Part shown: one piece after another, positions 1 to 64,000 of the stretch | Position numbering within the stretch: position 1 is the first letter of the stretch | Layout: each line of letters begins with the position of its first letter | Origin: Poseidonia sp. | GTDB lineage: Archaea > Thermoplasmatota > Poseidoniia > Poseidoniales > Poseidoniaceae | Assembly (NCBI GenBank): GCA_030829545.1 | Contig: JAURAI010000002.1 | Span: 128,260-192,259 of the forward strand | Direction: 5' to 3' | DNA: 64,000 nucleotides | Position numbers and translations under genes: made by a program | The notes under the pieces: generated by a model | The model's input: only the letters and a program-made list of their open reading frames with translations | The model's database searches: none | Told to the model about the DNA's origin: nothing

Positions 1-898
1 CCACCTCGCTTTCAGCATCTTGATGTGCTTCAAGCCGAATCATCCCACTCTGTCCAATGGACAGGGCGTCCTCAGCAGCACTGGGCAACCAACGGCAGCC
101 CTCTGGACCGGCCAAATCAACGAGCAACACACCTTCTTGCCACGAGGGGGCAATCACTGCACGACCATCGGGCCAGGCTACCAAACTGCGGCCATCAAAC
201 AGAAGGTCGTCATTACCGCCAACTTGGTTCGCAAGGAGGAAGGGATGATTGAGCACAGCGGCTGCATGACGAGCAACTTCGAGCCGCGTGTTGGCTTTCT
301 CACTGTGGAACGGGGAGGCTGAAAGGTTGACTGTGGCCTGAATGTCCACGCCTTGACGGCACCATTCGGCGATGTGCTCAATGGGATCTTGAGCATAGGA
401 TGATGGCGTTTTTCCCGCAGATTGCCATGCATCCTCACAAACGGTCACGCCGAGCGTGAGATGACCGATGGAACGGGCCAGTCCAGAGCGATGGTCAGGT
501 GCAAAATAGCGCGCCTCATCAAAAACATCGTAGGTCGGAAGCAATTGCTTGCGTGCCACGATACGACCTCCTCGCTCACCGGTGATGCTACCAGAATCAG
601 GACCACAGCGCACCACACCATTGGTTGGCAAGGCACGTTCGTCCTCGGCAGGAAGGGGAGTTCCTACCAGCAAGGGCAGGGATGACTCGAGCGATAATGC
701 GGTATTGAGGGAACGGCGAATGAAATCATTTTCCAAGAGGAGGTCTCGAGGTGGGTAACCGCACACGGCCAGTTCGGTCGAAACACCGATTGCAGCACCT
801 TCTTTTTCAGCAAGTTTCGCAAGACTAGCAAGGCGTTCACTGTTGTTGTGGAGGTCACCGACAGTGGGATCCATCTGCAAGAGACCAATGCGACTCAT
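1..898 (-). CDS. nadE: Glutamine-dependent NAD+ synthetase, N-terminal carbon-nitrogen hydrolase domain. The C-terminal part runs off the left edge of the window.
   Basis: My own translation of the minus strand from the ATG at 898..896 gives MSRIGLLQMDPTVGDLHNNSERLASLAKLAEKEGAAIGVSTELAVCGYPPRDLL...GVTVCEDAW...FLLANQVGGNDDLLFDGRS with no stop down to position 1. This is the typical NadE/CN-hydrolase N-terminus with the catalytic CED Cys. It is absent from the ORF track because it is open-ended. Confidence 0.8.
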   Translation of the reverse strand, partial: MSRIGLLQMDPTVGDLHNNSERLASLAKLAEKEGAAIGVSTELAVCGYPPRDLLLENDFIRRSLNTALSLESSLPLLVGTPLPAEDERALPTNGVVRCGPDSGSITGERGGRIVARKQLLPTYDVFDEARYFAPDHRSGLARSIGHLTLGVTVCEDAWQSAGKTPSSYAQDPIEHIAEWCRQGVDIQATVNLSASPFHSEKANTRLEVARHAAAVLNHPFLLANQVGGNDDLLFDGRSLVAWPDGRAVIAPSWQEGVLLVDLAGPEGCRWLPSAAEDALSIGQSGMIRLEAHQDAESEV

Positions 899-922
899 CG
901 TAGTTCACCCTCTTGAATCCGT

Positions 923-3900
923 TCAGGGGTGCTTAACAATTTCACCGTGTTCGTCCTTGTACCACCATTCGTTGGTGGCCTTATCGTGGTACCACCAATA
1001 CCCATCGGAGCCCATGACCCAGTCGGTTTCTTCCTCGGTTGACGAGCTCGTGGATGCTGCTGCTGATGCCGTTGCAGATGATGCAGCACGTTGCTCCATT
1101 TCGTCATCATCGTCGTCATCGTAATCATCCTCAAGTTCGTCTGAGTATTCATCCCAATCATAGGCGATTTTTGAACCTTGATTGACCGTCATGCGCTTCA
1201 GCCAAAGCAAGAGAGTCACAACGATGGAGATGAAAAGAAGAGTCGTGATTGCACCGATAACAGGGTTGACATCTCCAAACACCTTTTCTGTAAAGCCTGG
1301 GTCTTCAGAAACTCGTACGTCTACGGTTGGGCCACTGGACATAGCACCGTTCTCAAGGGTTGCTTCAATCCATTGGACACCGGTGCGTTCTGGACCCCAA
1401 TCAAGGGTCACGATACCAACACCGCCAGCATCAACCGTGACGCTGGTCCGTTGAATTTCAGACCGAGTGCCGTCGAGTTCAACCGATTCAAAGATGATAT
1501 CAACACTGCCTTCCAGCGTCCCTGTATTCTCGACTTCCAGTTGAATTGAGGTGGTATCACCCACTTCAAGGAGGAGGCGAGAATAGGTCATCGAGGATGG
1601 CGACACTGTAAATTCGGGTTGCAGCCATTCCATGTTCCACGTGGCAATACTGGTTCCACTGACTCCACCGTTAAGGCCCGTAACCTCGTTACCTGCGAGG
1701 TCTCGACCTTCAACATAGATCTTGACGACCATGCGGTCAATGAGCATCGAGTCAGTGATTTCACTGAGGTCCATTTCTGTCGAGAGTTCGAGGCGGAGTC
1801 CGTCTAATTCGGTCCCCATAAGGTTCAGTGCTTCACGCCCGGACCGAATGGTGTCTCGGGTCTCAAAGTCTTCAACCACCCAAACCAATTCAAGAGATTG
1901 AACGTCCAAGCCCCCAAGTTCTTCGATGACAATACGGACATCATGCCCTTCGCCTCCAAGGATGGCAAGCGGACGGGGCGACAAGATTTCTACAGGGTTT
2001 GGACCCGTACCATCAACGAGAATCCATTTGACAGAGGTTTCCTTATCGGTAAGGTCAACGCCTTGTCCTTCGAGGCAACCAACCTCCCACGTCAATGGAA
2101 GTGCACCGGATACTGCAGGCGCTTCCAAGGGAGTGGACCAAATGCCATCATAGGCCGTTGCAGTGTAGGTTGAGCCAGCAAAGAGAAGGTTGACCTCGCA
2201 ATCAAAGACTGGAACTGTTGATGTTTCTGCAAACACCAACCCGCCCGAAATCTCCATCGGAGTGAGCGGTGTAACACGAGCGCCATCACCAAGGAAGGAA
2301 CCACGTGTAAGGAAGAGATTGACACTCTCTTCTGGAATGCTCAAGCCTGCTGAAAAGCGCCAGCGATGTTCAGGGAAGTTACGAGAGTCTTCCTGTCCAG
2401 CCCGGTCGATGACCAGAATCGCTGGTTCACGACGGTTGTCACCAAGGTCCGGCGTATTCCAGCCGAAGGTCAAGTCAATTTGCAGCAGCATATCCTTCTC
2501 AAAGGGCCCAGCAACGCCATTTTCACCCATCATGGTGCAGTCTTCAATAAAGATATGAATCGATTCTGTCGTACAGTTGCCGCTTTCAAAGTCCCAAATG
2601 ATGCTCATGGTATCGCTGCCTTGGTTACTGGCCAACATCACCTCAACGGTGTCGAGGTCAGACCCTCCATTCGGTTCGGTAATTTTCACGTCGAGTTGGT
2701 AGGGTTGTCCGGGATGCAACCATGATTTCCTTCCATCTGCCCACGAGAATGCATCAGGGTCGAGTGTTGGAGCACCATCAATTGCCAGTTGGTAGACCGT
2801 CAATTGTTGACCCTCTTCTGCGCTACCGCCCTGTTGGATCGCATAGCCTGACGGGTCCGTGCCTTCAAGATAGACCGCTACTTTTTGGCCCAAACTGCCG
2901 GCGGTATCGTCCATCATGAGCGTGTAGATTCCGGTGAGTGCGGTGCGGTCGCTTGGCAAGAGCATGGCGACAGGCGAATATTCGCCTTCATCGGGCAAAC
3001 CGTTGAGGTTGTCGTCATCGGCCCATTCTTTCCAGACCATCGCGTTCATCGCCGCGGGGAGGATTGGTTGGTCCATGATGGTCACCTGCAACACTTGGGT
3101 TGGGCTAGGGGTACGGTGATCGTATTGATACATCGAGCTCTCAAGGACACGAGGCTTGACGGAATCGACGGTGAAGGTTCGGGCCACTTCGTTGGGCTCA
3201 ATGATGGTTGAACCGTTGAGGGAAACAAGACGTACCGTCCAGGTGACATCACCATAGGTGAAGGGAATGGTCTCGGTTATGTTCCAGTACACACCATCCA
3301 ACGTGGTTGTATTGATGACGGCTGAACCGTCGCGGTAGAGGGTTAATTCGGCATCTCCATCGACGAAAGCACCTGCTGAAGTGAGGCCTTCAAAGCCAAT
3401 TTCAACCGAGACGTTCATGCTCGTTCCACCTTGCAGGTACTGCCTGGTGCTCGGCATAACACCTTCAGCATCGGAGAAGGTCATGGCCTTAATTTCAAGG
3501 TCGTTTTCATACCCTTGATTGTTCAAGTCGCCCCAAGTATGCGAGAAGGGGATGGAGATGACGCCGCTTTGGAGTACGAGGCGGGAGGTCGCCGTAAGTT
3601 GCATTTCATCGTCCCACATCGGGCGCAATCGGAAGGTGATGTTGGCCGTGACCGTCGAGCCGTCAACAAGCGCTTCAATAGGTGAGTCGGGGTGGATTTC
3701 TACCAGGTCAGCATCACCCAGGCCTGCTGGTGAGCCTCCACTTGCAGGGAAGAGCCAGGTGGCTTGGTGTGATTTGCTGAAGACATCAAGACGATAATGC
3801 GTAACAGTGCCGCCAAAGACCTGATATTCGGTCTCGATGGTCTGCCAGTCTTGACTTGGAGTCAGCACTGCTTGTGTGTTACGCATGTCGCCATCTTGAA

Positions 3901-6058
3901 GAAGAACCGTGGCTGATGTTTGCAGGTCGATGACCTCAATGGTCAAGCCACCGCGCTCACTCGCCACGAAGGGCATGGGAATGGCTTGCATACCGCCCAC
4001 ATTGGGCACAGAGGTTCGTGCTTCATTCAGGCCCATCACAAAGGAGGATGAAGCGTCTGCTTGGAGGTTGTGAGAGGCGTTGTAGGTTGCACGCAAGCCT
4101 CCCAAAACGACCGTCCCAGACCCAGAGACCTCAATTCGAATCTCTGTGAAGTCGGTGCCGAGGATATCAAGGGAGTTACTGACCATGGACAACTCATGCG
4201 CCATCAACTCAAATTCGCTTACGTTCAACTGCATCACGCCCGCGGTCGCTGCATCATAGGAACGGTTGGCGATGAAATCATTCTGAACGAAGAGTGCGAC
4301 ATCCCGTATTGAACCGCTTTGTGCTACGAAGGAAAAGGCAAAGGAAGAAAGGTCATCCTTAGGCACCCATGCTTTGGTGACGGTTGGTGCACCGCTCACA
4401 AGTGGAAGGGAAATTTGCTCCTCACCGTTGACGAAGCGATCCTGCCAGCCCCACGACCCTACACGCTCGTCCACGCCGCCCCATTCGTAGCGCTCATCGA
4501 GGTTGAAATCCAGGGCAGGACGGGCGGGGACTTGTCCCCCAAACATGTCGTGATGAAGTGAATTTACAGACCACGTCGTGAAATTACTCATGTTTCCATC
4601 CGTTGGAGGAAGCGCAACTGCTCGTAGTTGCATCCCAACCGTTTCGGGCGTCAGGATGGGCGTGTAAGGCAACGTGATGTTGGTCCAAGCTTGCAAAGGA
4701 TGGTGACGGACTTGGATTTGAGCATTGGTCATGGTGCCGTCAACTTTGGCATCGTATACCGGTGCATTCGCTAGGAACCAAGGCGACGTCAGGCTGGCAT
4801 TTGCTATGCCTACAACCTGCCCGGTCAGTGGAGAAAAGGTTGATCCGTTGAGTACCCAACCTCGTTGGTCTGGAGGCGCGTGGAAGGATTCGCGGGCTGA
4901 CCCGTCCCCTGCGATTGAGTAAACGGCAGGCATGCCGCTGACACTTGCTGCGAATTCAAGATGGAGACGGAATTCATCCACCGTTTGATAGTCCAAGAGA
5001 TTGAGTGGAACCACCATCTCGTTGGTACCGTGCATTCCAGGTATGACCTCACCAGCAGCATTGAGAATCGACCAGTTCAGGAAGGCTTCTGGAGGAATGG
5101 TGGCTTCGATGTACAGAGGCGCATAGGTATCGGCAGCCAGCAATTGGGTGCTTCCTGCCTTCGACCCCATGGTCGGGCTGGTCCAGTTGGATGCCGGCGG
5201 AGTTGCGATGTGTACGTCATCAACAAACCAATAGTCGCAGCAGGTTGAACTGCCACTGGTTTGATGGATTCTGAATTGTGAATTGGTGTGCAGGGCGGCC
5301 GCAGGGAGTGTGGTCATGTACTGGAAATTCGTGGTCTGTGAACCACCGCCACTGAAGGTGTTGAAGGTGGTCCATGAACCTGAAGCAGTCTTGTATTGGA
5401 ATTGGAGGTTCTCACCAGAATCGGGTGTCTCCCCGCAACCAGACCTTCCTTCATGGACCCAAGCGTGGAACGGTATGTTCACGCCACCTGCCAAATTGAC
5501 CGTGGGTGATGTGCCGTATGTCGACCCTGCGTAGGTTCGCAATGAACCTCCGGTTGTGCCGTTGTAGCCGCACGCTGGAGATGTGACCCGAGCCGTGTAT
5601 GTGTTTGAAAATGTCCACCCTTGATTGTTGGTGTTAAAGTCCCACAGGACACCTGAGGAAGTTCCAGAGAGGGCACCATTCACGACCGATGAGCCGTTGT
5701 TGATGGCATCAGGATGATTCCAGTCTGCTGCTTCATCCCAAACAAAACCTGATTGTGTTGGCAAAATTTTGGGTTTGAAATTAAATTCTGCACTGACCAG
5801 AGGTTCGTTGTTGGGCAGGTCGAGTTTGAAGGCATTGTTGGCAGTCGTAGTGAGCGTGAGGTCCATGTCACCTCCCTCACCAACGGCGTAAGGAGATTCT
5901 TCTTGTTCAAGGGACTGCACTTCATTGTCTCCCGTGAAATCGATCACTGAAATCCAACTACTGGCCACCAAAAGGCCAACAAGAAGCAGAGCAATGCCGT
6001 GGACACGCCTCCCCGTCATGGCCGCGGGTGCACATTGAAGGCCTTGAAGGATACGCAT
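923..6058 (-). CDS. Giant (~1700 aa) C-terminally membrane-anchored surface protein, adhesin-like, with an N-proximal MAM/jelly-roll-like domain.
   Basis: Single uninterrupted ORF 923..6241. The likely start is M62 (6058) or M75 (6019), just before the signal-like GRRVHGIALLLVGLLVASS. A TM helix (VIGAITTLLFISIVVTLLLWLKR) lies near the C-terminus, followed by an acidic tail (DDYDDDDDDE) and a Trp-rich end, GYWWYHDKATNEWWYKDEHGE. The upstream 6059..6241 would collide with the divergent ileS promoter region. Confidence 0.8.
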   Translation of the reverse strand: MRILQGLQCAPAAMTGRRVHGIALLLVGLLVASSWISVIDFTGDNEVQSLEQEESPYAVGEGGDMDLTLTTTANNAFKLDLPNNEPLVSAEFNFKPKILPTQSGFVWDEAADWNHPDAINNGSSVVNGALSGTSSGVLWDFNTNNQGWTFSNTYTARVTSPACGYNGTTGGSLRTYAGSTYGTSPTVNLAGGVNIPFHAWVHEGRSGCGETPDSGENLQFQYKTASGSWTTFNTFSGGGSQTTNFQYMTTLPAAALHTNSQFRIHQTSGSSTCCDYWFVDDVHIATPPASNWTSPTMGSKAGSTQLLAADTYAPLYIEATIPPEAFLNWSILNAAGEVIPGMHGTNEMVVPLNLLDYQTVDEFRLHLEFAASVSGMPAVYSIAGDGSARESFHAPPDQRGWVLNGSTFSPLTGQVVGIANASLTSPWFLANAPVYDAKVDGTMTNAQIQVRHHPLQAWTNITLPYTPILTPETVGMQLRAVALPPTDGNMSNFTTWSVNSLHHDMFGGQVPARPALDFNLDERYEWGGVDERVGSWGWQDRFVNGEEQISLPLVSGAPTVTKAWVPKDDLSSFAFSFVAQSGSIRDVALFVQNDFIANRSYDAATAGVMQLNVSEFELMAHELSMVSNSLDILGTDFTEIRIEVSGSGTVVLGGLRATYNASHNLQADASSSFVMGLNEARTSVPNVGGMQAIPMPFVASERGGLTIEVIDLQTSATVLLQDGDMRNTQAVLTPSQDWQTIETEYQVFGGTVTHYRLDVFSKSHQATWLFPASGGSPAGLGDADLVEIHPDSPIEALVDGSTVTANITFRLRPMWDDEMQLTATSRLVLQSGVISIPFSHTWGDLNNQGYENDLEIKAMTFSDAEGVMPSTRQYLQGGTSMNVSVEIGFEGLTSAGAFVDGDAELTLYRDGSAVINTTTLDGVYWNITETIPFTYGDVTWTVRLVSLNGSTIIEPNEVARTFTVDSVKPRVLESSMYQYDHRTPSPTQVLQVTIMDQPILPAAMNAMVWKEWADDDNLNGLPDEGEYSPVAMLLPSDRTALTGIYTLMMDDTAGSLGQKVAVYLEGTDPSGYAIQQGGSAEEGQQLTVYQLAIDGAPTLDPDAFSWADGRKSWLHPGQPYQLDVKITEPNGGSDLDTVEVMLASNQGSDTMSIIWDFESGNCTTESIHIFIEDCTMMGENGVAGPFEKDMLLQIDLTFGWNTPDLGDNRREPAILVIDRAGQEDSRNFPEHRWRFSAGLSIPEESVNLFLTRGSFLGDGARVTPLTPMEISGGLVFAETSTVPVFDCEVNLLFAGSTYTATAYDGIWSTPLEAPAVSGALPLTWEVGCLEGQGVDLTDKETSVKWILVDGTGPNPVEILSPRPLAILGGEGHDVRIVIEELGGLDVQSLELVWVVEDFETRDTIRSGREALNLMGTELDGLRLELSTEMDLSEITDSMLIDRMVVKIYVEGRDLAGNEVTGLNGGVSGTSIATWNMEWLQPEFTVSPSSMTYSRLLLEVGDTTSIQLEVENTGTLEGSVDIIFESVELDGTRSEIQRTSVTVDAGGVGIVTLDWGPERTGVQWIEATLENGAMSSGPTVDVRVSEDPGFTEKVFGDVNPVIGAITTLLFISIVVTLLLWLKRMTVNQGSKIAYDWDEYSDELEDDYDDDDDDEMEQRAASSATASAAASTSSSTEEETDWVMGSDGYWWYHDKATNEWWYKDEHGEIVKHP

Positions 6059-6186
6059 CCATTTTCTCTCCATTCTTTGGCACAAATCAGCGCACAGATG
6101 CGGAAGGAGGTAAGAACCGGGACGACTGGCCGAAAAAGAGTCACTTCGGGAGTGATATTCAAAACGAGACCACGGGTGGAACCAAC

Positions 6187-9100
6187 ATGGCTCGCCCAAG
6201 CTCAGCAGGTGAATTGGACGCTGTAGCATTGGAAACAGCACTCTTGGAGCAGTGGAAGCAAGAAAGTGCCTTCCAAGCCTCGATTGAATCCCGTCGAAAC
6301 GGGGCTCCGTTCATCTTCCTTGAAGGCCCACCTACTGCCAACGGTAAACCTGGCATCCACCACGTTGTGGCTCGAACCTACAAAGATCTCGTCTGCCGTT
6401 GGAAGACCATGGAGGGCTTCTTGGTCGAGCGTAAAGGTGGATGGGATACCCACGGCCTGCCCGTAGAGATCGAAGTGCAGAAGCGTTTGGACCTCATGAG
6501 CAATGAACAAATCGAAGCCTTTGGAATGGACGCATTCAACCAAGCATGTCGAGAATCGGTCTGGACCTACGAGGCAGCCTGGCGGGAGATGACCGAGCGA
6601 ATGGCCTATTGGGTCGATTTGGACAATCCATATGTCACGCTGCACAACGACTATGTTGAATCATGTTGGTGGGCCCTCAAGCAAATGTTCGACAAGGGTT
6701 TGCTCTATCGGGGTCACAAGGTCTTGCCGTATTGCCCCCAAACCGGCACCTCGTATTCAAGTCACGAAGTTGCGCTTGGATACAAGGAAGTTGAGGAGCC
6801 GTCGGTATATGTCAAATTCAAACTCATTGATGACGATGCGTCCATTCTTGCCTGGACGACAACACCGTGGACACTCCCCGGCAACGTCGGCCTTGCAGTC
6901 GGCCCAGACGTCACCTACGTTCGTTGCCGAATCAAAGAAGCGGCTGGTGAATCATGGGAAGGCGTAGGTGGTGCTGAGGTTGGCGAAGAAATCATTCTTG
7001 CAAAGGACCTGATGAAAGAAGTCCTTCGTCACCATGTTGACATCATCGATGAATTCCCTGGCTCATCCCTGGTCGGTCAAGCCTATGAATCGCTCTTCCC
7101 AGAAGCCGTGCCTCGCGGCGACTCGACCACAGCGTGGACGGTGCTGGAAGCAGATTGGGTTACCACCACCGACGGAACGGGCGTGGTACACACTGCCGTC
7201 ATGTACGGTGAAGACGATTACAACCTTGGAATGGAAGCCGGCCTGCCCGCCTACCACACCGTCGGCATGGACGGCTCCTTTGTGAGTGGGACACACCCCG
7301 AACTTGATGGAAAGTACGTCAAGGACTGTGATGCAACCATCATCGCCTTGCTCAGTGCGAGCGGCGGCTCCAACGGTAAAGGTCCGGACAGTGGCTTGCT
7401 CTACCGCGAAAAAGCATATTCTCACGATTATCCGCACTGCTGGCGCACCGATCACCCGCTTCTTTACTACGCCATGGACTCATGGTTTGTTCGTATGACC
7501 GCAGTCAAGGAAAAGTTGCTTGAATTCAACGATAACGTCGAGTGGGCACCGGATTGGGTTGGCGAAGGACGCTTTGGTGAATGGCTTCGTAATGTCAAGG
7601 ATTGGGCGATTTCAAGAGAGCGCTATTGGGGAACACCTCTCCCAGTATGGCGCAGTGAAGAAGGCGAGATGAAATGCGTTGGTTCGATTGAAGAATTGCA
7701 GGCCGAGGTTGCCAAAGCAATCGCTGCTGGCATTGAGAACCCTGAATGTCCAGATGATGTGGACCTTCATCGACCGATTGTAGACAATTACACCCTCGTT
7801 TCTGACGATGGCAAGCCCATGCACCGTGAGCCGTTCGTGATGGATTGTTGGTTTGATTCAGGCTGTGCTCCGTTCGCTCAGTGGCATCATCCCTTCGATG
7901 GTGGAGAGCGGTTCAACGCCTCCTTCCCCGTGGATTACATCTGTGAGGGTGTTGACCAAACCCGTGGATGGTTCTACACGCTGTTGGCTGTTTCCGCTAC
8001 CGTCTTCGACAGCATGGCCTACAAGCGATGTCTTTCGCTGGGGTTGATTTTGGATGCAGAAGGCAAGAAAATGTCGAAATCACGCGGGAATATCGTTGAC
8101 CCGTGGGACCATTTCAACCGAGAGGGTGCTGATGCCACTCGGTGGTACATGGTGACTGCAGGCGCTCCTTGGAATCCATTAAAATTCGATTCCAACGGCG
8201 TACGGGAAACCTATGCCAAAATGTTCCTGACGCTGTGGAACGTCTACAAATTCCACGTGGATTACGCTGCACTTGATGGCTTTGACCCGCTCAAGAGTGA
8301 GTCGCCTGTTGAGCAGCGAAGTGAATTGGACCGCTGGATTCTTTCACGACTGCACACCGTAGCGCTAGGCTACCACGACGGTTTTGTCAACTGGCAATAT
8401 CACAAGGCCTGTCGTGACCTCGAGGATTTCGTTGTCAACGACCTGTCAAACTGGTACGTCCGACGAAGCCGACGCCGTTTGTGGGACGAGGCTGAAAGCG
8501 GAGACAAACTTGCATGCCAGCACACACTTCACGAAGTGCTCACCACCTTGTGCAAACTCATCGCTCCGGTTTCCCCCTTCATGGTCGATACCATCCACCG
8601 AAATCTCAACGGAAGTTCAGTCCACCAAGCCGATTGGCCAGTAGGCGTTCCGGGATCAATCGACGGAGCAACAGCCGATGCTTGGGATGAAGCGGCTGCG
8701 AAGGCAACTGCCACACTTCCACTTCAAGACCTCGCATTGGAAGCGACCATGACGCTCATCAGGGAACTAGCTGAGGCCGGTCGTCGAATCCGCATTGACG
8801 TCGGCCGCCGACAACGCCTCCCGTGTGCACAAGGTTGGATTGTAGCAGGACCCGACCTCGCAAACTTCCACGACCTATTAGCAGAAGAGTTGAACGTTGA
8901 AAGCATACATGTTGAGAATGATCTCGACCGATTCCAGCGAATTGAACTCGCTCCGAATTTCAGAGCACTCGCTCCGAAAGCACGTGCTCAAGTCAACGAT
9001 GTCGCAGCAGCCATCAAGGGCGCAGAAGACCCTGAAGCACTGCTCGAAGCCATCCGAAACGGAGGCGCTGATGTCCTTGGTGTGACCGTGGAAGAAAGCG

Positions 9101-9477
9101 ATGTTGAGGTGAAGCGAGTTGAACGTTCCGGCTTTGCAGCGCAAACCGTTGAAGTTGGCGAAGGTGAAGCATCCATGCATGTGAGTTTGGTTCTCGACAT
9201 GAACGACACCCCCGCCCTTCTCTCCAAGGGAATGGCCCGTGACATCACACGCCGAGTCCAAGCCAAGCGAAAGGCATTGGACCTCGCCATTGAAGCCACC
9301 ATCGACCTCGAAGTTTGGATGGAAAACGCTCCTGAGATGTTGCAAGAAGACGAAGCATGGGTCGCTCATGAAACTCGGTCCGCAGGCTGCGTCTTCCACC
9401 CTGAAGGAAGCAGTGCTCCCGGCGAGGCTGAAACGTTCGAAGTTGACGGCACCATCGTTTCCTTCATCGTATCGTGA
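6187..9477 (+). CDS. ileS: Isoleucyl-tRNA synthetase
   Basis: Class I signatures PPTANGKPGIHHV (HIGH-type) and KKMSKSRGN (KMSKS), with length and colinearity typical of archaeal IleRS. Start placed at the MARPSS ATG (6187); the ORF-track start at 6028 adds a non-conserved extension. Confidence 0.95.
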   Translation: MARPSSAGELDAVALETALLEQWKQESAFQASIESRRNGAPFIFLEGPPTANGKPGIHHVVARTYKDLVCRWKTMEGFLVERKGGWDTHGLPVEIEVQKRLDLMSNEQIEAFGMDAFNQACRESVWTYEAAWREMTERMAYWVDLDNPYVTLHNDYVESCWWALKQMFDKGLLYRGHKVLPYCPQTGTSYSSHEVALGYKEVEEPSVYVKFKLIDDDASILAWTTTPWTLPGNVGLAVGPDVTYVRCRIKEAAGESWEGVGGAEVGEEIILAKDLMKEVLRHHVDIIDEFPGSSLVGQAYESLFPEAVPRGDSTTAWTVLEADWVTTTDGTGVVHTAVMYGEDDYNLGMEAGLPAYHTVGMDGSFVSGTHPELDGKYVKDCDATIIALLSASGGSNGKGPDSGLLYREKAYSHDYPHCWRTDHPLLYYAMDSWFVRMTAVKEKLLEFNDNVEWAPDWVGEGRFGEWLRNVKDWAISRERYWGTPLPVWRSEEGEMKCVGSIEELQAEVAKAIAAGIENPECPDDVDLHRPIVDNYTLVSDDGKPMHREPFVMDCWFDSGCAPFAQWHHPFDGGERFNASFPVDYICEGVDQTRGWFYTLLAVSATVFDSMAYKRCLSLGLILDAEGKKMSKSRGNIVDPWDHFNREGADATRWYMVTAGAPWNPLKFDSNGVRETYAKMFLTLWNVYKFHVDYAALDGFDPLKSESPVEQRSELDRWILSRLHTVALGYHDGFVNWQYHKACRDLEDFVVNDLSNWYVRRSRRRLWDEAESGDKLACQHTLHEVLTTLCKLIAPVSPFMVDTIHRNLNGSSVHQADWPVGVPGSIDGATADAWDEAAAKATATLPLQDLALEATMTLIRELAEAGRRIRIDVGRRQRLPCAQGWIVAGPDLANFHDLLAEELNVESIHVENDLDRFQRIELAPNFRALAPKARAQVNDVAAAIKGAEDPEALLEAIRNGGADVLGVTVEESDVEVKRVERSGFAAQTVEVGEGEASMHVSLVLDMNDTPALLSKGMARDITRRVQAKRKALDLAIEATIDLEVWMENAPEMLQEDEAWVAHETRSAGCVFHPEGSSAPGEAETFEVDGTIVSFIVS

Positions 9478-9486
9478 GGCGAGCCT

Positions 9487-10254
9487 GTGCGCGTGGTATC
9501 ACTCGTCCCCAGCCTTACACTAACGCTCTTTGACCTTGGACTCGATGCCACGTCCATCGTCGGCAGAACACCATGGTGCATCCATCCAGCAGACCAGGTC
9601 AACAAAGTCCCCGTTGTGGGAGGTACCAAAACACCGACTCGTTCCAAAATAATTCATGCCCGGCCGGACCTTGTCGTCCTTGACCGGGATGAAAACCCCA
9701 AAGCGATTTACGACTGGTGTCAAGAGCAAGGCTATGCTACCTACGTATGTCATGTCAAACATCCAAGTGATGTCCCCGCTATGGTACGCGAACTTTCGAG
9801 AGCAGTCGACTGCGAAGCCAAGGGCGAATCCATGGCCAAAGAACTTGAGCAAACGCTTGCTTCCTTGCCAGCAGGTGGCAATGAAAAGGCCCTACCGATC
9901 ATCTGGCATGAGCCTTTGATGGCAGCAAACGCAACAACATATGCTGGAGGCATGATCTCATGTCTGGGCTTTGATGTGGTGAACATTGACCCTGATGGAA
10001 ACGGCTACCCCGAAGTGACACCTGCCTCGATAAAGCAGCATGGCATTGGTCATCTCTTCTTTTCGAGTGAACCTTACGAATTCAATCGTCAGGAAGGCGA
10101 GCAAGTCGCTGATGAAGTGGAAGGAATCGGTGGTGCACGGCCTTTGGTCCACCTTATCGACGGAGAAGCACTCACTTGGATGGGCAGCCATACGAATGAA
10201 GGACTGAAGCATCTGCTCAACCTGAGGAGCGAACTCGGCCTTGCCGATGAATAA
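9487..10254 (+). CDS. Periplasmic-binding-protein-fold protein (BtuF/TroA-like, cobalamin or Fe-siderophore binding family), with no signal peptide.
   Basis: The N-terminus RVVSLVPSLTLTLFDLGL...IVGRT...VGGTKTPTRSKIIHARPDLVV matches the PBP type 2 (BtuF-like) pattern. GTG start 9 nt after the ileS stop. Confidence 0.55.
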   Translation: MRVVSLVPSLTLTLFDLGLDATSIVGRTPWCIHPADQVNKVPVVGGTKTPTRSKIIHARPDLVVLDRDENPKAIYDWCQEQGYATYVCHVKHPSDVPAMVRELSRAVDCEAKGESMAKELEQTLASLPAGGNEKALPIIWHEPLMAANATTYAGGMISCLGFDVVNIDPDGNGYPEVTPASIKQHGIGHLFFSSEPYEFNRQEGEQVADEVEGIGGARPLVHLIDGEALTWMGSHTNEGLKHLLNLRSELGLADE

Positions 10255-10308
10255 ATGGCGAAGTCGCCGAAGCGACGCCTTCAAATCACGCCGTAACGAC
10301 GCATCATC

Positions 10309-11703
10309 ATGCAACGCCTCATCCTCTGTTGTGCCATGGCCTTGTCCATGGTCCTTGCAGGTTGTTTCGGCGACGGAAGTTCGGTGGTTGAACAAGAAGA
10401 GGTCGTCCCCATTTGGGAATCCTACGAACGGATTGACGCACAGGCCCATGAGGTTGAACATCAATTTATCACCATCGACCTGAAAACCAACACGACCACA
10501 AATACAACATGGGCTGTGTTTGATGCCACCTACGGAGGCAATTGCTGTGAGCATTACCTCGCCACCTCCATCGAGGGACAAATTCTCAACATTGGCGGCG
10601 AATACCCCGTCTATTCTGCCGACAGAGGTCACGAATGGGACACGTACATCCCACCCGCTTTACCTGATGCGCAGTGCAGAACCTTCGTACCTACCAATCC
10701 GGGTCAAGAAGGACTTGGAGAGGGCAGTATCGTCCAAGCCACGAATGGGGACATCATTTCGATGTCGTGGTTTCCCTATGTCGGAGGCGATTTGAAACTC
10801 GATAAATTCTATGCCATCCTCTTTGACGAATCCGAAGATGAATGGAAGTGGTGCTACAACAGAATTACGGAGCCCTTCTACGACCGCTCGTGGCAAGTTG
10901 AGGTCATCGGGCCCATTTCCTCATCGCTTGGCAGTGGTGAATGGGCAAGCATCGTTGTCTCAAATTTCTGGCACCAAACGCAAAATGCAGGGGGTCAAAT
11001 CAGCGTTGACGGGTTGAATTACTATCCCTTCCAATTCCCGGGCCGAGACGGTGGCGACCCACCGATTGAGCTCGACCTCAATTTCACGGGAGCAGACCTC
11101 CCCGCTTATTGGGACGTCAACAAGCCTCACAAAGAAATGAGAGCCTTCCCGCTACCAAGTGGTGGTTTGGTCTTCCCATCGTACTACAATAACGGTAATG
11201 CGGCGTACATGGACACCAGCCTTTCGTGGAATGAATTGGAAATACAATTCCCATCGGAGTACTGCCAAATTGACCGCGCTGGAACGCTTCATTGCGTTCT
11301 CAACACGGGAACAAGTTTCACTCATTACATGTCACGTGATGGTGCGATGACCTGGTCAAATTACACCTACGACCTCGGTATGACCGCTTCAGAAATTGAA
11401 GAATGGGAATTCCAAAGCAACGGTGAGCTCGACCTCTTCGTACTCAACGTGCGCTACCAGTCCATCGGTGGACCTGATGTTGACACCGTCTACCACGTTC
11501 GGGGATACATGGAGGACATGTCTCCAGATACCCTGACCTATATTGGCCAAGGCGATTTGGACTCAACTTCTGGAGCAGGAAATGACATCCGCTTTGATTT
11601 TGCATCCTTGGGAATTCTCAATGATGGAGGCGTCGTGGTTGCGTATCATGATTCAACAGACCCTGACCCACTGTTTGCGGTTGAACTCGAATTGCCCAAC
11701 TGA
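10309..11703 (+). CDS. Secreted lipobox protein with BNR/sialidase-type repeats (predicted beta-propeller).
   Basis: Signal MQRLILCCAMALSMVLAGCFG (lipobox LAGC). BNR-like S-x-D-x-G-x-x-W motifs SADRGHEW and SRDGAMTW. Confidence 0.6.
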   Translation: MQRLILCCAMALSMVLAGCFGDGSSVVEQEEVVPIWESYERIDAQAHEVEHQFITIDLKTNTTTNTTWAVFDATYGGNCCEHYLATSIEGQILNIGGEYPVYSADRGHEWDTYIPPALPDAQCRTFVPTNPGQEGLGEGSIVQATNGDIISMSWFPYVGGDLKLDKFYAILFDESEDEWKWCYNRITEPFYDRSWQVEVIGPISSSLGSGEWASIVVSNFWHQTQNAGGQISVDGLNYYPFQFPGRDGGDPPIELDLNFTGADLPAYWDVNKPHKEMRAFPLPSGGLVFPSYYNNGNAAYMDTSLSWNELEIQFPSEYCQIDRAGTLHCVLNTGTSFTHYMSRDGAMTWSNYTYDLGMTASEIEEWEFQSNGELDLFVLNVRYQSIGGPDVDTVYHVRGYMEDMSPDTLTYIGQGDLDSTSGAGNDIRFDFASLGILNDGGVVVAYHDSTDPDPLFAVELELPN

Positions 11704-13704
11704 TCAGGATTGAGCAAACATTTCGAGGATGTCTGCAAACAATGCTTTTGCGTGACCCTCGCTCTTTTCCACCAGTCGCTTGACAATCAATTCTGGTGTT
11801 GAACGGGCGAGATGATTGCGCTTTGGAGTTCGGTCAACCATCAATTCAAGGTCGGCTCCCAGACCACTGGCCTCAATTCCATCGACACGTAAATCATCAC
11901 GTTGGGTTGCTTCCAAGATAGCGGGGGCGAGGTGCGTCACGAGCATCATGGTCGTATCCCGTTGTGCTTCTGCGGCGAGCAGCATTCCAGCAATGATTCG
12001 GGCTCCGGCACCTGGTTCAGTGATGGCTTCCAATTCGTCTGCCAAAATCAACTTCGGTGTTGGGTCACTGACCACAGTCGCAAGTTCGACCAGGGTTTGT
12101 TCCAATGCTCCCGCACTTTGTGTACCACCAGCTTTTGCGAGGATGTGAAGCGCATCAACTCGGCCCACCCGTGCAGACAAGGCTGGCACGGGCAACCCCA
12201 TGTGTGCGAGGATGGCCGCATAAGCCAAGCACTCCAAGAGGGTCGTTTTTCCTCCCGAATTGGCCCCTGTAAGCAAAGCGAGGGATTGCTGGTCCACGGG
12301 TGGTGCAGCCTGTCCCAATCCGTATGTCACCGGATCGGGCTTCACACCCAGTAGGATATGACGGCCTTCTTCTAACCATATGCCGTGGTCGACCAGTTCG
12401 GGCATGACGCACGAATCATGGATGGCCCAACGGGCAATCGCCAACCACTGGTCGGCTTCAATCATGTACTGAATCGCCGTTTCACAGCGTTGCTTCATTG
12501 GCCCAAGCCGTGTTGCAAGAGCAACGAGATGCTCTGTCTTCTCTGCTTTCAACTTCGACTCGAGAGCGGCGTCAATCCCGTCAATCGTTTGACGGTCTAT
12601 TTTTGCCGGCCAAGCATTGGTGAAGATTTCATACGGGCAACGCAGACTCGCAGGTTCCAAAAAGACTGCGAGTTCGTCCCGAGCCTTTTGCATGGCCTCT
12701 TGGATGACATGCCCGGTTGCTTCCTTCAATTTCCTCTGAAAACCTGCCCCGTCCGAAAGAGCCTCGAGCAGTTCAGCGCCCGACAGCGCCATTTTGGCAT
12801 CGTTCATGGCCTGCTCTACTTCGTCATTGACGCCCGATTCGAGGTCTTTTGCCACCGTCCACAATTCGTCCTTGATGCGAGTGACTTCTTCAACCTGCGA
12901 CGCGTCTCCGAGCATTCCCATCATTTCGGGTAGTTCGCCCAATTCCTTCAGTGAGGCAATGAGCTTAGCCAATACTGCATTCTCAGGAACTTCACCCCTG
13001 CCATAAGCCTCGACGAGAGAACATAGGATGTTCAGGGATTTTCGGTTGTGGCTGAACCAGTCAATGGTCCGCTCTGGAAGAATCAATGCCTCTTCGGGAG
13101 AACTTCCAAGAACCAACCAACCATCAGGAGCCTGCATCGGCGCACCACTTCCAATCCATGTAACCGTTTTGAATACCGTATAGTCCTTCCATGATTCCTT
13201 TTCAGCCGGCTGGAGGACACGGCAAAAGCGCTTGAGATCATCACGCGGTCGGGAGGACACAACCACGCGCTCATAACGTTCCTGTACCTCTTTGGGTCGG
13301 CCAAGCCCCTGCCATTCTTGTTGGATACTTGTCAACCAATCCGAAGGAAGAGTGAGTGCTGCAGAGGCGAATTCACGTCGTTCATCTGGATTTTGTACCG
13401 GTGTCAATAACGCCATGCGTTGACGGGAAGGGCTGCATGATGCGAAGTTTTGGAGGTGGCTGAGCAAATCTTGATGGAGGCGTCGCGCTTCCTTGGTTGC
13501 GAGAAAACCCCCTTCTTCACCTGCGTATTGACGGGCCAAACTCAAGGCACGCTTGACCGACAGGCCATCGACTTCCGCTAAACGGGCTACATCGCCTGAG
13601 GCGAGCGTTGACACGACCGCGTCTTCGGACCCAAAGTGTTCAGTCATCTTCGAAGCCATTCGCTCGCTTACGCCTGGAATTGATGTCAGTACCATGAGCA
13701 ACAT
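11704..13704 (-). CDS. MutS-family ATPase (archaeal MutS2-like, domain V) with an N-terminal helix-hairpin-helix region. No Smr domain visible.
   Basis: LLTGANSGGKTTLLE (MutS Walker A), ILADELEAITEP (Walker B), MLVTHL. The N-terminus IPGVSERMASKMTEHFGS...VDGLSVKRALSL is HhH-like. Confidence 0.75.
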   Translation of the reverse strand: MLLMVLTSIPGVSERMASKMTEHFGSEDAVVSTLASGDVARLAEVDGLSVKRALSLARQYAGEEGGFLATKEARRLHQDLLSHLQNFASCSPSRQRMALLTPVQNPDERREFASAALTLPSDWLTSIQQEWQGLGRPKEVQERYERVVVSSRPRDDLKRFCRVLQPAEKESWKDYTVFKTVTWIGSGAPMQAPDGWLVLGSSPEEALILPERTIDWFSHNRKSLNILCSLVEAYGRGEVPENAVLAKLIASLKELGELPEMMGMLGDASQVEEVTRIKDELWTVAKDLESGVNDEVEQAMNDAKMALSGAELLEALSDGAGFQRKLKEATGHVIQEAMQKARDELAVFLEPASLRCPYEIFTNAWPAKIDRQTIDGIDAALESKLKAEKTEHLVALATRLGPMKQRCETAIQYMIEADQWLAIARWAIHDSCVMPELVDHGIWLEEGRHILLGVKPDPVTYGLGQAAPPVDQQSLALLTGANSGGKTTLLECLAYAAILAHMGLPVPALSARVGRVDALHILAKAGGTQSAGALEQTLVELATVVSDPTPKLILADELEAITEPGAGARIIAGMLLAAEAQRDTTMMLVTHLAPAILEATQRDDLRVDGIEASGLGADLELMVDRTPKRNHLARSTPELIVKRLVEKSEGHAKALFADILEMFAQS

Positions 13705-13883
13705 CGTTTGTCAAGGGCTTAAGAGGATGACGCTGGGTGATGGGGTCCAAAGGTCAAAATGAAGCAATTTGAATTCGACCAGTGTTCTGGTGAATACATG
13801 ATTGGTGCGAGGCACCAGTGAAATGGAAAAACTGCGTGCACCACGCATCGTCCAAAGATGAATTCCCAGGCGTTTAGTGGCGA

Positions 13884-15692
13884 TCAGCACAAGCGCTGAC
13901 CGTCCCCTTCACCGTACACGTGCATGGGTGCTTGGAACAGAGCGTCGCACGGACGGTCAAGGAGGGGGAGCGTGAGGGTGGCCTGGGACCAATCGATGGA
14001 ATACGAACCCATGCTTGCAGGAGATGGTACGTAGTCATAGCCCGTTTGTGTCATAGTAATCTCAAGTGTATCTCCGGCTTCAAGATACACGTCCATGGGA
14101 AGGAATTCCATTTTCCCCAATACGGTTGAGAATGGCACAAGGACCTCTTGTCCGTCTCGGCCACCTTCATGGAAACGGTAGTCCATCACGGCGTGGCCGA
14201 GGTGCATCCCGTTGCCGTCGTTCATGGTCAAGAAGCCATGTGCGCCGTTGGTTGTATGCGGGGTAATTGGTATGTGGAAACTCGGCATCCCTACGATGTG
14301 AGTACCGTTTTCAAACGGTCCATAGGTCATGGTGATCGACCCTGTTGAACCTCCGATTGAAGCCCCTGTAGGGTTGAGGTCGGCTCCGTTAATTTCCAAG
14401 TAATTCGTATCCGCAGGAGGATAGGTCGCTTCGAATCGCCATCCGCCACGGTTGTCCTGCATCTCAACGCCAAGGATCGGTGCTTCACCTTCCCCTTTGA
14501 GGTACCAGTCAAACCAGTACAGCATCTCGTCGGCCCAATCCCAACGGAGGGTGTAAGGGTACGCTTCTGCGCCTTCACCTGATGGCAAAGCACTGTGACC
14601 GGATTTACGGTCCGGATAATCATGCGCCCATTGACCAGCGAGAGTTTTGATTTCGATACCAGCTTCCTCAACGAGTTGATGAGCGGGGAATGCCATGTGC
14701 GGGTCAACGTTCCAGTCTTGCATACCTTGGATAATGTACACTGAGCCGTTGTAATTGGCCAGAGCCCGGTCGAGGAAGGAGCGTGAGGTCCAGTAATCGT
14801 TACCTGCGTATGTCACCATGCCGCCACTGAGGTAAGCGGCTGGGCCGTTAGCATAACCCTGAAGGTAGCCTTCACAGAGATTTTCAGTGTCTTCAACATC
14901 GCCGTCAACACCGAAAGAGCCGTACACGCCGTTGTGCATGATCATGCCACGTGCTTCCATGCTGCCGTTGCGCCACATCAAATCGTGAACACCGATCAGT
15001 CCGGACATCGGCACGATGGTAGCGAGATGCGGATTTCCAAAGGTAGCGGCTTGCCAAGGTGTTGAACCGTCGTAGGATTTGCCGATGATACCGACCTTTC
15101 CGTTTGACCATGATTGCGTTCCCAACCAAGTGACTGCTGCGTCGATACCCCGTTGTTCATCGGTCCCCATCAAGTCCATGCAATGGTTGGATTCTCCCGT
15201 TCCAAAGACTGACACTTGCGCAACACCAAAGCCGTGGGGCACATAATTTTCAATCAGCATTTTTCCGAGTCGGTCAGCAGGCGTGAGGGCGTCAACGTCA
15301 CCGTCGTTGTAGTACGGGCCTATTTCTGCAATAACGGGAACTTGACACTCTTCTCCATTGGATTCGCTTTCCCAGTCGCATCCTTCGATAACGGGCAACC
15401 ATAGTCCGAGGTGAACCACAGCACCACCTGTCAAACCTGCGCCCCCGTCCGCAGCCGTGATGCTGGGTACGGGAACATAGACCGAACGAACGGTGTCGAT
15501 AGCGTGGGAACCGTTGACGGTCACCCGCGCATAGATGTCTTGGTCATCGTAGGAAAGTTGACTGCGCTCCCAAGGTTGTGGATACGCTCCTTGTTGACCA
15601 TCGGATTGGTCAACGGCATCATCTTCGCCAAAACAGCCCGCCAACATGCTCGTTGCAAAGAGAGCAACGATGAGCATGGGTTTGAGGTTCAT
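13884..15692 (-). CDS. X-Pro dipeptidyl-peptidase / CocE-NonD family serine hydrolase (S15), lipobox-anchored.
   Basis: [10 protein letters not shown] nucleophile elbow; alpha/beta hydrolase plus C-terminal beta-sandwich colinearity. Signal [22 protein letters not shown]. An alternative GTG start at 15746 overlaps the trxA stop by 4 nt. Confidence 0.8.
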
Positions 15693-15742
15693 GCCTCTCG
15701 GTGCAAGGGGTATTTCTTGAATCAATCGGCCGGGCGTGTGAC

Positions 15743-16114
15743 TCACTCGTCGCCGCCTTCTTTCGCTTCCATCTCTGCACGAACTTCGTCCATGTTGAGT
15801 TCTTTGAGTTTCTCTACAAGGTCTCTGAGGGCGTCTTCAGGAAGTGCACCGGGTTGCATGAACACACCAATTCCTTCCTTGAAAGCGATGGTTGTTGGGA
15901 TAGAGCGAATACCGAACATACCGGCCAAACCTTGCTGGTCTTCGGTGTCGATTTTGCCAAAGACCACGTCTGGGAATTCTTCCGAGACTCGTTCGTAAAC
16001 TGGTCCGTAGGCCTTGCAGGGACCGCACCATTCAGCCCAGAAATCAAGGATTACAAGGTCGTTGCCTTCGATTGTTTCCGCAAATGTGGGTTCGGTCAAA
16101 TTGAGTGTGGCCAT
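15743..16114 (-). CDS. trxA: Thioredoxin
   Basis: WAEWCGPCK active site; ~120 aa thioredoxin fold pattern (FGIRSIPT). Confidence 0.9.
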
Positions 16115-16209
16115 ATACGAACCTGCAACTCAGCCTTTTTGAAGTCATGTGAATCTCCCAATTCTAACAAGGGTTTGATTCATGAAGCGTCAAGCGGTGC
16201 GCGGATACA

Positions 16210-18765
16210 ATGAGAAGCGTATTCCTTGTATTTTTGCTCACAACTCTGTTGACGTGTTCAACAACCGTAACCCCGTATGCGCTCCAAGCAGACCAAGAAA
16301 TCATGGAAGTTCAGGGTCGCAGCACGGACGTTCGAATCAGCGAAATTCTCGTCTCGGCTTCCTCCGAAGACTACAATGGAACCGACTGGAATAACGATGG
16401 CTACATCGGTTCAACCTCCGACCAATTTATCGAACTTTGGAACGCAGGTACTTCTCCAGTTGATGTCTCTGATTGGCTGCTCGATGATGCCATAGGAGCG
16501 GGGTCTGCCCCATGCCGGTTGGCTTGGAACACGACGATTGAAGCGGGAGAATACATCGTTATTTTCAGAGACAGTTCCCGCATTGAACTCGATTATTGGG
16601 ACGGTGACACCGCCACCATATCGGACGCTTCTGGTCAATTGATTGACAGCCTCACCTTCCCCGGAGAAGATTCTTGGTGGGACACTTCCTACGTGAAGGC
16701 CAATGACGGAACCATCACCAAGGTGGAACCGCCCACGCCAGGTTGGGATGGAAGCGGTACCTACGCCATCGCTCAAAACATGGTACGCTGTTACGGTCTT
16801 AGCGACAACGTCCACGAAGGAGCATACGTCCTGAAAGGACGCGTGGTCCCGATGACGGGGGAAGCATCGGTCATCAACGAAGGGCATGTTCTGGTTCAAG
16901 ACGGCTTGATTGAAGCCGTTTGGGGCGACCAAATTCCAGGCGACGTGCAATTGACCAACGTCCCAGTGATCGAAACCAACGGAACCATTTACCCCGGCTT
17001 GATTGACTTGCACAACCATTTGCACTACAACCAAGCCCCTCTTTGGGACATGGAACCCCACCTCTCGACTCAGAATCGAAATGAATGGGGCGGCTACAAC
17101 AATCGCTACGAATGGAAGAACCATCCTGATTACAGTGAACATGTGACGAAGCCGAAGATGTTGGTTCACTCGGGTCCCTATTGGAACATGGAATCTCAAG
17201 CCATGAAATACATCGAGATGAAATCCGTCGTTGGAGGCACAACCGCAGCACAAGGCGGTCCAAGCAACCCTGACGACAGTTATGCAACCATTCTTTCCCG
17301 CAACATCGAGGATTACAATTTCGGCAGGGATGAAATTCACACGAAGGTGACGGAACTTACCTCGGATTACGTCGGCAACCACATCAAAAATGGGAATGCG
17401 AGCGGAGAACTCGATGCGTGGTTCGTTCACATCGCTGAAGGTGTCGACGAACGCAGCAGAGGTGAATTCGACATTCTTGTTCAAAATAACCTCCTCGTCG
17501 GAGAACTTGTCTTGATCCATGGTGTAGCCTTGACCGCCAATGAATTCACACAAATGGCCAATGCAGGCTCAACCTTGGTCTGGTCACCCCTTTCCAATCT
17601 CCTTCTTTACGGCCAAACCGCCGATGTCGCAGCGGCAAAGGCAGCTGGCGTGCACATCACGCTGGCACCAGATTGGGCACCATCTGGGTCAAAATCGCCT
17701 CTCCACGAACTCAAAGTTGCTGATATGTGGGATGATGAAAAACTTGGAGACATCTTCACGGATTACGAAATGGTCGAAATGGTGACCTCAGGTGCCGCAT
17801 TGGCCACCAATTGGCAGAACGAAGTAGGCACACTTGCTCCGGGAACGGCTGCAGACATCGTCGTGATTGACAACATTCACGCTGACCCCTATCGTAACCT
17901 CATCAATGCCGTTGACCCTGATGTCCGCCTGTCGGTTGTCGGTGGGCTACCACTGTACGGTGACGCCGACATCATGACTGCTCTCAAGGGCAGCGACCAC
18001 GAACCAGCAGGTAATTTTGACAAGATGCTTGATGTCACCTTCCTATCGGCTCCTGAAGGTGCTCAAACATGGGCCTCAATAACTGAGAACCTCACCATGG
18101 CCATGCGCTTTGACACGGATGAAATGTCGGCTGCATTCGGTGATGCAAGCGACTTCAGCAGCGTCACATCCGGAATGACCGAAGTGGGACTTGACCCTTG
18201 GTATACCTACGGTGATGAACGTTACTTCAACGTCCTCAACACCTCTACCACTGCGAATTCGCAGTGGGACATGTCGATGCTTTACGACCGGTATTACGAC
18301 CGAGATGAAAACCTCCCGCCAGTCACTGACTTTGCGGTCATCGAAGCCCATGATGAAACGTGTGCGGACGGAACGGCCCCCCCGTGTGATACGACCGGAA
18401 ATACAGGCGGTACCGCGGATAATACGGATAACACGGACAATACCGACACCACCAACGACGGGACGACCAATACCAACGATGATACAACCGACGATGATAA
18501 CAGCGCTGCCATCAACAATCCACTTGACGATGCTCAATCTGAGGAGGAAATAACGAGGCAAAATGCCCTCTTCCTCTTCTTTGGAATTGTCGTCGTCCTC
18601 CTTGTCGCCCTCTACTTTGTTTCAAGGGGTGGAGAAGACGCCCTCGCTGCTGAGGTCCGCATCGAGAAAATGTGGGATGAACAAAGCGAAGCAGAAACTG
18701 AATCCTTCGTGCCAGAACTACCACCATTGGTGCCGCCAGCAGGCAAGGTCAGCGAAGAAGAGTGA
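16210..18765 (+). CDS. Secreted, C-terminally anchored lamin-tail-domain (LTD) plus metal-dependent amidohydrolase-superfamily enzyme.
   Basis: Signal peptide MRSVFLVFLLTTLLTCS. LTD pattern VRISEIL...DQFIELWNAGTSPVDVSDWLLDD. Amidohydrolase motif PGLIDLHNHLHYN. Thr/Asn/Asp-rich stalk (DNTDNTDNTDTT...), TM helix ALFLFFGIVVVLLVALYFV, and a short cytoplasmic tail containing ELPPLVPPAG. Confidence 0.75.
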   Translation: MRSVFLVFLLTTLLTCSTTVTPYALQADQEIMEVQGRSTDVRISEILVSASSEDYNGTDWNNDGYIGSTSDQFIELWNAGTSPVDVSDWLLDDAIGAGSAPCRLAWNTTIEAGEYIVIFRDSSRIELDYWDGDTATISDASGQLIDSLTFPGEDSWWDTSYVKANDGTITKVEPPTPGWDGSGTYAIAQNMVRCYGLSDNVHEGAYVLKGRVVPMTGEASVINEGHVLVQDGLIEAVWGDQIPGDVQLTNVPVIETNGTIYPGLIDLHNHLHYNQAPLWDMEPHLSTQNRNEWGGYNNRYEWKNHPDYSEHVTKPKMLVHSGPYWNMESQAMKYIEMKSVVGGTTAAQGGPSNPDDSYATILSRNIEDYNFGRDEIHTKVTELTSDYVGNHIKNGNASGELDAWFVHIAEGVDERSRGEFDILVQNNLLVGELVLIHGVALTANEFTQMANAGSTLVWSPLSNLLLYGQTADVAAAKAAGVHITLAPDWAPSGSKSPLHELKVADMWDDEKLGDIFTDYEMVEMVTSGAALATNWQNEVGTLAPGTAADIVVIDNIHADPYRNLINAVDPDVRLSVVGGLPLYGDADIMTALKGSDHEPAGNFDKMLDVTFLSAPEGAQTWASITENLTMAMRFDTDEMSAAFGDASDFSSVTSGMTEVGLDPWYTYGDERYFNVLNTSTTANSQWDMSMLYDRYYDRDENLPPVTDFAVIEAHDETCADGTAPPCDTTGNTGGTADNTDNTDNTDTTNDGTTNTNDDTTDDDNSAAINNPLDDAQSEEEITRQNALFLFFGIVVVLLVALYFVSRGGEDALAAEVRIEKMWDEQSEAETESFVPELPPLVPPAGKVSEEE

Positions 18766-20253
18766 TCAGACCAAGTCCCACTCTGGACCGCTTGCTGTAT
18801 CGGTAACGACGACGCCCAGAGCGACAAGTTCGTCACGAATCGCATCGGCTTGTGGCCAATCTTTTGCGGCTCTTGCTTCACCACGACGAAGCAGGAGTGC
18901 CTCAACTTGGTCGGCAATTTCTGTACGGCGAGGGTCTTCTTCTGGCTCGGCCAAAGCGATTTCACGTGTAGGAAGAACACCCAAGACTCGTCCTGCTGTT
19001 TCTTCAAGAAGGTCAACGCCGTAGTGTGCAAATGCATTCATGTCAGCCTCATCAAGACCGCTTTGTAGCCCACGGCTGATTTCTCGAACCATGCCCAACA
19101 CCTTGGCGACGCCTTCTCTTGAGTTGAAATCGTCATCCAGCGCTTTAGCAAAGCCTTCAGCCATTTTTTCGAGCAGTCCAAGAGATTTCACAAGGGGTTG
19201 ATTGGATGTGATATCTGCGGGTGGGAGAGGTACTGGGTCAGGGCTACCGCAGGCTTTGAGAGCAGCGACATAGCAGCTGAGAAGTCGGTTGTAATTTCGT
19301 TCTGCATCGTTGAGGAGACTTTCATTCATGTCAATAGGTGAGCGATAATGTGCATTGACGAGGGCAAAGCGCAGAACCATGGCATCGACCTTTTCCAAAA
19401 TCTCTTGGATGGTCCAGAAATTGCCCAGTGACTTGCTCATTTTTTCCCCATCGATGTTCACAAAGCCGTTGTGCAACCAATGATGGACAACGGGTGAATG
19501 GCCAGTATGGCATTCACCTTGGAAGATCTCAGCCTCGTGGTGAGGGAAGCGGAGATCGTGCCCTCCTCCATGGATGTCAAATTCACGCTCAAAATAATCC
19601 AGCGACATTGCGGTACATTCAATGTGCCATCCCGGACGCCCCGGGCCCCAAGGTGAGTCCCAGGTCGGCTCGCCGGGTTTGGCCGCTTTCCACAAGGCGA
19701 AATCCTTGTGGTCACGTTTGCTCGAGCCAGTACCATCAACGCGCCCTCCTGCTCCAGAGCGTACTGCTTCAATGGATTGGCCCGTGAGTTGACCAAATTT
19801 CTCAGGTGCTGAATCAACATGGAAATAAACTCCATCGTCGGCAACATATGCGTTCTCTTTCTCGATTAAGTCCTCAGTGATCCGAATCATATCGTCAACA
19901 TATTCTGTACAACGCGGATAATGGTCTGCTCGAAGGATGTTCAGTGCGTCCATATCTTCGTAATAACCTTCGATGTTTTGGTCAACCAAGGCCGTCCAAT
20001 CACCATTGATTTCATTTGCACGTTGAATGATTTTATCGTCGATATCGGTGAAATTTTGAACGTAATTTACGTCATAGCCACTGACTTCAAGCCATCGATG
20101 AATCAAGTCGAAAGCCAAATAGCAACGTGCATGTCCCAAATGGCACCGGTCGTAAACGGTAACACCGCAGACATACATCGACACCTTACCGGGCTCAAGG
20201 GTGGTGAAGTCCACCTTTATTCGCCGACGGGTATCATGGACGCGAATTGGCAT
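18766..20253 (-). CDS. cysS: Cysteinyl-tRNA synthetase
   Basis: CGVTVYDRCHLGHARCY (HIGH-type) and GEKMSKSLGN (KMSKS). Start set at MPIRVHDT (20253); the ORF extends to 20289. Confidence 0.95.
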   Translation of the reverse strand: MPIRVHDTRRRIKVDFTTLEPGKVSMYVCGVTVYDRCHLGHARCYLAFDLIHRWLEVSGYDVNYVQNFTDIDDKIIQRANEINGDWTALVDQNIEGYYEDMDALNILRADHYPRCTEYVDDMIRITEDLIEKENAYVADDGVYFHVDSAPEKFGQLTGQSIEAVRSGAGGRVDGTGSSKRDHKDFALWKAAKPGEPTWDSPWGPGRPGWHIECTAMSLDYFEREFDIHGGGHDLRFPHHEAEIFQGECHTGHSPVVHHWLHNGFVNIDGEKMSKSLGNFWTIQEILEKVDAMVLRFALVNAHYRSPIDMNESLLNDAERNYNRLLSCYVAALKACGSPDPVPLPPADITSNQPLVKSLGLLEKMAEGFAKALDDDFNSREGVAKVLGMVREISRGLQSGLDEADMNAFAHYGVDLLEETAGRVLGVLPTREIALAEPEEDPRRTEIADQVEALLLRRGEARAAKDWPQADAIRDELVALGVVVTDTASGPEWDLV

Positions 20254-20322
20254 GGGGTACAGTACATCGGTGGAGGTTTCCCACTTCAAGGTTCATACGG
20301 GACCCGCTATTGGAATGACCAT

Positions 20323-21342
20323 ATGGCGGCTCCTGTGGCACAACGAATTTTCGTTACGGGTGTCAACGGACACATCGGCAACCACATTGTACGAGATTTA
20401 CTCGAACACGGTTATGCAGTTCGAGGCTCGGTTCGCGACCTCAATGACCCGGAAAAGACCGACCATGTACGCCAACATGCGAAGGACCTTGGGTGCGAAG
20501 ACCGCCTTGAATTGGTCCAAGGGGATGTTTTGGACGCCGATGGTTGGGCTCAACATCTGACCGGCTGTGATGGCCTCTTCCACACGGCCACGGTCTATTC
20601 CACCCAAGCAAACGCAGAACTCATTCTTGGCACCGCCAACAAGGGTACCACACATCTCTTTCACGCAGCAAAAGAAAGCGGAATCCTGCGAGTAGTCTAC
20701 ACCTCAAGCACGGCTGCTGTAGGCACTTCACCCAAGGGAACATTGAAGGCAGAGGGGCATTGGAATAATGACACCTCATTGCCGTATAGTACTGCAAAAA
20801 CGCAATCCGAACGACTTGCTTGGCAACTGGCTGAACAACTGCAACTGGACTTACGCGTCATCAACCCCACGGCTGTACTGGGCGGGGGTTTCATACGCCC
20901 AACGCCGAGTGTCAATTTCTTTGAAGCCGCCATCAAGGGCAGTTATCCCATCGTACCAAAATTCCCGATGGCTGTCGTTCACGTCCGGGATGTTGCTCGT
21001 GCTCATCGACGCGCCTTCGAAGTGGACGAGGCGGAGGGGCGCTTCATTCTCGCACCTCATGCCAACCTATCACTCTCGGTCATTTGCAGACGAATTCGTG
21101 AACTCAACCCGAGCACAAAATCACCACGACGTGCCCTTCCAAACATCCTTGTCCCGTTCGCAGTATTTCAGGACTGGCTGGGCGGAGTGTTCGGCAAAAA
21201 CCGCTATCTCACACGAGCCGTTGCTCGTAACTTGATGAAGGGAGACACCAATTATTCAAGTGAAAAAGCCGAGAAGGTGCTCGGCATGCAATGGGAGGAT
21301 TTCGACACATGCATACAAGATACGGTCGACGTATTCCTTTGA
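20323..21342 (+). CDS. NAD(P)-dependent epimerase/dehydratase family oxidoreductase (dihydroflavonol/cinnamoyl-CoA-reductase-like SDR).
   Basis: MAAPVAQRIFVTGVNGHIGNHIV Rossmann motif (GxxGxxG) directly after the ATG at 20323, plus YSTAK catalytic YxxxK. The ORF-track 5' extension (19921..20322) is antisense to cysS and is rejected. Confidence 0.85.
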   Translation: MAAPVAQRIFVTGVNGHIGNHIVRDLLEHGYAVRGSVRDLNDPEKTDHVRQHAKDLGCEDRLELVQGDVLDADGWAQHLTGCDGLFHTATVYSTQANAELILGTANKGTTHLFHAAKESGILRVVYTSSTAAVGTSPKGTLKAEGHWNNDTSLPYSTAKTQSERLAWQLAEQLQLDLRVINPTAVLGGGFIRPTPSVNFFEAAIKGSYPIVPKFPMAVVHVRDVARAHRRAFEVDEAEGRFILAPHANLSLSVICRRIRELNPSTKSPRRALPNILVPFAVFQDWLGGVFGKNRYLTRAVARNLMKGDTNYSSEKAEKVLGMQWEDFDTCIQDTVDVFL

Positions 21343-22046
21343 GTCATCACAACGGGCTTCTCTTGGCCCGCCTCAGTTGGAGCGTCCCCACCTTGACCGT
21401 CATCGTATCGACCTTGCTGCATTTCTTTGGAAGCCCAAGAGATGTCCCTTTTTTCATTTCTGAGACCGACCACTATGGACTTCAAGACCATGTGTTCAGC
21501 TGGGGCTTAACCATTGGTGGCATATGTCAAATGATGTATGCTTGGCATCTGTATCACGCCCTTGATGCCCAACGCCCAAGATTGTGGTTTCTTGCCTCAA
21601 TCATTGGAATCTTCTCCAGTCTCAACGCCATACTCGTTGCGCATTTTGACATGTATGATTTCATGAACCCTCACATCCTTACCGCCATGTTCGCTTTCGG
21701 AGGAGGCGTCCTTTGGGCGATGTTGGCCTTACCCTCTCTTGGGGTTCATGCTGCTCCGATTGGGCACCGCTTTCGAACCATCGGATTCGCCATGGCATTT
21801 CTCGGTTTTATTGTCATGATCGGCGCTTTTCAACCCGTTGCAAACAGCTTTGACTCCACGGGTATGACGCTCGAAGAATTTCTCAACCGTGCGCAATCCG
21901 GCATTGATTTCGCTGCACCTGCTGAGTACGTCCTCGTCGCTGGATTGATGCTTTGTCTGGCGTCCTTCCATTACGATCTTGTCAAACAACATTCAGAACA
22001 CAGTGATGGCAATCACACTACCGACACCGAGAAGCGACTTGTGTGA
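21291..22046 (+). CDS. Polytopic membrane protein of unknown function.
   Basis: About 6 hydrophobic segments. The N-proximal PFFISETDHYGLQDHVFSWGL faintly resembles the Frag1/DRAM/Sfk1 or DUF998 type (weak). The start is uncertain: the ATGs at 21291 and 21309 overlap the upstream gene, and a TTG at 21339 is also possible. Confidence 0.5.
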   Translation: MGGFRHMHTRYGRRIPLSHHNGLLLARLSWSVPTLTVIVSTLLHFFGSPRDVPFFISETDHYGLQDHVFSWGLTIGGICQMMYAWHLYHALDAQRPRLWFLASIIGIFSSLNAILVAHFDMYDFMNPHILTAMFAFGGGVLWAMLALPSLGVHAAPIGHRFRTIGFAMAFLGFIVMIGAFQPVANSFDSTGMTLEEFLNRAQSGIDFAAPAEYVLVAGLMLCLASFHYDLVKQHSEHSDGNHTTDTEKRLV

Positions 22047-22657
22047 CAAAGCCTCATATGGCTCTACCCACACCCAGCGATATGTCGACGAGTGAATACC
22101 CGCACCGTTCATTTCTTGCCTGCCTTGTCCTTATGTTGGTCCTAGCAGGCTGCACCTCGCCAGATGCTGAACCCCTTCCAGCGGAAGAATCATCATTCAC
22201 AATCACAACCTTTCCCAATTGGAACGGAACAACACACCTGAACGAATCCATGAACCATACTGCAATGGAGAACACTGCGTACATGGCTTACTTCTCCACC
22301 CCTTGGTGCACCCATTGTGAATCAACCATCAATGTATACGAACAGGTCATTCCTCCGGGTCAACTCGTCATCTTTTCAAAGGAAGAAGGTGAGCAATACG
22401 CCAACATGACACAATGGCATGAGCAGCTTGAGACAAACCTCAATCGAACCATTGACCGCCCCGTCATCCTGAACCTGGCGCTGGCTGAAGAAATCGGAGT
22501 CGTGGGCATCCCTCATGCGGTCTACATCAATACTCAGGGCTATGTCCATCAAGTTGTCATCGGTAAGCAAGACAACCTAACGCATGTTCAAAACACATGG
22601 GAAGCAACAGCAACGGCAATATTTGACCCACTCACGGGTTGGAATCAAAGTTCATGA
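22043..22657 (+). CDS. Thioredoxin-fold thiol:disulfide oxidoreductase lipoprotein (TlpA/ResA/CcmG-like).
   Basis: Lipobox LVLMLVLAGCTSPD and CxxC active site STPWCTHCEST. The GTG at 22043 overlaps the upstream stop; an alternative ATG lies at 22058. Confidence 0.7.
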   Translation: MTKPHMALPTPSDMSTSEYPHRSFLACLVLMLVLAGCTSPDAEPLPAEESSFTITTFPNWNGTTHLNESMNHTAMENTAYMAYFSTPWCTHCESTINVYEQVIPPGQLVIFSKEEGEQYANMTQWHEQLETNLNRTIDRPVILNLALAEEIGVVGIPHAVYINTQGYVHQVVIGKQDNLTHVQNTWEATATAIFDPLTGWNQSS

Positions 22658-22741
22658 CCACCGAACAAAGGTGTTCAATTTACAAAATGGTATCTGAGAA
22701 CTCCCCGTTCCATATGGGCGTTAACGAGGCGAGTCGTATCA

Positions 22742-23758
22742 TCATTTTTTCTCGTGAGGAGGAATGACATGCTCGTTCGCTCTGATGAGATTGATCACTT
22801 TCTGATCCAAAACGGACATGGCAACATCCAACGGATTGTGCCCTCTTTGTGAACTCGCCCGAGTTGACGTAAACACATGAACTGTCATGGAGCGATGGCT
22901 TAATTTGTGCTCAACGATACCAACAAATCTCTGTTCTTCGCTGGGATTGGGAACCTGCCCTTCATTCAGTTGAGGTCCCCATAAGCCTCCGAATAGACCG
23001 TCTTGAGGTCGTTGTGAGATGATGGGGTTTCCGAGACGGTCAAATTCAACACAAGTCCACAGTGTGACTTCTTTCACCTTGGTTTTCGTCGCCTTAGGAT
23101 ACGCAGTTGGCGTATTTTTCCCCTTGCATGAAGATTGAACGGGGCAACGATGACACCGTGGTTTTTGGGGCGTACATACCGTCGCTCCCAATTCCATGAG
23201 TGCTTGATTCCAGTCACCAGGCCGCCGTTGTATCAGGTATTCATCAGCCCAGACTTGGACCTCCCTCGCAGACGGGTCTACCATCTCTTCCTGCCTCGCC
23301 ATGACCCGTTTGATATTCCCGTCAACACAAGCAAAGGGTTGGCCAAAAGCGATGCTTGCGACCGCTGCTGCTGTGTAAGGCCCGATTCCTGGGAGGGACA
23401 GAAGAGCAGGGTATGATGAGGGAAGGGAGCCGTCAAAGCCACCATCTGCTGATGGAAGCATGACCGTTTGACTCAATGCGTGGAGGCGACGAGCCCTGCT
23501 GTAATATCCTGCACCCTCCCACGCTTTGAGCACTGTGTCGACAGTCGAATCCGCCATGGACTGGATGGTTGGAAAGGTTTCAATCATACGGCGCCAGTAG
23601 ATAATTCCCCGGCTGACTTGAGTTTGCTGAAGAAGTATTTCGCTCAGCAAAATCGCCCAAGGGTCGTTGGTAGAGCGCCAAGGAAGGTCTCGTTTGTGTT
23701 CGTCATACCAGTCAAGCAAATTCCTTTGTGATAGCCTCGTCAAGGCAACCACGCTCAT
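22742..23758 (-). CDS. mutY: A/G-specific adenine DNA glycosylase (MutY family) with a C-terminal NUDIX-like domain.
   Basis: HhH-GPD region LLSLPGIGPYTAAAVASIAFG...VDGNIKRV and Fe-S cluster loop CTPQKPRCHRCPVQSSC. Its ATG overlaps the stop of the upstream gene (ATGA). Confidence 0.85.
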   Translation of the reverse strand: MSVVALTRLSQRNLLDWYDEHKRDLPWRSTNDPWAILLSEILLQQTQVSRGIIYWRRMIETFPTIQSMADSTVDTVLKAWEGAGYYSRARRLHALSQTVMLPSADGGFDGSLPSSYPALLSLPGIGPYTAAAVASIAFGQPFACVDGNIKRVMARQEEMVDPSAREVQVWADEYLIQRRPGDWNQALMELGATVCTPQKPRCHRCPVQSSCKGKNTPTAYPKATKTKVKEVTLWTCVEFDRLGNPIISQRPQDGLFGGLWGPQLNEGQVPNPSEEQRFVGIVEHKLSHRSMTVHVFTSTRASSQRGHNPLDVAMSVLDQKVINLIRANEHVIPPHEKK

Positions 23759-25803
23759 GCTTCGACTGCTTCGGAAGTTTCGGCTTTCTTCGCCTCTATT
23801 TTTGCATCATTGGCTTTGATTTGTTCCCAAACCAATTCAGCAATGTCCTTGACTTCCATCTCTGAACCGATAGCACTCAATCCATCGCTGACCATGGTTG
23901 AACAGAACGGGCAACCAACCGCAACGGTGTCCGCTCCTGTTTCGGCGAGTTCTTTGGAGCGAATGACGTTGACACGGTCGTATCCATCGTCAACATGCTC
24001 TTCCATCCACATTTGAGCACCACCGGCACCGCAGCAGAAGGAATCCTTGCCGTGCCTTTCCACTTCAACGTCGACGCCACCAATGGCGTCACGGGGAGCA
24101 TCGAGTTCACCGCCAATGCGGCCGAGGTAACAGGGGTCATGGTAGGTGACGCTACCGTCATGGGCTGGTTCGGGTAACTTGCCTTCTTGTTGGAGATGGT
24201 TGATGAGTTGCGAATGGTGCATGACTTCGATGTCTTCGCCACCGTAGTCCTTGTACTCCTTTCCAAGCGTATGAAAGCAGTGGGGACATGAAGCAACGAC
24301 TTTCTTAACACCGATTTCCTCGAAGGTGGCTAAGTTGGTTTCTGCCAGCATTTGGAACAAGTATTCGTTACCAGCACGGCGTGCAGCATCTCCGCTGCAG
24401 CCTTCCTGCATGCCGAGGATACCAACATCAAGGCCGGCTTCTTTCATGATGCTAATGGTGTCTCGTGCCACTTTCTTATTGCGCTCATCAAAGGAGGCAG
24501 CGCACCCAGCGAAGTAGATGTATTCAGCAGGTTCTGCAACTTTCACATCCAATCCTTCTGCCCAATCACCTCGCTCGTGGGAAGGCAGACCGTAAGGATT
24601 TGAATCGGATTCGAGATTCTCGATGGTTGCCATCAGGGGCATGACCGTATCTTCGACACTCGAGTCGAATTCCATTCGCTCCATCATGAGATGACGGCGA
24701 GCATCGGTGAGTTTGGGGACGTGGTCGATGTAAATCGGGCAGGCTTCAACGCATGCATGGCAGGTTGTGCACGCCCAAATTGCATCTTCACCGAAACGTG
24801 CAATGATGTCTTCTTCCGGCGTTTCTCCAGCGAGGAGGGTGCTGGCGTTGTCGTTGGCATAGTGACGAACATCGTGAATGATTTCCATAGGATTCAGTGC
24901 TTTGCCACTGGCATATGCAGGACATACATCCTGACACCGGGCACAGGACGTACAAGCCCAACCGTCGATGAGGTCTCGCCACGTGAAATCGGTGTAGTTT
25001 ACAGCCCCAAACGATTCGATGTCAAGTTCGTCCAACAGCACAGCCTTGCCGTCTGCACCTCGGGCGAGAGGCTCCATGGTCGCCATGGGCCTGAGATCGT
25101 GGAAGAATACATTGGGGAAAGCCATCACCAAGTGCATGTGCTTGGAAAGCGGGATTAAGAAAAGGAAAACGGAGATTGCCAGCATGTGCGCCCAATAGGC
25201 TGCAACCACGAGCGAGGTGCTTGGCACAAGGGTCGCATAGACCCAGTAACCAATCGGTTCCCATGTGCTTGAGATGGTTGATTCTCCCGCCTCCACAACG
25301 AAGGAGGTCGTGGTGATGGTCATGATGAGCAAGAGAATGACATTGCCTTCAAGTTGAGATTTGCCCTTGAGCTTCTCGGGCGTAAACACCACCCGTCGTA
25401 GCAAGGCTGCAACACAACCAACAAAGGCAATAGTATAACCGATTTCTACAACCAAATTCCAAGGGCCACGCATCACTTCAGGCAAGACCTTTTGTGAGAA
25501 TTGATTGCCCGTGGCGAGGTCAAACATATCGGTTGAAAGCATCAGGAATCCCCAAAACATCAGGACGTGGATACCGCCTGCTACACGGTCTCTCAGGACT
25601 TTCTTTTGGCCTAACCAGCCGGTGAGAACTTCCTTGATTCGTGCGCCCCAATTATCAAATCGGTTCTCGGGCTTTCCTTTGAGTACCAAGCGACTGGCTT
25701 TGACCACTTGGTAGAGGAAGAAACCTCCTGAGACTCCAAAGAGCACCAGTAGGAGAACCCAGCCGGGTATCGGCCCATAATCCATAAACAGTGGGTGTTC
25801 CAT
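23755..25803 (-). CDS. Membrane-bound Fe-S oxidoreductase: an N-terminal NarI/DsrM/HdrE-like integral membrane domain fused to an HdrD/GlpC/DsrK-like domain (2x[4Fe-4S] plus CCG).
   Basis: About 5-6 TM helices with LIPLSKHMHLVMAFPN. Ferredoxin motifs CTSCARCQDVCP and CTTCHACVEACP. CCG-type Cys motifs (SCPHCFHT, FCCGAGG). Start set at MEHPLFMDYG (25803). Confidence 0.8.
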   Translation of the reverse strand: MEHPLFMDYGPIPGWVLLLVLFGVSGGFFLYQVVKASRLVLKGKPENRFDNWGARIKEVLTGWLGQKKVLRDRVAGGIHVLMFWGFLMLSTDMFDLATGNQFSQKVLPEVMRGPWNLVVEIGYTIAFVGCVAALLRRVVFTPEKLKGKSQLEGNVILLLIMTITTTSFVVEAGESTISSTWEPIGYWVYATLVPSTSLVVAAYWAHMLAISVFLFLIPLSKHMHLVMAFPNVFFHDLRPMATMEPLARGADGKAVLLDELDIESFGAVNYTDFTWRDLIDGWACTSCARCQDVCPAYASGKALNPMEIIHDVRHYANDNASTLLAGETPEEDIIARFGEDAIWACTTCHACVEACPIYIDHVPKLTDARRHLMMERMEFDSSVEDTVMPLMATIENLESDSNPYGLPSHERGDWAEGLDVKVAEPAEYIYFAGCAASFDERNKKVARDTISIMKEAGLDVGILGMQEGCSGDAARRAGNEYLFQMLAETNLATFEEIGVKKVVASCPHCFHTLGKEYKDYGGEDIEVMHHSQLINHLQQEGKLPEPAHDGSVTYHDPCYLGRIGGELDAPRDAIGGVDVEVERHGKDSFCCGAGGAQMWMEEHVDDGYDRVNVIRSKELAETGADTVAVGCPFCSTMVSDGLSAIGSEMEVKDIAELVWEQIKANDAKIEAKKAETSEAVEA

Positions 25804-25934
25804 CGTTTTCACCAAGAACGCATACCTGCGCATTTCTGTCCAAGCGGAGACGCACTTTGAAACCACCGTCAAAAACCAACGGAGATTCGGCTTCCCGTGA
25901 GAAGGAATATGAAGGCCGAGCCCGTATTCGCGTC

Positions 25935-26930
25935 ATGGGGATTGAAGCGGGAGTACAGAAGGCGAGTGCCCCCGCCAAATGCATTCTTTTCGGAGAACAT
26001 GCGGTCGTTTATGGCGAGCCTGCCGTTGCAGTCGCCCTTGAACAACGCCTCCAAGTTCAACTCACGCCCTCAAAGTCTTGGAGCGTTGGAGGCAGTCAAC
26101 TTCAGTCTGAACGACACCCACACATCGTCGCTCTAAAGGACGCTCTCCTCGATGATTCCATACCACCCATGTCGATCCACATCACCAGCGATATTCCTCG
26201 GGCCTCTGGGCTTGGTTCGAGTGCCGCCCTCAGTGCAGCTGTAGGTCATGCCTTCGCAACCTTGGCAGAACACAAGAACATCTCCAACGAAGCATTGAGC
26301 ACACTCGCACACCAGGCCGAAGCCCAAGCCCAAGGTGGATTGGCATCACCTCTTGACACCTCAACGAGTACAGAAGGAGGCGTCGTGGTTCTTTCAGATA
26401 AGAAAGAAACGTTCTGTGCCTGGCTTTACACCCGTCGATTGGCAGTACCCACTGGCGAACGTGTTTGGGAGGTTCACAGCCTTGAGTTGAAGCGGAATGA
26501 CGACATCTACCTCGTCCTCGGAAATACAGGCGTACATGCACCGACATCCGCTCAAGTGGCATTGGTCGCTTCAGCTTTGGAAGAATCACCGGAACGAATT
26601 CAGGAAATCAAGGCCATTGGAACCATTTCTCGGCGCGGCCTTGACGCACTCCAACGAGGCGATTATACCGCCGTAGGTCACGCCATGAGTGAAAATCATG
26701 TCTTGTTGAGAAATCTTGGCGTTTCGTCCCCCGAACTTGAGGACCTCATCAAAGCGGCTCTCCCAACCTCATTGGGTGTGAAGTTAACCGGAGCGGGCGG
26801 AGGGGGGTGCATGGTGGCACTGACACGACGACCAAAAGAGACCGCTGAAGCCATCGAGTTGGCAGGTGGACGAACCTTCGTATCCCGTATTGGGAATGCT
26901 GGAGCCAGGACAGATGACGTCAACATTTGA
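25935..26930 (+). CDS. mvk: Mevalonate kinase
   Basis: KCILFGEHAVVYGEPAVAV, GHMP motif IPRASGLGSSAALSAAV, and KLTGAGGGGCMVAL. Start at MGIEAG (25935). Confidence 0.9.
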   Translation: MGIEAGVQKASAPAKCILFGEHAVVYGEPAVAVALEQRLQVQLTPSKSWSVGGSQLQSERHPHIVALKDALLDDSIPPMSIHITSDIPRASGLGSSAALSAAVGHAFATLAEHKNISNEALSTLAHQAEAQAQGGLASPLDTSTSTEGGVVVLSDKKETFCAWLYTRRLAVPTGERVWEVHSLELKRNDDIYLVLGNTGVHAPTSAQVALVASALEESPERIQEIKAIGTISRRGLDALQRGDYTAVGHAMSENHVLLRNLGVSSPELEDLIKAALPTSLGVKLTGAGGGGCMVALTRRPKETAEAIELAGGRTFVSRIGNAGARTDDVNI

Positions 26931-26960
26931 GCGAACGTCGACATGCCTTGACGAAATTCC

Positions 26961-26969
26961 TTTTATATA
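26961..26969 (+). promoter_or_regulatory. Archaeal TATA box (TTTTATATA) for tbp, implying a leaderless or near-leaderless mRNA.
   Basis: TTTTATATA lies in an otherwise GC-balanced 43-nt intergenic gap. It ends 22 nt before the ATG at 26992 (its centre about 27 nt upstream), which fits the archaeal -26/-27 TATA spacing to a transcription start at or just before the start codon. Confidence 0.55.
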
Positions 26970-26991
26970 GTAAATGTATTTGGGTCTTTAT

Positions 26992-27606
26992 ATGACCACC
27001 GATGAAGAACGCCTTACTGTAGTAAACGTTGTCGCCAGCACCCGTGTTGCCGAAGAACTTGACCTCCCCGACATCGCGATTCAACTCAATTGCGAGTACG
27101 AACCAGAACAATTTCCCGGTGTCGTCTACCGTGTTACCGAACCTAAACTTGCCATTCTCATGTTCCGCTCTGGCCGTGCTGTGTGCACTGGTGGAAAGGA
27201 CGAGGACAACATCCACACCGGTATTGACCGCATGATCAAGGACCTACGTGCTGCTGGCATTGAAACCTGGGACCTCAAGGACGTCACCATCGAAGTCCAA
27301 AACATGGTCGCCACCTACGCCCTTCACTACCCCGAAGATTACGACGGTGTTGACAAGTTCACTGGCGAGCCTCAAGCAGGTGTTCCCCGCAAACTGAATC
27401 TGAACCACCTCACCTTCCACCTGCCCTTTGACAAGGTAGAGTACGAACCAGAGCAATTCCCCGGCCTTATCTACCGACTTGACGACCCCAAGGTCGTCTG
27501 CCTCATCTTCGGTTCAGGTAAGATGGTCATCACCGGCGCTCGTCACAAGGACGAGATTCTCGAAGCTGTTGAAATCATCAAGGACGAACTCGCAGACCTT
27601 CTCTGA
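26992..27606 (+). CDS. tbp: TATA-box binding protein (two TBP repeats), with an insertion of about 20 residues in repeat 2.
   Basis: Both repeats carry EYEPEQFPG(V/L)(V/I)YR...PK...L(M/I)F.SG(R/K).V.TG. Start moved to MTTDEE (26992) because the ATG at 26974 lies only 5 nt after the TATA box. Confidence 0.93.
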   Translation: MTTDEERLTVVNVVASTRVAEELDLPDIAIQLNCEYEPEQFPGVVYRVTEPKLAILMFRSGRAVCTGGKDEDNIHTGIDRMIKDLRAAGIETWDLKDVTIEVQNMVATYALHYPEDYDGVDKFTGEPQAGVPRKLNLNHLTFHLPFDKVEYEPEQFPGLIYRLDDPKVVCLIFGSGKMVITGARHKDEILEAVEIIKDELADLL

Positions 27607-27668
27607 GTGCTTTCTGCCGATTCACATCAAGAGAAGTCTTGATGTTCTCCCGATACCGTGTCTATACC

Positions 27669-30600
27669 ATGGGGGAGAGCCTTGGACGCCGAATGCTCCC
27701 CGTCGCCCTGGTGCTTTTGCTCCTCTTCAACTTGGTTCCCGTTGAGCACCATGAGGCCTTAGAGAAGCGACCAGTCCACCAATCAACGGCAGGAGACCCC
27801 GGTGTATCGGACGTGCCAACATGGCGAATCGGTGACCGCTGGATCTACGCTGGAACCTTTGATCCAACCATCTTGGTAACCGATACCGGCGTAGATGCCA
27901 CGGTTGGTGAGATTCAAGGCGACACCACCGTTGAGGTCACGGGCATCAGCACTCAAAATGTGGACAACATGTCGGTCCTCGCGTACACCCTTCGAACCTC
28001 GGCGAACTTTGACAAATCGGGTGTGTCGCTTGAAGGCTATTCTGGAAACGTCTACATTCAATTTACCCAAACAGAATACCTCCGAGTCAGTGACCTCTCA
28101 CCCATTCGCAGCGATTTAGACCTCTACATTCGCTTTGTACCCAGCGGTATTTCCTTCCTTGAGCAACTTCTTGGAGACATCACCATCACCACCACCTATT
28201 CGCCAGTGAACGAAAATTACGATTTCCCCCTTCGTATCGATGAACGATGGACCACCACCACCACCTCCTCCTCCCAGTGGTCCGGTCAAAGCGATTACAT
28301 CACCCCCTTCCCACCTCCCGAGACCGACACCAACACCACAACGTGGGTGGTTACCGACACTGGAAAACCCTACAATGACCTCGGGCAAACCATTGATTAT
28401 GGCGGATGCAATGAATCCTACGAGATGACATCATTCAACAGCGATGGAATTTCTGAGGGTTACCGCTGGTATTGCCCTGAAGTGCGCAATTATGCTTGGC
28501 TTCACACGTCCGATGACATCGGACTAACCATTGATTTCAAACTCAAGCGGTACGACCCAGTGGGTGCCACAGGGGTTGAGCCCTACACAAACCCGGGCAT
28601 TCGTTCCGACTGCCTCGACGTGGTGCCTGAGCGAAGCATCACGGCCCTCAACACGCCCATGCAAGTTTGGGTCAACACTTCATCTTCTTGCTTTTCAAAC
28701 ACAGCCGGCCTTTCGCTTGAACTCCATCATGAAGTTGAAGGTTTTGTGACCACCCTGGCCACAGCCGCCAACGGTAGCGCGTGGACCACCATCGACGTTG
28801 GCGACGCATTGGATTCTTCGGCCACGCAACTCGATTATGCAAGCCACGGTTTGGTGGCCAAAGCAGGCAACAAGGTTGGAGCGACCACCGTAACGCTTGA
28901 CCAATACCTCGTGGGATTGGATGTCTTCGCAGATGAAGGAGCGGCCGTGATTTTGCGAACACGATGTACGGCTGATGAATGCGTGATTACCCAACTCAAC
29001 GCCATCTCAGGGTTCAATGTCCTCCCGGGAGATGTATTGGACATTGAACTGGCCTTCAACAACCGAGGCATCACAACTTCCACGGCCTCTGATGCTCGCC
29101 TAACGACTCCTGACGGTGTCCAAACCACCATCTCGCTTCCTGCGCTTCAAACATACCAAGCGTACAAATTGTTTGAGATTTGGACCGTTCCAGAAGACGC
29201 TTCAATTGGTGCCTTGCAGATCCAATGGGAAGCGGACATCAGCGGAATCAACACCGCAGATGCAGACCTGCAAAATAACCTCGGAACGATTGACCTCTTT
29301 GTTGGTCGCGTACCAACGCCGGTTGCCGCCGAGGCCATTGGACTTACCCGAGAGACCATTCTTCTCGACGCCAGTGAAAGTTTCGACGAAGACGGCGGAG
29401 AGGTTTCTTGTGAGTTCTATGTCCCCTTTGACGACGGAACACGGACGTGGGATTACGAGCGAATCGTTTCCCCATCCTGCCTACTCAACTACACCTGGAT
29501 TGACGATGGTGTTTACCCTGTTGAAATCACCGTTGAGGACGAGGAGCGTGATGAAACCGTTCTGATTCTCAATGTCTCTGTGGAAAATCGTGCGCCGAAG
29601 ATCGAAGTCAGAAGCCAACGAACGGAAGCCAAGGTGGAATACCCAATCACGCTCTATGCATACGCCAACGACTCAGATTCGGAGGAAGTTTGGCCCGGAG
29701 TGGTGGACATCTATTGGCCTGGGGCAAATTGCAAGGAAGGCTACTACACACGCGTTTGCACCACTACTGCCACCACCGAAGGGTGGAAGACCTTCACCGC
29801 CATCGGTACCGATGACGACCGAGCAACCGCAACAGCAACCTTTGACGTCAAATTTACCAACATTCAGCCACACAGCATCAACATCCAGATGATTGACAAC
29901 GATGGGCCGATTGTCATGGACGCACAGGACACATGGCACGTGGACGAGGACCAAATGGTGACTGTTAAAGGCCAAGCTCAGGATTCTGTCGACGACATCG
30001 AGGACCTCACCCACACTTGGTGGCCCGATGATGCGCAACCTTCCTTGATTCGAGTCTTTGACGGTCGGACCTCCGAATTCGAGATGGTCTGGCTGGAAGC
30101 GGGCTTGCATAAAATGCGCCTCGAGGTCACCGACTCAGAGGGTGCATCGAGTGGCATCGAAGAGCGATGGGTCAGCGTGCGTAACGTGCCACCTGTCATC
30201 GACCCAATTCCATTCGTATTACCGATTGCCGAAGGCCAGACCATCAGCGTGACTGGTTCAGCAACCGACACACCATCAGACGCAGAAACACTGGTCAAAT
30301 GCTGGGACATTGACCCCAGTATGGATTCAAACGATATCGGTAGTGCAGATGACGACTGTGATGTTGTGGGCGATAACCTCACGATTTCTTGGAACCGAAG
30401 CGGAACCCACAAGTTGGTGTATCACGTCACAGATGACGATGGAGCACATACCAGTGAAGTCTTGGTTGTTCAAGTTCTCAACACCCCTCCAATCGTTCGA
30501 ACGGCTGCAGTCAAGTGCACCGCCTATGAGCCCTGCCTCCTCGATGCGAGTTCAACGATCGACGCTCTCAGCGACATCCAAGGCCTCACCGTTGTTTGGG

Positions 30601-31160
30601 ACATCGATGTCAACCACGATAGTAACGAGGATGGAATCACCGACAATGACGCTGACTTGGTTGGCAAGACGGTCACCTATACCTTCCGAACGGAAGGTGT
30701 CCACTCCGTCCGAGTGATGGCCTGGGACGAGGACCCAGAACGTCCGGGCTCGAAGGTCATTACCTTCGCCATTTTACCCGCTGACAGAACGCCTCTGGAA
30801 AACATGGGAGCCGCCCTCGTCGGTGAAGAAGCAAACGCTGTTGCGCAAATCGGTTTACTTGTCACCCTTCTGCTCATCCTCACCCTGTTGACGCGCCGCA
30901 AGCGACCCAAAGCAGAAGAAACGGATGTATGGGACCAAGTATCAACCGCTCTTGCAGGTGAACGCCAAGAAAATCGTGACGACCACATCAGCCGTAAGCG
31001 ACCTGAAGGCCCTCCACCAGGCTATCTCTTCGACGCCAATTCACTCGGTCATCCAAATCAAGGTCAACCTCCCATTCCAGAGGAAGGACTGCCAGAAGGA
31101 TGGACTGTTGAACAGTGGAATTACTACGGACAACAGTGGTTGGATTCCCAAGAAAATTGA
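27669..31160 (+). CDS. Giant surface protein paralog A: conserved N-terminal domain, PKD/Ig-like repeat array, C-terminal TM anchor and cytoplasmic tail.
   Basis: Signal MGESLGRRMLPVALVLLLLFNLVP (alternative ATGs at 27642 and 27693). Repeated D-x-D-G-type modules (SESFDEDGGEVSC, TDDDRATATA, VTDSEGASS, VTDDDGAHTS). TM helix IGLLVTLLLILTLL followed by RRKR. The tail ends GLPEGWTVEQWNYYGQQW. Confidence 0.85.
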   Translation: MGESLGRRMLPVALVLLLLFNLVPVEHHEALEKRPVHQSTAGDPGVSDVPTWRIGDRWIYAGTFDPTILVTDTGVDATVGEIQGDTTVEVTGISTQNVDNMSVLAYTLRTSANFDKSGVSLEGYSGNVYIQFTQTEYLRVSDLSPIRSDLDLYIRFVPSGISFLEQLLGDITITTTYSPVNENYDFPLRIDERWTTTTTSSSQWSGQSDYITPFPPPETDTNTTTWVVTDTGKPYNDLGQTIDYGGCNESYEMTSFNSDGISEGYRWYCPEVRNYAWLHTSDDIGLTIDFKLKRYDPVGATGVEPYTNPGIRSDCLDVVPERSITALNTPMQVWVNTSSSCFSNTAGLSLELHHEVEGFVTTLATAANGSAWTTIDVGDALDSSATQLDYASHGLVAKAGNKVGATTVTLDQYLVGLDVFADEGAAVILRTRCTADECVITQLNAISGFNVLPGDVLDIELAFNNRGITTSTASDARLTTPDGVQTTISLPALQTYQAYKLFEIWTVPEDASIGALQIQWEADISGINTADADLQNNLGTIDLFVGRVPTPVAAEAIGLTRETILLDASESFDEDGGEVSCEFYVPFDDGTRTWDYERIVSPSCLLNYTWIDDGVYPVEITVEDEERDETVLILNVSVENRAPKIEVRSQRTEAKVEYPITLYAYANDSDSEEVWPGVVDIYWPGANCKEGYYTRVCTTTATTEGWKTFTAIGTDDDRATATATFDVKFTNIQPHSINIQMIDNDGPIVMDAQDTWHVDEDQMVTVKGQAQDSVDDIEDLTHTWWPDDAQPSLIRVFDGRTSEFEMVWLEAGLHKMRLEVTDSEGASSGIEERWVSVRNVPPVIDPIPFVLPIAEGQTISVTGSATDTPSDAETLVKCWDIDPSMDSNDIGSADDDCDVVGDNLTISWNRSGTHKLVYHVTDDDGAHTSEVLVVQVLNTPPIVRTAAVKCTAYEPCLLDASSTIDALSDIQGLTVVWDIDVNHDSNEDGITDNDADLVGKTVTYTFRTEGVHSVRVMAWDEDPERPGSKVITFAILPADRTPLENMGAALVGEEANAVAQIGLLVTLLLILTLLTRRKRPKAEETDVWDQVSTALAGERQENRDDHISRKRPEGPPPGYLFDANSLGHPNQGQPPIPEEGLPEGWTVEQWNYYGQQWLDSQEN

Positions 31161-31207
31161 CACGATAACGGACATTCTCTTTTGTAGAAGGACATTCACC
31201 TCTGCCC

Positions 31208-34200
31208 ATGAACAGAGCCTCCATGAAGGCAATCCTCCTCGTCGCACTCTTCGTGATGACCTCAGCCTTGACCATGGTTGAATCATCCATTCAACTCGAA
31301 GATGGACCAGCAACAAGCGAAACACAAAGCGGTGCAATTAGAATCGTTGACGTCCCCACGTACCGGGTGGGCGATGAATGGGTATACGACACTAAATTTG
31401 ACGTTGCTCAACTTCTCGCTCAAGCCAATGTTTCTGCTTCGCTCAACACCCTCACCGGAGACACGGTCAACGAAGTGACCGATGTTTTCTATGCCACGGA
31501 TAACAATGGCGACACGGTCTTGGCGTATGAGATTGAAATTGATGGAAGTTTCTCATCTGGCAACAGTGGCGCCACCCTCGAAGGCGTCACCGGACGGTTG
31601 GAAATTGATTACGAAGGCGTTGATATTCTACGTGCTCGTGACCTTGCAACCATCACCAGCGACTTCACCCTTGATGTTAACTTCGCACCCTTGAACCTCG
31701 GTTTCCTATCTCAAAATTTGGGAATCGTGACCTTCGACAACACCTACACACCAGCCAAAGAGCGTCATGATTTCCCGCTGCGAAACGGAGACCAATGGTA
31801 CATGCCCTTCACGGCGGAAACTGAAGTCACAGGTTCCTCTGATTACTTTGACCCTTCTGAATTTGATTCGGAGGAATCCGAAAACAATTCGTGGCAGGTC
31901 GTCAAAAACGAGGCCCCTTCAGAAGACGGTGACACCCCTCAATACACAGGTTGTGACGATTCATACAAGATTGCAGAATGGAATGAAACCGGCGTGAATA
32001 CTGGATTCAACTGGTACTGCCCTGCGGTACGTGGAAGCGTATGGAATCGTATCATCAACTCGGCTGGATTTACCATCGACTGGATTCTCAAGACCTACAA
32101 TCCTGCCGATTCCAATAGCGTCGTGCCTGGTTCTTCACCGGGTGGCCGAAATACGCAGATCGAGGTCTATACGGCATACTCTGCTACCCTGCCCAATTCA
32201 ATGGAGCAAATCTCAATCGATTATTCCGTTGCTGGCTCCCCATCAATCCCGATCAAAAATACAAACCTTCAGCTGAGGTATGAACTTGCGGATACGATTC
32301 ACAATCCAACCACCGACAATAACGGGCTGGCCCAAGTTCCACTCAACGTCTCTTCAGAGGTTGATGACACACCAAGCAGTGATGATCACACCAGCAACGG
32401 CGTGGTCGTCTATGACCCAGCCAACAAAATCGTTGGTGCCACGACCGTTGTCGTCGATTTGAGCGTCGTTGGCGTCGACCTTGTAGCCCAAGCAAATTCA
32501 GCCATTGTTGAACGAACCAGAGGTGGCGTCACAACAACCCTCAGTTCATCAATCGGATTCAATGCCCTTCCCGGCGACACCATTTCCTTCTCGCTCCCTG
32601 CTCAAAACCGTGGGGTGCTGACTTCACCACCGACCTACATGGAAATTCAGACGCCTGATGAAGCGACCGTCCGTGCTATGATTCCAGCCATTGAGCCCTA
32701 CAGCGAGCAGCGCGTACAGGTGAATTGGTCGGTCCCTGAAACCTTGGCTATCGGATTCAAAACCATGCAATTTACCGTTGACCCAGACCAAAATGTCACC
32801 GCCGATGCAAACCGAAGCAATAACGAGGCAACACTCTCGATTTTCATCGGACGTTCGCCCACAGGAGATTTGATTGTTGATGAAGGAAAATACACCTTCG
32901 AGAATGTCACCTTGAACGCTACTGCCAGTTTTGACGAGGACGGAGGTTCAGTCGATTGTGTCTTTGAAATTGAATCGCGAATCGGCCTGGTCGACATCAT
33001 CGAAGCACCCGGCTGTTGGACCCAGTGGAACTGGTCAAACAGTGGCTCTTGGACGGTGAAAGTTCTCGTGGTCGACGAGGAATTGGATACCGACGAAGTT
33101 CAATTGGAAGTTATTGTCCTCAACCGTCCGCCTGCATTCAACCTCACCCATCCCGAATCGGTCTTTGTTGAATCCAAAGTGACCGTTGAGGCCATCGATA
33201 TTGTTGATATTGACACCTCGTCTCCCTCTGGCCAACAAGTATCCATAGCGTGGCCAACCCTTGACTGCGACGAAGGGTTGACCCAACCGACCTGTACCTT
33301 TACGCCGATGTTCGAAGGACCTGTTAACATCACTGCGGTTGCGACGGACGATGATGGTGCCAAAACGACCGCCTACTCATCCATCGATGTTCTCAACATT
33401 GCTCCGACCTTGGACTATCCACAACTGTGGAAAGGTGGAGAGGAACTTCTTCTCGATGAGAATGGTACGTGGCATTTGAATGAAGATGAGGTTGCCCTCT
33501 TGCGCGTCACGGCAGCGGATTCTGCCAACGATGCAGGTACACTCATCATCGAATGGCACCCATCTGCTGAATATCAAGATTGGACCATTACCAGCGTTGG
33601 CATCAGTTCCTCTGAGGCCGTTTCATGGCCAACTTCTGGCCCGCATATCATCCAAGTGCGCGCCATTGATGCAGACGGTGCGAGTTCTGACCCGCTCCAA
33701 GCCAACATCATGATTCACAACGTTGCTCCAACCGTAACGGGTCTTCCAATCTTTGAAGCCGTTGAGGAGGATGCAGAATACACCCTTTCAGTGACGGCCG
33801 AAGACACCGCATCAGACCAAGATTCCCTTGAGATTTGCTGGGACTTTGACCGCAATGTGGACGTTGATAATGACGGCATGGGAGACAATGACTGCGAAAT
33901 GGAAGGTCTGTCGGTCTCAACGTCATGGTCAACTGTCGGCATGCAATGGATCACGGTGACCGTGACCGATGACGACGGTGAAAGCGCACAGCAATCAATG
34001 AACATAAGCGTCGTCAACAGAGCTCCTCTTCCTGAAATCTCTTACCAGAATCTCGCTCTTGAAAACTTGACAGAAGGTGACAACCTTACCATCAGCGGAT
34101 TTGAAACCATTGACTCTCCAAGCGATAAAGCCATTCTCACATATCAGTGGGACGCATCTCACCTCGACACTGACCTCGACGGAAGTAAGGTCGGTGACGT

Positions 34201-34795
34201 TGATTACTCAGGCCCAACTTGGATTATTGAAGACCTTCCTGCCGGCACCTGGACCATCGTTCTCACCGTCATCGATGACGATGGTGAATCAGGACAAAGC
34301 GAGATTACAATTCTTGTCGCACAAGCACCAGCAGAAGGCTTCTTTGAAACCATCAGTTCCTCGGTTGGAACCACGACTGCAATGATCATCGTTGTCTTGG
34401 GCTTTGTGATTGTTGGACTCGTCGTCTTCTTGCTCTTTACTCGCCAAGGCAGTTCAAAAGACGAAGACTTCTCATCATTTGGACAACAGATGAACAGTGG
34501 TTTGCCTGCCATGGAGATGGCTCAGCCTGCTGCCGCACCTACCGTGGCACCTGCAGTCGTATCTGCCCCCGCAGCCGAACCTGCACTTCAACAAGAAGTC
34601 TACAACAGTGGACCTCCCTTGCCGGCGAGTGGCTTACCTGCGGGCTGGACAATGGAACAGTGGAACTACTACGGTGAGCAGTGGTTTGCCGCGAATCAGC
34701 CAGCACCAGCGCCTGTTCAACCCATAGTTTCACAAACACCTCCTACCCCTGCCTCAGACCAGTTGAGCTCGTTATTGGACGATTTAGACTTCTGA
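31208..34795 (+). CDS. Giant surface protein paralog B, a tandem duplicate of the upstream gene.
   Basis: Colinear with paralog A: VPTYRVGDEWVY vs VPTWRIGDRWIY, DFPLRNGDQW vs DFPLRIDERW, WYCPAVRG vs WYCPEVRN, and the same repeat modules. TM helix MIIVVLGFVIVGLVVFLLF. The tail contains GLPAGWTMEQWNYYGEQW. Confidence 0.85.
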   Translation: MNRASMKAILLVALFVMTSALTMVESSIQLEDGPATSETQSGAIRIVDVPTYRVGDEWVYDTKFDVAQLLAQANVSASLNTLTGDTVNEVTDVFYATDNNGDTVLAYEIEIDGSFSSGNSGATLEGVTGRLEIDYEGVDILRARDLATITSDFTLDVNFAPLNLGFLSQNLGIVTFDNTYTPAKERHDFPLRNGDQWYMPFTAETEVTGSSDYFDPSEFDSEESENNSWQVVKNEAPSEDGDTPQYTGCDDSYKIAEWNETGVNTGFNWYCPAVRGSVWNRIINSAGFTIDWILKTYNPADSNSVVPGSSPGGRNTQIEVYTAYSATLPNSMEQISIDYSVAGSPSIPIKNTNLQLRYELADTIHNPTTDNNGLAQVPLNVSSEVDDTPSSDDHTSNGVVVYDPANKIVGATTVVVDLSVVGVDLVAQANSAIVERTRGGVTTTLSSSIGFNALPGDTISFSLPAQNRGVLTSPPTYMEIQTPDEATVRAMIPAIEPYSEQRVQVNWSVPETLAIGFKTMQFTVDPDQNVTADANRSNNEATLSIFIGRSPTGDLIVDEGKYTFENVTLNATASFDEDGGSVDCVFEIESRIGLVDIIEAPGCWTQWNWSNSGSWTVKVLVVDEELDTDEVQLEVIVLNRPPAFNLTHPESVFVESKVTVEAIDIVDIDTSSPSGQQVSIAWPTLDCDEGLTQPTCTFTPMFEGPVNITAVATDDDGAKTTAYSSIDVLNIAPTLDYPQLWKGGEELLLDENGTWHLNEDEVALLRVTAADSANDAGTLIIEWHPSAEYQDWTITSVGISSSEAVSWPTSGPHIIQVRAIDADGASSDPLQANIMIHNVAPTVTGLPIFEAVEEDAEYTLSVTAEDTASDQDSLEICWDFDRNVDVDNDGMGDNDCEMEGLSVSTSWSTVGMQWITVTVTDDDGESAQQSMNISVVNRAPLPEISYQNLALENLTEGDNLTISGFETIDSPSDKAILTYQWDASHLDTDLDGSKVGDVDYSGPTWIIEDLPAGTWTIVLTVIDDDGESGQSEITILVAQAPAEGFFETISSSVGTTTAMIIVVLGFVIVGLVVFLLFTRQGSSKDEDFSSFGQQMNSGLPAMEMAQPAAAPTVAPAVVSAPAAEPALQQEVYNSGPPLPASGLPAGWTMEQWNYYGEQWFAANQPAPAPVQPIVSQTPPTPASDQLSSLLDDLDF

Positions 34796-34804
34796 GGTAC
34801 ATCC

Positions 34805-35362
34805 ATGGTCAATTTGTGGCATTTTTTCGGACTCCCCGACCCCGAGGGAAATGCCCCTGTGGCTCGACGCCGGACTCCAAACCCTGCTGAACAACCTGTT
34901 GCTCTTGAAACCGCTCCGGTGGCAGGTACAGAAAGCAAACCAAAGCCAGCCTCTGCAACGAAATCCAACAGTTCTGGTCTACGACCTGTGCCTCTTGGAT
35001 GGACCGGTCCACTTACGCCCGATGGTGAACCCTTTCACGACCTCGGCATGGTCAGATCGCCACCTCTACCGCTTCCGACCCAGGCTTTACGGTACGTTGC
35101 ACCCGATGAAATGAAACGAATTCACGCCCAGTCCATACTCAAAAGAGTGATTCAAGGGGATACTGTGATCGTAGACCTTCGCCCACTTGTCCATATGGAC
35201 AGTCACCAAATGGCATGCAGAAGAGAACTCAAACACATGGGTGATCAGGCGGGGGTTGAGATTTTTGCACTTGATAATGAGGATAAATTGCTGATGATTC
35301 CCGGGCTTGACATCGTCGTTGACATGCAGAAGCGAGAATTGGGTTTGACACCCTTGCTGTGA
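34805..35362 (+). CDS. sepF: SepF-like cell-division protein (FtsZ membrane anchor family) with a long Pro-rich linker.
   Basis: The N-terminal MVNLWHFFGL resembles the SepF amphipathic membrane-targeting helix ending in FFG(L/M). The C-terminal ~85 aa (VIQGDTVIVDLRPL...GVEIFALDNEDKLLMIPGLDIVV) is colinear with the SepF/DUF552 core. Call made from pattern only. Confidence 0.6.
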   Translation: MVNLWHFFGLPDPEGNAPVARRRTPNPAEQPVALETAPVAGTESKPKPASATKSNSSGLRPVPLGWTGPLTPDGEPFHDLGMVRSPPLPLPTQALRYVAPDEMKRIHAQSILKRVIQGDTVIVDLRPLVHMDSHQMACRRELKHMGDQAGVEIFALDNEDKLLMIPGLDIVVDMQKRELGLTPLL

Positions 35363-35364
35363 AT

Positions 35365-35934
35365 TTAGAGCAGCGATGCGAGGGCCTCAAGATGCTCCAA
35401 AGCACCTGAGGCAAGACCGAGTACGACTGATTCAGAACCCTCGATGAGCGTTGCATGTTCGCCCATGGGGCCATGAAGGTCATATCCTCCGGCTTTGCCC
35501 TTCCATGAGCCAGAATCAATGAGTTGAGAAAAAACTTCATCTGAAAATTCGGGGAAGGCCACAACGGCATGTTCACACCAGAAGGTCCACGTGCCGTTCC
35601 AATACAAACCGCTGGCCGTCCAAACTTGATGATGACGCCCTGAAAGACGATGGAGCATGACTGCTGCATGGGCTTTGCTGGTGGGTTTTCCGATGCTCAA
35701 GGAGTGGTCATCAGGGTCACTGATCATGGTATCTGCTACGAGGATGGCATCAAAGTTGGTGGATTCATTGAGCGCCGCAGCCTTTCGTTTGCAGATACTC
35801 AGAACTTGGGACTCCACCGTGCCGCTTGGCGGTGATTCATCAACACCATCAAGACCCTCTTGGTGCAATGACGGATAGATGGGTCGCAACATAGCCGCCC
35901 GACGGGGTGACGCTGAGGCTAACCAGAGTTTCAT
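35365..35934 (-). CDS. maf: Maf-family nucleoside triphosphate pyrophosphatase.
   Basis: MKLWLASASPRRAAML N-terminus and GKAGGY motif region (WKGKAGGYDLHG). Confidence 0.85.
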   Translation of the reverse strand: MKLWLASASPRRAAMLRPIYPSLHQEGLDGVDESPPSGTVESQVLSICKRKAAALNESTNFDAILVADTMISDPDDHSLSIGKPTSKAHAAVMLHRLSGRHHQVWTASGLYWNGTWTFWCEHAVVAFPEFSDEVFSQLIDSGSWKGKAGGYDLHGPMGEHATLIEGSESVVLGLASGALEHLEALASLL

Positions 35935-36024
35935 GCATTACCCTTAGAGCGAGGGGTCAAGGAGATTCCGCTTCATCATGAACAGGGGTGACCTTGAAGA
36001 ATCGGAAGGTATAGCAAGGGCTGA

Positions 36025-36753
36025 GTGAGCCAAATGTCAACCTTGGAACGAATCCCCACCCATATTGAAGGCCTGGATGAAAACATGCAGGGAGGTATCC
36101 CCCAAGGTCACATCAGCATCGTTGCTGGTGCATCCGGTGCCATGAAGTCAAGTCTGACCTTCTCAATGCTCTACAATGCCGTGCTGTACGGTGAAACCAG
36201 TGGAATCTATGTGACGCTTGAACAGGGCAAGGATTCCCTCCGCTCTCACATGGCCAACATGGGGATGAACGTTGATGATCCGCGTGTACGAAACCGAATT
36301 GCGATCATCGATTTGGCTGACCTCCGCGTTCAACTTGACGAGCAAGGCATGAGTAACAGAGTTGACTGGATGGGTCAACTCATCAAGCAATTAACATCCT
36401 ACCGTCAATCCATTGGGTTTGAACTCCTCGTCTTTGACTCCCTCGGGGCCTTTTTCACGTTGACCAAGATGGAGAATCCCCGTGATGAAATTTTCCGCCT
36501 CTTCGAAGCGGTACGCCGGTTGGAACTAACCTCTTTCTTCATCTGCGAAATGACCGGAGAAGACAACAAGCAATTCGGGGAATACGGTGTTGAAGATTAT
36601 CTTTCAGACGGCGTTGTTCATTTGGTCATGGAACGACACGGTGACGACGTCATGCGTAAACTCGGCATCGTGAAGATGCGCCACACCAATCACATTCTTG
36701 GTTACAAGCCATTCACGTGGAAGCCAGAAGAACAGCGCTTCACGATTCTTTGA
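36025..36753 (+). CDS. Single-domain KaiC/RadA-like (RecA-superfamily) ATPase with an atypical P-loop.
   Basis: RIPTHIEGLDENMQGGIPQGHISIVAGASGAMKSSLTF is colinear with the KaiC-domain N-terminus. Walker B is LLVFDSLG. GTG start at 36025 or ATG at 36034. Confidence 0.7.
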   Translation: MSQMSTLERIPTHIEGLDENMQGGIPQGHISIVAGASGAMKSSLTFSMLYNAVLYGETSGIYVTLEQGKDSLRSHMANMGMNVDDPRVRNRIAIIDLADLRVQLDEQGMSNRVDWMGQLIKQLTSYRQSIGFELLVFDSLGAFFTLTKMENPRDEIFRLFEAVRRLELTSFFICEMTGEDNKQFGEYGVEDYLSDGVVHLVMERHGDDVMRKLGIVKMRHTNHILGYKPFTWKPEEQRFTIL

Positions 36754-36754
36754 A

Positions 36755-38578
36755 TCACTCGACGGTCACTGACTTGGCGAGGTTGCGAGGACGGTCGACG
36801 TCTTTGCCCAAATGCAGTGCAGTCGAATAGGCAATCAACTGAAGTGGGACCACCGTCAACAAAGGAGTCAACCACGGATGGATGCGTGGAACGGCGATTG
36901 AAACATCACCTTCGGATGCAATGACGTCACCTTCTTCGTGAATGAGAATAATTTTGGCACCTCGGGCTCGGCACTCGTGCAGAGCGGAGAGGGTTTTTTC
37001 TTTCAGGTGGTCGTTGGGAGCGATGATCACTACCGGGCTGCCTTCCTCCAACAGAGCGATTGGTCCGTGTTTCATCTCGCCAGCAGGGTAGGCAAGACAC
37101 GGGATGTATGCCAATTCCATGAGTTTCAAGGCACCTTCTTTTGCTACTGGTGCGGAGAGGCCACGACCCAAAAAGAGAACCGATTTGGCCTCTGCAAGAA
37201 GAGCAACTGCTTCATCGATAGGGCCTGGGTTTTCAAAATAAGATTCCATCAGATGAGGTGCCTGTTGAAGTTGTTCAATGACCTCTCTACCTTTGGCCTT
37301 CGAGAGGTTGCGAGTCCTTCCCAATTGGGTTGCAAAGATGGTTAACGCTGCCACCATATTCGTGAAGGCCTTGGTGGAGGCCACGGATTGTTCAGGACCC
37401 GAGTGAATGTAGACTCCCTGGCCACAAAGTCTTGCAATGGTGGAACCGACGACATTGACGACGCCAAATACCTGTCCACCCTTGAGTTTGATCTCCTTCA
37501 CTGCTGAGATCGTGTCCGCTGTCTCTCCAGATTGAGACACAGCGAGGTAAATTGCTTTTGGATTGATGACCGGGTCGTTGTTTCGGAATTCACTGGAAAT
37601 ATGTGTTACTGCGGGTATACGTGCCATTTTTTCAATCAGCATTTGACCAATCTCGGCGGCGATATTTGCTGTTCCACATCCAAGCAATCTCACATGTGGA
37701 GCCTGAATCATGGTGGAATGACCCAATCGCATGCCGCCCAAGCGGCCCGACCCCATCTCCCTGTCAACACGACCTGCGATGCATTGACGAAGCGCTTCGG
37801 GTTGTTCGTAGATTTCCTTATGCATGAAATGAGGCGAAGCCCCGAGGTCAGATTCCGACCATGAGTCTTCCAGAACGGTGACCGTCGGGTCGACCGAATG
37901 CCCTTTTCCAGTCACCATGGTCATGGAATCCCGGGTGAGGATGGCAAGGTCGCCATCCTCCATGTAAACCACTCGTTGGGTGTGCGCGGAGAGAGGGTGT
38001 GGGTCACTTGAAACGAACATTTCATCATCGCCTTGCCCGATGATCAAAGGGGAACCGTTACGGGCGCAAATCAAGAGTTCGTGGTCGACGAAAAGGATGG
38101 CCAATCCCCATGTCCCACGTGCGAGGGCGAGGGTTCGTTCCACTGCTTCTTGCGGTGTGGCCCCTGCAGCGAGTTCAATGCTCATTAGGTGGACAAGAAC
38201 TTCTGAATCAGTTTGACCCACGCATTCGATGCCGTGAGATTGGACACGCCGATGAAGGGACCTGAAATTCTCAATAATTCCATTGTGGACAAGGTGAATC
38301 TTGCCGTCGTGAGAGGCGTGTGGGTGAGTGTTGACGAAGGTGACACCTCCGTGAGTGGCCCACCGCGTATGAGCGATTCCCATCGTACCGGGAACTTCTT
38401 CGGGCAAAACGGATTGAAGTTCTTGGACCTTGCCGACCGTTTTGTGCACCGTAATCTTGTCACCATCATGAATGGCAACACCGGTTGAATCATAGCCACG
38501 ATATTCAAGGCGACGTAGCCCTTCAACCAATACAGGAACGGCTGGCCGAGTTCCTATGTATCCGAAAATTCCGCACAT
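36755..38578 (-). CDS. glmS: Glutamine--fructose-6-phosphate aminotransferase (isomerizing).
   Basis: MCGIFGYIG Ntn-amidotransferase start, two SIS domains, and the canonical C-terminal ...KSVTVE. Confidence 0.95.
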   Translation of the reverse strand: MCGIFGYIGTRPAVPVLVEGLRRLEYRGYDSTGVAIHDGDKITVHKTVGKVQELQSVLPEEVPGTMGIAHTRWATHGGVTFVNTHPHASHDGKIHLVHNGIIENFRSLHRRVQSHGIECVGQTDSEVLVHLMSIELAAGATPQEAVERTLALARGTWGLAILFVDHELLICARNGSPLIIGQGDDEMFVSSDPHPLSAHTQRVVYMEDGDLAILTRDSMTMVTGKGHSVDPTVTVLEDSWSESDLGASPHFMHKEIYEQPEALRQCIAGRVDREMGSGRLGGMRLGHSTMIQAPHVRLLGCGTANIAAEIGQMLIEKMARIPAVTHISSEFRNNDPVINPKAIYLAVSQSGETADTISAVKEIKLKGGQVFGVVNVVGSTIARLCGQGVYIHSGPEQSVASTKAFTNMVAALTIFATQLGRTRNLSKAKGREVIEQLQQAPHLMESYFENPGPIDEAVALLAEAKSVLFLGRGLSAPVAKEGALKLMELAYIPCLAYPAGEMKHGPIALLEEGSPVVIIAPNDHLKEKTLSALHECRARGAKIILIHEEGDVIASEGDVSIAVPRIHPWLTPLLTVVPLQLIAYSTALHLGKDVDRPRNLAKSVTVE

Positions 38579-38587
38579 CTCTCTTCC

Positions 38588-41500
38588 TCACAAATCGAAG
38601 CCATCGCCACAGACGGGGCACTTGATGCGCTTCAACATCAAATCCTTCACGCTAAAGCTCGCTTGGCATGATGGGCATTTTGCTTCACGTTTCAGATCAG
38701 GAAGCGGCAAAGGTACAGGTTGAATTGGAGTGACTGGAAGAGGAAGTCCTTCGAGCGGTGGCAATTGTCCAGGTAAAGGAAGAGGGGGCAAGCCTTGCTG
38801 AAGGGCGGCTGTCATTTCGCCAATTTCTCGTTGTTGCTTGCGTTGCATACGGCGCTCAAGACGTGCATTCCCTTCACCATCCTCGAGTTTCTTTTCAAGT
38901 TCTGCTGCAAGCGTATCTTCTTCTTCAACGATCACCGCTACCGCAGATTCACTGACGGTCAATTCATCTTCATTCTCGTCGATCAGGAGCAGAGGGCCTT
39001 CGTCCTGTTCAATATTGACCATGATTTCAATGCTGTCCGTTTCCTCTGAGAGCAAGGCTTCCAATCCTTCAAGTTCCGTGTGAGAGCGTCGTACGCTGAC
39101 AATGACGAACACGAGGAAGGATACGAAGACGATTGCCATGACGCCCAACAAGCGTATCTTGAATTCATCGGAATCACCCGGTAGGTACTCAAGAAGCGTC
39201 TCAAAGAGCCCCGGCGATTCAATGACGTCTTGGGAGCCGCTCAAGGAAACAACCTTGCTCAGCGAATAAGAACCAGCGGGTGTCATGGTGCACACAACGG
39301 TATCATCTTCCATCGTACCGATACCGAATGTAAAGCCTACGAAGAGCATGTTCGAGAGCCCTGGAGTTGCTTCACCGTCTTCATTGGCGATAAGACCCAT
39401 ACGCGAGACTGGTCCATAGACGTTAATCTCGTCGTGATAGAGGTAGACACCGCCTTTCTGATCAGACAAGGCGATTGTACTGACACCAGGGGTTGAAGTA
39501 TGTATCACGTTATCATTTGACCAAATAGAATCTGTTGAGATGGTAGCAACAGCCGCTGTTTTCCCTTGCCCTTCAATCCAAGCCCCAATCAATCGGTCAG
39601 AACGATCGTCAACAAGGACATTGAGTTGCGGCGAGGTGGCTTCATCACCGATTGAATACTGGAAACTCCAGGAGGGTTCGTTCAATGCTCCGTGCGTGTA
39701 CATGAGGCCAACGCGTTCCACTCCCGTAACGTCATCCCTGTATTCTTGATAGAAGATATGCAGGTATTCTTCGCCCAAACCAACAGCAAGTGGTTGGGCA
39801 TCTGCTGGTTGAATGTCAATGTCCACGAGGACTGTCAAAGCATTGCCCCAGGAGGCACCGCGATCAGGTGTGGGAGAAGAGAGGACAAAGATGGAAGTGA
39901 GATCTTGCCAAGACCCTCCTGTTGACAAATCCCGATGGTATCCTGCGAGGACCATGGTTCCGTCATATTGATCAAATGTGAAGCCGTAATAGGAGCCTTC
40001 AGAGAGTTTGAGTGCCGGCATGTGGTAGTGTTTTGGCGTAGTTTTTCCAGCAGCCGAAATTGAGGTCATGGCGATATCGCTCAGTATGTAGCCTTCCAGA
40101 TTCAAAGTACGTCGCGTCCATGCGAGTTGAACAAGTCCGTCATCGCGTTCATGAACGGCGAGTTCTCCACCCCACGATTCTTCAATGACAACGCCCCCTG
40201 GCATGCTGAGGGTTGAGGTGATGGTACGGGCGTGCAATTCACCATCAATGGTCGTGAATAGAAGCCCACCGTCGTCAAGACCAACGAATTCCACAGGCGT
40301 TTCACCGGTTGCCAAGGAGATGGGTACTTTGGCGCCTACATACAAATCCACTACCGTCACGTTGAACCGTAATTGACTGTGTTCAAGCTCAACACCTGAG
40401 CCACTGAGTACCGCTCTGTAGGCGATATGTCCAGGGTCGTAAACCACATCTGCAAACTTGGTGAATGCATAACCCGAGGTGGTACTTGAGCCAGGAACGA
40501 GGTTGAGTGTTTTGTCGTCAAGACGGCTCCAGCTGCCGACATCATCCAGCCAACGTTCAAGTCCTATGTTGAGACTCGTGGCGTCGGTTTGGCCGAGGTT
40601 GTCAAGCCTGATTTGGATGTCGAAAGGAGTACCAGGAGTTGGTATTTCGGGTTGGGTTCGCGATGAGCCTGCTAGGAAACGAAGCATGGGTTCAACCGGC
40701 CGAGGTTGGATTTCGAAACTGAAGGTGTAGACGTTGTTGTCTCTGTCAGCATCATCGTATTGCTGGGAAGGGTCGAGTGACAAGGTCACTTCATGTGTTC
40801 CGGCTTCAGTCGCCCACCAGTACAGCGTTGCTCGAACGCTCTCGCCTTCTTCAAGCGAGGTGACCTTACCTTCAGACGGATAGGTTGCGGAATCATCACC
40901 GGGACCATCGAGCCGCAGATAGACTTCGTTGGCGTCAAGGTCGCCAATGTTGCGAACACCAAAGCGTACTTCCAAAACGGTTCCAGCAACAGCACTGTTG
41001 ACCGGCAGGCCTCCATCAAACACTTCAACTGAGCCTGAAAAGGTAAAATCAGGTGCTGCTGGTAGGTTATCCACTTCGTAGGTCCGCCGCAGCACCTCAC
41101 TGGATACTTCTGATGCATTGATTGTGCGCACGCTGATTCGGTGTGAACCATCGGCAACCGATGCAGAATCCCACGTAAAGGACCAGGCTTGAATCCCTTC
41201 ATCTTGCTCCGAGAGTGTGTCGCCAAGAACCCAGTCGCCGTTGTCAATTTTATATTCAACACGATCGTGTTCTGGACCTTCTACGATTCCGCTGAAATCA
41301 ACGAAACCAACCAGGTTCGTTCCGATACCAGGTTCTGAAATCGAGATGGATAAGCGAGTGAGGTGGACGACTCGAACATCGATTGACGAGGCATCTCCAG
41401 CGGCATTGAGCGCACGAGCATAGACCAAGGTGTAGGCTTCATCTTGGTCAATCCAATCATCATCGACCATGAGGTCGTAATACCACTCTTCAACGGTACC

Positions 41501-43471
41501 GTCTGTGTCCAACCAATTGGTAAGTTCAGTACTGTCTCCATCGTCGTAAAACTGCTCGATTTTCACTTGGACTTCGAGGTAGTCGTTCTCACCCACATCC
41601 GTCTCCCCTTCAATTGACAGCGTATTGCCAGAGAGGTAGAGGGATTGGTTCGTTGGTGAGGACATCGTGACATCGTCTCCCAAACCGTCACCTCCGGGAG
41701 GTGGGTCAACGATGATGCCTCCGCCGCCCTCAAAGGGAGTACAAGCTCGGTCGAGCACACGGTCAAGGGCACAAGATGCGTCAACCAGGCCAAAGCCCCA
41801 TTTGTCGTTCCATCGATTGGACACGCCCGGTTCAGAGGCTGAACCCCGTTGTTCAGATGAATTCCTGAGAATATTACGAATCTCCTCGGGTTCAAGGGTA
41901 TCATCTGCATGGAGGAGTGTGGCAACGATGCCTGAGACCAGAGGGGTAGCCATGCTGGTTCCGTCTTTGGATTCATAATCATTGTCAGCAAGAGGACGTT
42001 CCGGTTGTCCGGGGAAGGACGGTCCTGTTGCAGCGGATGCTGAGGTGATACCGGTCCCGTAGGAGGTGATATCGGGCTTCAATTCGTCCCACTCGTCATC
42101 GTCCCCGTCATCAACACGCGGGCCATAATTCGTGTAAGAAGCAAGGATATCATCGGTCCGATTGACAGAATTTCGGTCGTCCACCGCACCGATAGAAATT
42201 GCTCCATCAGCGCTTGCAGGGGACGGGACACGCTTGCTGCCATCATTCCCCATGGCTACGATACAAACGATGCCGGCATCACGAGCGTCGTTGACAAGGC
42301 GTGCTTCGGCCCCTGAACCGTTATCCCCTTCATCGTCTGGATTGAGCGGTGAACTGAATGAACCAAAGGACATGGAAGCGACATCAATGCCTCGGCTTGA
42401 ATCATTATTTCCCCAATCAGTATTTTTGTTGTTGATCATCCATTGAATACCATTGAGGGAGGCTTGCGAATTGGTACCGCCAGAATCTGTAAGGACCTTG
42501 ATGTCAACCAAAAAAGCACCCATCCCCGAACCCGTATGAACACGGTTTGAACCTCCGGTTCCAAGAGCCGTTGCCGCAACGTGTGTGCCGTGGCCTTGAC
42601 CGTCGTCAGGGTCGACCGTGCCGTCTGGATTTGAGGCAGAGGACGTGGCATCAAATCCTGCAACCCACTTTTGGTCGTTGTAACTGGTCGCATCGCTATC
42701 GGGCTCATCATCGATGTCATCGAAATCATTCAGCGCTCGGTGTTCATTGTCCACACCTGTATCCAAGATAGCGATGACGACCCCCTCTCCAGTGTAGCCG
42801 CGTTCGTAGGTGCTGGCCGTATAATCCTCGGAAGGCATGGACCGCGTTGCTTCGGTGGCTACTCCGTTGAAAGGAATCATTACGTTTTGCATCTCAATGA
42901 CCACGACCGCTTCCAAATGATAAATGTCCATCAGTGCGCTCACAGGCACTTTGTCAACCACCAGGGCATCGATTGAATCCATCACCTGAAACCAAGCATT
43001 TCCTTCTTCACCGACCCATCCGTGGTTGTCAAGAACACTTCGAAGTGCTTCGATTTCGTATTCACCGGGATGCCATGCATAATCAACGATGATAGCGACT
43101 GTCTTTCGCCCGTCCGGCCCGATGATGGCAGTTGTTGAAACTGACGGTTCTCCTGCGAGTACGCGTTGAAGACGGTCATCCATTCCATTCCAATCCAAGT
43201 CGGGGCCGTAGCCTAACCACCACATCGGAGGTTCAGCAGAGGCATGCTCTCCTCGCTCAATGAGGCGTGTAGGGCGTTCACACAAGGCTTCGTCACAAAG
43301 CAATGGAGGTAAGCCATCAATCAAAATTGGAGCCTCATAGTCCGATGAAGGCTCCTGCAATGGTTGCTGAGCAAGAACCATGCCGCTCATGTCGGCAAAG
43401 AGGAAGAGAATGGACAAAAGAAGGGCACCAATATGCAATGACGTGCGCTGATTTCCAACCATCATGTCCAC
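38588..43471 (-). CDS. Giant (1627 aa) membrane-anchored subtilisin-family (S8) serine protease with a cytoplasmic coiled/Pro-rich/zinc-ribbon tail.
   Basis: Signal peptide. Catalytic triad contexts VIAILDTGVD, GHGTHVAATA and GTSMATPLVSG. Long beta-rich ectodomain, TM helix LLGVMAIVFVSFLVFVIVSV followed by RR, an acidic segment, GLPPLPLPGQLPPLEGLPLP..., and a terminal CPSC-x16-CPVC. Confidence 0.9.
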   Translation of the reverse strand: MDMMVGNQRTSLHIGALLLSILFLFADMSGMVLAQQPLQEPSSDYEAPILIDGLPPLLCDEALCERPTRLIERGEHASAEPPMWWLGYGPDLDWNGMDDRLQRVLAGEPSVSTTAIIGPDGRKTVAIIVDYAWHPGEYEIEALRSVLDNHGWVGEEGNAWFQVMDSIDALVVDKVPVSALMDIYHLEAVVVIEMQNVMIPFNGVATEATRSMPSEDYTASTYERGYTGEGVVIAILDTGVDNEHRALNDFDDIDDEPDSDATSYNDQKWVAGFDATSSASNPDGTVDPDDGQGHGTHVAATALGTGGSNRVHTGSGMGAFLVDIKVLTDSGGTNSQASLNGIQWMINNKNTDWGNNDSSRGIDVASMSFGSFSSPLNPDDEGDNGSGAEARLVNDARDAGIVCIVAMGNDGSKRVPSPASADGAISIGAVDDRNSVNRTDDILASYTNYGPRVDDGDDDEWDELKPDITSYGTGITSASAATGPSFPGQPERPLADNDYESKDGTSMATPLVSGIVATLLHADDTLEPEEIRNILRNSSEQRGSASEPGVSNRWNDKWGFGLVDASCALDRVLDRACTPFEGGGGIIVDPPPGGDGLGDDVTMSSPTNQSLYLSGNTLSIEGETDVGENDYLEVQVKIEQFYDDGDSTELTNWLDTDGTVEEWYYDLMVDDDWIDQDEAYTLVYARALNAAGDASSIDVRVVHLTRLSISISEPGIGTNLVGFVDFSGIVEGPEHDRVEYKIDNGDWVLGDTLSEQDEGIQAWSFTWDSASVADGSHRISVRTINASEVSSEVLRRTYEVDNLPAAPDFTFSGSVEVFDGGLPVNSAVAGTVLEVRFGVRNIGDLDANEVYLRLDGPGDDSATYPSEGKVTSLEEGESVRATLYWWATEAGTHEVTLSLDPSQQYDDADRDNNVYTFSFEIQPRPVEPMLRFLAGSSRTQPEIPTPGTPFDIQIRLDNLGQTDATSLNIGLERWLDDVGSWSRLDDKTLNLVPGSSTTSGYAFTKFADVVYDPGHIAYRAVLSGSGVELEHSQLRFNVTVVDLYVGAKVPISLATGETPVEFVGLDDGGLLFTTIDGELHARTITSTLSMPGGVVIEESWGGELAVHERDDGLVQLAWTRRTLNLEGYILSDIAMTSISAAGKTTPKHYHMPALKLSEGSYYGFTFDQYDGTMVLAGYHRDLSTGGSWQDLTSIFVLSSPTPDRGASWGNALTVLVDIDIQPADAQPLAVGLGEEYLHIFYQEYRDDVTGVERVGLMYTHGALNEPSWSFQYSIGDEATSPQLNVLVDDRSDRLIGAWIEGQGKTAAVATISTDSIWSNDNVIHTSTPGVSTIALSDQKGGVYLYHDEINVYGPVSRMGLIANEDGEATPGLSNMLFVGFTFGIGTMEDDTVVCTMTPAGSYSLSKVVSLSGSQDVIESPGLFETLLEYLPGDSDEFKIRLLGVMAIVFVSFLVFVIVSVRRSHTELEGLEALLSEETDSIEIMVNIEQDEGPLLLIDENEDELTVSESAVAVIVEEEDTLAAELEKKLEDGEGNARLERRMQRKQQREIGEMTAALQQGLPPLPLPGQLPPLEGLPLPVTPIQPVPLPLPDLKREAKCPSCQASFSVKDLMLKRIKCPVCGDGFDL

Positions 43472-43551
43472 CCCGCATAGGTTTGGAGTGCACGGCTACC
43501 TTTCATTCTATCCACCCTTCGTCTACGAGGTGCCCCATTTAGGGTGCAGAT

Positions 43552-44598
43552 TCACGCCTTCGGCCATTCAAGATGTTCAGCATTCGCTGAGCATTGCAAT
43601 CTTGGGCCGCTTGACCGGACCACCATGCCCAAAGGTGCATCACAATGCGGACACACTCCTGCATTCGCAATGTGTTCCATCCATGCCATACGGGTTTCAG
43701 GCTCATCACTTGCTTGCATGAGATTCTTCAAGGCATTACGGAGATGCTTGGGGATGGTGAGGCCTTGCTCAGTCCACGGATCTTGGAGTGCGACCATGTC
43801 CACCATTTGTGATTTCATTCGGCGGCGCTCAGCAGTCACTGAATCTCGATGACTCGGCCCTCCGTCGACCACCCCGAGTCCAACAGGCCCTCCCTTGGCA
43901 ACCAAAGGAAGCAGCGCATAAGCGGCGACAAAGCCACCAATGTGCGCCATGTGTGCAATGCCGGATGAAACGCCTGACTCCATGGTTGTGAAAGCACGCA
44001 TCAATTCAATCCCAAAGTAGAGAAGGGCAATGAAGACGACGGGCCATGGACGTATCAACAGGAGAGGGAAGGGGATTTCATCTCTGGGCCATCCTGCGAG
44101 GTAAGCTCCCAAAAGGCCAAAGGCGGCACCTGAGGCGCCGAGTGCTGGAATGTTTGATTCGGCATTGAATGCAATCCAACCGATTGAACCACCCAATAAG
44201 CCAAGAACGTAGATGATTCCAAATCGTTTGGTGCCCAAGCGTTGTTCAAGAGGCACACCCACAAGTGCAAGGATGATCACATTCCCCAACACGTGGGTCA
44301 TGTCATTTTGGCTGTGGAGAAAGCCAGCAGAGATGAGCGTGTGCCAAAAATCGGGGGATGTACTTCTCACCGGAACCAAGACAAAATCGCTCCAGACCCA
44401 GTACTCGACCCATCCCCAAGAGGCAAATACAGCCCATAGAACCTGAACCACCGCCCCCAATAGGACGCTCACAGTGATCCCCATAGCGAGGGATGTTTTG
44501 CTTCGCACAGCATAGAACATCGGAGTTGTGACGGCTGCAAACCACAGGAGAAGTACGCCCCATTCAGCCGTGTCAAACAGGCTCATGGCGAAGGGCAT
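43552..44598 (-). CDS. Rhomboid-family intramembrane serine protease with a C-terminal cytoplasmic Cys-rich (zinc-ribbon-like) extension.
   Basis: FLHSQNDMTHVLGNV, catalytic GASGAAFGLLGAY and AHIGGFVAAY. The C-terminus contains CPHCDAPLG...LQCSANAEH. Confidence 0.85.
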   Translation of the reverse strand: MPFAMSLFDTAEWGVLLLWFAAVTTPMFYAVRSKTSLAMGITVSVLLGAVVQVLWAVFASWGWVEYWVWSDFVLVPVRSTSPDFWHTLISAGFLHSQNDMTHVLGNVIILALVGVPLEQRLGTKRFGIIYVLGLLGGSIGWIAFNAESNIPALGASGAAFGLLGAYLAGWPRDEIPFPLLLIRPWPVVFIALLYFGIELMRAFTTMESGVSSGIAHMAHIGGFVAAYALLPLVAKGGPVGLGVVDGGPSHRDSVTAERRRMKSQMVDMVALQDPWTEQGLTIPKHLRNALKNLMQASDEPETRMAWMEHIANAGVCPHCDAPLGMVVRSSGPRLQCSANAEHLEWPKA

Positions 44599-44689
44599 GG
44601 AGGACGGTCGGGGGTGGACCTCTTTTGTGTTGCTGGAATGACGAGAAGAAAACAGGAGGGTTCATTCTTGATGTGCTTGTCCCCGTTTC

Positions 44690-45907
44690 ATGGCGCAGCC
44701 ACTTCTTGCCGTTGATGGCATCGAAGTTCGGCGTGGCATGAATGTCGTATTGAAGGACTTCAACCTCACACTGAAATCCGGAGAGGTGCTGGCCCTCGTC
44801 GGTGAAAACGGCGCAGGTAAATCGACCCTGCTGGAAGCATGTGCCCGATTGTTACCGCTCGAGCAAGGTCGAATTCTTCACGCTGATGTTGTCGTAGCAG
44901 ACCATGAGGGCCGAAGACGCCCCAGCCCGCTCGTCCTTGGATTAGCTCTCCAAAAAAACGGAATGATGGGCAGTGAATTCGTTGCCGAACACCTAGCCAC
45001 TGCGATGTCAATGAGTGGACACAGCGTGGACCCACTTCCATTTCTCCGAGCCTTTTCGCTGGAACATCGAGCCAATGATTTGGTCGCTCACCTCTCCCAA
45101 GGACAAGCCCGAAAGGTAGCCGTTTTGGCGGCGCTCCTACCGGCATTTGCAAGCAAGCAACCAGGGCTGGTTCTTCTCGATGAACCCGCAGCAGGAATGG
45201 ATGAACAGTCGGTTTCCATACTGTGTGAATGGATTGCTCAACTGCGAATTCTCGGCCATGCAGTCATGATCTGCACCCACGACCAACGCATCGCAACGTG
45301 TGCCACAACGCACATTGATGTGAGCACATCAAAAACAACCGAAACAACTCCCAACGAGCCCACTTCAAAATCTGACACGAATTCGCAGCCTGTCAAAGCA
45401 ATTTCACCCGCAGTCTTTGGATGGAAGATGCAGTGGCGAACCTTAGCGTGGCTCAATCACAACGCAGTTGCATCGTTGTTAACACTGGGAATTTTGCTGT
45501 CTTTTGGCGACCTCCTCCAAGGCCTCGAAGATATGCAGAGATATGGTTTTCTTCTCGCACCCGCTTTTGCAGCGGGGTTGTGTGGTGAGGCCATGGTTCA
45601 AGCGTCGAGAGAAGAACGGACGAATGCGTGGTGGCGGGCAGTCGCAAACGCCAACCCTCACAGCGGAATGCTCCCTTTGGCTCTCGGATGCTTGCTAACA
45701 CTTCTCAGCAGCCTCAGTTTTTCCTACGCTATCGAACCAACCGCCATCATTGTTGGTGGCTTGCTGACCTTTTTGACCTGGCACACCATTCGCCTCCTCC
45801 ATGAGGCAACCAATCGTTTGGCACGCCCGAGAGCGGTATTTGTCGGCTTGTTAACCCCGACCCTTATCCTCCCTTACGCCCTTCTTCTTGACCTCCTGAG
45901 CCGATAG
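44690..45907 (+). CDS. ccmA: Heme-exporter ABC ATPase CcmA fused to a CcmB-like membrane domain.
   Basis: ATPase motifs GENGAGKSTLL (Walker A), LSQGQARKVAVLAAL (signature) and LVLLDEPAAGMD (Walker B), up to about aa 200. From about aa 238 there are 4-5 hydrophobic helices with FGDLLQGLEDM, which resembles the CcmB FRDDLQDGSLEQL motif. It lies directly upstream of ccmC. Confidence 0.7.
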   Translation: MAQPLLAVDGIEVRRGMNVVLKDFNLTLKSGEVLALVGENGAGKSTLLEACARLLPLEQGRILHADVVVADHEGRRRPSPLVLGLALQKNGMMGSEFVAEHLATAMSMSGHSVDPLPFLRAFSLEHRANDLVAHLSQGQARKVAVLAALLPAFASKQPGLVLLDEPAAGMDEQSVSILCEWIAQLRILGHAVMICTHDQRIATCATTHIDVSTSKTTETTPNEPTSKSDTNSQPVKAISPAVFGWKMQWRTLAWLNHNAVASLLTLGILLSFGDLLQGLEDMQRYGFLLAPAFAAGLCGEAMVQASREERTNAWWRAVANANPHSGMLPLALGCLLTLLSSLSFSYAIEPTAIIVGGLLTFLTWHTIRLLHEATNRLARPRAVFVGLLTPTLILPYALLLDLLSR

Positions 45908-45947
45908 GACAACCACCTTCAAGAAGGGCGACTCTCCGCCTCTATTC

Positions 45948-46649
45948 ATGAAGCAGAAGGTTGGCGAGGGCTTGCTTTTTTTCGGCTTCGTAGGTATTGC
46001 ATCCACGCTTCTGCTCGCATTGCTTTGGGCCCCAAGCGTCTCTATTGATGCTTTTGAATCACCTGCAGCACAACGAATTTTCTACTGGCACGTCCCTGCT
46101 GCATGGGCTGCCTTCATTGCCTTCGGGGCATTGTTCATCGGATCTCTTGGATGGTTGTTCAAACGTTCTGAACTCATGTGGCGCTTGCACACCGCTGGGG
46201 CAGAGGCTGGTTTGGCAACGGGTCTCATGACCGTGTGGTCGGGATGCGTATGGGGCGCTGCAGAATGGGGCACCCCGTGGGACTGGACGGATGTCCGACT
46301 CAACACATTTGGATTGCTCACACTTCTCGCAATTTACTTGGTATTGGGTCGTGCGAGTCAGCCGGACGGTGTTGAGACGAGGGATACCTTTGCTGCTTTC
46401 GGCCTCTATGGATTTGTATTGGTGCCAATCACCTACGTTGCCACGCGAATCTGGTCCATCCGCCATCCGGGCCCAGTTGTTGGAACTGGAGATGAAGGGT
46501 CCATCAACGGCGACATGGGCCTTGTGTTGTTGCTTGGAGCCATTTCGTTCACTGTATTCATCATCGGTCACATGATGAACTCAATGCATGTGACATCACT
46601 TGAGCAGAGGCTTGAACGGCTTCAAGCCACAATGGACAAGGTGATTTGA
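45948..46649 (+). CDS. ccmC: Heme exporter / heme lyase subunit CcmC.
   Basis: Trp-rich WWD motif WGAAEWGTPWDWTDVRLN, conserved His contexts (FYWHVPAAW), and 6 TM helices. Confidence 0.85.
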   Translation: MKQKVGEGLLFFGFVGIASTLLLALLWAPSVSIDAFESPAAQRIFYWHVPAAWAAFIAFGALFIGSLGWLFKRSELMWRLHTAGAEAGLATGLMTVWSGCVWGAAEWGTPWDWTDVRLNTFGLLTLLAIYLVLGRASQPDGVETRDTFAAFGLYGFVLVPITYVATRIWSIRHPGPVVGTGDEGSINGDMGLVLLLGAISFTVFIIGHMMNSMHVTSLEQRLERLQATMDKVI

Positions 46650-46650
46650 G

Positions 46651-46803
46651 ATGGAGGGAATGACGTACCTAGCCGTTGCCTACTTTGGCATGCTCGTCGC
46701 TATCACCCTCTGGACCTACACGGTGGTGCAACGCAGTCGGCGTCTGAATCAACGCCTTGAGGCGCTCGAAGTAGCGATGACTGGCAGGTTTGAAAACGAG
46801 TGA
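46651..46803 (+). CDS. ccmD: CcmD-like small membrane protein (50 aa), not in the supplied ORF track.
   Basis: The ATG at 46651 is 1 nt after the ccmC stop. My translation is MEGMTYLAVAYFGMLVAITLWTYTVVQRSRRLNQRLEALEVAMTGRFENE, stop at 46801-46803. One TM helix followed by a basic helix, the CcmD architecture, in the CcmD position. Confidence 0.5.
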   Translation: MEGMTYLAVAYFGMLVAITLWTYTVVQRSRRLNQRLEALEVAMTGRFENE

Positions 46804-46879
46804 AACAAGAATGCCCAAAAGGGGTCTTCTGTTCCATCTTCAAGCGAACACGTTCAAAGGTTGTAAGCGAGCCCCTTCA

Positions 46880-47971
46880 ATGGGGAGATACATGACTGGG
46901 CGTCTCGGAGGTGAGTTTTGTCTTGTGTGTGGTGCAGATCCACCTCTCTTTGGCGACCGTATGTGCGAACCGTGCATGCGCGTGCGAACGACACTGGCAA
47001 AAGTACCCGAAAATGTCCCATGGGTGCGCTGCGCACGGTGTGGAATCGTGGAAATTGACGGCAAGTGGGAGAATACAACGGACAGTGAAGTCTGGGATGA
47101 ATTGCTCCACCGAAATCTCGTCGTCCACGAACGCGCAGAATCAATTCAATTAGGCATGGAAGCAAAAACGGTCTCAGATCGGCACACGCTCTTGTACATC
47201 CAAATTGAAGGCGTGATCGACGACCTTCTTTTCCAAGAAGAACACACCATGCGCGCCCGAATGGCCAATGGTGTTTGTTTGACCTGTACCCGCCGTGCAG
47301 GCAATTACTTCGAGGCTACCGTGCAGTTGCGATCAAGTGCCCGCAGGCTCTCTGAAGAAGAATTTACGAGACTGCGAAAAACACTTGATGACGTTCTTGA
47401 AAAACTCTCAGACGACCCTATGTTCTTCATCACTTCAGAAGGGGCCGTCACGGGAGGTTATGATGTGGTTCTGGGCAGCAAAGGACTCGCACGAGCATGG
47501 GGCCGACATCTCATTTCAGAATACGGCGGCATGGTCATTGAAACCAATTCAACCGTCGGGCGCAAGGATGGCGTCGACGTTACCCGCCTGACACTCCTGT
47601 ATCGCAAACCTGGGTATGAAATCGGAGATGTCATCGAATGGAGAGGACATACGTGGCGTCCCTCTTCCTGGACCAAGGATGGGGCGATCATGGAGCGGGT
47701 TGATCGCCGCGAACGTACTGGCGCAACCTGGAGAGACCTTGAGCAGGCCAAGGTCCTTGCACAAATGCACGAATTGGTGAGGGTAGATTTTATCACCGAA
47801 GATGCATCCGTTGGAGAATTTCTAGACCCATCAAATTGGAGGATGGAGTCGGTTCGTCTTCCCTACGACCACGAAGTGGGGCGGAAGGGCTTGCTCGTGC
47901 GCAAAGATGATGCGTGGTTAGCCCTTCCTCATTTCGCCATTGACACGCCTGAGGCCTCGGAGGAATCATGA
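46880..47971 (+). CDS. nmd3: NMD3-family protein (archaeal homolog of the 60S export adaptor).
   Basis: N-terminal Cys clusters FCLVCG...CEPC...CARCG...CLTCTRR, and NYFEATVQLR, typical of NMD3. Start at MGRYMTG (46880) or 46892. The ORF-track start at 46790 overlaps ccmD. Confidence 0.8.
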   Translation: MGRYMTGRLGGEFCLVCGADPPLFGDRMCEPCMRVRTTLAKVPENVPWVRCARCGIVEIDGKWENTTDSEVWDELLHRNLVVHERAESIQLGMEAKTVSDRHTLLYIQIEGVIDDLLFQEEHTMRARMANGVCLTCTRRAGNYFEATVQLRSSARRLSEEEFTRLRKTLDDVLEKLSDDPMFFITSEGAVTGGYDVVLGSKGLARAWGRHLISEYGGMVIETNSTVGRKDGVDVTRLTLLYRKPGYEIGDVIEWRGHTWRPSSWTKDGAIMERVDRRERTGATWRDLEQAKVLAQMHELVRVDFITEDASVGEFLDPSNWRMESVRLPYDHEVGRKGLLVRKDDAWLALPHFAIDTPEASEES

Positions 47972-49065
47972 TGGAGCCCGAACACGAACCAACCCTCATC
48001 GACTTGGCCCACCGCTACGATTCTGAGGACATCATCGGATTCATTCGTTCTTTTGTCAATGATTTGCGCAGTGGCTTTGATGCCGTCAACACGGAACGTT
48101 TTCCCTGGCTGATAACCCTTCGTCAAGCACCGTGGTCGGGCGTGATTTGCCTCGGCATGGGCGGCAGTGGGGCTGGCGGCGATTTCTTGAGCGCACTCAG
48201 CGACTTGAAGGGAAATTGCCCCATTCACGTTTCCCGTGGCTACAGCCTCCCAGCCTGGTTTGATGCAACGTGGTTGGTTCTTGCCACCAGCCACAGTGGC
48301 AATACTGAAGAAACAGTTTCGGCGGCACAAACCGCCCTCGACAAAGGAGCCACAGTTGTTGTGATCGCATCGGGAGGCCATCTCGCTGGACTGCCTGAAA
48401 CATCAGAACATTGCTACTTGATTTCAACCGTGGGTGGACAACCTCCTCGAACGGCTTTTGGCCACATTTTCAGCCGTCAACTTTCTTTTTTGGAAGCGCT
48501 TGGGCTTCTACCCGGCATGGGCGATGCGGAACGGAATGCGATGCTGCTCCGTCTTCAGGAACATAACGAACATTTTGACATCCTCAACAATCCCGAGGGG
48601 GACATCGCATTGCTTGCTTCGAGTTTGATGGAACAACCCATTGCTGTGATCGGTCCAAAGGAATTGTCGCCCGTTCTCACACGGTTCAAGAATCAAATGA
48701 ACGAAAATGCGGCCCGCTTTGTACGGATTGGCGTGTTGCCTGAGATGAATCACAACGAAAGTGTTGCCTGGGGTGGAATCGGAGAAGAGGCCGACCCTGA
48801 GGCTGCCAATCAAGCACTGTTGCTCTTGACATGGGAGGGTATGCTGCCACGTGTTCGCCAACGACTCGACTGGATGGTAGCGCACGCTTCAACCGAAACG
48901 GCATGGAACCTCACTGGCGAGGGGGGAACTCTGCTTGAGGTCTTGTTGTACCATTGTTTGGTCATGGATTGGTTGTCGACGACGTTGGCCTTGCTTCGTG
49001 GAAAGGACCCTGCGGCCATCGCCCCAATTTCTTCCCTGAAAGAGCACTTGAATTCAATTCAATAA
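47968..49065 (+). CDS. Bifunctional phosphoglucose/phosphomannose isomerase (SIS-domain, archaeal type).
   Basis: GMGGSGAGGDFL and ATSHSGNTEET SIS motifs. ATGA overlap with the nmd3 stop. Confidence 0.75.
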   Translation: MMEPEHEPTLIDLAHRYDSEDIIGFIRSFVNDLRSGFDAVNTERFPWLITLRQAPWSGVICLGMGGSGAGGDFLSALSDLKGNCPIHVSRGYSLPAWFDATWLVLATSHSGNTEETVSAAQTALDKGATVVVIASGGHLAGLPETSEHCYLISTVGGQPPRTAFGHIFSRQLSFLEALGLLPGMGDAERNAMLLRLQEHNEHFDILNNPEGDIALLASSLMEQPIAVIGPKELSPVLTRFKNQMNENAARFVRIGVLPEMNHNESVAWGGIGEEADPEAANQALLLLTWEGMLPRVRQRLDWMVAHASTETAWNLTGEGGTLLEVLLYHCLVMDWLSTTLALLRGKDPAAIAPISSLKEHLNSIQ

Positions 49066-49679
49066 AGCGGCCCGCAAATGAGGCGTGGATCGGGAAACTG
49101 CTGAAGAGCTGCTTCTCGGTCGGCAGGCCTGACAACGCCTGGTAAATCGCCGTCTTCGGGAGGCTTCCAAGCCATCTGTACGTGTACGTGGGGAGGCCAG
49201 CCGCCGTTTTCGTCTTCATGACCCAAGCGTGCAATTACATCGCCCGCTTCAAACCTATCACCTGCAGTCCAATCTTGAAGACTGTCCCAACTCAAATGCC
49301 CGTAGAGAACCCAAAACGTGCGTGCTTCTTGCATCTGTTGACCGCCAACAGCATCGGGTAAGGAGAGGTGATGTTCGGTAATGAGTGTTGGACCATAGGA
49401 GCCCGGTTCATCGTTCATAGCAATGGCGAAAATCTTGCCGTCTCCAAAAGCGTAGACGGGGGTGTCATGGGGTGCACCAAGGTCCAGCCCCACGTGATGG
49501 GTGCGTTCGCCTTCAAACAATTCAGTGGTGTACATCATCGGACGGTTTTCATCATAACGGCCTACTGAATATCTGTACGGAGCCTTCCAACCGTCTGGTG
49601 AAGGACGAGAAAAATCATGCACCCAATAGGATTCATCAAAGAGAAGCGTTGGATGAAAAGCATGTGATGGCTCATCCAT
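49059..49679 (-). CDS. M23-family (LytM-like) metallopeptidase-domain protein, with no signal peptide.
   Basis: HHVGLDLGAPHDTPVYAFGDGKI (HxxxD) and GGWPPHVHVQM (HxH) metal-ligand motifs. Confidence 0.75.
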   Translation of the reverse strand: MDEPSHAFHPTLLFDESYWVHDFSRPSPDGWKAPYRYSVGRYDENRPMMYTTELFEGERTHHVGLDLGAPHDTPVYAFGDGKIFAIAMNDEPGSYGPTLITEHHLSLPDAVGGQQMQEARTFWVLYGHLSWDSLQDWTAGDRFEAGDVIARLGHEDENGGWPPHVHVQMAWKPPEDGDLPGVVRPADREAALQQFPDPRLICGPLY

Positions 49680-49751
49680 GCCATGCAGACAAGGGGTTTC
49701 TACTTGAGGTTTCGCAGAATACTCAAGTCATGCCTGTGATGTGCATCTCTC

Positions 49752-52055
49752 ATGCTCGGTAGCATTCTCGTGCTTTTGGTGCCGAGTTTGCTGCCGGGTT
49801 GGGCGCTTGCATCGGTTCTCGACGGCAGTGGTGACCGTTTGCGGAAAGCCTTGCTTTCACCAGCACTTGGATTGCTGCTGCTCTACGGCGTATCGGGAGG
49901 TCTTCTTTTGCTCAATGTGTGGTCTCTTTGGGCGATGGTCATTGCCTTTGCCGGCCTCAATGCAGTCGCTTGGAGGCTGGTATATGTTCGTCATGAAGAA
50001 GTATCACAGCGCAGCCATTGGCAGCGTCTCGAAGCGGCCATGCACGGCGAGGTCAGTGAAACGATTACCGCGACCATCAGTGAAGAGGCTGGGGTGCAAT
50101 TGGAATTTCAGAAGAACCGCCACCTCCCTTTGATGGCGCTAAGCCTCGCAGTTGCCGGCATCGCCTTGCTCAGCCCCTTTCTCCAAACTTATCCATTCGG
50201 CGTGGACTGGATTGGTTTTGCTGTATTGAGTCAGCAAATAGCCGTGGATGGTAATTTGATGTTGAGTGGGACCAATGAAGGGTTTTGGACGTACCCCCCT
50301 GCATTCCCATCGCTTGCATCGTGGGTGGTTTCCATCACTGGAACCGATGCAGGACAAGCCGTTTTCCATTTGGGACATTACACGCTTTTCGTCCTTCTCA
50401 TCGGCCTCATGGGAGCGTTTGACCGTCACGGTGCAGGCGCTTATGCCGTCCTTTCCATGGGCTTGGGTTTAGGATTATTTGCCAAGACCTTTGATTCAGG
50501 TTACCCAAGCGTAGCCAGTCAACTTGGTCTCATCGTCGGCGTCTTGGTACTTCTGCGCCCAAGTCAAGAACGCCAGCGACATCACACGCTGGGCCTGTGC
50601 ATGGCGTTGCTGTGCATCGCGATGATTCACCCCACGGGAGCCATCTATCTGGCCCTCTTCATGCTCAGTCACGTGATTCATGGATTCAAACTGGACGACG
50701 AGGAGCATCAAGAATTGGTTCGACGCTTTGCTTACGTGGTTTCTGCCTTCATCACGTTCGGGTTTGCCCTTGCTCTCCTCGTGATCGCTCCACGTTTGTT
50801 CGAAGAGGCGGTATTTTCTGAATACGGATGGCAGGGTGGTCGTCCGCTTTTGGTATACAATGGATTTGTGCTTCTCGCAGCCATGTTCGCAGCCATTGGC
50901 CTGCGAGCGACCCTCGAAGCAAGAATCATCACGACCTGGTTTGCCTGTCTTTGGCTGCTGAGTTGCGTCCACCTTGTTGAAGGACTGCAAAACATTCCCA
51001 TTCTTTCGCTTCTCTCCTACACCCTTTATTCCATGGCCCTGCATGCATTCCACGTTCCGCTAGCTCTCTTAGTGGCCCTTTGGTGGTCCCCCAAAACCAA
51101 CTTAACACCCGTGAACGATGATGTCGAAATAAAGTGGCCATCCATGCCAGAATCTGTTGGTCTTGTCGTATTGAGTGGCGTACTTATCGGCGCTTTATTC
51201 GCACCATCAATCGCGTTGAGCCTGTCACAACATGATGAATTGCAGGCCGTCGCTCCCGGCGACCACGCATTGCGAGAACGCCTCGGTGAAATCGAAGGAG
51301 CCGTTTACACTGAAAACATGCACTGGGGCTATGTTTGGAATGCTCCCGAAGGTGTTCAAACAACATCAATTCCAACTCTGGGGCTCGTCTACTTGACGGC
51401 AGGAGAACAAACCAATGCCACACGCGCCATTTACGCAGACAATGTCAGTTTTTTTCGCTCCCAAAACATGAATCATGCTCTTACGTCTCCTCTTGGCAGC
51501 ATACAATGGGCTTTGGCCGTCTCCCCCTACTGGGAGCGACTCATCGAAGTCGACGGCGCTGCTTTGTGGGCGCTGGTTCCAGAAGGAGATGCTGATGTCA
51601 GTCTCCTAAGCGGCATTGATGGCGAGGATTGTGTAGCATGTGTTTCCAGACTTGACCCGTGGCGAGACCATCGATTCCGAGACCCAATGAACCTCGGGGA
51701 CGAACGACCATTCCTTGCTGAAGGCACCCCTGCAAAGGTCAAGGTTTCTTCACCAACAGCAGCGACAAAGCTCTGCATGACCTACGAAGTCATCGGCGAG
51801 GTCAATGGTTTGTACATCCAATCAAGCAGTGGTCTCGAACGACCTTTCCACGCACTCAGGCAGGATGCAGGCTATCATCAGAGATGCTTTGACCTCGATG
51901 CCGATAGCAGCATTGAGCACCTCAATATTTCATGGAAGGCAGATGAACCCACGCGTTGGGTCAATCCACTCGGTTTGTCGGGCAGAGATACGGTCCTGAT
52001 CGACCGTACGGGCGTCAAGTTTCACTGGATTGAATGGCAGGGGGCGAGTTCGTGA
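49752..52055 (+). CDS. Large polytopic membrane protein with a C-terminal soluble domain. Possibly a GT-C-fold glycosyltransferase.
   Basis: About 12-13 hydrophobic helices over ~480 aa, then a ~280 aa hydrophilic domain. Its stop overlaps the start of a GT2 gene. No WWDYG (AglB) motif seen. The function is inferred from architecture and context only. Confidence 0.45.
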   Translation: MLGSILVLLVPSLLPGWALASVLDGSGDRLRKALLSPALGLLLLYGVSGGLLLLNVWSLWAMVIAFAGLNAVAWRLVYVRHEEVSQRSHWQRLEAAMHGEVSETITATISEEAGVQLEFQKNRHLPLMALSLAVAGIALLSPFLQTYPFGVDWIGFAVLSQQIAVDGNLMLSGTNEGFWTYPPAFPSLASWVVSITGTDAGQAVFHLGHYTLFVLLIGLMGAFDRHGAGAYAVLSMGLGLGLFAKTFDSGYPSVASQLGLIVGVLVLLRPSQERQRHHTLGLCMALLCIAMIHPTGAIYLALFMLSHVIHGFKLDDEEHQELVRRFAYVVSAFITFGFALALLVIAPRLFEEAVFSEYGWQGGRPLLVYNGFVLLAAMFAAIGLRATLEARIITTWFACLWLLSCVHLVEGLQNIPILSLLSYTLYSMALHAFHVPLALLVALWWSPKTNLTPVNDDVEIKWPSMPESVGLVVLSGVLIGALFAPSIALSLSQHDELQAVAPGDHALRERLGEIEGAVYTENMHWGYVWNAPEGVQTTSIPTLGLVYLTAGEQTNATRAIYADNVSFFRSQNMNHALTSPLGSIQWALAVSPYWERLIEVDGAALWALVPEGDADVSLLSGIDGEDCVACVSRLDPWRDHRFRDPMNLGDERPFLAEGTPAKVKVSSPTAATKLCMTYEVIGEVNGLYIQSSSGLERPFHALRQDAGYHQRCFDLDADSSIEHLNISWKADEPTRWVNPLGLSGRDTVLIDRTGVKFHWIEWQGASS

Positions 52056-52792
52056 GCAAAAGCCATGAAGATATGCATGCTAGCCCCCACATGCAACACC
52101 TCGTTGTTCTCCTTCCCGTGCTCAATGAAGCACTCGGGTTGGATTGGGTGCTCAACAGGCTCCCAAGCGACGCGCTCAAAGCCATGGGTTTCTCAGTTTC
52201 GGCCCTCGTGATGGACGGTCACAGCACCGACCAAACACGTGATGTTGCAGCAGAACATGGCGTTCATTTCCTTGAACAACACGGGCATGGAAAGGGAACT
52301 GCAATCCGTCATGGTTTCCGTGAAGCCCTCAACATGGGTGCCGATGTCGTTGTCATGTTGGACGCCGATGGCACCTATGCACCAGATGAGATGACCAAAC
52401 TTATCGCTCGTCTTGAACGCTATGACGTGGTGATTGGAGACCGTCTCAGTGGCAACATTGCACCAACGGCGATGACTCGTATGAATTTCGTTGGCAATCA
52501 CCTCCTCACTTGGTTTGCAACCGCTCTTTACGGCGTGACCACCAAGGATGTTTGCTCTGGTTTTTGGGCCTTCAGCCAACGAAGCATTGAGACGTTAATG
52601 TTGAACAGTGTCTCGTTTGAAATTGAGGCTGAGATGTATGCAAACATGGTCCATCAAAACATTTCCTTCGGTTACCACCCGATTTCATACGGCCCACGAA
52701 TCGGAGAGGCGAAATTAGGCTCCACTGCAGACGGTTGGAAAATTCTCCGCAAATTGGTCACGCGTCGTATTCTTCCCAACCCAACCTTGTGA
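52052..52792 (+). CDS. Family 2 glycosyltransferase (dolichyl-phosphate hexose synthase-like).
   Basis: HLVVLLPVLNEALGL, VVMLDADGTY (DxD), GDRLSG. The GTG at 52052 overlaps the upstream stop (GTGA); alternative ATGs at 52034, 52073 and 52091. Confidence 0.8.
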   Translation: MSKSHEDMHASPHMQHLVVLLPVLNEALGLDWVLNRLPSDALKAMGFSVSALVMDGHSTDQTRDVAAEHGVHFLEQHGHGKGTAIRHGFREALNMGADVVVMLDADGTYAPDEMTKLIARLERYDVVIGDRLSGNIAPTAMTRMNFVGNHLLTWFATALYGVTTKDVCSGFWAFSQRSIETLMLNSVSFEIEAEMYANMVHQNISFGYHPISYGPRIGEAKLGSTADGWKILRKLVTRRILPNPTL

Positions 52793-52838
52793 TGAATCCA
52801 ATCCAAGACCTCAAAACAATGAGGGAAATGCGAAAGCC

Positions 52839-53894
52839 ATGCACCGGCACAAAGCGATTGTCCTTGGTGCTGGTGGGCTGGTTGGTCAACGGCTTCAACA
52901 GCGACTCGTGAGCCATCCCATGTTCGAAATTGTTGCCGTCGCTGGAAGCCCATCGTCTGCTGGACGCTCACTCAGCGACATACCTTGGCGATTGGATGAA
53001 CCCCGCCCCGCACTGCCGGAAACGATTGTTATTGATTCAAATGCGAAGGATCTGGTGCAACAATGCCATTCAATGGGCGTTGAATACGCTTTTTCTGGCC
53101 TGCCGTCATCGATTGCTGTTAAGGTTGAGAAGAACTTGGTAGACGCTGGCATCACTGTGTTTTCAAACGCAAGTTCGTACCGCAGAGCAACGGGCGTTCC
53201 ACTCATCATACCAGAGGTCAACCCGCATCATTATCTTGAGGCCCGCCACTATTGTGCCACCAACTGCACGCTCATCCCTCTTGCTTTTCCCGTTGCTGCT
53301 CTCGCCAAGATCACGGACATTCAATCCATCAACATGCGCAGCGAACAAGCCTTGTCAGGTGCAGGTTGGGAACTCCTTTTCGACGAAGAAGCATTGGCAG
53401 GCCATGTCAACCCGTCCATCGATGGCGAGGCTGAAAAGACGGCCGCAGAACTTCTCCATGTGATGGGCAATCTCTCCAACCAATCGGTCGTTCCTGCTGA
53501 ATTTCCTCTCGAAATCAATTGTGAGCGTGTTCCCCGACCAAATGGCCATCAAGTCTTCGTTGAACTCGTCACCGGCGAGCCCTTGAATGAGCAACAAATT
53601 ATTGATGCGTTTCGTGGATTGGGCTTGCATCACGACTTACCCAGTCGTCCGAATCAAGCCATCCATATCGTTGATCAAATCGATGTTGACCTCCACCTGT
53701 GGAGTGATGGAACATCATTCAATGAACGTCCCGAACCGAGCAAGGACCTGAAAACCGGCATGGCCGTTGTGGTGGGTGACCTCTCTGTGGAGGGATGCAC
53801 GATTTGCTTCAGTTCATACTCTCACAACACCGTGCGCGGGGCTGCAGGTGGTGTTGTCTATTTGGCGGAATTTGTTCTCGCAAATACTTCGTGA
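52839..53894 (+). CDS. asd: Aspartate-semialdehyde dehydrogenase (archaeal type).
   Basis: KAIVLGAGGLVGQRL Rossmann motif, active-site CATNCTLIPL, and C-terminal HNTVRGAAGG. Confidence 0.85.
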   Translation: MHRHKAIVLGAGGLVGQRLQQRLVSHPMFEIVAVAGSPSSAGRSLSDIPWRLDEPRPALPETIVIDSNAKDLVQQCHSMGVEYAFSGLPSSIAVKVEKNLVDAGITVFSNASSYRRATGVPLIIPEVNPHHYLEARHYCATNCTLIPLAFPVAALAKITDIQSINMRSEQALSGAGWELLFDEEALAGHVNPSIDGEAEKTAAELLHVMGNLSNQSVVPAEFPLEINCERVPRPNGHQVFVELVTGEPLNEQQIIDAFRGLGLHHDLPSRPNQAIHIVDQIDVDLHLWSDGTSFNERPEPSKDLKTGMAVVVGDLSVEGCTICFSSYSHNTVRGAAGGVVYLAEFVLANTS

Positions 53895-53948
53895 TTTCAA
53901 TTCGGCATCCCTAAAACACCGTTCCCCCTCCACTGAACAGGTGCGCCA

Positions 53949-55001
53949 ATGGGAATCACTGCGATGATACCGGACATGACCATTGGGCAGTTAACCCAAG
54001 AGGCATCCAGTCGGTGGGGTGAAATTTGGGACCCAAACGCAACCCGGATGCGCATTCTCTTACTGTGCCCGCGTAAAGAACGAAAAATGATGGAACTGCA
54101 CGGCGACATGGTTGAGCACGGCCAACCTGTGATGGCAGTCTTCCACCGCCCCAGAGCGGAAGCTCCTCTCCTCGAGGAGCAGGGTTTTGATACTCGGGCT
54201 GCTTCTTTCCAATTTGTTGATATTTCCACACCCGACCTCGGCCCGTGGATGCAACATATGGTTAGCAATGAAGGATGGATTCGTGGCTCGATTGAAATCG
54301 CATCAACGCCATTCTCTGTAGGATTGCCATCCCAACGACCCTTTGAAACCGAACGAACACTCTACTTCCGACACCCTTCACTGCCTGCGCTTGAGAGGTA
54401 TTACCTGCCTTTCCCTGTGGAATCGCTCCCTGGAAAGTGCTTTGTCAGCCTACCGCGAAGAGCCGCTGCTGAAATGGCTCGCCAACAAGCGGAAGTCTTG
54501 GGAATCGGTCGTTTGGAAAAGCCCGCCCCTGAACCTGAACCTGCTCCACCAGAGCCACCTGCACCAAAGGTTGAGCAGCAACCTGCTTCCGTTGAAACAC
54601 CCGAGGAACCTGCCACTCCGGCAACTGAACCTGCTGAAAAAACCGAAGAAATCGCTGTTCCGTTGCCGCCCTCTGCGAGCCAACAGGACGACTCAATGAA
54701 CGAAGCCAATGCTGAGCAGATACCACTCCCTACTCAAGCAGAGGCGCCACTTTCTGAAGAAGGAACTTCACACGTGCCTCAAGAGGATATCGCACTTCCC
54801 GAGCCGACCCCCGACCCAGAGCCGGACCGAAGTGACCTTGAAATGGATTTACGCGCCTTCTTCCAAGAACTGATCGATGCTGGTGTAGAACCAAGCGAAT
54901 TCATGGATGATGCACGTTGGGAAGACCTCAACGAACGCGCCCTCGCTGAACATCTCGAAACATGGCCCATCTTGTTGGAAATGACTGCCATGGGCCAATA
55001 A
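53949..55001 (+). CDS. Hypothetical protein: a ~190-aa globular N-domain, a Pro/Glu-rich linker and an acidic helical C-domain.
   Basis: A long ORF that matches the direction of the flanking genes. Linker PAPEPEPAPPEPPAPKVEQQPAS... No recognisable catalytic motif. Confidence 0.5.
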   Translation: MGITAMIPDMTIGQLTQEASSRWGEIWDPNATRMRILLLCPRKERKMMELHGDMVEHGQPVMAVFHRPRAEAPLLEEQGFDTRAASFQFVDISTPDLGPWMQHMVSNEGWIRGSIEIASTPFSVGLPSQRPFETERTLYFRHPSLPALERYYLPFPVESLPGKCFVSLPRRAAAEMARQQAEVLGIGRLEKPAPEPEPAPPEPPAPKVEQQPASVETPEEPATPATEPAEKTEEIAVPLPPSASQQDDSMNEANAEQIPLPTQAEAPLSEEGTSHVPQEDIALPEPTPDPEPDRSDLEMDLRAFFQELIDAGVEPSEFMDDARWEDLNERALAEHLETWPILLEMTAMGQ

Positions 55002-55042
55002 GATTGAAGATGAAGAGGCCATAGCAAAGACGAGGGAGCGAC

Positions 55043-55231
55043 ATGGGATTTTGCATCAATTGTGGACAGCAACACCATGATGGCACTCGGTTTTGCCGCT
55101 TTTGTGGCAACCAACAACCTGGTGAAGCCTTGCTCCAACGCCTTCGAATTGAAGCACAGCAAATTCATGCCATTCGTCTCCAGATGCAGGCTCAACAACA
55201 AGGCAATCCCTATCAGCAACGTCGCTGGTGA
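55043..55231 (+). CDS. Small zinc-ribbon protein with a Gln-rich helix.
   Basis: MGFCINCGQQHHDGTRFCRFCG (CxxC-x10-CxxC). Its stop overlaps the downstream start (GTGA). Confidence 0.5.
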   Translation: MGFCINCGQQHHDGTRFCRFCGNQQPGEALLQRLRIEAQQIHAIRLQMQAQQQGNPYQQRRW

Positions 55232-55887
55232 AGGGCATGCGTCCCAAACATTTGGCGATTCAGCTCTCTCGATTAGCACCTCATCCATGCTTGCGTGTTG
55301 AACTGGAACAGTACGCTACTGAGGGTGACCTCGCAGCGTATTGGATGCTTGCGGTTGACCAAACCGATGGTTTCGATGGACTGCACGTTGTTGATTTAGG
55401 AAGCGGAAATGGCATTTTAGGAATTGCTGCCCTGCTCTTAGGGGCACGGAAGGTGACCTTTGTGGAAACTGACAAGGACGCTCTGGTGGTGTTGCATTCC
55501 AACATCAACAGTCTGGACCACCCACTGGCTGGTCAGGCCGAAGTAATAGAAGCACACATTGGCCAAGACGAACTTGACCTCTCCTCGGTTGACTTGATTG
55601 TCATGAATCCTCCTTGGGGTGTTCAATCGGCCCAGGCTGACCGCCCTTTTTTGGAACTCGCTTTCAATTCCAATGCCTCGGCAATTCACATCTTGCACAG
55701 CGAGAAAGCAGCACATATTGAGCCCCTTGCAAAAGACAATGGATGGCATTGGGAGCACATCATACGTACCGTCTTTCGATTACCACCGACCTACATGCAC
55801 CACAGCCAACGACGCGGAGATACCGAGGTCATGTGCTGGCGTTTTCACCGACCCGGTGATGCCCGCTTGCCTCAAGATGAATCCTAG
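55228..55887 (+). CDS. N6-adenine-type SAM methyltransferase, COG2263/METTL5-like predicted RNA methylase.
   Basis: VVDLGSGNGILGIAA (SAM motif I) and IVMNPPWG (NPPW motif IV). Start at the GTG at 55228 or the ATG at 55237. Confidence 0.75.
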   Translation: MKGMRPKHLAIQLSRLAPHPCLRVELEQYATEGDLAAYWMLAVDQTDGFDGLHVVDLGSGNGILGIAALLLGARKVTFVETDKDALVVLHSNINSLDHPLAGQAEVIEAHIGQDELDLSSVDLIVMNPPWGVQSAQADRPFLELAFNSNASAIHILHSEKAAHIEPLAKDNGWHWEHIIRTVFRLPPTYMHHSQRRGDTEVMCWRFHRPGDARLPQDES

Positions 55888-55945
55888 CCGGCCCGTAAGG
55901 GGGGTTGAAAAGGAAGGAGCCCTCGCCTACAATTAGCGAAACAGC

Positions 55946-57400
55946 GTGCGACTCACACCGAGCCACGTCGCTAAAGGAATGATTACAATGACGGCGAGCC
56001 TCGTCACCCCGGGAAGCATCATCGGCCAGGAAGGCCAACACGAACACGGCGAAGGAACCTCAGTTCACGGCGGAAACATCATCTCAACGGTGGTTGGATA
56101 CGTCCATGTCAACGAGGGCACCATCAATGTCACAGCCTCAAAGCCCATCGTTTCACCTGTGGTAGGCGACACGGTTCTTTGCGAAATTGTCAAACTCAAT
56201 GAAAAGAATGGCGAGGCCATGGTTCTGTGCATTGAAGGAAAACCCGGTTCCATCCAACCCCAGCACCTCTACGGGCAATTCTTCGTCACTGGTTTGGTTG
56301 ACCGATTCATGCATCAAACTTCTGACGCACTCCGCCGTCGCGACGTTTGCCGCGCAGTGATTAAGGAGGTTGAACCGGTCGTCCGACTCGATTTCCGAGA
56401 ACGTGATGACTGTGGCGTTCTTCACGCTATTTGCCCACCTTGTGGAGACACCCTTGAAGCCCACCTTGATGGAGACTGGAACGTTCTCTGCCCTACATGT
56501 GGCTACCAATCTTACCGCGCTCTTGCTGACAATTTTGGAGCAGGTTGGGCTGAACTTGACCAAGGATCAAGCAGCCTCAACAATGCTGGAAAGCGCTGGG
56601 GAGCAGCAGCCGAAGCCATGTTCGCTAAGGGACCCGCAGGCCGTGCCACCTTCATCGCAGCAGATGTTCGTGAAGACGGTCGTGAGCGAACTTACTTCAG
56701 ATTTGAAGGCCAAGCCGGCGATGGACGTCGAGGTCAACAACGTGCAGCACCAGGCACACGACTCTTCGTGGGCGGACTGCCTCGTGAGATCGGAACTGAT
56801 GAATTGCGTGACCTCTTTACCAAGCACGGCGATATGACCGACTGTATCGTACTCACTGACGACGCTGGAGTCAATCGAGGCTTCGGCTTCGTCACCTATG
56901 CAGACAAGGCCATGGCTGAAGCAGCCATCAGCGCTCTTGACGGACACCGCATCAATGGACGACGCATCGGTGTTCGAGATGCTGATGATGATGAAAAGAA
57001 AGGCAACAAGAAGGAGCGCAAGGAGCCTCAAGGATTGAAACTCTACATTGGCAATCTGCCCTTCACAAGCACCAGTGAACAACTCAACGAGATGGTCGGG
57101 GCTCACGCTACCGTGAACGAAGTAATTCTCGCCACCGGACCGGGTGGCAAACCCAAGGGCTTTGGCTTTGTATTCATCCAAGAAAAGGACAAGGGCGAAG
57201 CGGTCGTCAGTGCGCTCAACAACAGCGAAATTGATGGACGACGCATCAAGGTCGATATCGCCAAACCCAAAGGCAGCAAGGGTGGAGACCGTGGCCGAGA
57301 CGGGAATAAGGGTGGAAAGTCCTCCCGAGAAATGCAAGCTCTCCGAGAAGAAGAGGGTGGAAAGAAGCGAAATCGCCGCTCTCGTCCAAAGAAGGATTGA
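55946..57400 (+). CDS. csl4: Exosome cap protein Csl4 (S1 domain plus Zn ribbon) fused to two RRM domains and an Arg/Gly/Lys-rich tail.
   Basis: Residues ~15-200 are colinear with archaeal Csl4 (PGSIIG..., GDTVLCEIVKLN, CGVLHAICPPCG...LCPTCG...DNFGAGW). RRM1 has RNP2 LFVGGL and RNP1 RGFGFVTY. RRM2 has LYIGNL and KGFGFVFI. The tail is GSKGGDRGRDGNKGGK...KKRNRRSRPKKD. The true start may be an ATG at 55979 or 55988. Confidence 0.85.
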   Translation: MRLTPSHVAKGMITMTASLVTPGSIIGQEGQHEHGEGTSVHGGNIISTVVGYVHVNEGTINVTASKPIVSPVVGDTVLCEIVKLNEKNGEAMVLCIEGKPGSIQPQHLYGQFFVTGLVDRFMHQTSDALRRRDVCRAVIKEVEPVVRLDFRERDDCGVLHAICPPCGDTLEAHLDGDWNVLCPTCGYQSYRALADNFGAGWAELDQGSSSLNNAGKRWGAAAEAMFAKGPAGRATFIAADVREDGRERTYFRFEGQAGDGRRGQQRAAPGTRLFVGGLPREIGTDELRDLFTKHGDMTDCIVLTDDAGVNRGFGFVTYADKAMAEAAISALDGHRINGRRIGVRDADDDEKKGNKKERKEPQGLKLYIGNLPFTSTSEQLNEMVGAHATVNEVILATGPGGKPKGFGFVFIQEKDKGEAVVSALNNSEIDGRRIKVDIAKPKGSKGGDRGRDGNKGGKSSREMQALREEEGGKKRNRRSRPKKD

Positions 57401-57425
57401 AGGGGCACAGTGCCTCGCTTCCTCC

Positions 57426-59216
57426 ATGGTTGAACCCTCCGAGCCGACGTGGTTGGTATTGGACGGGTATGAAGATGAACCTGCAGCCTTCGGCGTACCG
57501 CCTTATGTTGGCTTTCACATCCGCTATGTCTGCGGCGTATTGGAGCAACACAAGGTCCCGTACACCTACATGACCATCGATCAGTTCAGGCAACAGAAAA
57601 AGCAAGACCCTGAGGGTATGAAGCGATGGATTGGTGCTCAACTCGGTTGCATTTGCATTGCGGGTGCCGTGGTGCCAGGGAAATATTTGCGAGGCGCTCC
57701 GATTTCGCTGCGAGAAACTCAGGATTTGATTCGAAGCCTTCCCGCTGGAATGCCAGCCCTGTTTGGAGGTTGGGCCATTCGAGGGTGGAAGCAACAAGGA
57801 TGGACGCCTCTTCGAGCCAATCTCTTTCTCGCCGTTCAAGATACGGATGCAACCTTGAATCACTATCTCACCAAACAAGAATGGAAACATCAACGACGTA
57901 CTGCGGAACAGTGGACTGCATGGGCTCACGCCGGTGCTAGCAGTCAAGCGGTGACCCTGCATCCCGATCGAGCAACATCCGAACGCCCTGGGCCACTCAC
58001 CTACGAGGTTGAAGTCTACCAGGGTTGTGTGCGCTACAGACGCGGTTGTAAGTTCTGCATCGAACCCAAAAAGGGCGTTCCGATTTGGCGTACGCCTGAA
58101 GACATCATCCAAGAAGTCAAACTTGCTCATGATTCTGGAGTTGAGCACGTACGTTTGGGGGGCATGACCGATACCTACACCTACATGGCGGAGGGTGTGA
58201 AAGAATTGGAATACCCGATTCCGAACCCAGAGCCAATCGCCAAACTCCTTCACGGTTTACGGGATGATGAACGGCTTGGAATTCTTCACACCGACAACGG
58301 CAACCCCTCAATCATCGCCGAGAATCTGGAACCCTCCGAGGAGATTACCAAAACGCTCGTTGAGACTCTTTCCGACGGCGCCGTCCTGTCCTTTGGTTTG
58401 GAATCGGCCGACCCTAGCGTTCACGAAGCGAACTGGCTCAACTGTGACCCTGCCCAACTCAAGACGGCGATTCGCCTCATCAACAAATACGGGAGCGTGA
58501 GGGGTGAGCGAGGCTTACCCAAACTGCTTCCAGGGCTCAATTTCATCGCAGGGCTCAACGGAGAGACCGAAGCAACCTATGGAATGAACATGGCGTTATT
58601 GCGAGACATTCGCAGTGAGGGGTTACTGCTGCGCCGCATCAACATTCGTCAGGTGGAAGGTGAAGGATTCCAGGAGATCCCATCAGAAGCATTCACGACC
58701 TTCAAAACCGAATGTCGGGAAGAAATTGACCGTCCCTTGCTCGAAGAATTATTTCCCCTCGGCGGAACCCTACGGGACATTCATTGGGAAGCACACGACG
58801 GACGAACTCGCCTCCCAGCACACAGCGAAAAACAGCATACAGAACAGGCAGTCCACGGGAAAGCAGGGATTACGTTTGGTCGCCAAATTGGCGCTTATCC
58901 AATCCTCGTTGGTGTGAAATATAAAATTCCACTCGAAACTCAATCGGACATTATCGTCACCGGACATGGTGCACGCTCTATTACTGGGGTTGAACTTGGC
59001 ATCAGCCCAACAAGCATCACGGAAAAACAGCTCGCAGCAATTCCCGGTATCGGAGATAAAACAGCATGGGCCCTCATCAGTGCTCGTGTACGTGCGCAAC
59101 GAAAGAAGGGCGACCCCTTCCCCTATGAGGGAGTCCAAGACTGGTTTAAAGCTGCAAAAACACCCTACTTAGAATCCTTTGAACCGTTCTTTTCGCCATC
59201 TATTCACTTTGAATAG
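57426..59216 (+). CDS. Radical SAM-superfamily Fe-S enzyme (COG1031-like) with a C-terminal helix-hairpin-helix.
   Basis: Cys cluster GCVRYRRGCKFC, and an HhH LAAIPGIGDKTAWALISA near the C-terminus. The start at MVEPSEP (57426) is 26 nt after the csl4-RRM stop. The ORF-track 5' extension from 57144 overlaps csl4 and is rejected. Confidence 0.7.
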   Translation: MVEPSEPTWLVLDGYEDEPAAFGVPPYVGFHIRYVCGVLEQHKVPYTYMTIDQFRQQKKQDPEGMKRWIGAQLGCICIAGAVVPGKYLRGAPISLRETQDLIRSLPAGMPALFGGWAIRGWKQQGWTPLRANLFLAVQDTDATLNHYLTKQEWKHQRRTAEQWTAWAHAGASSQAVTLHPDRATSERPGPLTYEVEVYQGCVRYRRGCKFCIEPKKGVPIWRTPEDIIQEVKLAHDSGVEHVRLGGMTDTYTYMAEGVKELEYPIPNPEPIAKLLHGLRDDERLGILHTDNGNPSIIAENLEPSEEITKTLVETLSDGAVLSFGLESADPSVHEANWLNCDPAQLKTAIRLINKYGSVRGERGLPKLLPGLNFIAGLNGETEATYGMNMALLRDIRSEGLLLRRINIRQVEGEGFQEIPSEAFTTFKTECREEIDRPLLEELFPLGGTLRDIHWEAHDGRTRLPAHSEKQHTEQAVHGKAGITFGRQIGAYPILVGVKYKIPLETQSDIIVTGHGARSITGVELGISPTSITEKQLAAIPGIGDKTAWALISARVRAQRKKGDPFPYEGVQDWFKAAKTPYLESFEPFFSPSIHFE

Positions 59217-59281
59217 TACTTTATTCATTCCGAATTAATGTTATTTTTGACCATTACGATAGAACCAAAAGCCATCAACAA

Positions 59282-61945
59282 ATGCGGAGAGGCATGACCA
59301 ACCGTACCGCCTATGGATTCGCCCTTCTCCTCCTCGTGCAAGCGATGTCTGCTGCTCTTTACGTCCTGCCAACAGAATACGAACAGAATGACTGGCAGGG
59401 ACCCGTTTTTGAAAGTGGAGCACGTTCAAATAATTCGAGTTCAGGTTGCGGTTACGACGTTAATTATACCTCGCTGTATACCAATGCACCGGCCTACGTC
59501 CTCTCAACGAGTACGGTCAGCGTTTGGATCAATACATATTGTGACCTCTTGAACACCCCGATGTACCTTACTGCCTCTCTGGCAAATCAAAACAACGGAT
59601 CTACGTATGGCGTTGCAAACGCATCATACAACGGCAGCAACGTATCTTTCAGCAGCAATTGGAGTATCCCCGCCTCCACATTAGGGGTCGGCAATTATAC
59701 GCTAACGGCCACATTGCAGTATTATGATGGTTCAACTTGGACAACGATTGAAACGGACACACACAATTTCTCAATCATCGCCCCAGTCACAAATCCGTGT
59801 GGAGTTGACCAAAACTCTGCCTCCATCTATGCCTACTCACACTCAACAGGCTACCAACTCGGTTCTAATTTCACAGGAGCCATCTCAACATATTGTTCCA
59901 TCACCAACGCTACCATGGTGCTTGATTGGACCATTCGTTCCCTGACGACCAACGCATCCATCGATAGTGGTTCCTTCAACTGGACCGGGGTCAATACGTC
60001 CGTTGGGCACAATGTTACGTCGACTGCACTCGCATCCATGGGAGTGGGCAACTACAGCTTTGAGGCCACGTTGAGTTGGTACAACAACTCTTCAATGGCG
60101 TGGGAAGTACTTGATATCGATTCGTATGCCTTCTTCGTTTACAACAATACGAACAGCGGGCCCGGTAGCCTTGGTTGCGGTTATGACCTCAACTATACCG
60201 ACCTGTATGCATATGCGCCCTACTACGGAGTAGTGAACCAATCCATTGACACCACGATGTACGTACAGTGTCCTGTTTACAACGCATCAATGTTCCTCAA
60301 CTACTGGATTTACGATGCGAGTAACACCACCTTGGATTCAGGAAATTATTCGTGGACGGCTTCGACCAATCAGACCTGGCATTATTGGAATGCTACGTCA
60401 TTAGCAGCGGGGAATTATATCTTCCATGTTGAACTCTATTCAAACGGCAGTTATGTTACCAGCGACAGCGATGGATTCACCGTCATGAATAACAGCACCG
60501 GGAACAATACTGGAGGAAACGGTCAGGTGTACGTTGACATCGATCATTCCGGCTACGTGTACGAGCATCCGAACGGAACTGAGGTGTGGGCTTCCGGTTC
60601 CGATGTGTACGTTGAGTTCACCAGCGGAAACCTGACGGTTGGCGAGAACTACCAACTCATTTGGAACCTTTCGGATTCAACATGGAATGCCGGTGTCTAT
60701 GCGTATGACTGGAACATTAACTGGAATGCAACCTCAACCACCAGCATCGAAAACAGCACCATCAGCGGATTGCCCGATGGCGTGTATTACTTCCATGCCA
60801 CCCTGGTGAACCAAGGTTCGCATGTGGCCACTGACATGACCATGATTCAGGTCGGGAACAATACTGGTGGTAACAACACTGGTGGTAACAACACTGGCGG
60901 AAACAACACTGGCGGAAACAACACTGGAAACAACAGCGTGCACAACGTTGCACATTGCTTGCACCTCAGGAACATCAGCGTTGATTCTTCGTACTATGTC
61001 TCTGTGGACCTCGAGAACACTTGCAGCACAGACATCAATTATCCTGGCATCAATGCCTCAACCAATGATCCGGGCGTATCAGGCCTCTCTGATACTTGGT
61101 GGTATCTTCTTTGGGCTAACGGCACGTACAACTCAGGTTGGCAATTATCATTCAATCAATCGGTTCAGAATAATACGTTGATTACGTTGAATTTCAATGC
61201 CACGATTCTCAATTGTGGACCGAATGGTTACCATGCTTGCCCGAATTCAATGAATTCAAGTTCATCATACCAGTTCACTTACATCACTGCAAGCGGAAAC
61301 AGCACCGGTGGCAACAACACCGGCGGCAACAACACCGGCGGCAACAACACTGGTAACAATACCGGCGGTAACAACACTGGCGGCAACAACACTGGCGGTA
61401 ACAATACCGGCAACAACACTGGTAACAATACCGGTGGCAACAATACAATCCTCGATGCAGACGGTGATGGAGTGCTCGATGCAGATGACCTCTGCCCGAA
61501 CTCAACCCCCGGCGTGAGTGTTGATTCAACCGGTTGCGAGGCAAGTGTTCAACCCGTGAACAATGCTCCTGAAGTGACCAACGTCATCATTACACCTCTG
61601 ATCGCTACCGTGGACGATACGCTCAGTTGTGGTTATTCAACCACCGACTCAGACGGTGATGCAGTGACCACAATCGTCACATGGGCCGTCAATGGTAGCA
61701 TAATCTCCACCGGTTCGGACACCCTCACTGGTGGTTTCGGAGTCGGCCAAACCGTCACCTGCACGGTGATTGCAAGCGATGGTGCAGCCTCAAGTTCACC
61801 ATTTGTCTCATCGACCATCATTCTCCCATCAGGTTCTGATGAAGTCGTTGAGGACGCGAGTGGCCTTTTGCCATCACTGAGCATGATGGGGACATTGGTC
61901 GCCATCGCCTTCGGCGTAGGCCTCAGCCGTCGCCAAGATGATTGA
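59282..61945 (+). CDS. Heavily N-glycosylation-sequon-rich surface protein (possible S-layer or cell-surface glycoprotein) with a C-terminal anchor.
   Basis: Signal MTNRTAYGFALLLLVQAMSA. Repeated ~100-aa modules begin GCGYD(V/L)NYT. By eye there are well over 50 N-x-S/T sequons. Two (G)GNNT arrays. A Ca-binding-type DADGDGVLDADDLCPNS. The terminal TM helix GTLVAIAFGVGL is followed by SRRQDD. Confidence 0.8.
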   Translation: MRRGMTNRTAYGFALLLLVQAMSAALYVLPTEYEQNDWQGPVFESGARSNNSSSGCGYDVNYTSLYTNAPAYVLSTSTVSVWINTYCDLLNTPMYLTASLANQNNGSTYGVANASYNGSNVSFSSNWSIPASTLGVGNYTLTATLQYYDGSTWTTIETDTHNFSIIAPVTNPCGVDQNSASIYAYSHSTGYQLGSNFTGAISTYCSITNATMVLDWTIRSLTTNASIDSGSFNWTGVNTSVGHNVTSTALASMGVGNYSFEATLSWYNNSSMAWEVLDIDSYAFFVYNNTNSGPGSLGCGYDLNYTDLYAYAPYYGVVNQSIDTTMYVQCPVYNASMFLNYWIYDASNTTLDSGNYSWTASTNQTWHYWNATSLAAGNYIFHVELYSNGSYVTSDSDGFTVMNNSTGNNTGGNGQVYVDIDHSGYVYEHPNGTEVWASGSDVYVEFTSGNLTVGENYQLIWNLSDSTWNAGVYAYDWNINWNATSTTSIENSTISGLPDGVYYFHATLVNQGSHVATDMTMIQVGNNTGGNNTGGNNTGGNNTGGNNTGNNSVHNVAHCLHLRNISVDSSYYVSVDLENTCSTDINYPGINASTNDPGVSGLSDTWWYLLWANGTYNSGWQLSFNQSVQNNTLITLNFNATILNCGPNGYHACPNSMNSSSSYQFTYITASGNSTGGNNTGGNNTGGNNTGNNTGGNNTGGNNTGGNNTGNNTGNNTGGNNTILDADGDGVLDADDLCPNSTPGVSVDSTGCEASVQPVNNAPEVTNVIITPLIATVDDTLSCGYSTTDSDGDAVTTIVTWAVNGSIISTGSDTLTGGFGVGQTVTCTVIASDGAASSSPFVSSTIILPSGSDEVVEDASGLLPSLSMMGTLVAIAFGVGLSRRQDD
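60854..60938 (+). repeat. In-frame 15-nt tandem repeat (~5.5 units) encoding GGNNT sequon units.
   Basis: gggaacaatactggt / ggtaacaacactggt / ggtaacaacactggc / ggaaacaacactggc / ggaaacaacactgga ... read directly from the sequence. Confidence 0.9.
61294..61446 (+). repeat. In-frame 15/12-nt tandem repeat (~11 units) encoding (G)GNNT sequon units.
   Basis: ggcaacaacaccggc repeated with synonymous variation, interspersed with 12-nt aacaataccggc-type units. Encodes GNSTGGNNTGGNNTGGNNTGNNTGGNNTGGNNTGGNNTGNNTGNNTGGNNT. Confidence 0.9.
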
Positions 61946-61968
61946 GCACGAAGCACTATCAAACCCCA

Positions 61969-62760
61969 ATGGGTCGCCTTAGTGTGAGCGTCATTGAGCA
62001 ATTGAAGGATGCCGCACGACGATTGTCAGTCGTCTGTGATGAAGCCATTCCTAGCCTTGAGGGCGGCGGCCACGTTGCTCATGCGACCAACCCCTTGAAT
62101 TATGCATGGCCACATCATGAGCAATACCTCGAACAATGGGGGGGCTTGGGGGCGAAGACCTTGCTGTTGGGGATGAATCCAGGACCATGGGGCATGGCAC
62201 AAAGCGGTGTGCCTTTTGGGTCAACCGAGATGGCGAAGACCTTTCTCAACATTGAGCCGCGTTCCCTGGTCACACCTTCGAACGCTCATCCCAAGCGACC
62301 AATAGTTGGATTGAGTCTTGAGCGACAGGAGGTTTCGGGCCGCCGTCTTTGGGAACTCATGAAAACCTTGTACGGCACACCCGAGATTACCTTTTCCAAT
62401 CTTTTTGTGGTCAATCACTGCCCGCTTCTCCTGCTTGGCGAGCGTGGTCAAAACATTACACCCGACAAATTACCCAAGTCCCTCATTGAACCCGTATTGG
62501 AAGCCTGTGACGAACACCTCCGTGAGGTCGTGGACATCATGGGCATCGAACGAATTGTCGGCGTGGGGGCCTATGCTGAAAAACGGGCACGACGCGCCTT
62601 TGGAGCTGGAAAAAAGGGGCCCGGAAAAACTGCCGATCAGCGTCAAATTGAGATTACTACATGCTGGCATCCAAGCCCGGCAAGCCCGCTTGCGAACCGA
62701 AACGAAGGGGCCGATTGGCGAGAAAATGTCACAAATGTTCTCAAGCAAATGACGGGGTGA
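61969..62760 (+). CDS. SMUG1-type (family 3) uracil-DNA glycosylase.
   Basis: LLLGMNPGPWGMAQSGVPFG and CWHPSPASPLANR closely match the two SMUG1 catalytic motifs (GMNPGPFGMAQTGVPFG and HPSPRNPQANK in the human enzyme, from memory). Start at the ATG at 61969, or a TTG at 61942 overlapping the upstream stop. Confidence 0.8.
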   Translation: MGRLSVSVIEQLKDAARRLSVVCDEAIPSLEGGGHVAHATNPLNYAWPHHEQYLEQWGGLGAKTLLLGMNPGPWGMAQSGVPFGSTEMAKTFLNIEPRSLVTPSNAHPKRPIVGLSLERQEVSGRRLWELMKTLYGTPEITFSNLFVVNHCPLLLLGERGQNITPDKLPKSLIEPVLEACDEHLREVVDIMGIERIVGVGAYAEKRARRAFGAGKKGPGKTADQRQIEITTCWHPSPASPLANRNEGADWRENVTNVLKQMTG

Positions 62761-62792
62761 TGTTCAAATGCTCCTTGGTGCACAGGAGTCGC

Positions 62793-64000
62793 ATGGAACC
62801 TTTTGAACTCGCATGGGACCGCCAGCCGAATGACCGACAATGGAAGAAGCCTGAGGGCGATGACCCTCGTACGCTGTACCAAATGCTCATGACGAGCGTT
62901 GACCGATTTGGTGATTTGCCGTGTTTCGGTTATATCCCTAAAAAGGACATGCCACGTACCCATATCGATTACAATCAATTTGGAGAACTTGCTACCTCGA
63001 TTGGCAAGCAACTCAATGCTGTGGGCGTCAAGGGTGGCGACCGTGTTGCGTTGATTCTCAACAATTCTGTTGAATGGGCCGCCATCGCTTACGGAGCAAA
63101 CGGCATCGGTGCAGCCTACACCGCCATGTACACCCATCAACACGGACAAGAATGGGCCTACATTCTCAACGATTCAACGCCCTCTCTTCTCGCCGTTGCA
63201 GATACAACAGTGCTCGACAAACTCGTTGAAAACCTGCCAGCAGAAGCCAGCGGATGGCCCGCTTGTGGAGTTTTGTTGCTCGGAGAGGATGCACCCAATG
63301 AAATCCCTCCCGAGGGAGTAACCGTGCACATGTGGTCTGAATTCGTAGCCGCAGGTCGCAAGGCAGATGATTTCGAAATCGCAGACGATCCCTTCGCCCT
63401 CAACACTCTCATCTACACCTCAGGTACAACGGGCAACCCAAAGGGTGTCATGTTGTCCAACTGGAATACGCTGTCAAACATTCTTTGCGTTCAGTCAGCC
63501 TTTACAATCTATGTTGGTGACAAGAATGCTGCCTTCCTTCCGTGGGCGCATTCCTTTGGTTCAACCTTTGACCTGCATTGGATGATTCGATGCGGTGTTC
63601 ACATCAATTTGATTTCCGACCTGACCCGTATTGCCGATGAATGTATTGAGATCAAACCCGCAGTCCTTCTTGCAGTGCCTCGTGTCTGGAATAAGTTCTA
63701 CGACCGAGTCAACGCTCAATTCGAAAGTGCAACTGGCTTGAAGAAAGTCTTCGTCAACAAGGCCCAAAAGTCAGCCGCCAAGCGTATCGCCAAGGCTGGG
63801 GTCGAATGTGATGCTGTTCCACCCAGTGGATTCTTTGACAAACTTTGGGACAAACTCGTTTGGGCCAAGGTACGTGCCCGATTCGGTGGGAACATTCGCT
63901 TCTGTATGTCTGGTGCTGCCGCACTCTCCCCGGATGTCGCCGCCTTCATCCAGATGGTCGGCTTCAACTGCTACGAAGGATACGGTTTGACAGAAACTTC
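62793..64000 (+). CDS. Long-chain acyl-CoA synthetase (AMP-forming). The 3' end runs off the right edge of the window.
   Basis: My own translation gives MEPFELAWDRQ...LIYTSGTTGNPKGVMLSNWN (AMP-binding motif I)...YEGYGLTET (motif II), with the frame open to position 64000. An alternative ATG at 62760 overlaps the upstream stop. Not in the ORF track because it is open-ended. Confidence 0.85.
   Translation, partial: MEPFELAWDRQPNDRQWKKPEGDDPRTLYQMLMTSVDRFGDLPCFGYIPKKDMPRTHIDYNQFGELATSIGKQLNAVGVKGGDRVALILNNSVEWAAIAYGANGIGAAYTAMYTHQHGQEWAYILNDSTPSLLAVADTTVLDKLVENLPAEASGWPACGVLLLGEDAPNEIPPEGVTVHMWSEFVAAGRKADDFEIADDPFALNTLIYTSGTTGNPKGVMLSNWNTLSNILCVQSAFTIYVGDKNAAFLPWAHSFGSTFDLHWMIRCGVHINLISDLTRIADECIEIKPAVLLAVPRVWNKFYDRVNAQFESATGLKKVFVNKAQKSAAKRIAKAGVECDAVPPSGFFDKLWDKLVWAKVRARFGGNIRFCMSGAAALSPDVAAFIQMVGFNCYEGYGLTET

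What the first reader, a model, noticed from the sequence alone, without database searches (positions are those of the whole stretch)
31086..34684. Conserved Trp/Tyr-rich cytoplasmic C-terminal module on the giant surface proteins (WW-like?)
Seen in the sequence: after their single TM helix, both paralogs carry a nearly identical tail motif.
- GLPEGWTVEQWNYYGQQW (31086-31139)
- GLPAGWTMEQWNYYGEQW (34631-34684)

This conservation is far higher than in the ectodomains.

The unrelated giant protein on the other strand ends with DGYWWYHDKATNEWWYKDEHGE (about 926-1010, minus strand). This also follows a TM helix and an acidic linker.

Established: the LP.GW start and the aromatic Y-Y...W spacing are reminiscent of WW domains (LPxGWE...YY.N..T..W), or of short aromatic beta-hairpin repeats such as choline-binding repeats. 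These segments are shorter than a canonical WW domain.

Inference: a small aromatic module facing the cytoplasm could couple giant surface proteins to an intracellular partner for sorting, clustering or cytoskeletal attachment. I know of no description of such a tail signal in archaea.
Basis: partly seen in the sequence, partly recalled or inferred. Interest (0 to 1): 0.65.

Follow-up and report, generated by a model that had tools for sequence, protein, structure and literature searches.

The report
Shared cytoplasmic tail tag, marine archaea
Two neighbouring giant surface proteins of a Marine Group II (Poseidoniales) archaeon end, on the cytoplasmic side, in a ~26-residue proline-plus-tryptophan module that at least nine seemingly unrelated membrane-protein families of this order share; no database or searchable paper describes it, it is not a WW domain, and it most likely lets one cytoplasmic partner recognise many surface proteins.

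Summary
Both motifs sit at the stated coordinates, 15/18 identical in paralogs that are 31% identical overall.

It is not a WW domain. Pfam, NCBIfam and PDB searches give nothing significant, and AlphaFold2 predicts a Pro-rich extended arm followed by a 16-residue amphipathic helix.

The core is P-P-[LIV]-P-x-x-G-L-P-x-G-W-[TS]-M-E-Q-W-x-[HY]-Y-G-x-Q-[YW]-L-[DE].
- An exhaustive profile search finds it in 640 protein clusters, almost always about 10 residues from the C-terminus.
- A back-translated scan of GTDB genomes hit its 120-locus limit. All hits are Poseidoniales (MGIIa and MGIIb), or contigs apparently mis-binned from them.
- At least nine carrier families show no detectable ectodomain similarity to each other.
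- The module follows a TM helix, basic residues and a 22-143-aa disordered acidic linker.
- In one protein it lies N-terminal to the TM, next to a SAP domain. That again puts it in the cytoplasm.

Best reading (inferred, about 0.5): a tethered docking tag for a shared cytoplasmic partner. No partner was found.

The third protein's tail is a different, family-specific aromatic module. The paralog-2 family adds a terminal LLDDLDF and is always followed by a SepF-like gene.

The parts
27669..31160 (+). Paralog 1: type I giant surface protein (1163 aa from the ATG; the ORF opens at TTG 27639). It has a signal or anchor stretch at 27693-27743, a PKD-containing ectodomain, one TM helix and a cytoplasmic tail.
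   Evidence: 120 orthologs, Poseidoniaceae
30837..30911 (+). Paralog 1 TM helix AVAQIGLLVTLLLILTLLT followed by RRKRPK (positive-inside signal).
   Evidence: AF2 helix at residues 8-28 of the tail model
30912..31067 (+). Paralog 1 flexible cytoplasmic linker. It includes a second element specific to this ortholog family, RPEGPPPGYLF (30999-31031).
   Evidence: (P63, P67, F72 invariant in alignment A2)
31068..31145 (+). Tail module, copy 1: PPIPEEGLPEGWTVEQWNYYGQQWLD. It consists of a Pro-rich arm plus an N-capped amphipathic aromatic helix (31104-31151).
31208..34795 (+). Paralog 2: type I giant surface protein (1195 aa). It has a signal stretch at 31229-31279, a PKD/CARDB ectodomain and a TM helix at 34379-34441.
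34613..34687 (+). Tail module, copy 2: PPLPASGLPAGWTMEQWNYYGEQWF.
34763..34792 (+). Extra extreme C-terminal acidic-hydrophobic motif LSSLLDDLDF, specific to the paralog-2 family.
34805..35362 (+). SepF-like ORF (185 aa) starting 9 nt after the paralog-2 stop. It has an N-terminal amphipathic MVNLWHFFGLPDPE, a linker and a conserved C-terminal domain. The same arrangement occurs in 5 other loci.
   Evidence: Pfam SepF E 0.21 in 1/6; IMG name 'SepF-like ... DUF552'
926..1027 (-). A different C-terminal aromatic module on the third giant protein (ORF 923-6241): TDWVMGSDGYWWYHDKATNEWWYKDEHGEIVKHP. It follows a TM helix (1199-1255) and an acidic linker (1091-1159).

Best explanation
The motif is the core of a ~26-30-residue portable cytoplasmic tail module found only in Poseidoniales (Marine Group II archaea) in the data sampled here. 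Its anatomy is a proline-rich extended arm (PP[LIV]PxxGLPxGW) leading into an N-capped 16-residue amphipathic helix ([TS]-M-E-Q-W-x-[HY]-Y-G-x-Q-[YW]-L-[DE]). One face of that helix is W-Y-[W/Y]-L arranged around an invariant Gly. The module hangs at the end of a 22-143-residue disordered, acidic, Pro/Gln/Ser-rich tether behind the single TM helix. It occurs on many otherwise dissimilar membrane proteins, mostly ~1,100-1,600-residue type I surface proteins. Most likely it is a docking tag: a common handle by which one cytoplasmic or inner-leaflet-associated partner recognises a whole set of surface proteins, to position, retain, cluster or turn them over. Shown here: the motif's existence, its conservation, its portability between families, its cytoplasmic side, its predicted arm-plus-helix structure, and that it is not a WW or GYF domain. 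Inferred: that it works by binding a shared partner. The partner is unknown.
For: Conservation: across 116 orthologs down to 49% identity the motif is near-invariant (0.84) inside a poorly conserved tail (0.44). Spread: a profile search of 1.84 billion representatives finds 640 clusters at E<=1e-3 and 290 at E<=1e-10, with a median of 10 residues between YG and the C-terminus. The same pattern has 0 matches in 2.9 million viral contigs. Taxonomy: all hits are Poseidoniaceae, Thalassarchaeaceae or generic MGII labels. Four contigs are labelled bacterial. Three of their carriers are 85%, 61% and 49% identical to Poseidoniales orthologs; the fourth (L070) shows only 23%. Portability: there are at least nine carrier families with no BLAST similarity outside the tail, plus small 1-2-TM proteins and one protein with two copies. 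Cytoplasmic side: 59/61 complete carriers have an N-terminal signal-like stretch. K+R averages 1.54 after the TM against 0.78 before it (p=2.5e-7). In L050 the motif sits with a SAP domain N-terminal to the only TM, and in P0248 it follows RNRGRR after the second TM. Structure: AF2 gives helix 98-113 with pLDDT 92-94 in the full tail. For the motif alone, block pLDDT is 71/89/90/79, so the non-helical GLPxGW lead-in is also confident. The helix is amphipathic, with muH 0.33 against 0.16 for shuffles. A terminal, structured, invariant element on a long variable tether, shared by dissimilar proteins, is the architecture expected of a docking site.
Against: No partner was identified. No neighbouring gene family is shared between different carrier families, so genomic context gives no clue. 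Only monomer predictions were possible. I could not inspect coordinates, so packing of the Pro arm on the aromatic face is inferred from pLDDT alone. Foldseek found no structural analogue. A self-contained mini-fold might bury the aromatic face and leave little surface for binding. The GTDB scan was truncated, so occurrence outside Poseidoniales is not excluded. The organisms are uncultured, so nothing is known about the localisation of these proteins.
Confidence: 0.5

Rival explanations
1. Homotypic clustering module. The aromatic faces of modules on neighbouring molecules pair with each other, or the Pro arm of one packs on the helix of another. Different surface proteins would then co-cluster under the membrane, with aromatic 'stickers' on disordered 'spacers', and no separate partner would be needed.
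For: The helix has an amphipathic aromatic face around an invariant Gly, which would allow close helix-helix or PPII-helix contact. The tethers are long, disordered and Q/P/S-rich. One protein carries two tandem copies (P0140). No partner gene is visible in any neighbourhood.
Against: The module is strongly acidic (mean net charge -3.5), which disfavours self-association without counter-ions. AF2 is already confident for the monomer. Nothing here tests oligomerisation.
Confidence: 0.15
2. Transient recognition signal for biogenesis or turnover. The tag would be read by an insertion, quality-control or proteolytic machinery (for example ectodomain shedding or intramembrane proteolysis) rather than by a stable anchoring partner.
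For: The motif is a lineage-wide C-terminal tag on many unrelated surface proteins, as with other prokaryotic C-terminal sorting signals. It lies close to the extreme C-terminus (median 10 residues after YG). A rhomboid protease gene lies in the window at 43552-44598, next to another giant anchored protein.
Against: Known prokaryotic sorting tags sit next to or within the TM segment and have short tails. Here the tag is 22-143 residues away on the cytoplasmic side. NCBIfam, which holds the sortase-type signal models, gives no hit. The rhomboid gene is not adjacent to any motif carrier, and no neighbour is shared between carrier families. In L050 the tag is internal and N-terminal to the TM.
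Confidence: 0.15
3. Membrane-interface helix. The Trp/Tyr-rich amphipathic helix folds back and lies in the inner-leaflet interface, pinning the tail to the membrane.
For: Trp and Tyr prefer membrane interfaces (established knowledge). The hydrophobic moment is significant (0.33; only 2.5% of shuffles reach it).
Against: The polar face is acidic or amide with no conserved Lys or Arg, and the 34-residue segment carries a mean net charge of -3.5 (range -8 to +1). Mean hydrophobicity is negative (-0.15). The invariant Pro arm, E-Q pair and Gly are not explained by lipid binding.
Confidence: 0.08
4. Divergent or truncated WW domain that binds Pro-rich ligands.
For: The 'GLPxGW' start is shared with Itch and Salvador WW domains (E 0.003-1.7).
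Against: There is no Pfam WW match for the tails or for 34 variants at E<=10. Trp spacing is 5 and 7 residues instead of about 20-22. There is no W-x-x-P. AF2 predicts a helix, not a three-stranded sheet. The module is 26 residues rather than about 35.
Confidence: 0.02

Closest known systems
WW domain (Pfam PF00397)
   Same: It starts with L-P-x-G-W, is rich in Trp and Tyr, is small, and is a cytoplasmic protein-interaction element.
   Different: It is about 26 rather than about 35 residues. Its Trp residues are 5 and 7 apart rather than about 20-22. It has no W-x-x-P. It is predicted helical rather than a three-stranded sheet. There is no profile match.
Polyproline-helix plus alpha-helix mini-proteins (pancreatic-polypeptide fold, Trp-cage); recalled from memory as structural analogues only
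   Same: The predicted anatomy is a Pro-rich extended arm joined by a Gly-containing turn to a short amphipathic helix whose aromatic residues could interdigitate with the prolines. The non-helical arm has high pLDDT.
   Different: There is no sequence relationship and no Foldseek match. Arm-on-helix packing could not be checked. Those mini-proteins are secreted hormones or designed peptides, not membrane-protein tails.
C-terminal sorting tags of prokaryotic surface proteins (PGF-CTERM/archaeosortase, LPXTG/sortase, PEP-CTERM/exosortase, GlyGly-CTERM/rhombosortase)
   Same: It is a short, lineage-restricted C-terminal signature shared by many otherwise unrelated surface proteins.
   Different: Those signatures lie directly before or within the TM helix, face outward, are followed only by a few basic residues, and are cleaved. 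Here the signature is 22-143 residues beyond the TM on the cytoplasmic side. It can even be N-terminal to the TM (L050). No NCBIfam signal model matches.
Cytoplasmic-tail docking motifs of eukaryotic single-pass receptors (e.g. integrin NPxY-talin, cadherin-catenin, C-terminal PDZ ligands)
   Same: The logic is the same: a conserved short element in a disordered cytoplasmic tail of adhesion-type type I proteins, used by a common intracellular adaptor.
   Different: There is no homology, the partner is unknown, the lineage is archaeal, and the element is longer and apparently folded.
GYF domain (signature GPF-x4-M-x2-W-x3-GYF)
   Same: The motif lines up in register at G, M, W and G (G-L-P-x4-M-x2-W-x3-G). 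Both involve a helix with an aromatic face, and GYF domains bind Pro-rich ligands.
   Different: There is no Pfam GYF hit. The N-terminal W-x-Y hairpin is absent. I rejected this lead.
FtsZ C-terminal peptide bound by archaeal SepF (M. smithii NEDQLDDFIDGIF; PMC8178401); relevant only to the extra LLDDLDF end of the paralog-2 family
   Same: Both are extreme C-terminal acidic-hydrophobic peptides ending in Phe or Leu. The gene is always followed within 5-11 nt by a SepF-like gene.
   Different: It lacks the near-invariant archaeal GID motif. The SepF assignment of the neighbour is weak by sequence. The Poseidoniales FtsZ tail could not be retrieved.

Membership tests
WW domain (PF00397) | Two signature Trp residues about 20-22 residues apart, the second followed by x-x-Pro | tested here: not met
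   The Trp residues are at relative positions 0, 5 and 12, and the last is followed by L-[DE]-x, not x-x-P.
WW domain (PF00397) | Three-stranded antiparallel beta-sheet | tested here: not met
   AF2 predicts a 16-residue helix (pLDDT about 90) and no strand, both in the full tail and in the motif alone.
WW domain (PF00397) | Match to the family profile | tested here: not met
   There is no PF00397 hit at E<=10 for 5 tail fragments or for 34 motif variants. PDB sequence hits are limited to the GLPxGW hexapeptide.
GYF domain (PF02213 / PF14237) | Signature W-x-Y-x(6-11)-GPF-x4-M-x2-W-x3-GYF and a profile match | tested here: not met
   Only G, M, W and G coincide in register. hhalign probability is 0.2%, and there is no Pfam GYF hit.
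Sortase-type C-terminal sorting signals (PGF-CTERM, LPXTG, PEP-CTERM, GlyGly-CTERM) | Signature motif immediately N-terminal to, or within, a C-terminal TM helix that is followed only by a short basic tail | tested here: not met
   The motif lies 22-143 residues after the TM helix (median 61). In L050 it is N-terminal to the TM.
Sortase-type C-terminal sorting signals (PGF-CTERM, LPXTG, PEP-CTERM, GlyGly-CTERM) | Match to an NCBIfam/TIGRFAM signal model | tested here: not met
   There is no relevant NCBIfam hit for either paralog or for the consensus motif.
Pancreatic-polypeptide-type / Trp-cage-type mini-fold (structural analogy only) | Polyproline-II arm packed against an amphipathic helix through interdigitating Pro and aromatic side chains | tested here: inconclusive
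   AF2 gives a confident non-helical Pro arm followed by a helix. Coordinates and contacts were not available, and Foldseek found no match.
Choline-binding / cell-wall-binding repeat (PF01473), for the third protein's tail only | Profile match above the family threshold; aromatic beta-hairpin repeat | tested here: inconclusive
   7 of 23 tail variants hit PF01473 at a best E of 0.053, which is sub-threshold.
SepF (PF04472 / DUF552), for the downstream ORF 34805-35362 | N-terminal amphipathic membrane-targeting helix, flexible linker, C-terminal ~80-90-aa alpha/beta core matching the family profile | tested here: inconclusive
   The architecture fits. Pfam SepF matches only at E 0.21, in 1 of 6 members. 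The profile hits no SepF structure in the PDB. IMG names C-terminal fragments of the same 90% cluster 'SepF-like ... DUF552'.

The most novel reading that the evidence does not exclude
The module is the common handle of an archaeal system that couples the outside of the cell to the inside. Under this reading, a dozen or so families of giant surface proteins in the most abundant planktonic archaea of the surface ocean are all tethered through the same tail tag to one cytoplasmic scaffold, possibly the FtsZ/SepF division apparatus or another cytoskeletal element. The hint for the division apparatus is the invariant, probably co-transcribed SepF-like gene behind the paralog-2 family and that family's FtsZ-tail-like LLDDLDF end. 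This would be a prokaryotic counterpart of integrin- or cadherin-type tail-adaptor linkages. I know of no such system described in archaea.
Probability: 0.15. Interest if true: 0.85.

Novelty: new variant of a known kind. Interest (0 to 1): 0.6.

Why it matters
Poseidoniales are among the most abundant archaea in the surface ocean. They are uncultured, and their many giant surface proteins are annotated only as 'hypothetical' or 'PKD/CARDB'. A single invariant cytoplasmic tag shared by at least nine such families implies that the cell handles them through one common intracellular mechanism. That turns an undifferentiated list of giant ORFs into a defined, searchable set. It also gives a short synthetic peptide that can be used as bait in pull-downs, AF-multimer screens or NMR to find that mechanism without a culture. 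I know of no cytoplasmic-tail docking tag described for archaeal surface proteins, and none turned up in Pfam, NCBIfam or the literature searched. The known shared tags (PGF-CTERM and the like) work on the outer side and are cleaved. The motif is also a clean sequence marker for Poseidoniales contigs: it flagged four apparently mis-binned contigs in 'bacterial' species-representative MAGs.

Tried and rejected
- **Short-query search:** a 46-aa tail query in the word-indexed protein search found nothing, because the tool needs three shared 5-mers. This cost one search. Full-length queries and an exhaustive profile search replaced it.
- **WW domain:** rejected.
- **GYF half-domain:** I recalled that GPF-x4-M-x2-W-x3-GYF matches the motif in register. 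Rejected.
- **Structural analogues:** Foldseek of the 35-residue model against the PDB returned nothing.
- **Partner from genomic context:** I clustered 2,516 ORFs from 120 loci plus the window. No neighbour family is shared between carrier families.
- **Gene conversion or DNA repeat as the cause of paralog similarity:** rejected on synonymous differences.
- **Viral carriage or mimicry:** 0 matches in IMG/VR.
- **SepF identity of the downstream ORF:** not confirmed by sequence (Pfam E 0.21; no PDB SepF hit). It is supported only by architecture and an IMG name.
- **FtsZ-tail mimicry by LLDDLDF:** the archaeal GID consensus is absent. No FtsZ gene was present in the DNA I held, so the lineage's own FtsZ tail could not be compared.
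- **Third tail as WW or choline-binding repeat:** only sub-threshold hits.
- **Literature:** four searches found no description of the motif.
Full report
**1. The observation**

Translation of 31086-31139 and 34631-34684 gives exactly the two peptides reported, GLPEGWTVEQWNYYGQQW and GLPAGWTMEQWNYYGEQW. They lie 7 and 36 residues from the C-termini of two adjacent same-strand ORFs. These are 27639/27669-31160 (1163 aa from the ATG) and 31208-34795 (1195 aa).

Both proteins have the same layout:
- an N-terminal hydrophobic signal-like stretch;
- a large ectodomain with PKD/CARDB domains;
- a single TM helix (30837-30893 and 34379-34441);
- basic residues directly after that helix.

The minus-strand ORF 923-6241 has the same overall layout and ends in TDWVMGSDGYWWYHDKATNEWWYKDEHGEIVKHP, after an acidic linker.

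The two paralogs are 31% identical overall but 15/18 identical in the motif, with P about 7e-6 for one such stretch. At the DNA level the region is only 62% identical. Eight of the 15 identical residues with degenerate codons use different codons. So the similarity is kept by selection on the protein, not by a DNA repeat or recent gene conversion.

A six-frame regular-expression search found no further copy in the window.

**2. Conservation in orthologs**

A full-length search with paralog 1 returned 120 orthologs, down to 49% identity. Where the sources name an organism, it is Candidatus Poseidoniaceae, Euryarchaeota or Thermoplasmatota archaeon.

In 116 full-length orthologs the tail reads …GPPLPexGLPeGWTmEQWeHYGqQ[WY]LdsQ. 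G, L, P, G, W, Q, W, Y and G are invariant or nearly so.

Mean top-residue frequencies:

| Region | Frequency |
|---|---|
| Motif | 0.84 |
| Ectodomain, mean | 0.73 |
| Ectodomain, best stretch | 0.92 |
| Linker between TM and motif | 0.44 |

The motif is therefore an island of conservation at the end of a freely varying tether.

**3. A portable, lineage-wide module**

*Protein-level spread.* I searched a 35-column profile of the motif (A1) exhaustively against 1.84 billion representative proteins. It found 640 clusters at E<=1e-3 and 290 at E<=1e-10. The match is almost always at the extreme C-terminus. Many hits are gene fragments. The full-length ones have different N-terminal parts.

After removing the tail, BLAST groups the larger carriers into several sets with no similarity to each other.

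*DNA-level scan.* I scanned one genome per GTDB species with a back-translated pattern that demands only P-x-G-W-x-x-E-Q-W-x-x-Y-G.
- 121 of the 123 also carry the upstream PP[LIV]P-x-x-G-[LI], which the pattern did not require.
- The same pattern has no match in 2.9 million viral contigs. Chance matches are therefore negligible.

*Taxonomy.* 116 loci are labelled Poseidoniales, Poseidoniaceae, Thalassarchaeaceae, MGII or a generic archaeal name. Four are labelled as bacterial MAGs.
- For three of these, the carrier is 85%, 61% and 49% identical to Poseidoniales orthologs.
- The fourth (L070) shows only 23%, but it has a canonical tail and 47% GC.
- I read all four as mis-binned contigs.

Locus GC ranges from 0.36 to 0.63 and both families of the order are represented. 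The module is therefore old within Poseidoniales.

*Carrier families.* Clustering the parts upstream of the motif gives nine families, with full-length sizes of about 360, 610-995, 1,070-1,300 (several), about 1,540 and about 1,600 aa. They show no detectable similarity to each other. Pfam sees only scattered, mostly sub-threshold Ig-like, CARDB or cadherin-like hits in them.

'Unrelated' here means no BLAST similarity. Remote common ancestry of these beta-rich ectodomains is not excluded.

*Consensus.* From 149 representatives the consensus is P-P-[LIV]-P-x-x-G-L-P-x-G-W-[TS]-M-E-Q-W-x-[HY]-Y-G-x-Q-[YW]-L-[DE]. The median distance from YG to the C-terminus is 10 residues.

**4. Which side of the membrane**

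Several independent lines place the module in the cytoplasm:
- 59 of 61 complete carriers of 300 aa or more have an N-terminal hydrophobic stretch.
- The 15 residues after the last TM hold twice as many K+R as the 15 before it (1.54 vs 0.78; Wilcoxon p = 2.5e-7).
- The ectodomains carry extracellular-type domains.
- Locus L050 encodes an 808-aa protein in the opposite orientation. It has no signal peptide. A SAP domain (Pfam E 5e-9) and then the motif lie N-terminal to its single TM helix, and a large domain follows the TM.
- A two-TM protein (P0248) has the motif after RNRGRR behind its second TM.
- A small one-TM protein (P0140) has a long acidic coiled region and two copies of the motif.

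The tether between TM and motif is 22-143 residues long (median 61). It is 66% P/Q/S/T/A/G/E/N, with 15% D+E and 5% K+R. That composition is what is expected of a disordered linker.

**5. Structure**

AF2 on TM plus tail, with a 37-sequence alignment, gives:
- the TM helix;
- a moderately confident juxtamembrane helix;
- a short helix at the family-specific RPxxPPPxYLF element;
- for the motif, a non-helical lead-in and then helix 98-113 (VEQWNYYGQQWLDSQE), with pLDDT 92-94.

The motif alone (35 residues, 34 sequences) gives the same picture, with helix 19-34 and block pLDDT of 71/89/90/79. The confident non-helical GLPxGW segment suggests the arm has a fixed relation to the helix. I could not inspect contacts, so packing of the arm on the helix remains an inference.

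On a helical wheel, W, Y, [W/Y] and L surround the invariant Gly on one face. The other face is E/Q/D/H. The hydrophobic moment is 0.33 against 0.16 for shuffles (2.5% reach it). The 34-residue segment has a mean net charge of -3.5.

The T-x-E-Q at the helix start fits an N-capping arrangement (established knowledge of helix caps; inference here).

**6. What it is not**

- *WW domain.* There is no Pfam hit for the tails or for 34 variants even at E<=10. PDB sequence hits are confined to the GLPxGW hexapeptide of Salvador and Itch WW domains (E 0.003 single sequence; 0.67-1.7 profile). The Trp spacing is wrong, W-x-x-P is absent, and a helix is predicted instead of a sheet.
- *GYF domain.* The register coincidence I recalled does not survive hhalign (probability 0.2%) or Pfam.
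- *Sortase-type sorting signals.* NCBIfam has no model for the motif. The motif is far from the TM and on the wrong side.
- *Structural analogues.* Foldseek finds none.
- *Literature.* Four searches found no description.

**7. How it most likely works**

The architecture is a short, folded, invariant element at the free end of a long, variable, disordered tether. It is attached to many dissimilar membrane proteins on their cytoplasmic side. This is what one expects of a docking tag read by a common partner. I put that at about 0.5.

The shown steps are existence, conservation, portability, cytoplasmic side and predicted structure. The binding function and the partner are inferred.

Rivals:
- Homotypic clustering (0.15). 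The two-copy protein and the absence of any partner gene favour it. The acidity of the module counts against it.
- A transient biogenesis or turnover signal (0.15).
- A membrane-interface helix (0.08). It is disfavoured by the net charge of -3.5 and by invariant features that lipid binding does not explain.
- A WW-like domain (0.02).

Context gives no partner. Among 2,516 ORFs from the 120 loci and the window, no neighbour family occurs next to more than one carrier family. Each carrier family sits in its own conserved neighbourhood.

**8. The third tail**

The tail of ORF 923-6241 is a separate module.
- It is conserved in more than 110 orthologs: TDWVMGSDGYWWYHDKxxNEWWYKDxxGxIVKH. At 44% identity it becomes DGWTQGSDGVWWWQNQxDGSWWYKDANGEILQYK. 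W6, G9, D11, G12, W14, W24, W25, Y26, K27 and I33 are invariant.
- I found it in no other family in about 0.96 Mb of Poseidoniales DNA.
- It has only sub-threshold resemblance to choline-binding repeats (7/23 variants, best E 0.053) and to other aromatic segments.

**9. A lead from the surroundings**

The paralog-2 family carries, about 35-60 residues after the module, an extreme C-terminal L-x-x-L-L-D-D-L-D-[FL].

In all six loci where I hold such a gene (the window, L065, L072, L078, L093, L117), a ~190-aa ORF follows on the same strand after 5-11 nt. That ORF has:
- an N-terminal amphipathic M-[AVG]-N-L-W-x-F-F-G-L-P;
- a Lys/Pro-rich linker;
- a strongly conserved C-terminal domain.

By sequence it is only marginally SepF-like. 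Pfam gives E 0.21 in one of six members, and no SepF structure is hit. IMG, however, names fragments of the same cluster 'SepF-like predicted cell division protein (DUF552)'. A Maf-like gene is next to it.

Archaeal SepF anchors FtsZ by binding its acidic-hydrophobic C-terminal peptide. In M. smithii that peptide is NEDQLDDFIDGIF, and the archaeal consensus centres on GID (PMC8178401). The LLDDLDF end resembles that peptide in character but lacks GID. I could not retrieve a Poseidoniales FtsZ to compare.

This lead concerns only one carrier family and does not explain the general module.

**10. Verdict**

The WW interpretation is rejected.

Novelty: a new variant of the general kind 'shared terminal tag / cytoplasmic-tail docking motif'. 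It belongs to no known family.

Interest is 0.6. The motif is well defined, abundant and testable with a peptide. Its function is still inferred, and the organisms are uncultured.

Noticed in passing
window 34805-35362 (+); also L065, L072, L078, L093, L117: A ~190-aa ORF with SepF-like architecture (amphipathic N-terminus MxNLWxFFGLP, linker, conserved C-domain) always follows the paralog-2-type gene after 5-11 nt. That gene family ends in LLDDLD[FL], which resembles an FtsZ C-terminal peptide in character but lacks the archaeal GID consensus. A Maf-like gene (35365-35934, -) is adjacent.
   Followed up: partly
window 926-1027 (-), C-terminus of ORF 923-6241: A second, unrelated cytoplasmic C-terminal aromatic module (TDWVMGSDGYWWYHDKxxNEWWYKDxxGEIVKH) is conserved in more than 110 orthologs down to 44% identity. 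It has only sub-threshold hits to choline-binding repeats, and I found it in no other family in the DNA I held.
   Followed up: partly
window 38588-43471 (-) and 43552-44598 (-): A 1,627-aa anchored subtilase (Peptidase_S8 + Big_7 + CARDB) has a ~170-aa cytoplasmic tail. The tail contains a Pro/Leu-rich stretch (GLPPLPLPGQLPPLEGLPLPV...) and ends in a zinc-ribbon-like CPSC...CPVC. The adjacent gene is a rhomboid protease that also ends in a Cys/His-rich segment. This is a third type of cytoplasmic tail on a giant surface protein within the same 64 kb.
   Followed up: no
L050 (contig DAVY01000020.1, Euryarchaeota archaeon UBA130), 808-aa ORF on the + strand: A type II-oriented membrane protein. 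A SAP domain and then the tail module lie N-terminal to the single TM helix, with a large uncharacterised domain after it. It is the only carrier seen with the module not near the C-terminus.
   Followed up: partly
L005, L041, L044, L070 (GTDB species-representative MAGs labelled Salipiger bermudensis, Flammeovirgaceae, Verrucomicrobiales, Yoonia): These 'bacterial' MAG contigs encode motif carriers. Three are 85%, 61% and 49% identical to Poseidoniales orthologs. The fourth (L070) shows only 23% but has a canonical tail and 47% GC. They look like mis-binned archaeal contigs in reference genomes.
   Followed up: partly
window 30999-31031 (+) and orthologs (alignment A2): Paralog-1 orthologs share a second tail element, R-[RK]-P-x-x-P-P-x-x-x-F (RPEGPPPGYLF here, which includes a PPxY-like PPPGY). 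Two Pro and the Phe are invariant, and AF2 places a short helix there. PPLP- and PPxY-like strings also recur in the tails of other anchored proteins in the window and in the SepF-like linker (SPPLPLP).
   Followed up: no
window 34979-35041 (+), inside the SepF-like ORF: The invariant linker segment VPLGWTGPLTPDGEPFHDL resembles the first two strands of a WW domain (phmmer hit to YAP2 WW, E 1.4). It has no second Trp. The significance is unclear.
   Followed up: no
window 55946-57400 (+): A 484-aa protein combines an exosome Rrp4-type N-terminal domain (ECR1_N) with two RRM_1 domains (E 2.6e-32) and a Lys/Arg/Gly-rich tail. From my own knowledge, RRM domains are uncommon in archaea.
   Followed up: no
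window 59282-61945 (+) and 16210-18765 (+): Two further anchored surface proteins lack either aromatic module. One has long GGNNTGNNT-type Asn/Gly/Thr repeats and a C-terminal TM followed only by SRRQDD. The other is a lamin-tail-domain plus amidohydrolase protein with the tail ...MWDEQSEAETESFVPELPPLVPPAGKVSEEE.
   Followed up: no

Follow-up and report, generated by a model that had tools for sequence, protein, structure and literature searches.

The gene at 55988..57400 on the forward strand of the 64,000-nucleotide stretch of DNA analyzed here (the window), from a Poseidoniaceae archaeon (Marine Group IIa), is csl4, and the Csl4 it encodes bears a C-terminal RNA-binding appendage, gained in the order Poseidoniales. 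In one reading frame, a complete colinear Csl4 is followed first by a canonical pair of RRMs and then by a basic tail. The product is probably a true cap subunit of the exosome whose RNA-recruiting arms are built in, and it would be the natural equivalent of an engineered fusion between Csl4 and an RNA-binding domain. A cap subunit bearing covalent RRMs would offer a natural experiment on the gain of substrate selectivity by exosomes, a property conferred by DnaG and Rrp4 in other archaea and by separate adaptor complexes in eukaryotes. A paper discussing the Csl4-RRM fusion was not found in our literature searches, and published work seems to contain no discussion of it.

Domain organization of the fusion protein

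The reading frame extends over 484 codons (55946-57400) when counted from the first in-frame GTG, and the absence of internal stops confirms the single uninterrupted ORF described in an earlier note on this DNA. Possible starts are ATG 55988 (470 aa), ATG 55979 (473 aa), and GTG 55946 (484 aa). Because homologues open with MTASLVTPG, the true start is probably one of the two ATG codons and not the GTG, and ATG 55988 is the likely one. The start region and the stop codon (TGA, 57398-57400) were read directly. Promoter and terminator scans gave counts close to shuffled expectation, which is uninformative for an archaeon, and neither tRNA nor Rfam matches were obtained within the window. All features described below lie on the forward strand.

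The Csl4 N-terminal domain (56000..56146), which is the ring anchor in canonical Csl4, was detected by Pfam ECR1_N (PF14382) at residues 19-55 in the 484-aa numbering (E 7.4e-9, 35.7 bits against a cut-off of 27) and was aligned to the N-terminal domain of A. fulgidus Csl4. P11, G12, G24, G26, and G40 of this domain are invariant in the fusion family. The S1/OB domain (56147..56398) is colinear with 2ba1_A in both profile and Foldseek comparisons and is predicted by AF2 to form a beta barrel with pLDDT of 85-94; the Pfam search gave no separate S1 or EXOSC1 match on the fusion protein. The zinc-ribbon domain (56399..56554), which has the pattern CPPC...CPTC and ends with DNFGAGW, was aligned to the A. 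fulgidus Csl4 C-terminus, and its four cysteines (C152, C155, C171, and C174 in the 473-aa numbering) show no or almost no variation in the family. Within Poseidoniaceae, the S1 domain and the zinc ribbon each show 82% identity, and the N-terminal domain has the lowest identity among the folded domains (56%).

The Csl4 family labels tested against were NCBIfam NF034126/PRK09521 and arCOG00676. The Csl4 equivalog PRK09521 (NF034126) covers residues 19-197 (484-aa numbering) with model positions 2-178 of 180, at a marginal score of 90.4 bits that is barely above the cut-off of 90. In PDB sequence searches, the single protein found A. fulgidus Csl4 (2ba1_A) with E 6.9e-13, and the family profile was aligned to it end to end (E 5.8e-29, positions 5-189 against 2-177 of 179). 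When the AF2 model of the N-terminal 233 aa was searched by Foldseek, the top 17 matches were all Csl4 chains, belonging to the exosomes of archaea, yeast, fungi, and humans. The colinearity with stand-alone archaeal Csl4 that had been read from the letters alone, from the N-terminal domain through S1 to the CPPC...CPTC ribbon, is thus supported in agreement by the equivalog model and the 2ba1_A profile.

The zinc ribbon is followed by a family-specific segment, LNNAGKRWGAAAEAMFAKGPAGRATFIAADVREDGR (linker A, 56555..56683; pattern LNxxGKRW...E..F), which has the highest conservation in the whole protein, with 91% identity and a dN/dS of about 0.04, a rough value as are all dN/dS values here, with dS saturated among 74 sequences. 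W207 is invariant and N201, G204, R206, E212, R222, and D229 are nearly so in all architecture variants, and AF2 predicts short helices with pLDDT of 73-86. PDB profile search detected no homologue of this segment, giving only chance-level matches (E >= 0.05). A flexible Gly/Arg-containing spacer (56684..56752; pLDDT 34-57) comes next, and its length and sequence differ among family members. The two parts had together been described as a linker of ~70 aa; this is appropriate for the flexible Gly/Arg spacer but not for the first ~43 residues, which are the best-conserved part of the protein.

RRM1 (56753..56986; RNP2 LFVGGL, RNP1 RGFGFVTY) and RRM2 (57032..57265; RNP2 LYIGNL, RNP1 KGFGFVFI) have identities of 83% and 69%, respectively, and are connected by a Lys/Glu-rich linker (56987..57031) with 65% identity and pLDDT below 50 at residues 339-347. 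Pfam RRM_1 (PF00076) matched the protein in two stretches (E 2.6e-32, 110.9 bits against a cut-off of 20.7), and AF2 gave the beta-alpha-beta-beta-alpha-beta topology for both with pLDDT of ~87-90, so that the two textbook RRMs with the quoted motifs were verified. The RNP1 and RNP2 motifs, including their aromatics, are nearly invariant across the family. To our knowledge, RRMs are rare in archaea. In the Foldseek search with the full-length AF2 model, tandem-RRM proteins (Sxl, HuD, HuR, and hnRNP A1) appeared after Csl4. RRM1 and RRM2 are 48-57% identical to each other in deeper family members, which suggests an internal duplication; between a bacterial transfer and other origins of the RRMs, the PDB and NCBIfam scores do not discriminate. 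Scores for eukaryotic RRM subfamilies in NCBIfam were below the cut-offs in each case (PABP 76 against 497, hnRNP-R/Q 68 against 318, ELAV 56 against 279, and SF-CC1 85 against 232).

The C-terminal tail is composed of three parts. A variable Gly/Arg/Lys stretch (57266..57310), with 41% identity and no RGG triplet, is followed by a conserved motif GKSSREMQALREEE (57311..57355; S-R-E-x-x-A-x-R-E-E-G), which has 83% identity and a low-confidence predicted helix at residues 449-458, and by a basic end GGKKRNRRSRPKKD (57356..57397) with a net charge of +7. In the motif, R450, E451, A454, E457, and E458 vary hardly or not at all, even in the zinc-finger variants described below, and 74 of 75 Poseidoniaceae ORFs end with KKD. 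Neither the C-terminal motif nor the post-Csl4 motif has another occurrence in the flanking DNA. No RGG triplet is present anywhere in the fusion protein (the relatives P0126 and P0130 have 4 and 10), and the tail once called an RGG tail in reality starts as a short Gly/Arg/Lys stretch and continues through a conserved acidic helix to a basic end of +7. The label hnRNP/nucleolin-like is also loose, because the RGG repeat is lacking, the subfamily scores are far under their cut-offs, and the RRMs look internally duplicated. The architecture itself, with Csl4 joined in frame to a pair of RRMs and a basic tail, is borne out by Pfam (ECR1_N and both RRM_1 stretches above cut-offs), NCBIfam, the PDB profile, and Foldseek.

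The appendage takes four forms. It may consist of two RRMs or of one alone, of a treble-clef zinc finger combined with one RRM, or of a zinc-finger pair with RGG repeats. All of them retain the Csl4 core together with both family motifs, and this replacement of the appendage around a constant core and motifs argues for selection for Csl4 plus a generic RNA binder. The RRMs of Poseidoniales, being core, conserved, and interchangeable with zinc fingers, thus provide a clear example of an RNA-decay machine evolving by modules, and the two new conserved motifs (LNxxGKRW and SREx2AxREEG) are concrete handles for experiments.

Exosome core genes and proposed function of the fusion

The earlier note had left it possible that Csl4 was repurposed because the lineage lacks the exosome core. 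On published data this premise fails, since the core is listed in the supplementary tables of two papers on MGII. In the supplement of PMC6336850, RRP4, RRP41, and RRP42 are given for 87% and 93%, and dnaG for 84% and 91%, of the MAGs of two MGII families, and rrp4, rrp41, rrp42, and dnaG are tabled as core genes of both families in the supplements of the two papers. The supplementary table of PMC9723583 places an SDO1-rrp4-rrp41-rrp42 operon and a Csl4-RRM gene in one MGIIb MAG, all covered by transcripts, and its eggNOG seed orthologues, MG2_1080 to MG2_1082, come from the MG-II reference genome (chromosome CM001443.1). On the basis of these two published supplementary tables, the ring genes and dnaG are taken to be present in Poseidoniales.

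Our own sequence searches for Rrp41 detected only other Thermoplasmatota and no Poseidoniales sequence. By tblastn with the S. solfataricus and T. acidophilum queries, Rrp41 was found neither in the window nor in 80 csl4 loci, and rrp41, rrp42, and rrp4 were all absent from the window and the 80 flanking loci. Only Thermoplasmatales were among the best 120 matches to T. acidophilum Rrp41, the search of viral contigs gave no match, and that of metagenome contigs gave 80 loci from soil, sediment, and gut. A candidate marine ring locus (L161, psmA-SBDS-rrp4-rrp41-rrp42) was rejected because it belongs to Methanomassiliicoccales.

Since core genes are present in the lineage according to the published tables, a cap with a substrate-recruiting module is favored over an exosome-less repurposing. 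Ring binding, RNA binding, and functional effect are what we infer in the following scheme. The N-terminal 190 residues would adopt the normal Csl4 fold on the Rrp41/Rrp42 hexamer, as the cap alone or mixed with Rrp4. The short and highly conserved helical segment after the zinc ribbon is probably a docking or packing element, and a flexible spacer of ~25 residues would lead from it to the two RRMs with intact RNP1/RNP2 aromatics, the chain ending with the Gly/Arg/Lys stretch, the putative acidic helix, and the strongly basic end. The RRMs and the basic end could seize single-stranded RNA and keep it near the S1 pore, which would raise the affinity, and perhaps the selectivity, for degradation or reverse tailing, and up to three RNA-binding arms per complex would provide avidity. 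In principle, the appendage could interfere with DnaG docking; because dnaG is retained, it is not a simple replacement of DnaG.

An extension of this scheme, which we put forward only tentatively, is that the protein is a one-polypeptide prokaryotic counterpart of eukaryotic exosome-adaptor complexes. The arms would then capture RNA 3' ends sequence-selectively (e.g., A-rich or U-rich tails), and the LNxxGKRW and SREx2AxREEG helices would be where further partners dock, for example DnaG, the ribosome, a helicase, or a 5'-3' nuclease. If this is true, RNA decay would be coupled to translation or rRNA maturation in the most abundant archaea of the surface ocean.

Weighing against the assignment as a cap subunit are the divergence of the Csl4 moiety (25-31% identity to other Csl4), the marginal NCBIfam score, and an anchor domain that evolves faster than the S1 domain and the zinc ribbon. 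The first and third of these also speak for a free-standing RNA chaperone or regulator, in which the Csl4-like module with its RRMs would work off the ring and Rrp4 would be the sole cap. Capping by Rrp4 only has been proposed for archaea without Csl4. In the fusion family the N-terminal anchor is the fastest-evolving folded domain, unlike in ordinary Csl4; in 82 ordinary Csl4 proteins, a set picked by similarity to the query and therefore possibly biased, the domain identities were 35%, 28%, and 37%, with the N-terminal domain not the lowest. However, this domain, described as the main ring anchor in PMC4227792, is still recognizable by Pfam and has kept its invariant Pro/Gly framework, all three Csl4 domains stay colinear across ~180 residues in every architecture variant, and the ring genes are core genes of Poseidoniales in the published tables. 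We thus regard a function off the ring as unlikely.

Gene neighborhood, orthology and integrity of the reading frame

Upstream of the fusion gene lies a SAM-dependent methyltransferase gene (55228..55887; MTS/PrmA/Cons_hypoth95-like by Pfam and NCBIfam matches), separated by 100 nt from ATG 55988; in MGIIb, stop and start overlap. The same methyltransferase gene stands ahead of the fusion in L084 and in MGIIb (L081-L083), as it does ahead of ordinary csl4 in Methanosarcina (L087). The fusion gene therefore occupies the ancestral csl4 locus after the methyltransferase. Downstream, a gene for a radical-SAM protein with a C-terminal helix-hairpin-helix (57426..59216; Pfam Radical_SAM, sequence read directly) begins 25 nt past the csl4 stop, and the same neighbor is found in L168, L169, and SIMO Bin 19-2.

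A search of 1.84 billion representative proteins returned the fused family (E <= 1e-29, 387-487 aa) and then, after a gap, ordinary Csl4 of ~190 aa from other lineages (E ~1e-12). None of the ten closest non-fusion matches, which are Csl4 proteins of ordinary length or with N-terminal extensions, has a Poseidoniales name, a minority of the ten bearing names at all. In addition, K07573 (Csl4) is missing from the MGII core-gene lists. On the grounds of neighborhood, search gap, and core-gene lists, the fusion is regarded as an orthologue of ordinary csl4 rather than a paralogue. Automated annotation names the fusion nucleolin, PABPC, or hypothetical, and sometimes only a fragment of 115 aa is called. 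Because annotation hides the fusion gene in this way, pangenome tables seem to be without Csl4. A PABPC cluster listed as MGIIa-specific core probably corresponds to the Csl4-RRM fusion. A second csl4 hinted at by the Prokka name csl4_1 was discarded, because the suffix _1 is attached to nearly all genes of that table.

The tight methyltransferase-csl4-radical-SAM cluster, with gaps of 100 and 25 nt and the overlap in MGIIb, could also point to a ribosome-biogenesis factor which, together with its two neighbors, mainly directs precursors of rRNA or tRNA toward modification and trimming of their 3' ends. Its RRMs and motifs would recognize pre-rRNA or ribosomal particles instead of general decay substrates, and ring binding would be optional. 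Binding and tailing of rRNA by the DnaG-containing archaeal exosome, as described in PMC4227792, would fit. Since the methyltransferase neighbor is ancestral to ordinary csl4, however, the cluster is uninformative on the RRM appendage, and we consider such a role improbable.

Whether the fusion occurs intact or as split genes was surveyed in related genomes. The fusion ORF is intact, with 455-488 aa, in all 75 Poseidoniaceae species-representative genomes (those loci whose contig reaches a stop). It is also present in independent assemblies numbering in the hundreds, some with contigs of 2.0-2.4 Mb, and, again intact, in the MG-II reference chromosome of 2012 (CM001443.1, locus L050), and every module is under purifying selection. 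Database entries of a 115-aa RNA-binding protein corresponding to RRM2 plus the tail (P0305) might be taken for a stand-alone RRM gene; this is a gene-calling artefact, and the underlying contig has an intact ORF of 487 aa. The concern that an assembly join, a missed stop, or a frameshift had wrongly fused an RRM gene to a normal csl4 upstream of it is refuted by these 75 intact loci, by the independent assemblies and the intact contig behind the 115-aa entry, and by a junction segment that is the best-conserved part of the protein, leaving an artefact a negligible chance.

Comparison with known systems

Archaeal Csl4 (A. fulgidus AF0206; PDB 2BA1 and 3M7N), a cap subunit of the Rrp41/Rrp42 exosome, is the best sequence and structure match of the fusion. 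Its three domains recur there in unchanged order and length, and the Cys4 zinc ribbon and the upstream methyltransferase are likewise common to both. The fusion differs in having ~280 additional C-terminal residues (conserved motif, two RRMs, and tail), in the lack of rpoL downstream of its gene, and in the low identity of 25-31%. The tandem-RRM proteins (Sxl, HuD/HuR, hnRNP A1/A2B1, PABP RRM1-2, and chloroplast cS22) have a short-linked canonical RRM pair as found here and give, both in sequence and in structure, the best matches to fusion residues 259-429 (473-aa numbering). Against the eukaryotic tandem-RRM subfamilies, however, the fusion scores 56-85 bits with cut-offs of 231-497 and has no RGG box.

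Among complexes that bring RNA to a degrading ring, bacterial PNPase is built from an RNase PH ring that carries KH and S1 domains C-terminally. It is also a phosphorolytic ring with covalent RNA binders around the entry pore, but its KH/S1 binders are on the ring subunit, whereas the RRMs of Poseidoniales are on the cap. The eukaryotic exosome adaptors are NEXT, in which the RRM of RBM7 acts with ZCCHC8, and TRAMP, with the zinc knuckles of Air1/2. Their logic is alike, since RRM or zinc-finger modules bring RNA to the exosome cap, and the Poseidoniales family alternates these two kinds of module. NEXT and TRAMP are, however, separate proteins bridged by the helicase Mtr4, while the Poseidoniales module is covalent to the cap, and the likeness is limited to generic folds.

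Archaeal DnaG, a Csl4-bound exosome subunit preferring poly(A), likewise adds RNA binding at the Csl4 position of the cap. It is a separate polypeptide docking via its C-terminal domain, and the Poseidoniales appendage comes on top of the retained dnaG. A further parallel is artificial: the N-terminal RNA-binding domain of DnaG was placed at the C-terminus of S. solfataricus Csl4, with exosome assembly preserved and with quicker breakdown of poly(A) and of A-rich RNA by this engineered Csl4-NT fusion (Hou et al., 2014; PMC4227792). Both Csl4-NT and the Poseidoniales fusion have an RNA-binding domain on the Csl4 C-terminus. The engineered protein uses another RNA-binding fold, and the natural one has two RRMs, extra motifs, and a basic end, with an activity that is predicted.

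Open reading frame, domains and integrity of csl4-RRM

The csl4-RRM gene occupies one open frame at 55946-57400 (+) of the window, with 484 codons counted from the first in-frame GTG. Since homologues start with MTASLVTPG, the ATG at 55988 (470 aa) is, judging from the sequence, the most likely translation start; some gene callers choose the ATG at 55979 (473 aa), and residues are numbered here on the 473-aa form unless stated. Pfam detected ECR1_N, the N-terminal domain of exosome cap proteins (E 7.4e-9), and a pair of RRM_1 domains (E 2.6e-32) in the protein, and the Csl4 equivalog of NCBIfam was covered at model positions 2-178 of 180, scoring 90.4 bits where the cut-off is 90. A. fulgidus Csl4, which has been solved as part of the exosome (2BA1), was matched from one end to the other by a profile built from N-terminal family sequences (E 5.8e-29), and the next match was human EXOSC1 (E 7.5e-11). 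AlphaFold2 modeling of the first 233 residues (pLDDT 80.9, pTM 0.69) gave a structure whose 17 best PDB matches are all Csl4 chains, taken from exosomes of archaea, yeast, other fungi and human. Modeled at full length (pLDDT 77.5), the protein shows the expected fold for both RRMs (pLDDT about 87-90), and the matches following Csl4 are the tandem RRMs of Sxl, HuD, HuR and hnRNP A1. These profile and structure matches confirm the claim of the earlier note that a complete Csl4 and two RRMs are encoded in a single ORF, but the RGG tail reported together with them is inaccurately labeled here, because the protein has no RGG triplet. According to NCBIfam, it belongs to none of the eukaryotic RRM subfamilies.

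The nearest database protein has 99% identity, and the best 120 database matches (74-99% identity, 449-528 aa), located on contigs reaching 2.37 Mb, all have RRM_1 and all but one have ECR1_N. When each GTDB species was represented by one genome in a scan, 143 genomes had a relative; the best 80 of these, which include the 2012 MG-II chromosome CM001443.1, nearly all carry a Poseidonia, Poseidoniaceae, Poseidoniales or generic archaeal name. A survey of these best 80 for fused versus split genes, an idea of the earlier note, found the fusion ORF uninterrupted (455-488 aa) in all 75 loci having the stop codon on the contig. An assembly artefact is excluded as the origin of the fusion. The 115-aa "RNA-binding protein" of some MAG annotations is a bad gene call: at locus L170, NCBI TPA calls just the final 115 aa, RRM2 plus tail (2787-3134; likewise at L168 and L169), and the DNA there holds an intact 487-aa fusion ORF (1671-3134).

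The protein is a Csl4 family member by every feature tested, with an appendage not described for this family. The architecture has been public since the 2012 MG-II genome and both halves are named by some pipelines; a search of the literature covering 8 million full texts found no mention of a Csl4-RRM fusion.

Variants of the appendage and regional conservation

Residues 1-259 were searched against 1.84 billion representative proteins, giving 203 matches at E <= 1e-3. The extended family comprises eleven full-length proteins (387-487 aa, E 1e-112 to 1e-29) and some fragments, and beyond a clear gap ordinary Csl4 (about 190 aa, 25-31% identity) follow from E of about 1e-12. Two RRMs are the commonest architecture, found in most members. 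In a cluster from Thalassarchaeaceae (Marine Group IIb), one RRM is combined with a treble-clef zinc finger (PF23477); the orthologue P0133 (L081-L083; 10001-11314 in L081) belongs to this type, with a CxxC-x17-CxxC finger. P0130, a Csl4 on a 3.0-Mb contig (L084, 10001-11383), has two treble-clef zinc fingers, a long RGG/GGR-rich region with 10 RGG and a REEG motif at the end, and lacks an RRM; one further member has a single RRM. Every variant retains the Csl4 core and an LNxxG(K/x)RW segment, and only P0133 lacks the C-terminal REEG motif. Compared within the same protein, the two RRMs of deeper members are 48-57% identical, on par with orthologous RRMs between proteins, which suggests from sequence comparison that the tandem RRMs arose by internal duplication and not by import of a ready-made tandem module. 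Accretion on Csl4 is not unique to Poseidoniales, since the archaeal proteins P0157 (376 aa) and P0216 (497 aa) have long Arg/Asp/Glu-rich low-complexity N-terminal extensions with RERDGERRD repeats, followed by an ordinary Csl4.

Mean identities among 74 Poseidoniaceae csl4-RRM sequences, for which dN/dS values are rough because synonymous sites are saturated, were 83% for RRM1, 82% for both S1 and the zinc ribbon, 69% for RRM2, 56% for the N-terminal domain and 41% for the Gly/Arg/Lys stretch behind RRM2. The highest identity of all regions (91%) was found for the segment following the zinc ribbon (residues 193-235, LDQGSSSLNNAGKRWGAAAEAMFAKGPAGRATFIAADVREDGR), in which W207 is invariant family-wide and N201, G204, R206, E212, R222 and D229 are nearly so. 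Short helices are predicted there (pLDDT 73-86 in AlphaFold2 models), a profile search found no PDB homologue of this segment, and flexible-spacer behaviour is confined to residues 226-254. The C-terminal motif S-R-E-x-x-A-x-R-E-E-G has 83% identity and is predicted, at low confidence, to be helical; the protein ends with the basic peptide GGKKRNRRSRPKKD (charge +7).

Exosome core genes and gene neighbourhood

No RNase PH gene was found in the window or the 80 flanking loci, and the best matches listed in Rrp41 sequence searches were from other Thermoplasmatota. The presence of the exosome core in the lineage is well supported by published tables: 87% and 93% of MAGs of the two MGII families have RRP4, RRP41 and RRP42, and 84% and 91% have dnaG (Tully 2019 pangenome tables, PMC6336850 supplement). 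The MGIIb MAG SIMO Bin 19-2 has consecutive SDO1, rrp4, rrp41 and rrp42 genes, with seed orthologues MG2_1082, MG2_1081 and MG2_1080 of the MG-II reference genome, as well as a Csl4 gene for which Pfam reports an RRM and which has the same methyltransferase and radical-SAM neighbours as in the window, and transcript coverage is non-zero for all of these exosome and Csl4-RRM genes (Damashek et al. 2021, PMC9723583 supplement). The fusion is intact on the MG-II reference chromosome (L050). A textbook psmA-SBDS-rrp4-rrp41-rrp42 superoperon was seen on a Methanomassiliicoccales contig (L161, 808-4484).

K07573 (Csl4) is missing from the core lists of Tully (PMC6336850 supplementary file 12), which have core clusters with eukaryote-style KO names: PABPC in MGIIa only, CIRBP and HNRNPL in MGIIb only, and RBM17 in both (PMC6336850). 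We infer that the PABPC, CIRBP and HNRNPL clusters are fusion genes mislabeled via their RRMs; these names and the missing K07573 suggest that Poseidoniales have several RRM proteins and that the fusion was mislabeled in the pangenome.

Csl4-RRM is probably an exosome cap subunit whose RRM arms capture RNA for the S1 pore. An RNA chaperone independent of the exosome is unlikely: the Csl4 part is strongly diverged and its anchor domain evolves fairly fast (56% identity against 82% for S1 and zinc ribbon), unlike in 82 ordinary Csl4, where another domain is the least conserved, but the anchor domain is kept in all variants and the ring genes are listed for the lineage in the published tables.

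A small SAM-dependent methyltransferase gene (55228-55887; MTS, PrmA and Cons_hypoth95 matches) lies upstream of csl4-RRM, and 25 nt past the csl4-RRM stop comes the gene for a radical-SAM protein that ends in a helix-hairpin-helix. In Marine Group IIb, too, the methyltransferase gene is upstream of the fused gene, its stop overlapping the csl4 start, and it likewise precedes the zinc-finger variant at L084. In the lineage of L168-L170, a GtrA-like 148-aa ORF lies between methyltransferase and csl4. In Methanosarcina the order is methyltransferase, ordinary csl4 and rpoL, and on a Thermoplasmata contig radical-SAM gene, csl4 and rpoL; since these neighbours are shared with ordinary csl4, the fused gene sits at the ancestral csl4 position. 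None of the ten closest non-fusion matches checked, most of them unnamed, was an ordinary csl4 with a Poseidoniales name. Specialisation in rRNA or tRNA maturation alongside the flanking enzymes is improbable, because the neighbourhood is ancestral to ordinary csl4.

Several other features were observed in the window, whose TBP, NMD3, KaiC-like and aminoacyl-tRNA synthetase genes agree with its assignment, from the csl4-RRM relatives, as chromosomal DNA of a Poseidoniaceae (Marine Group IIa) archaeon. Opposite the RRM region, on the antisense strand, a 286-aa ORF (56567-57427, -) is most likely a shadow ORF. A putative 62-aa ORF just 5' of the methyltransferase gene (55043-55231, +) starts with a zinc-ribbon-like CxxC...CxxC (MGFCINCGQQHHDGTRFCRFCGNQ), and a 350-aa ORF between the aspartate-semialdehyde dehydrogenase and methyltransferase genes (53949-55001, +) has a long Pro/Glu/Ala-rich low-complexity middle and gave no family match. 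An 887-aa predicted surface protein (59282-61945, +), very rich in N-x-S/T sequons and with NNTGG repeat blocks, ends in a hydrophobic anchor and matches no Pfam family. Pfam likewise gave nothing at E <= 1e-5 for a 1772-aa ORF (923-6241, -). The regions 27639-34795 (+) and 38588-43471 (-) encode a pair of neighbouring PKD-domain proteins, each about 1,180 aa long, and a subtilase of 1627 aa (Peptidase_S8 with CARDB); such proteins are typical of a lifestyle of degrading proteins outside the cell, as has been proposed for Marine Group II.

Proposed mechanism and engineered precedent

In archaeal exosome structures, the entry pore is lined by S1 domains, with the zinc ribbon placed peripherally. 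The N-terminal domain of Csl4 anchors the subunit on the ring in solved archaeal exosomes (Hou et al. 2014, PMC4227792). Because of this arrangement, an extension from the zinc-ribbon C-terminus of a ring-bound csl4-RRM would project outward round the pore, and each complex could use as many as three RRM pairs to catch single-stranded RNA and pass it to the S1 pore, with the LNxxGKRW and REEG motifs as candidate docking or regulatory elements. The family swaps RRMs, zinc fingers and RGG repeats on a constant Csl4 core, a pattern consistent with selection acting on a Csl4 joined to some generic RNA binder.

When the RNA-binding domain of DnaG was artificially fused to the C-terminus of S. solfataricus Csl4, the exosome still formed, and its breakdown of poly(A) and A-rich RNA was faster than that by the Csl4 exosome, whether or not DnaG was added to the latter (Hou et al. 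2014, PMC4227792). The RRM arms may affect degradation kinetics likewise. The engineered protein has an RNA binder on the Csl4 C-terminus, as csl4-RRM does, although the engineered fusion is artificial.
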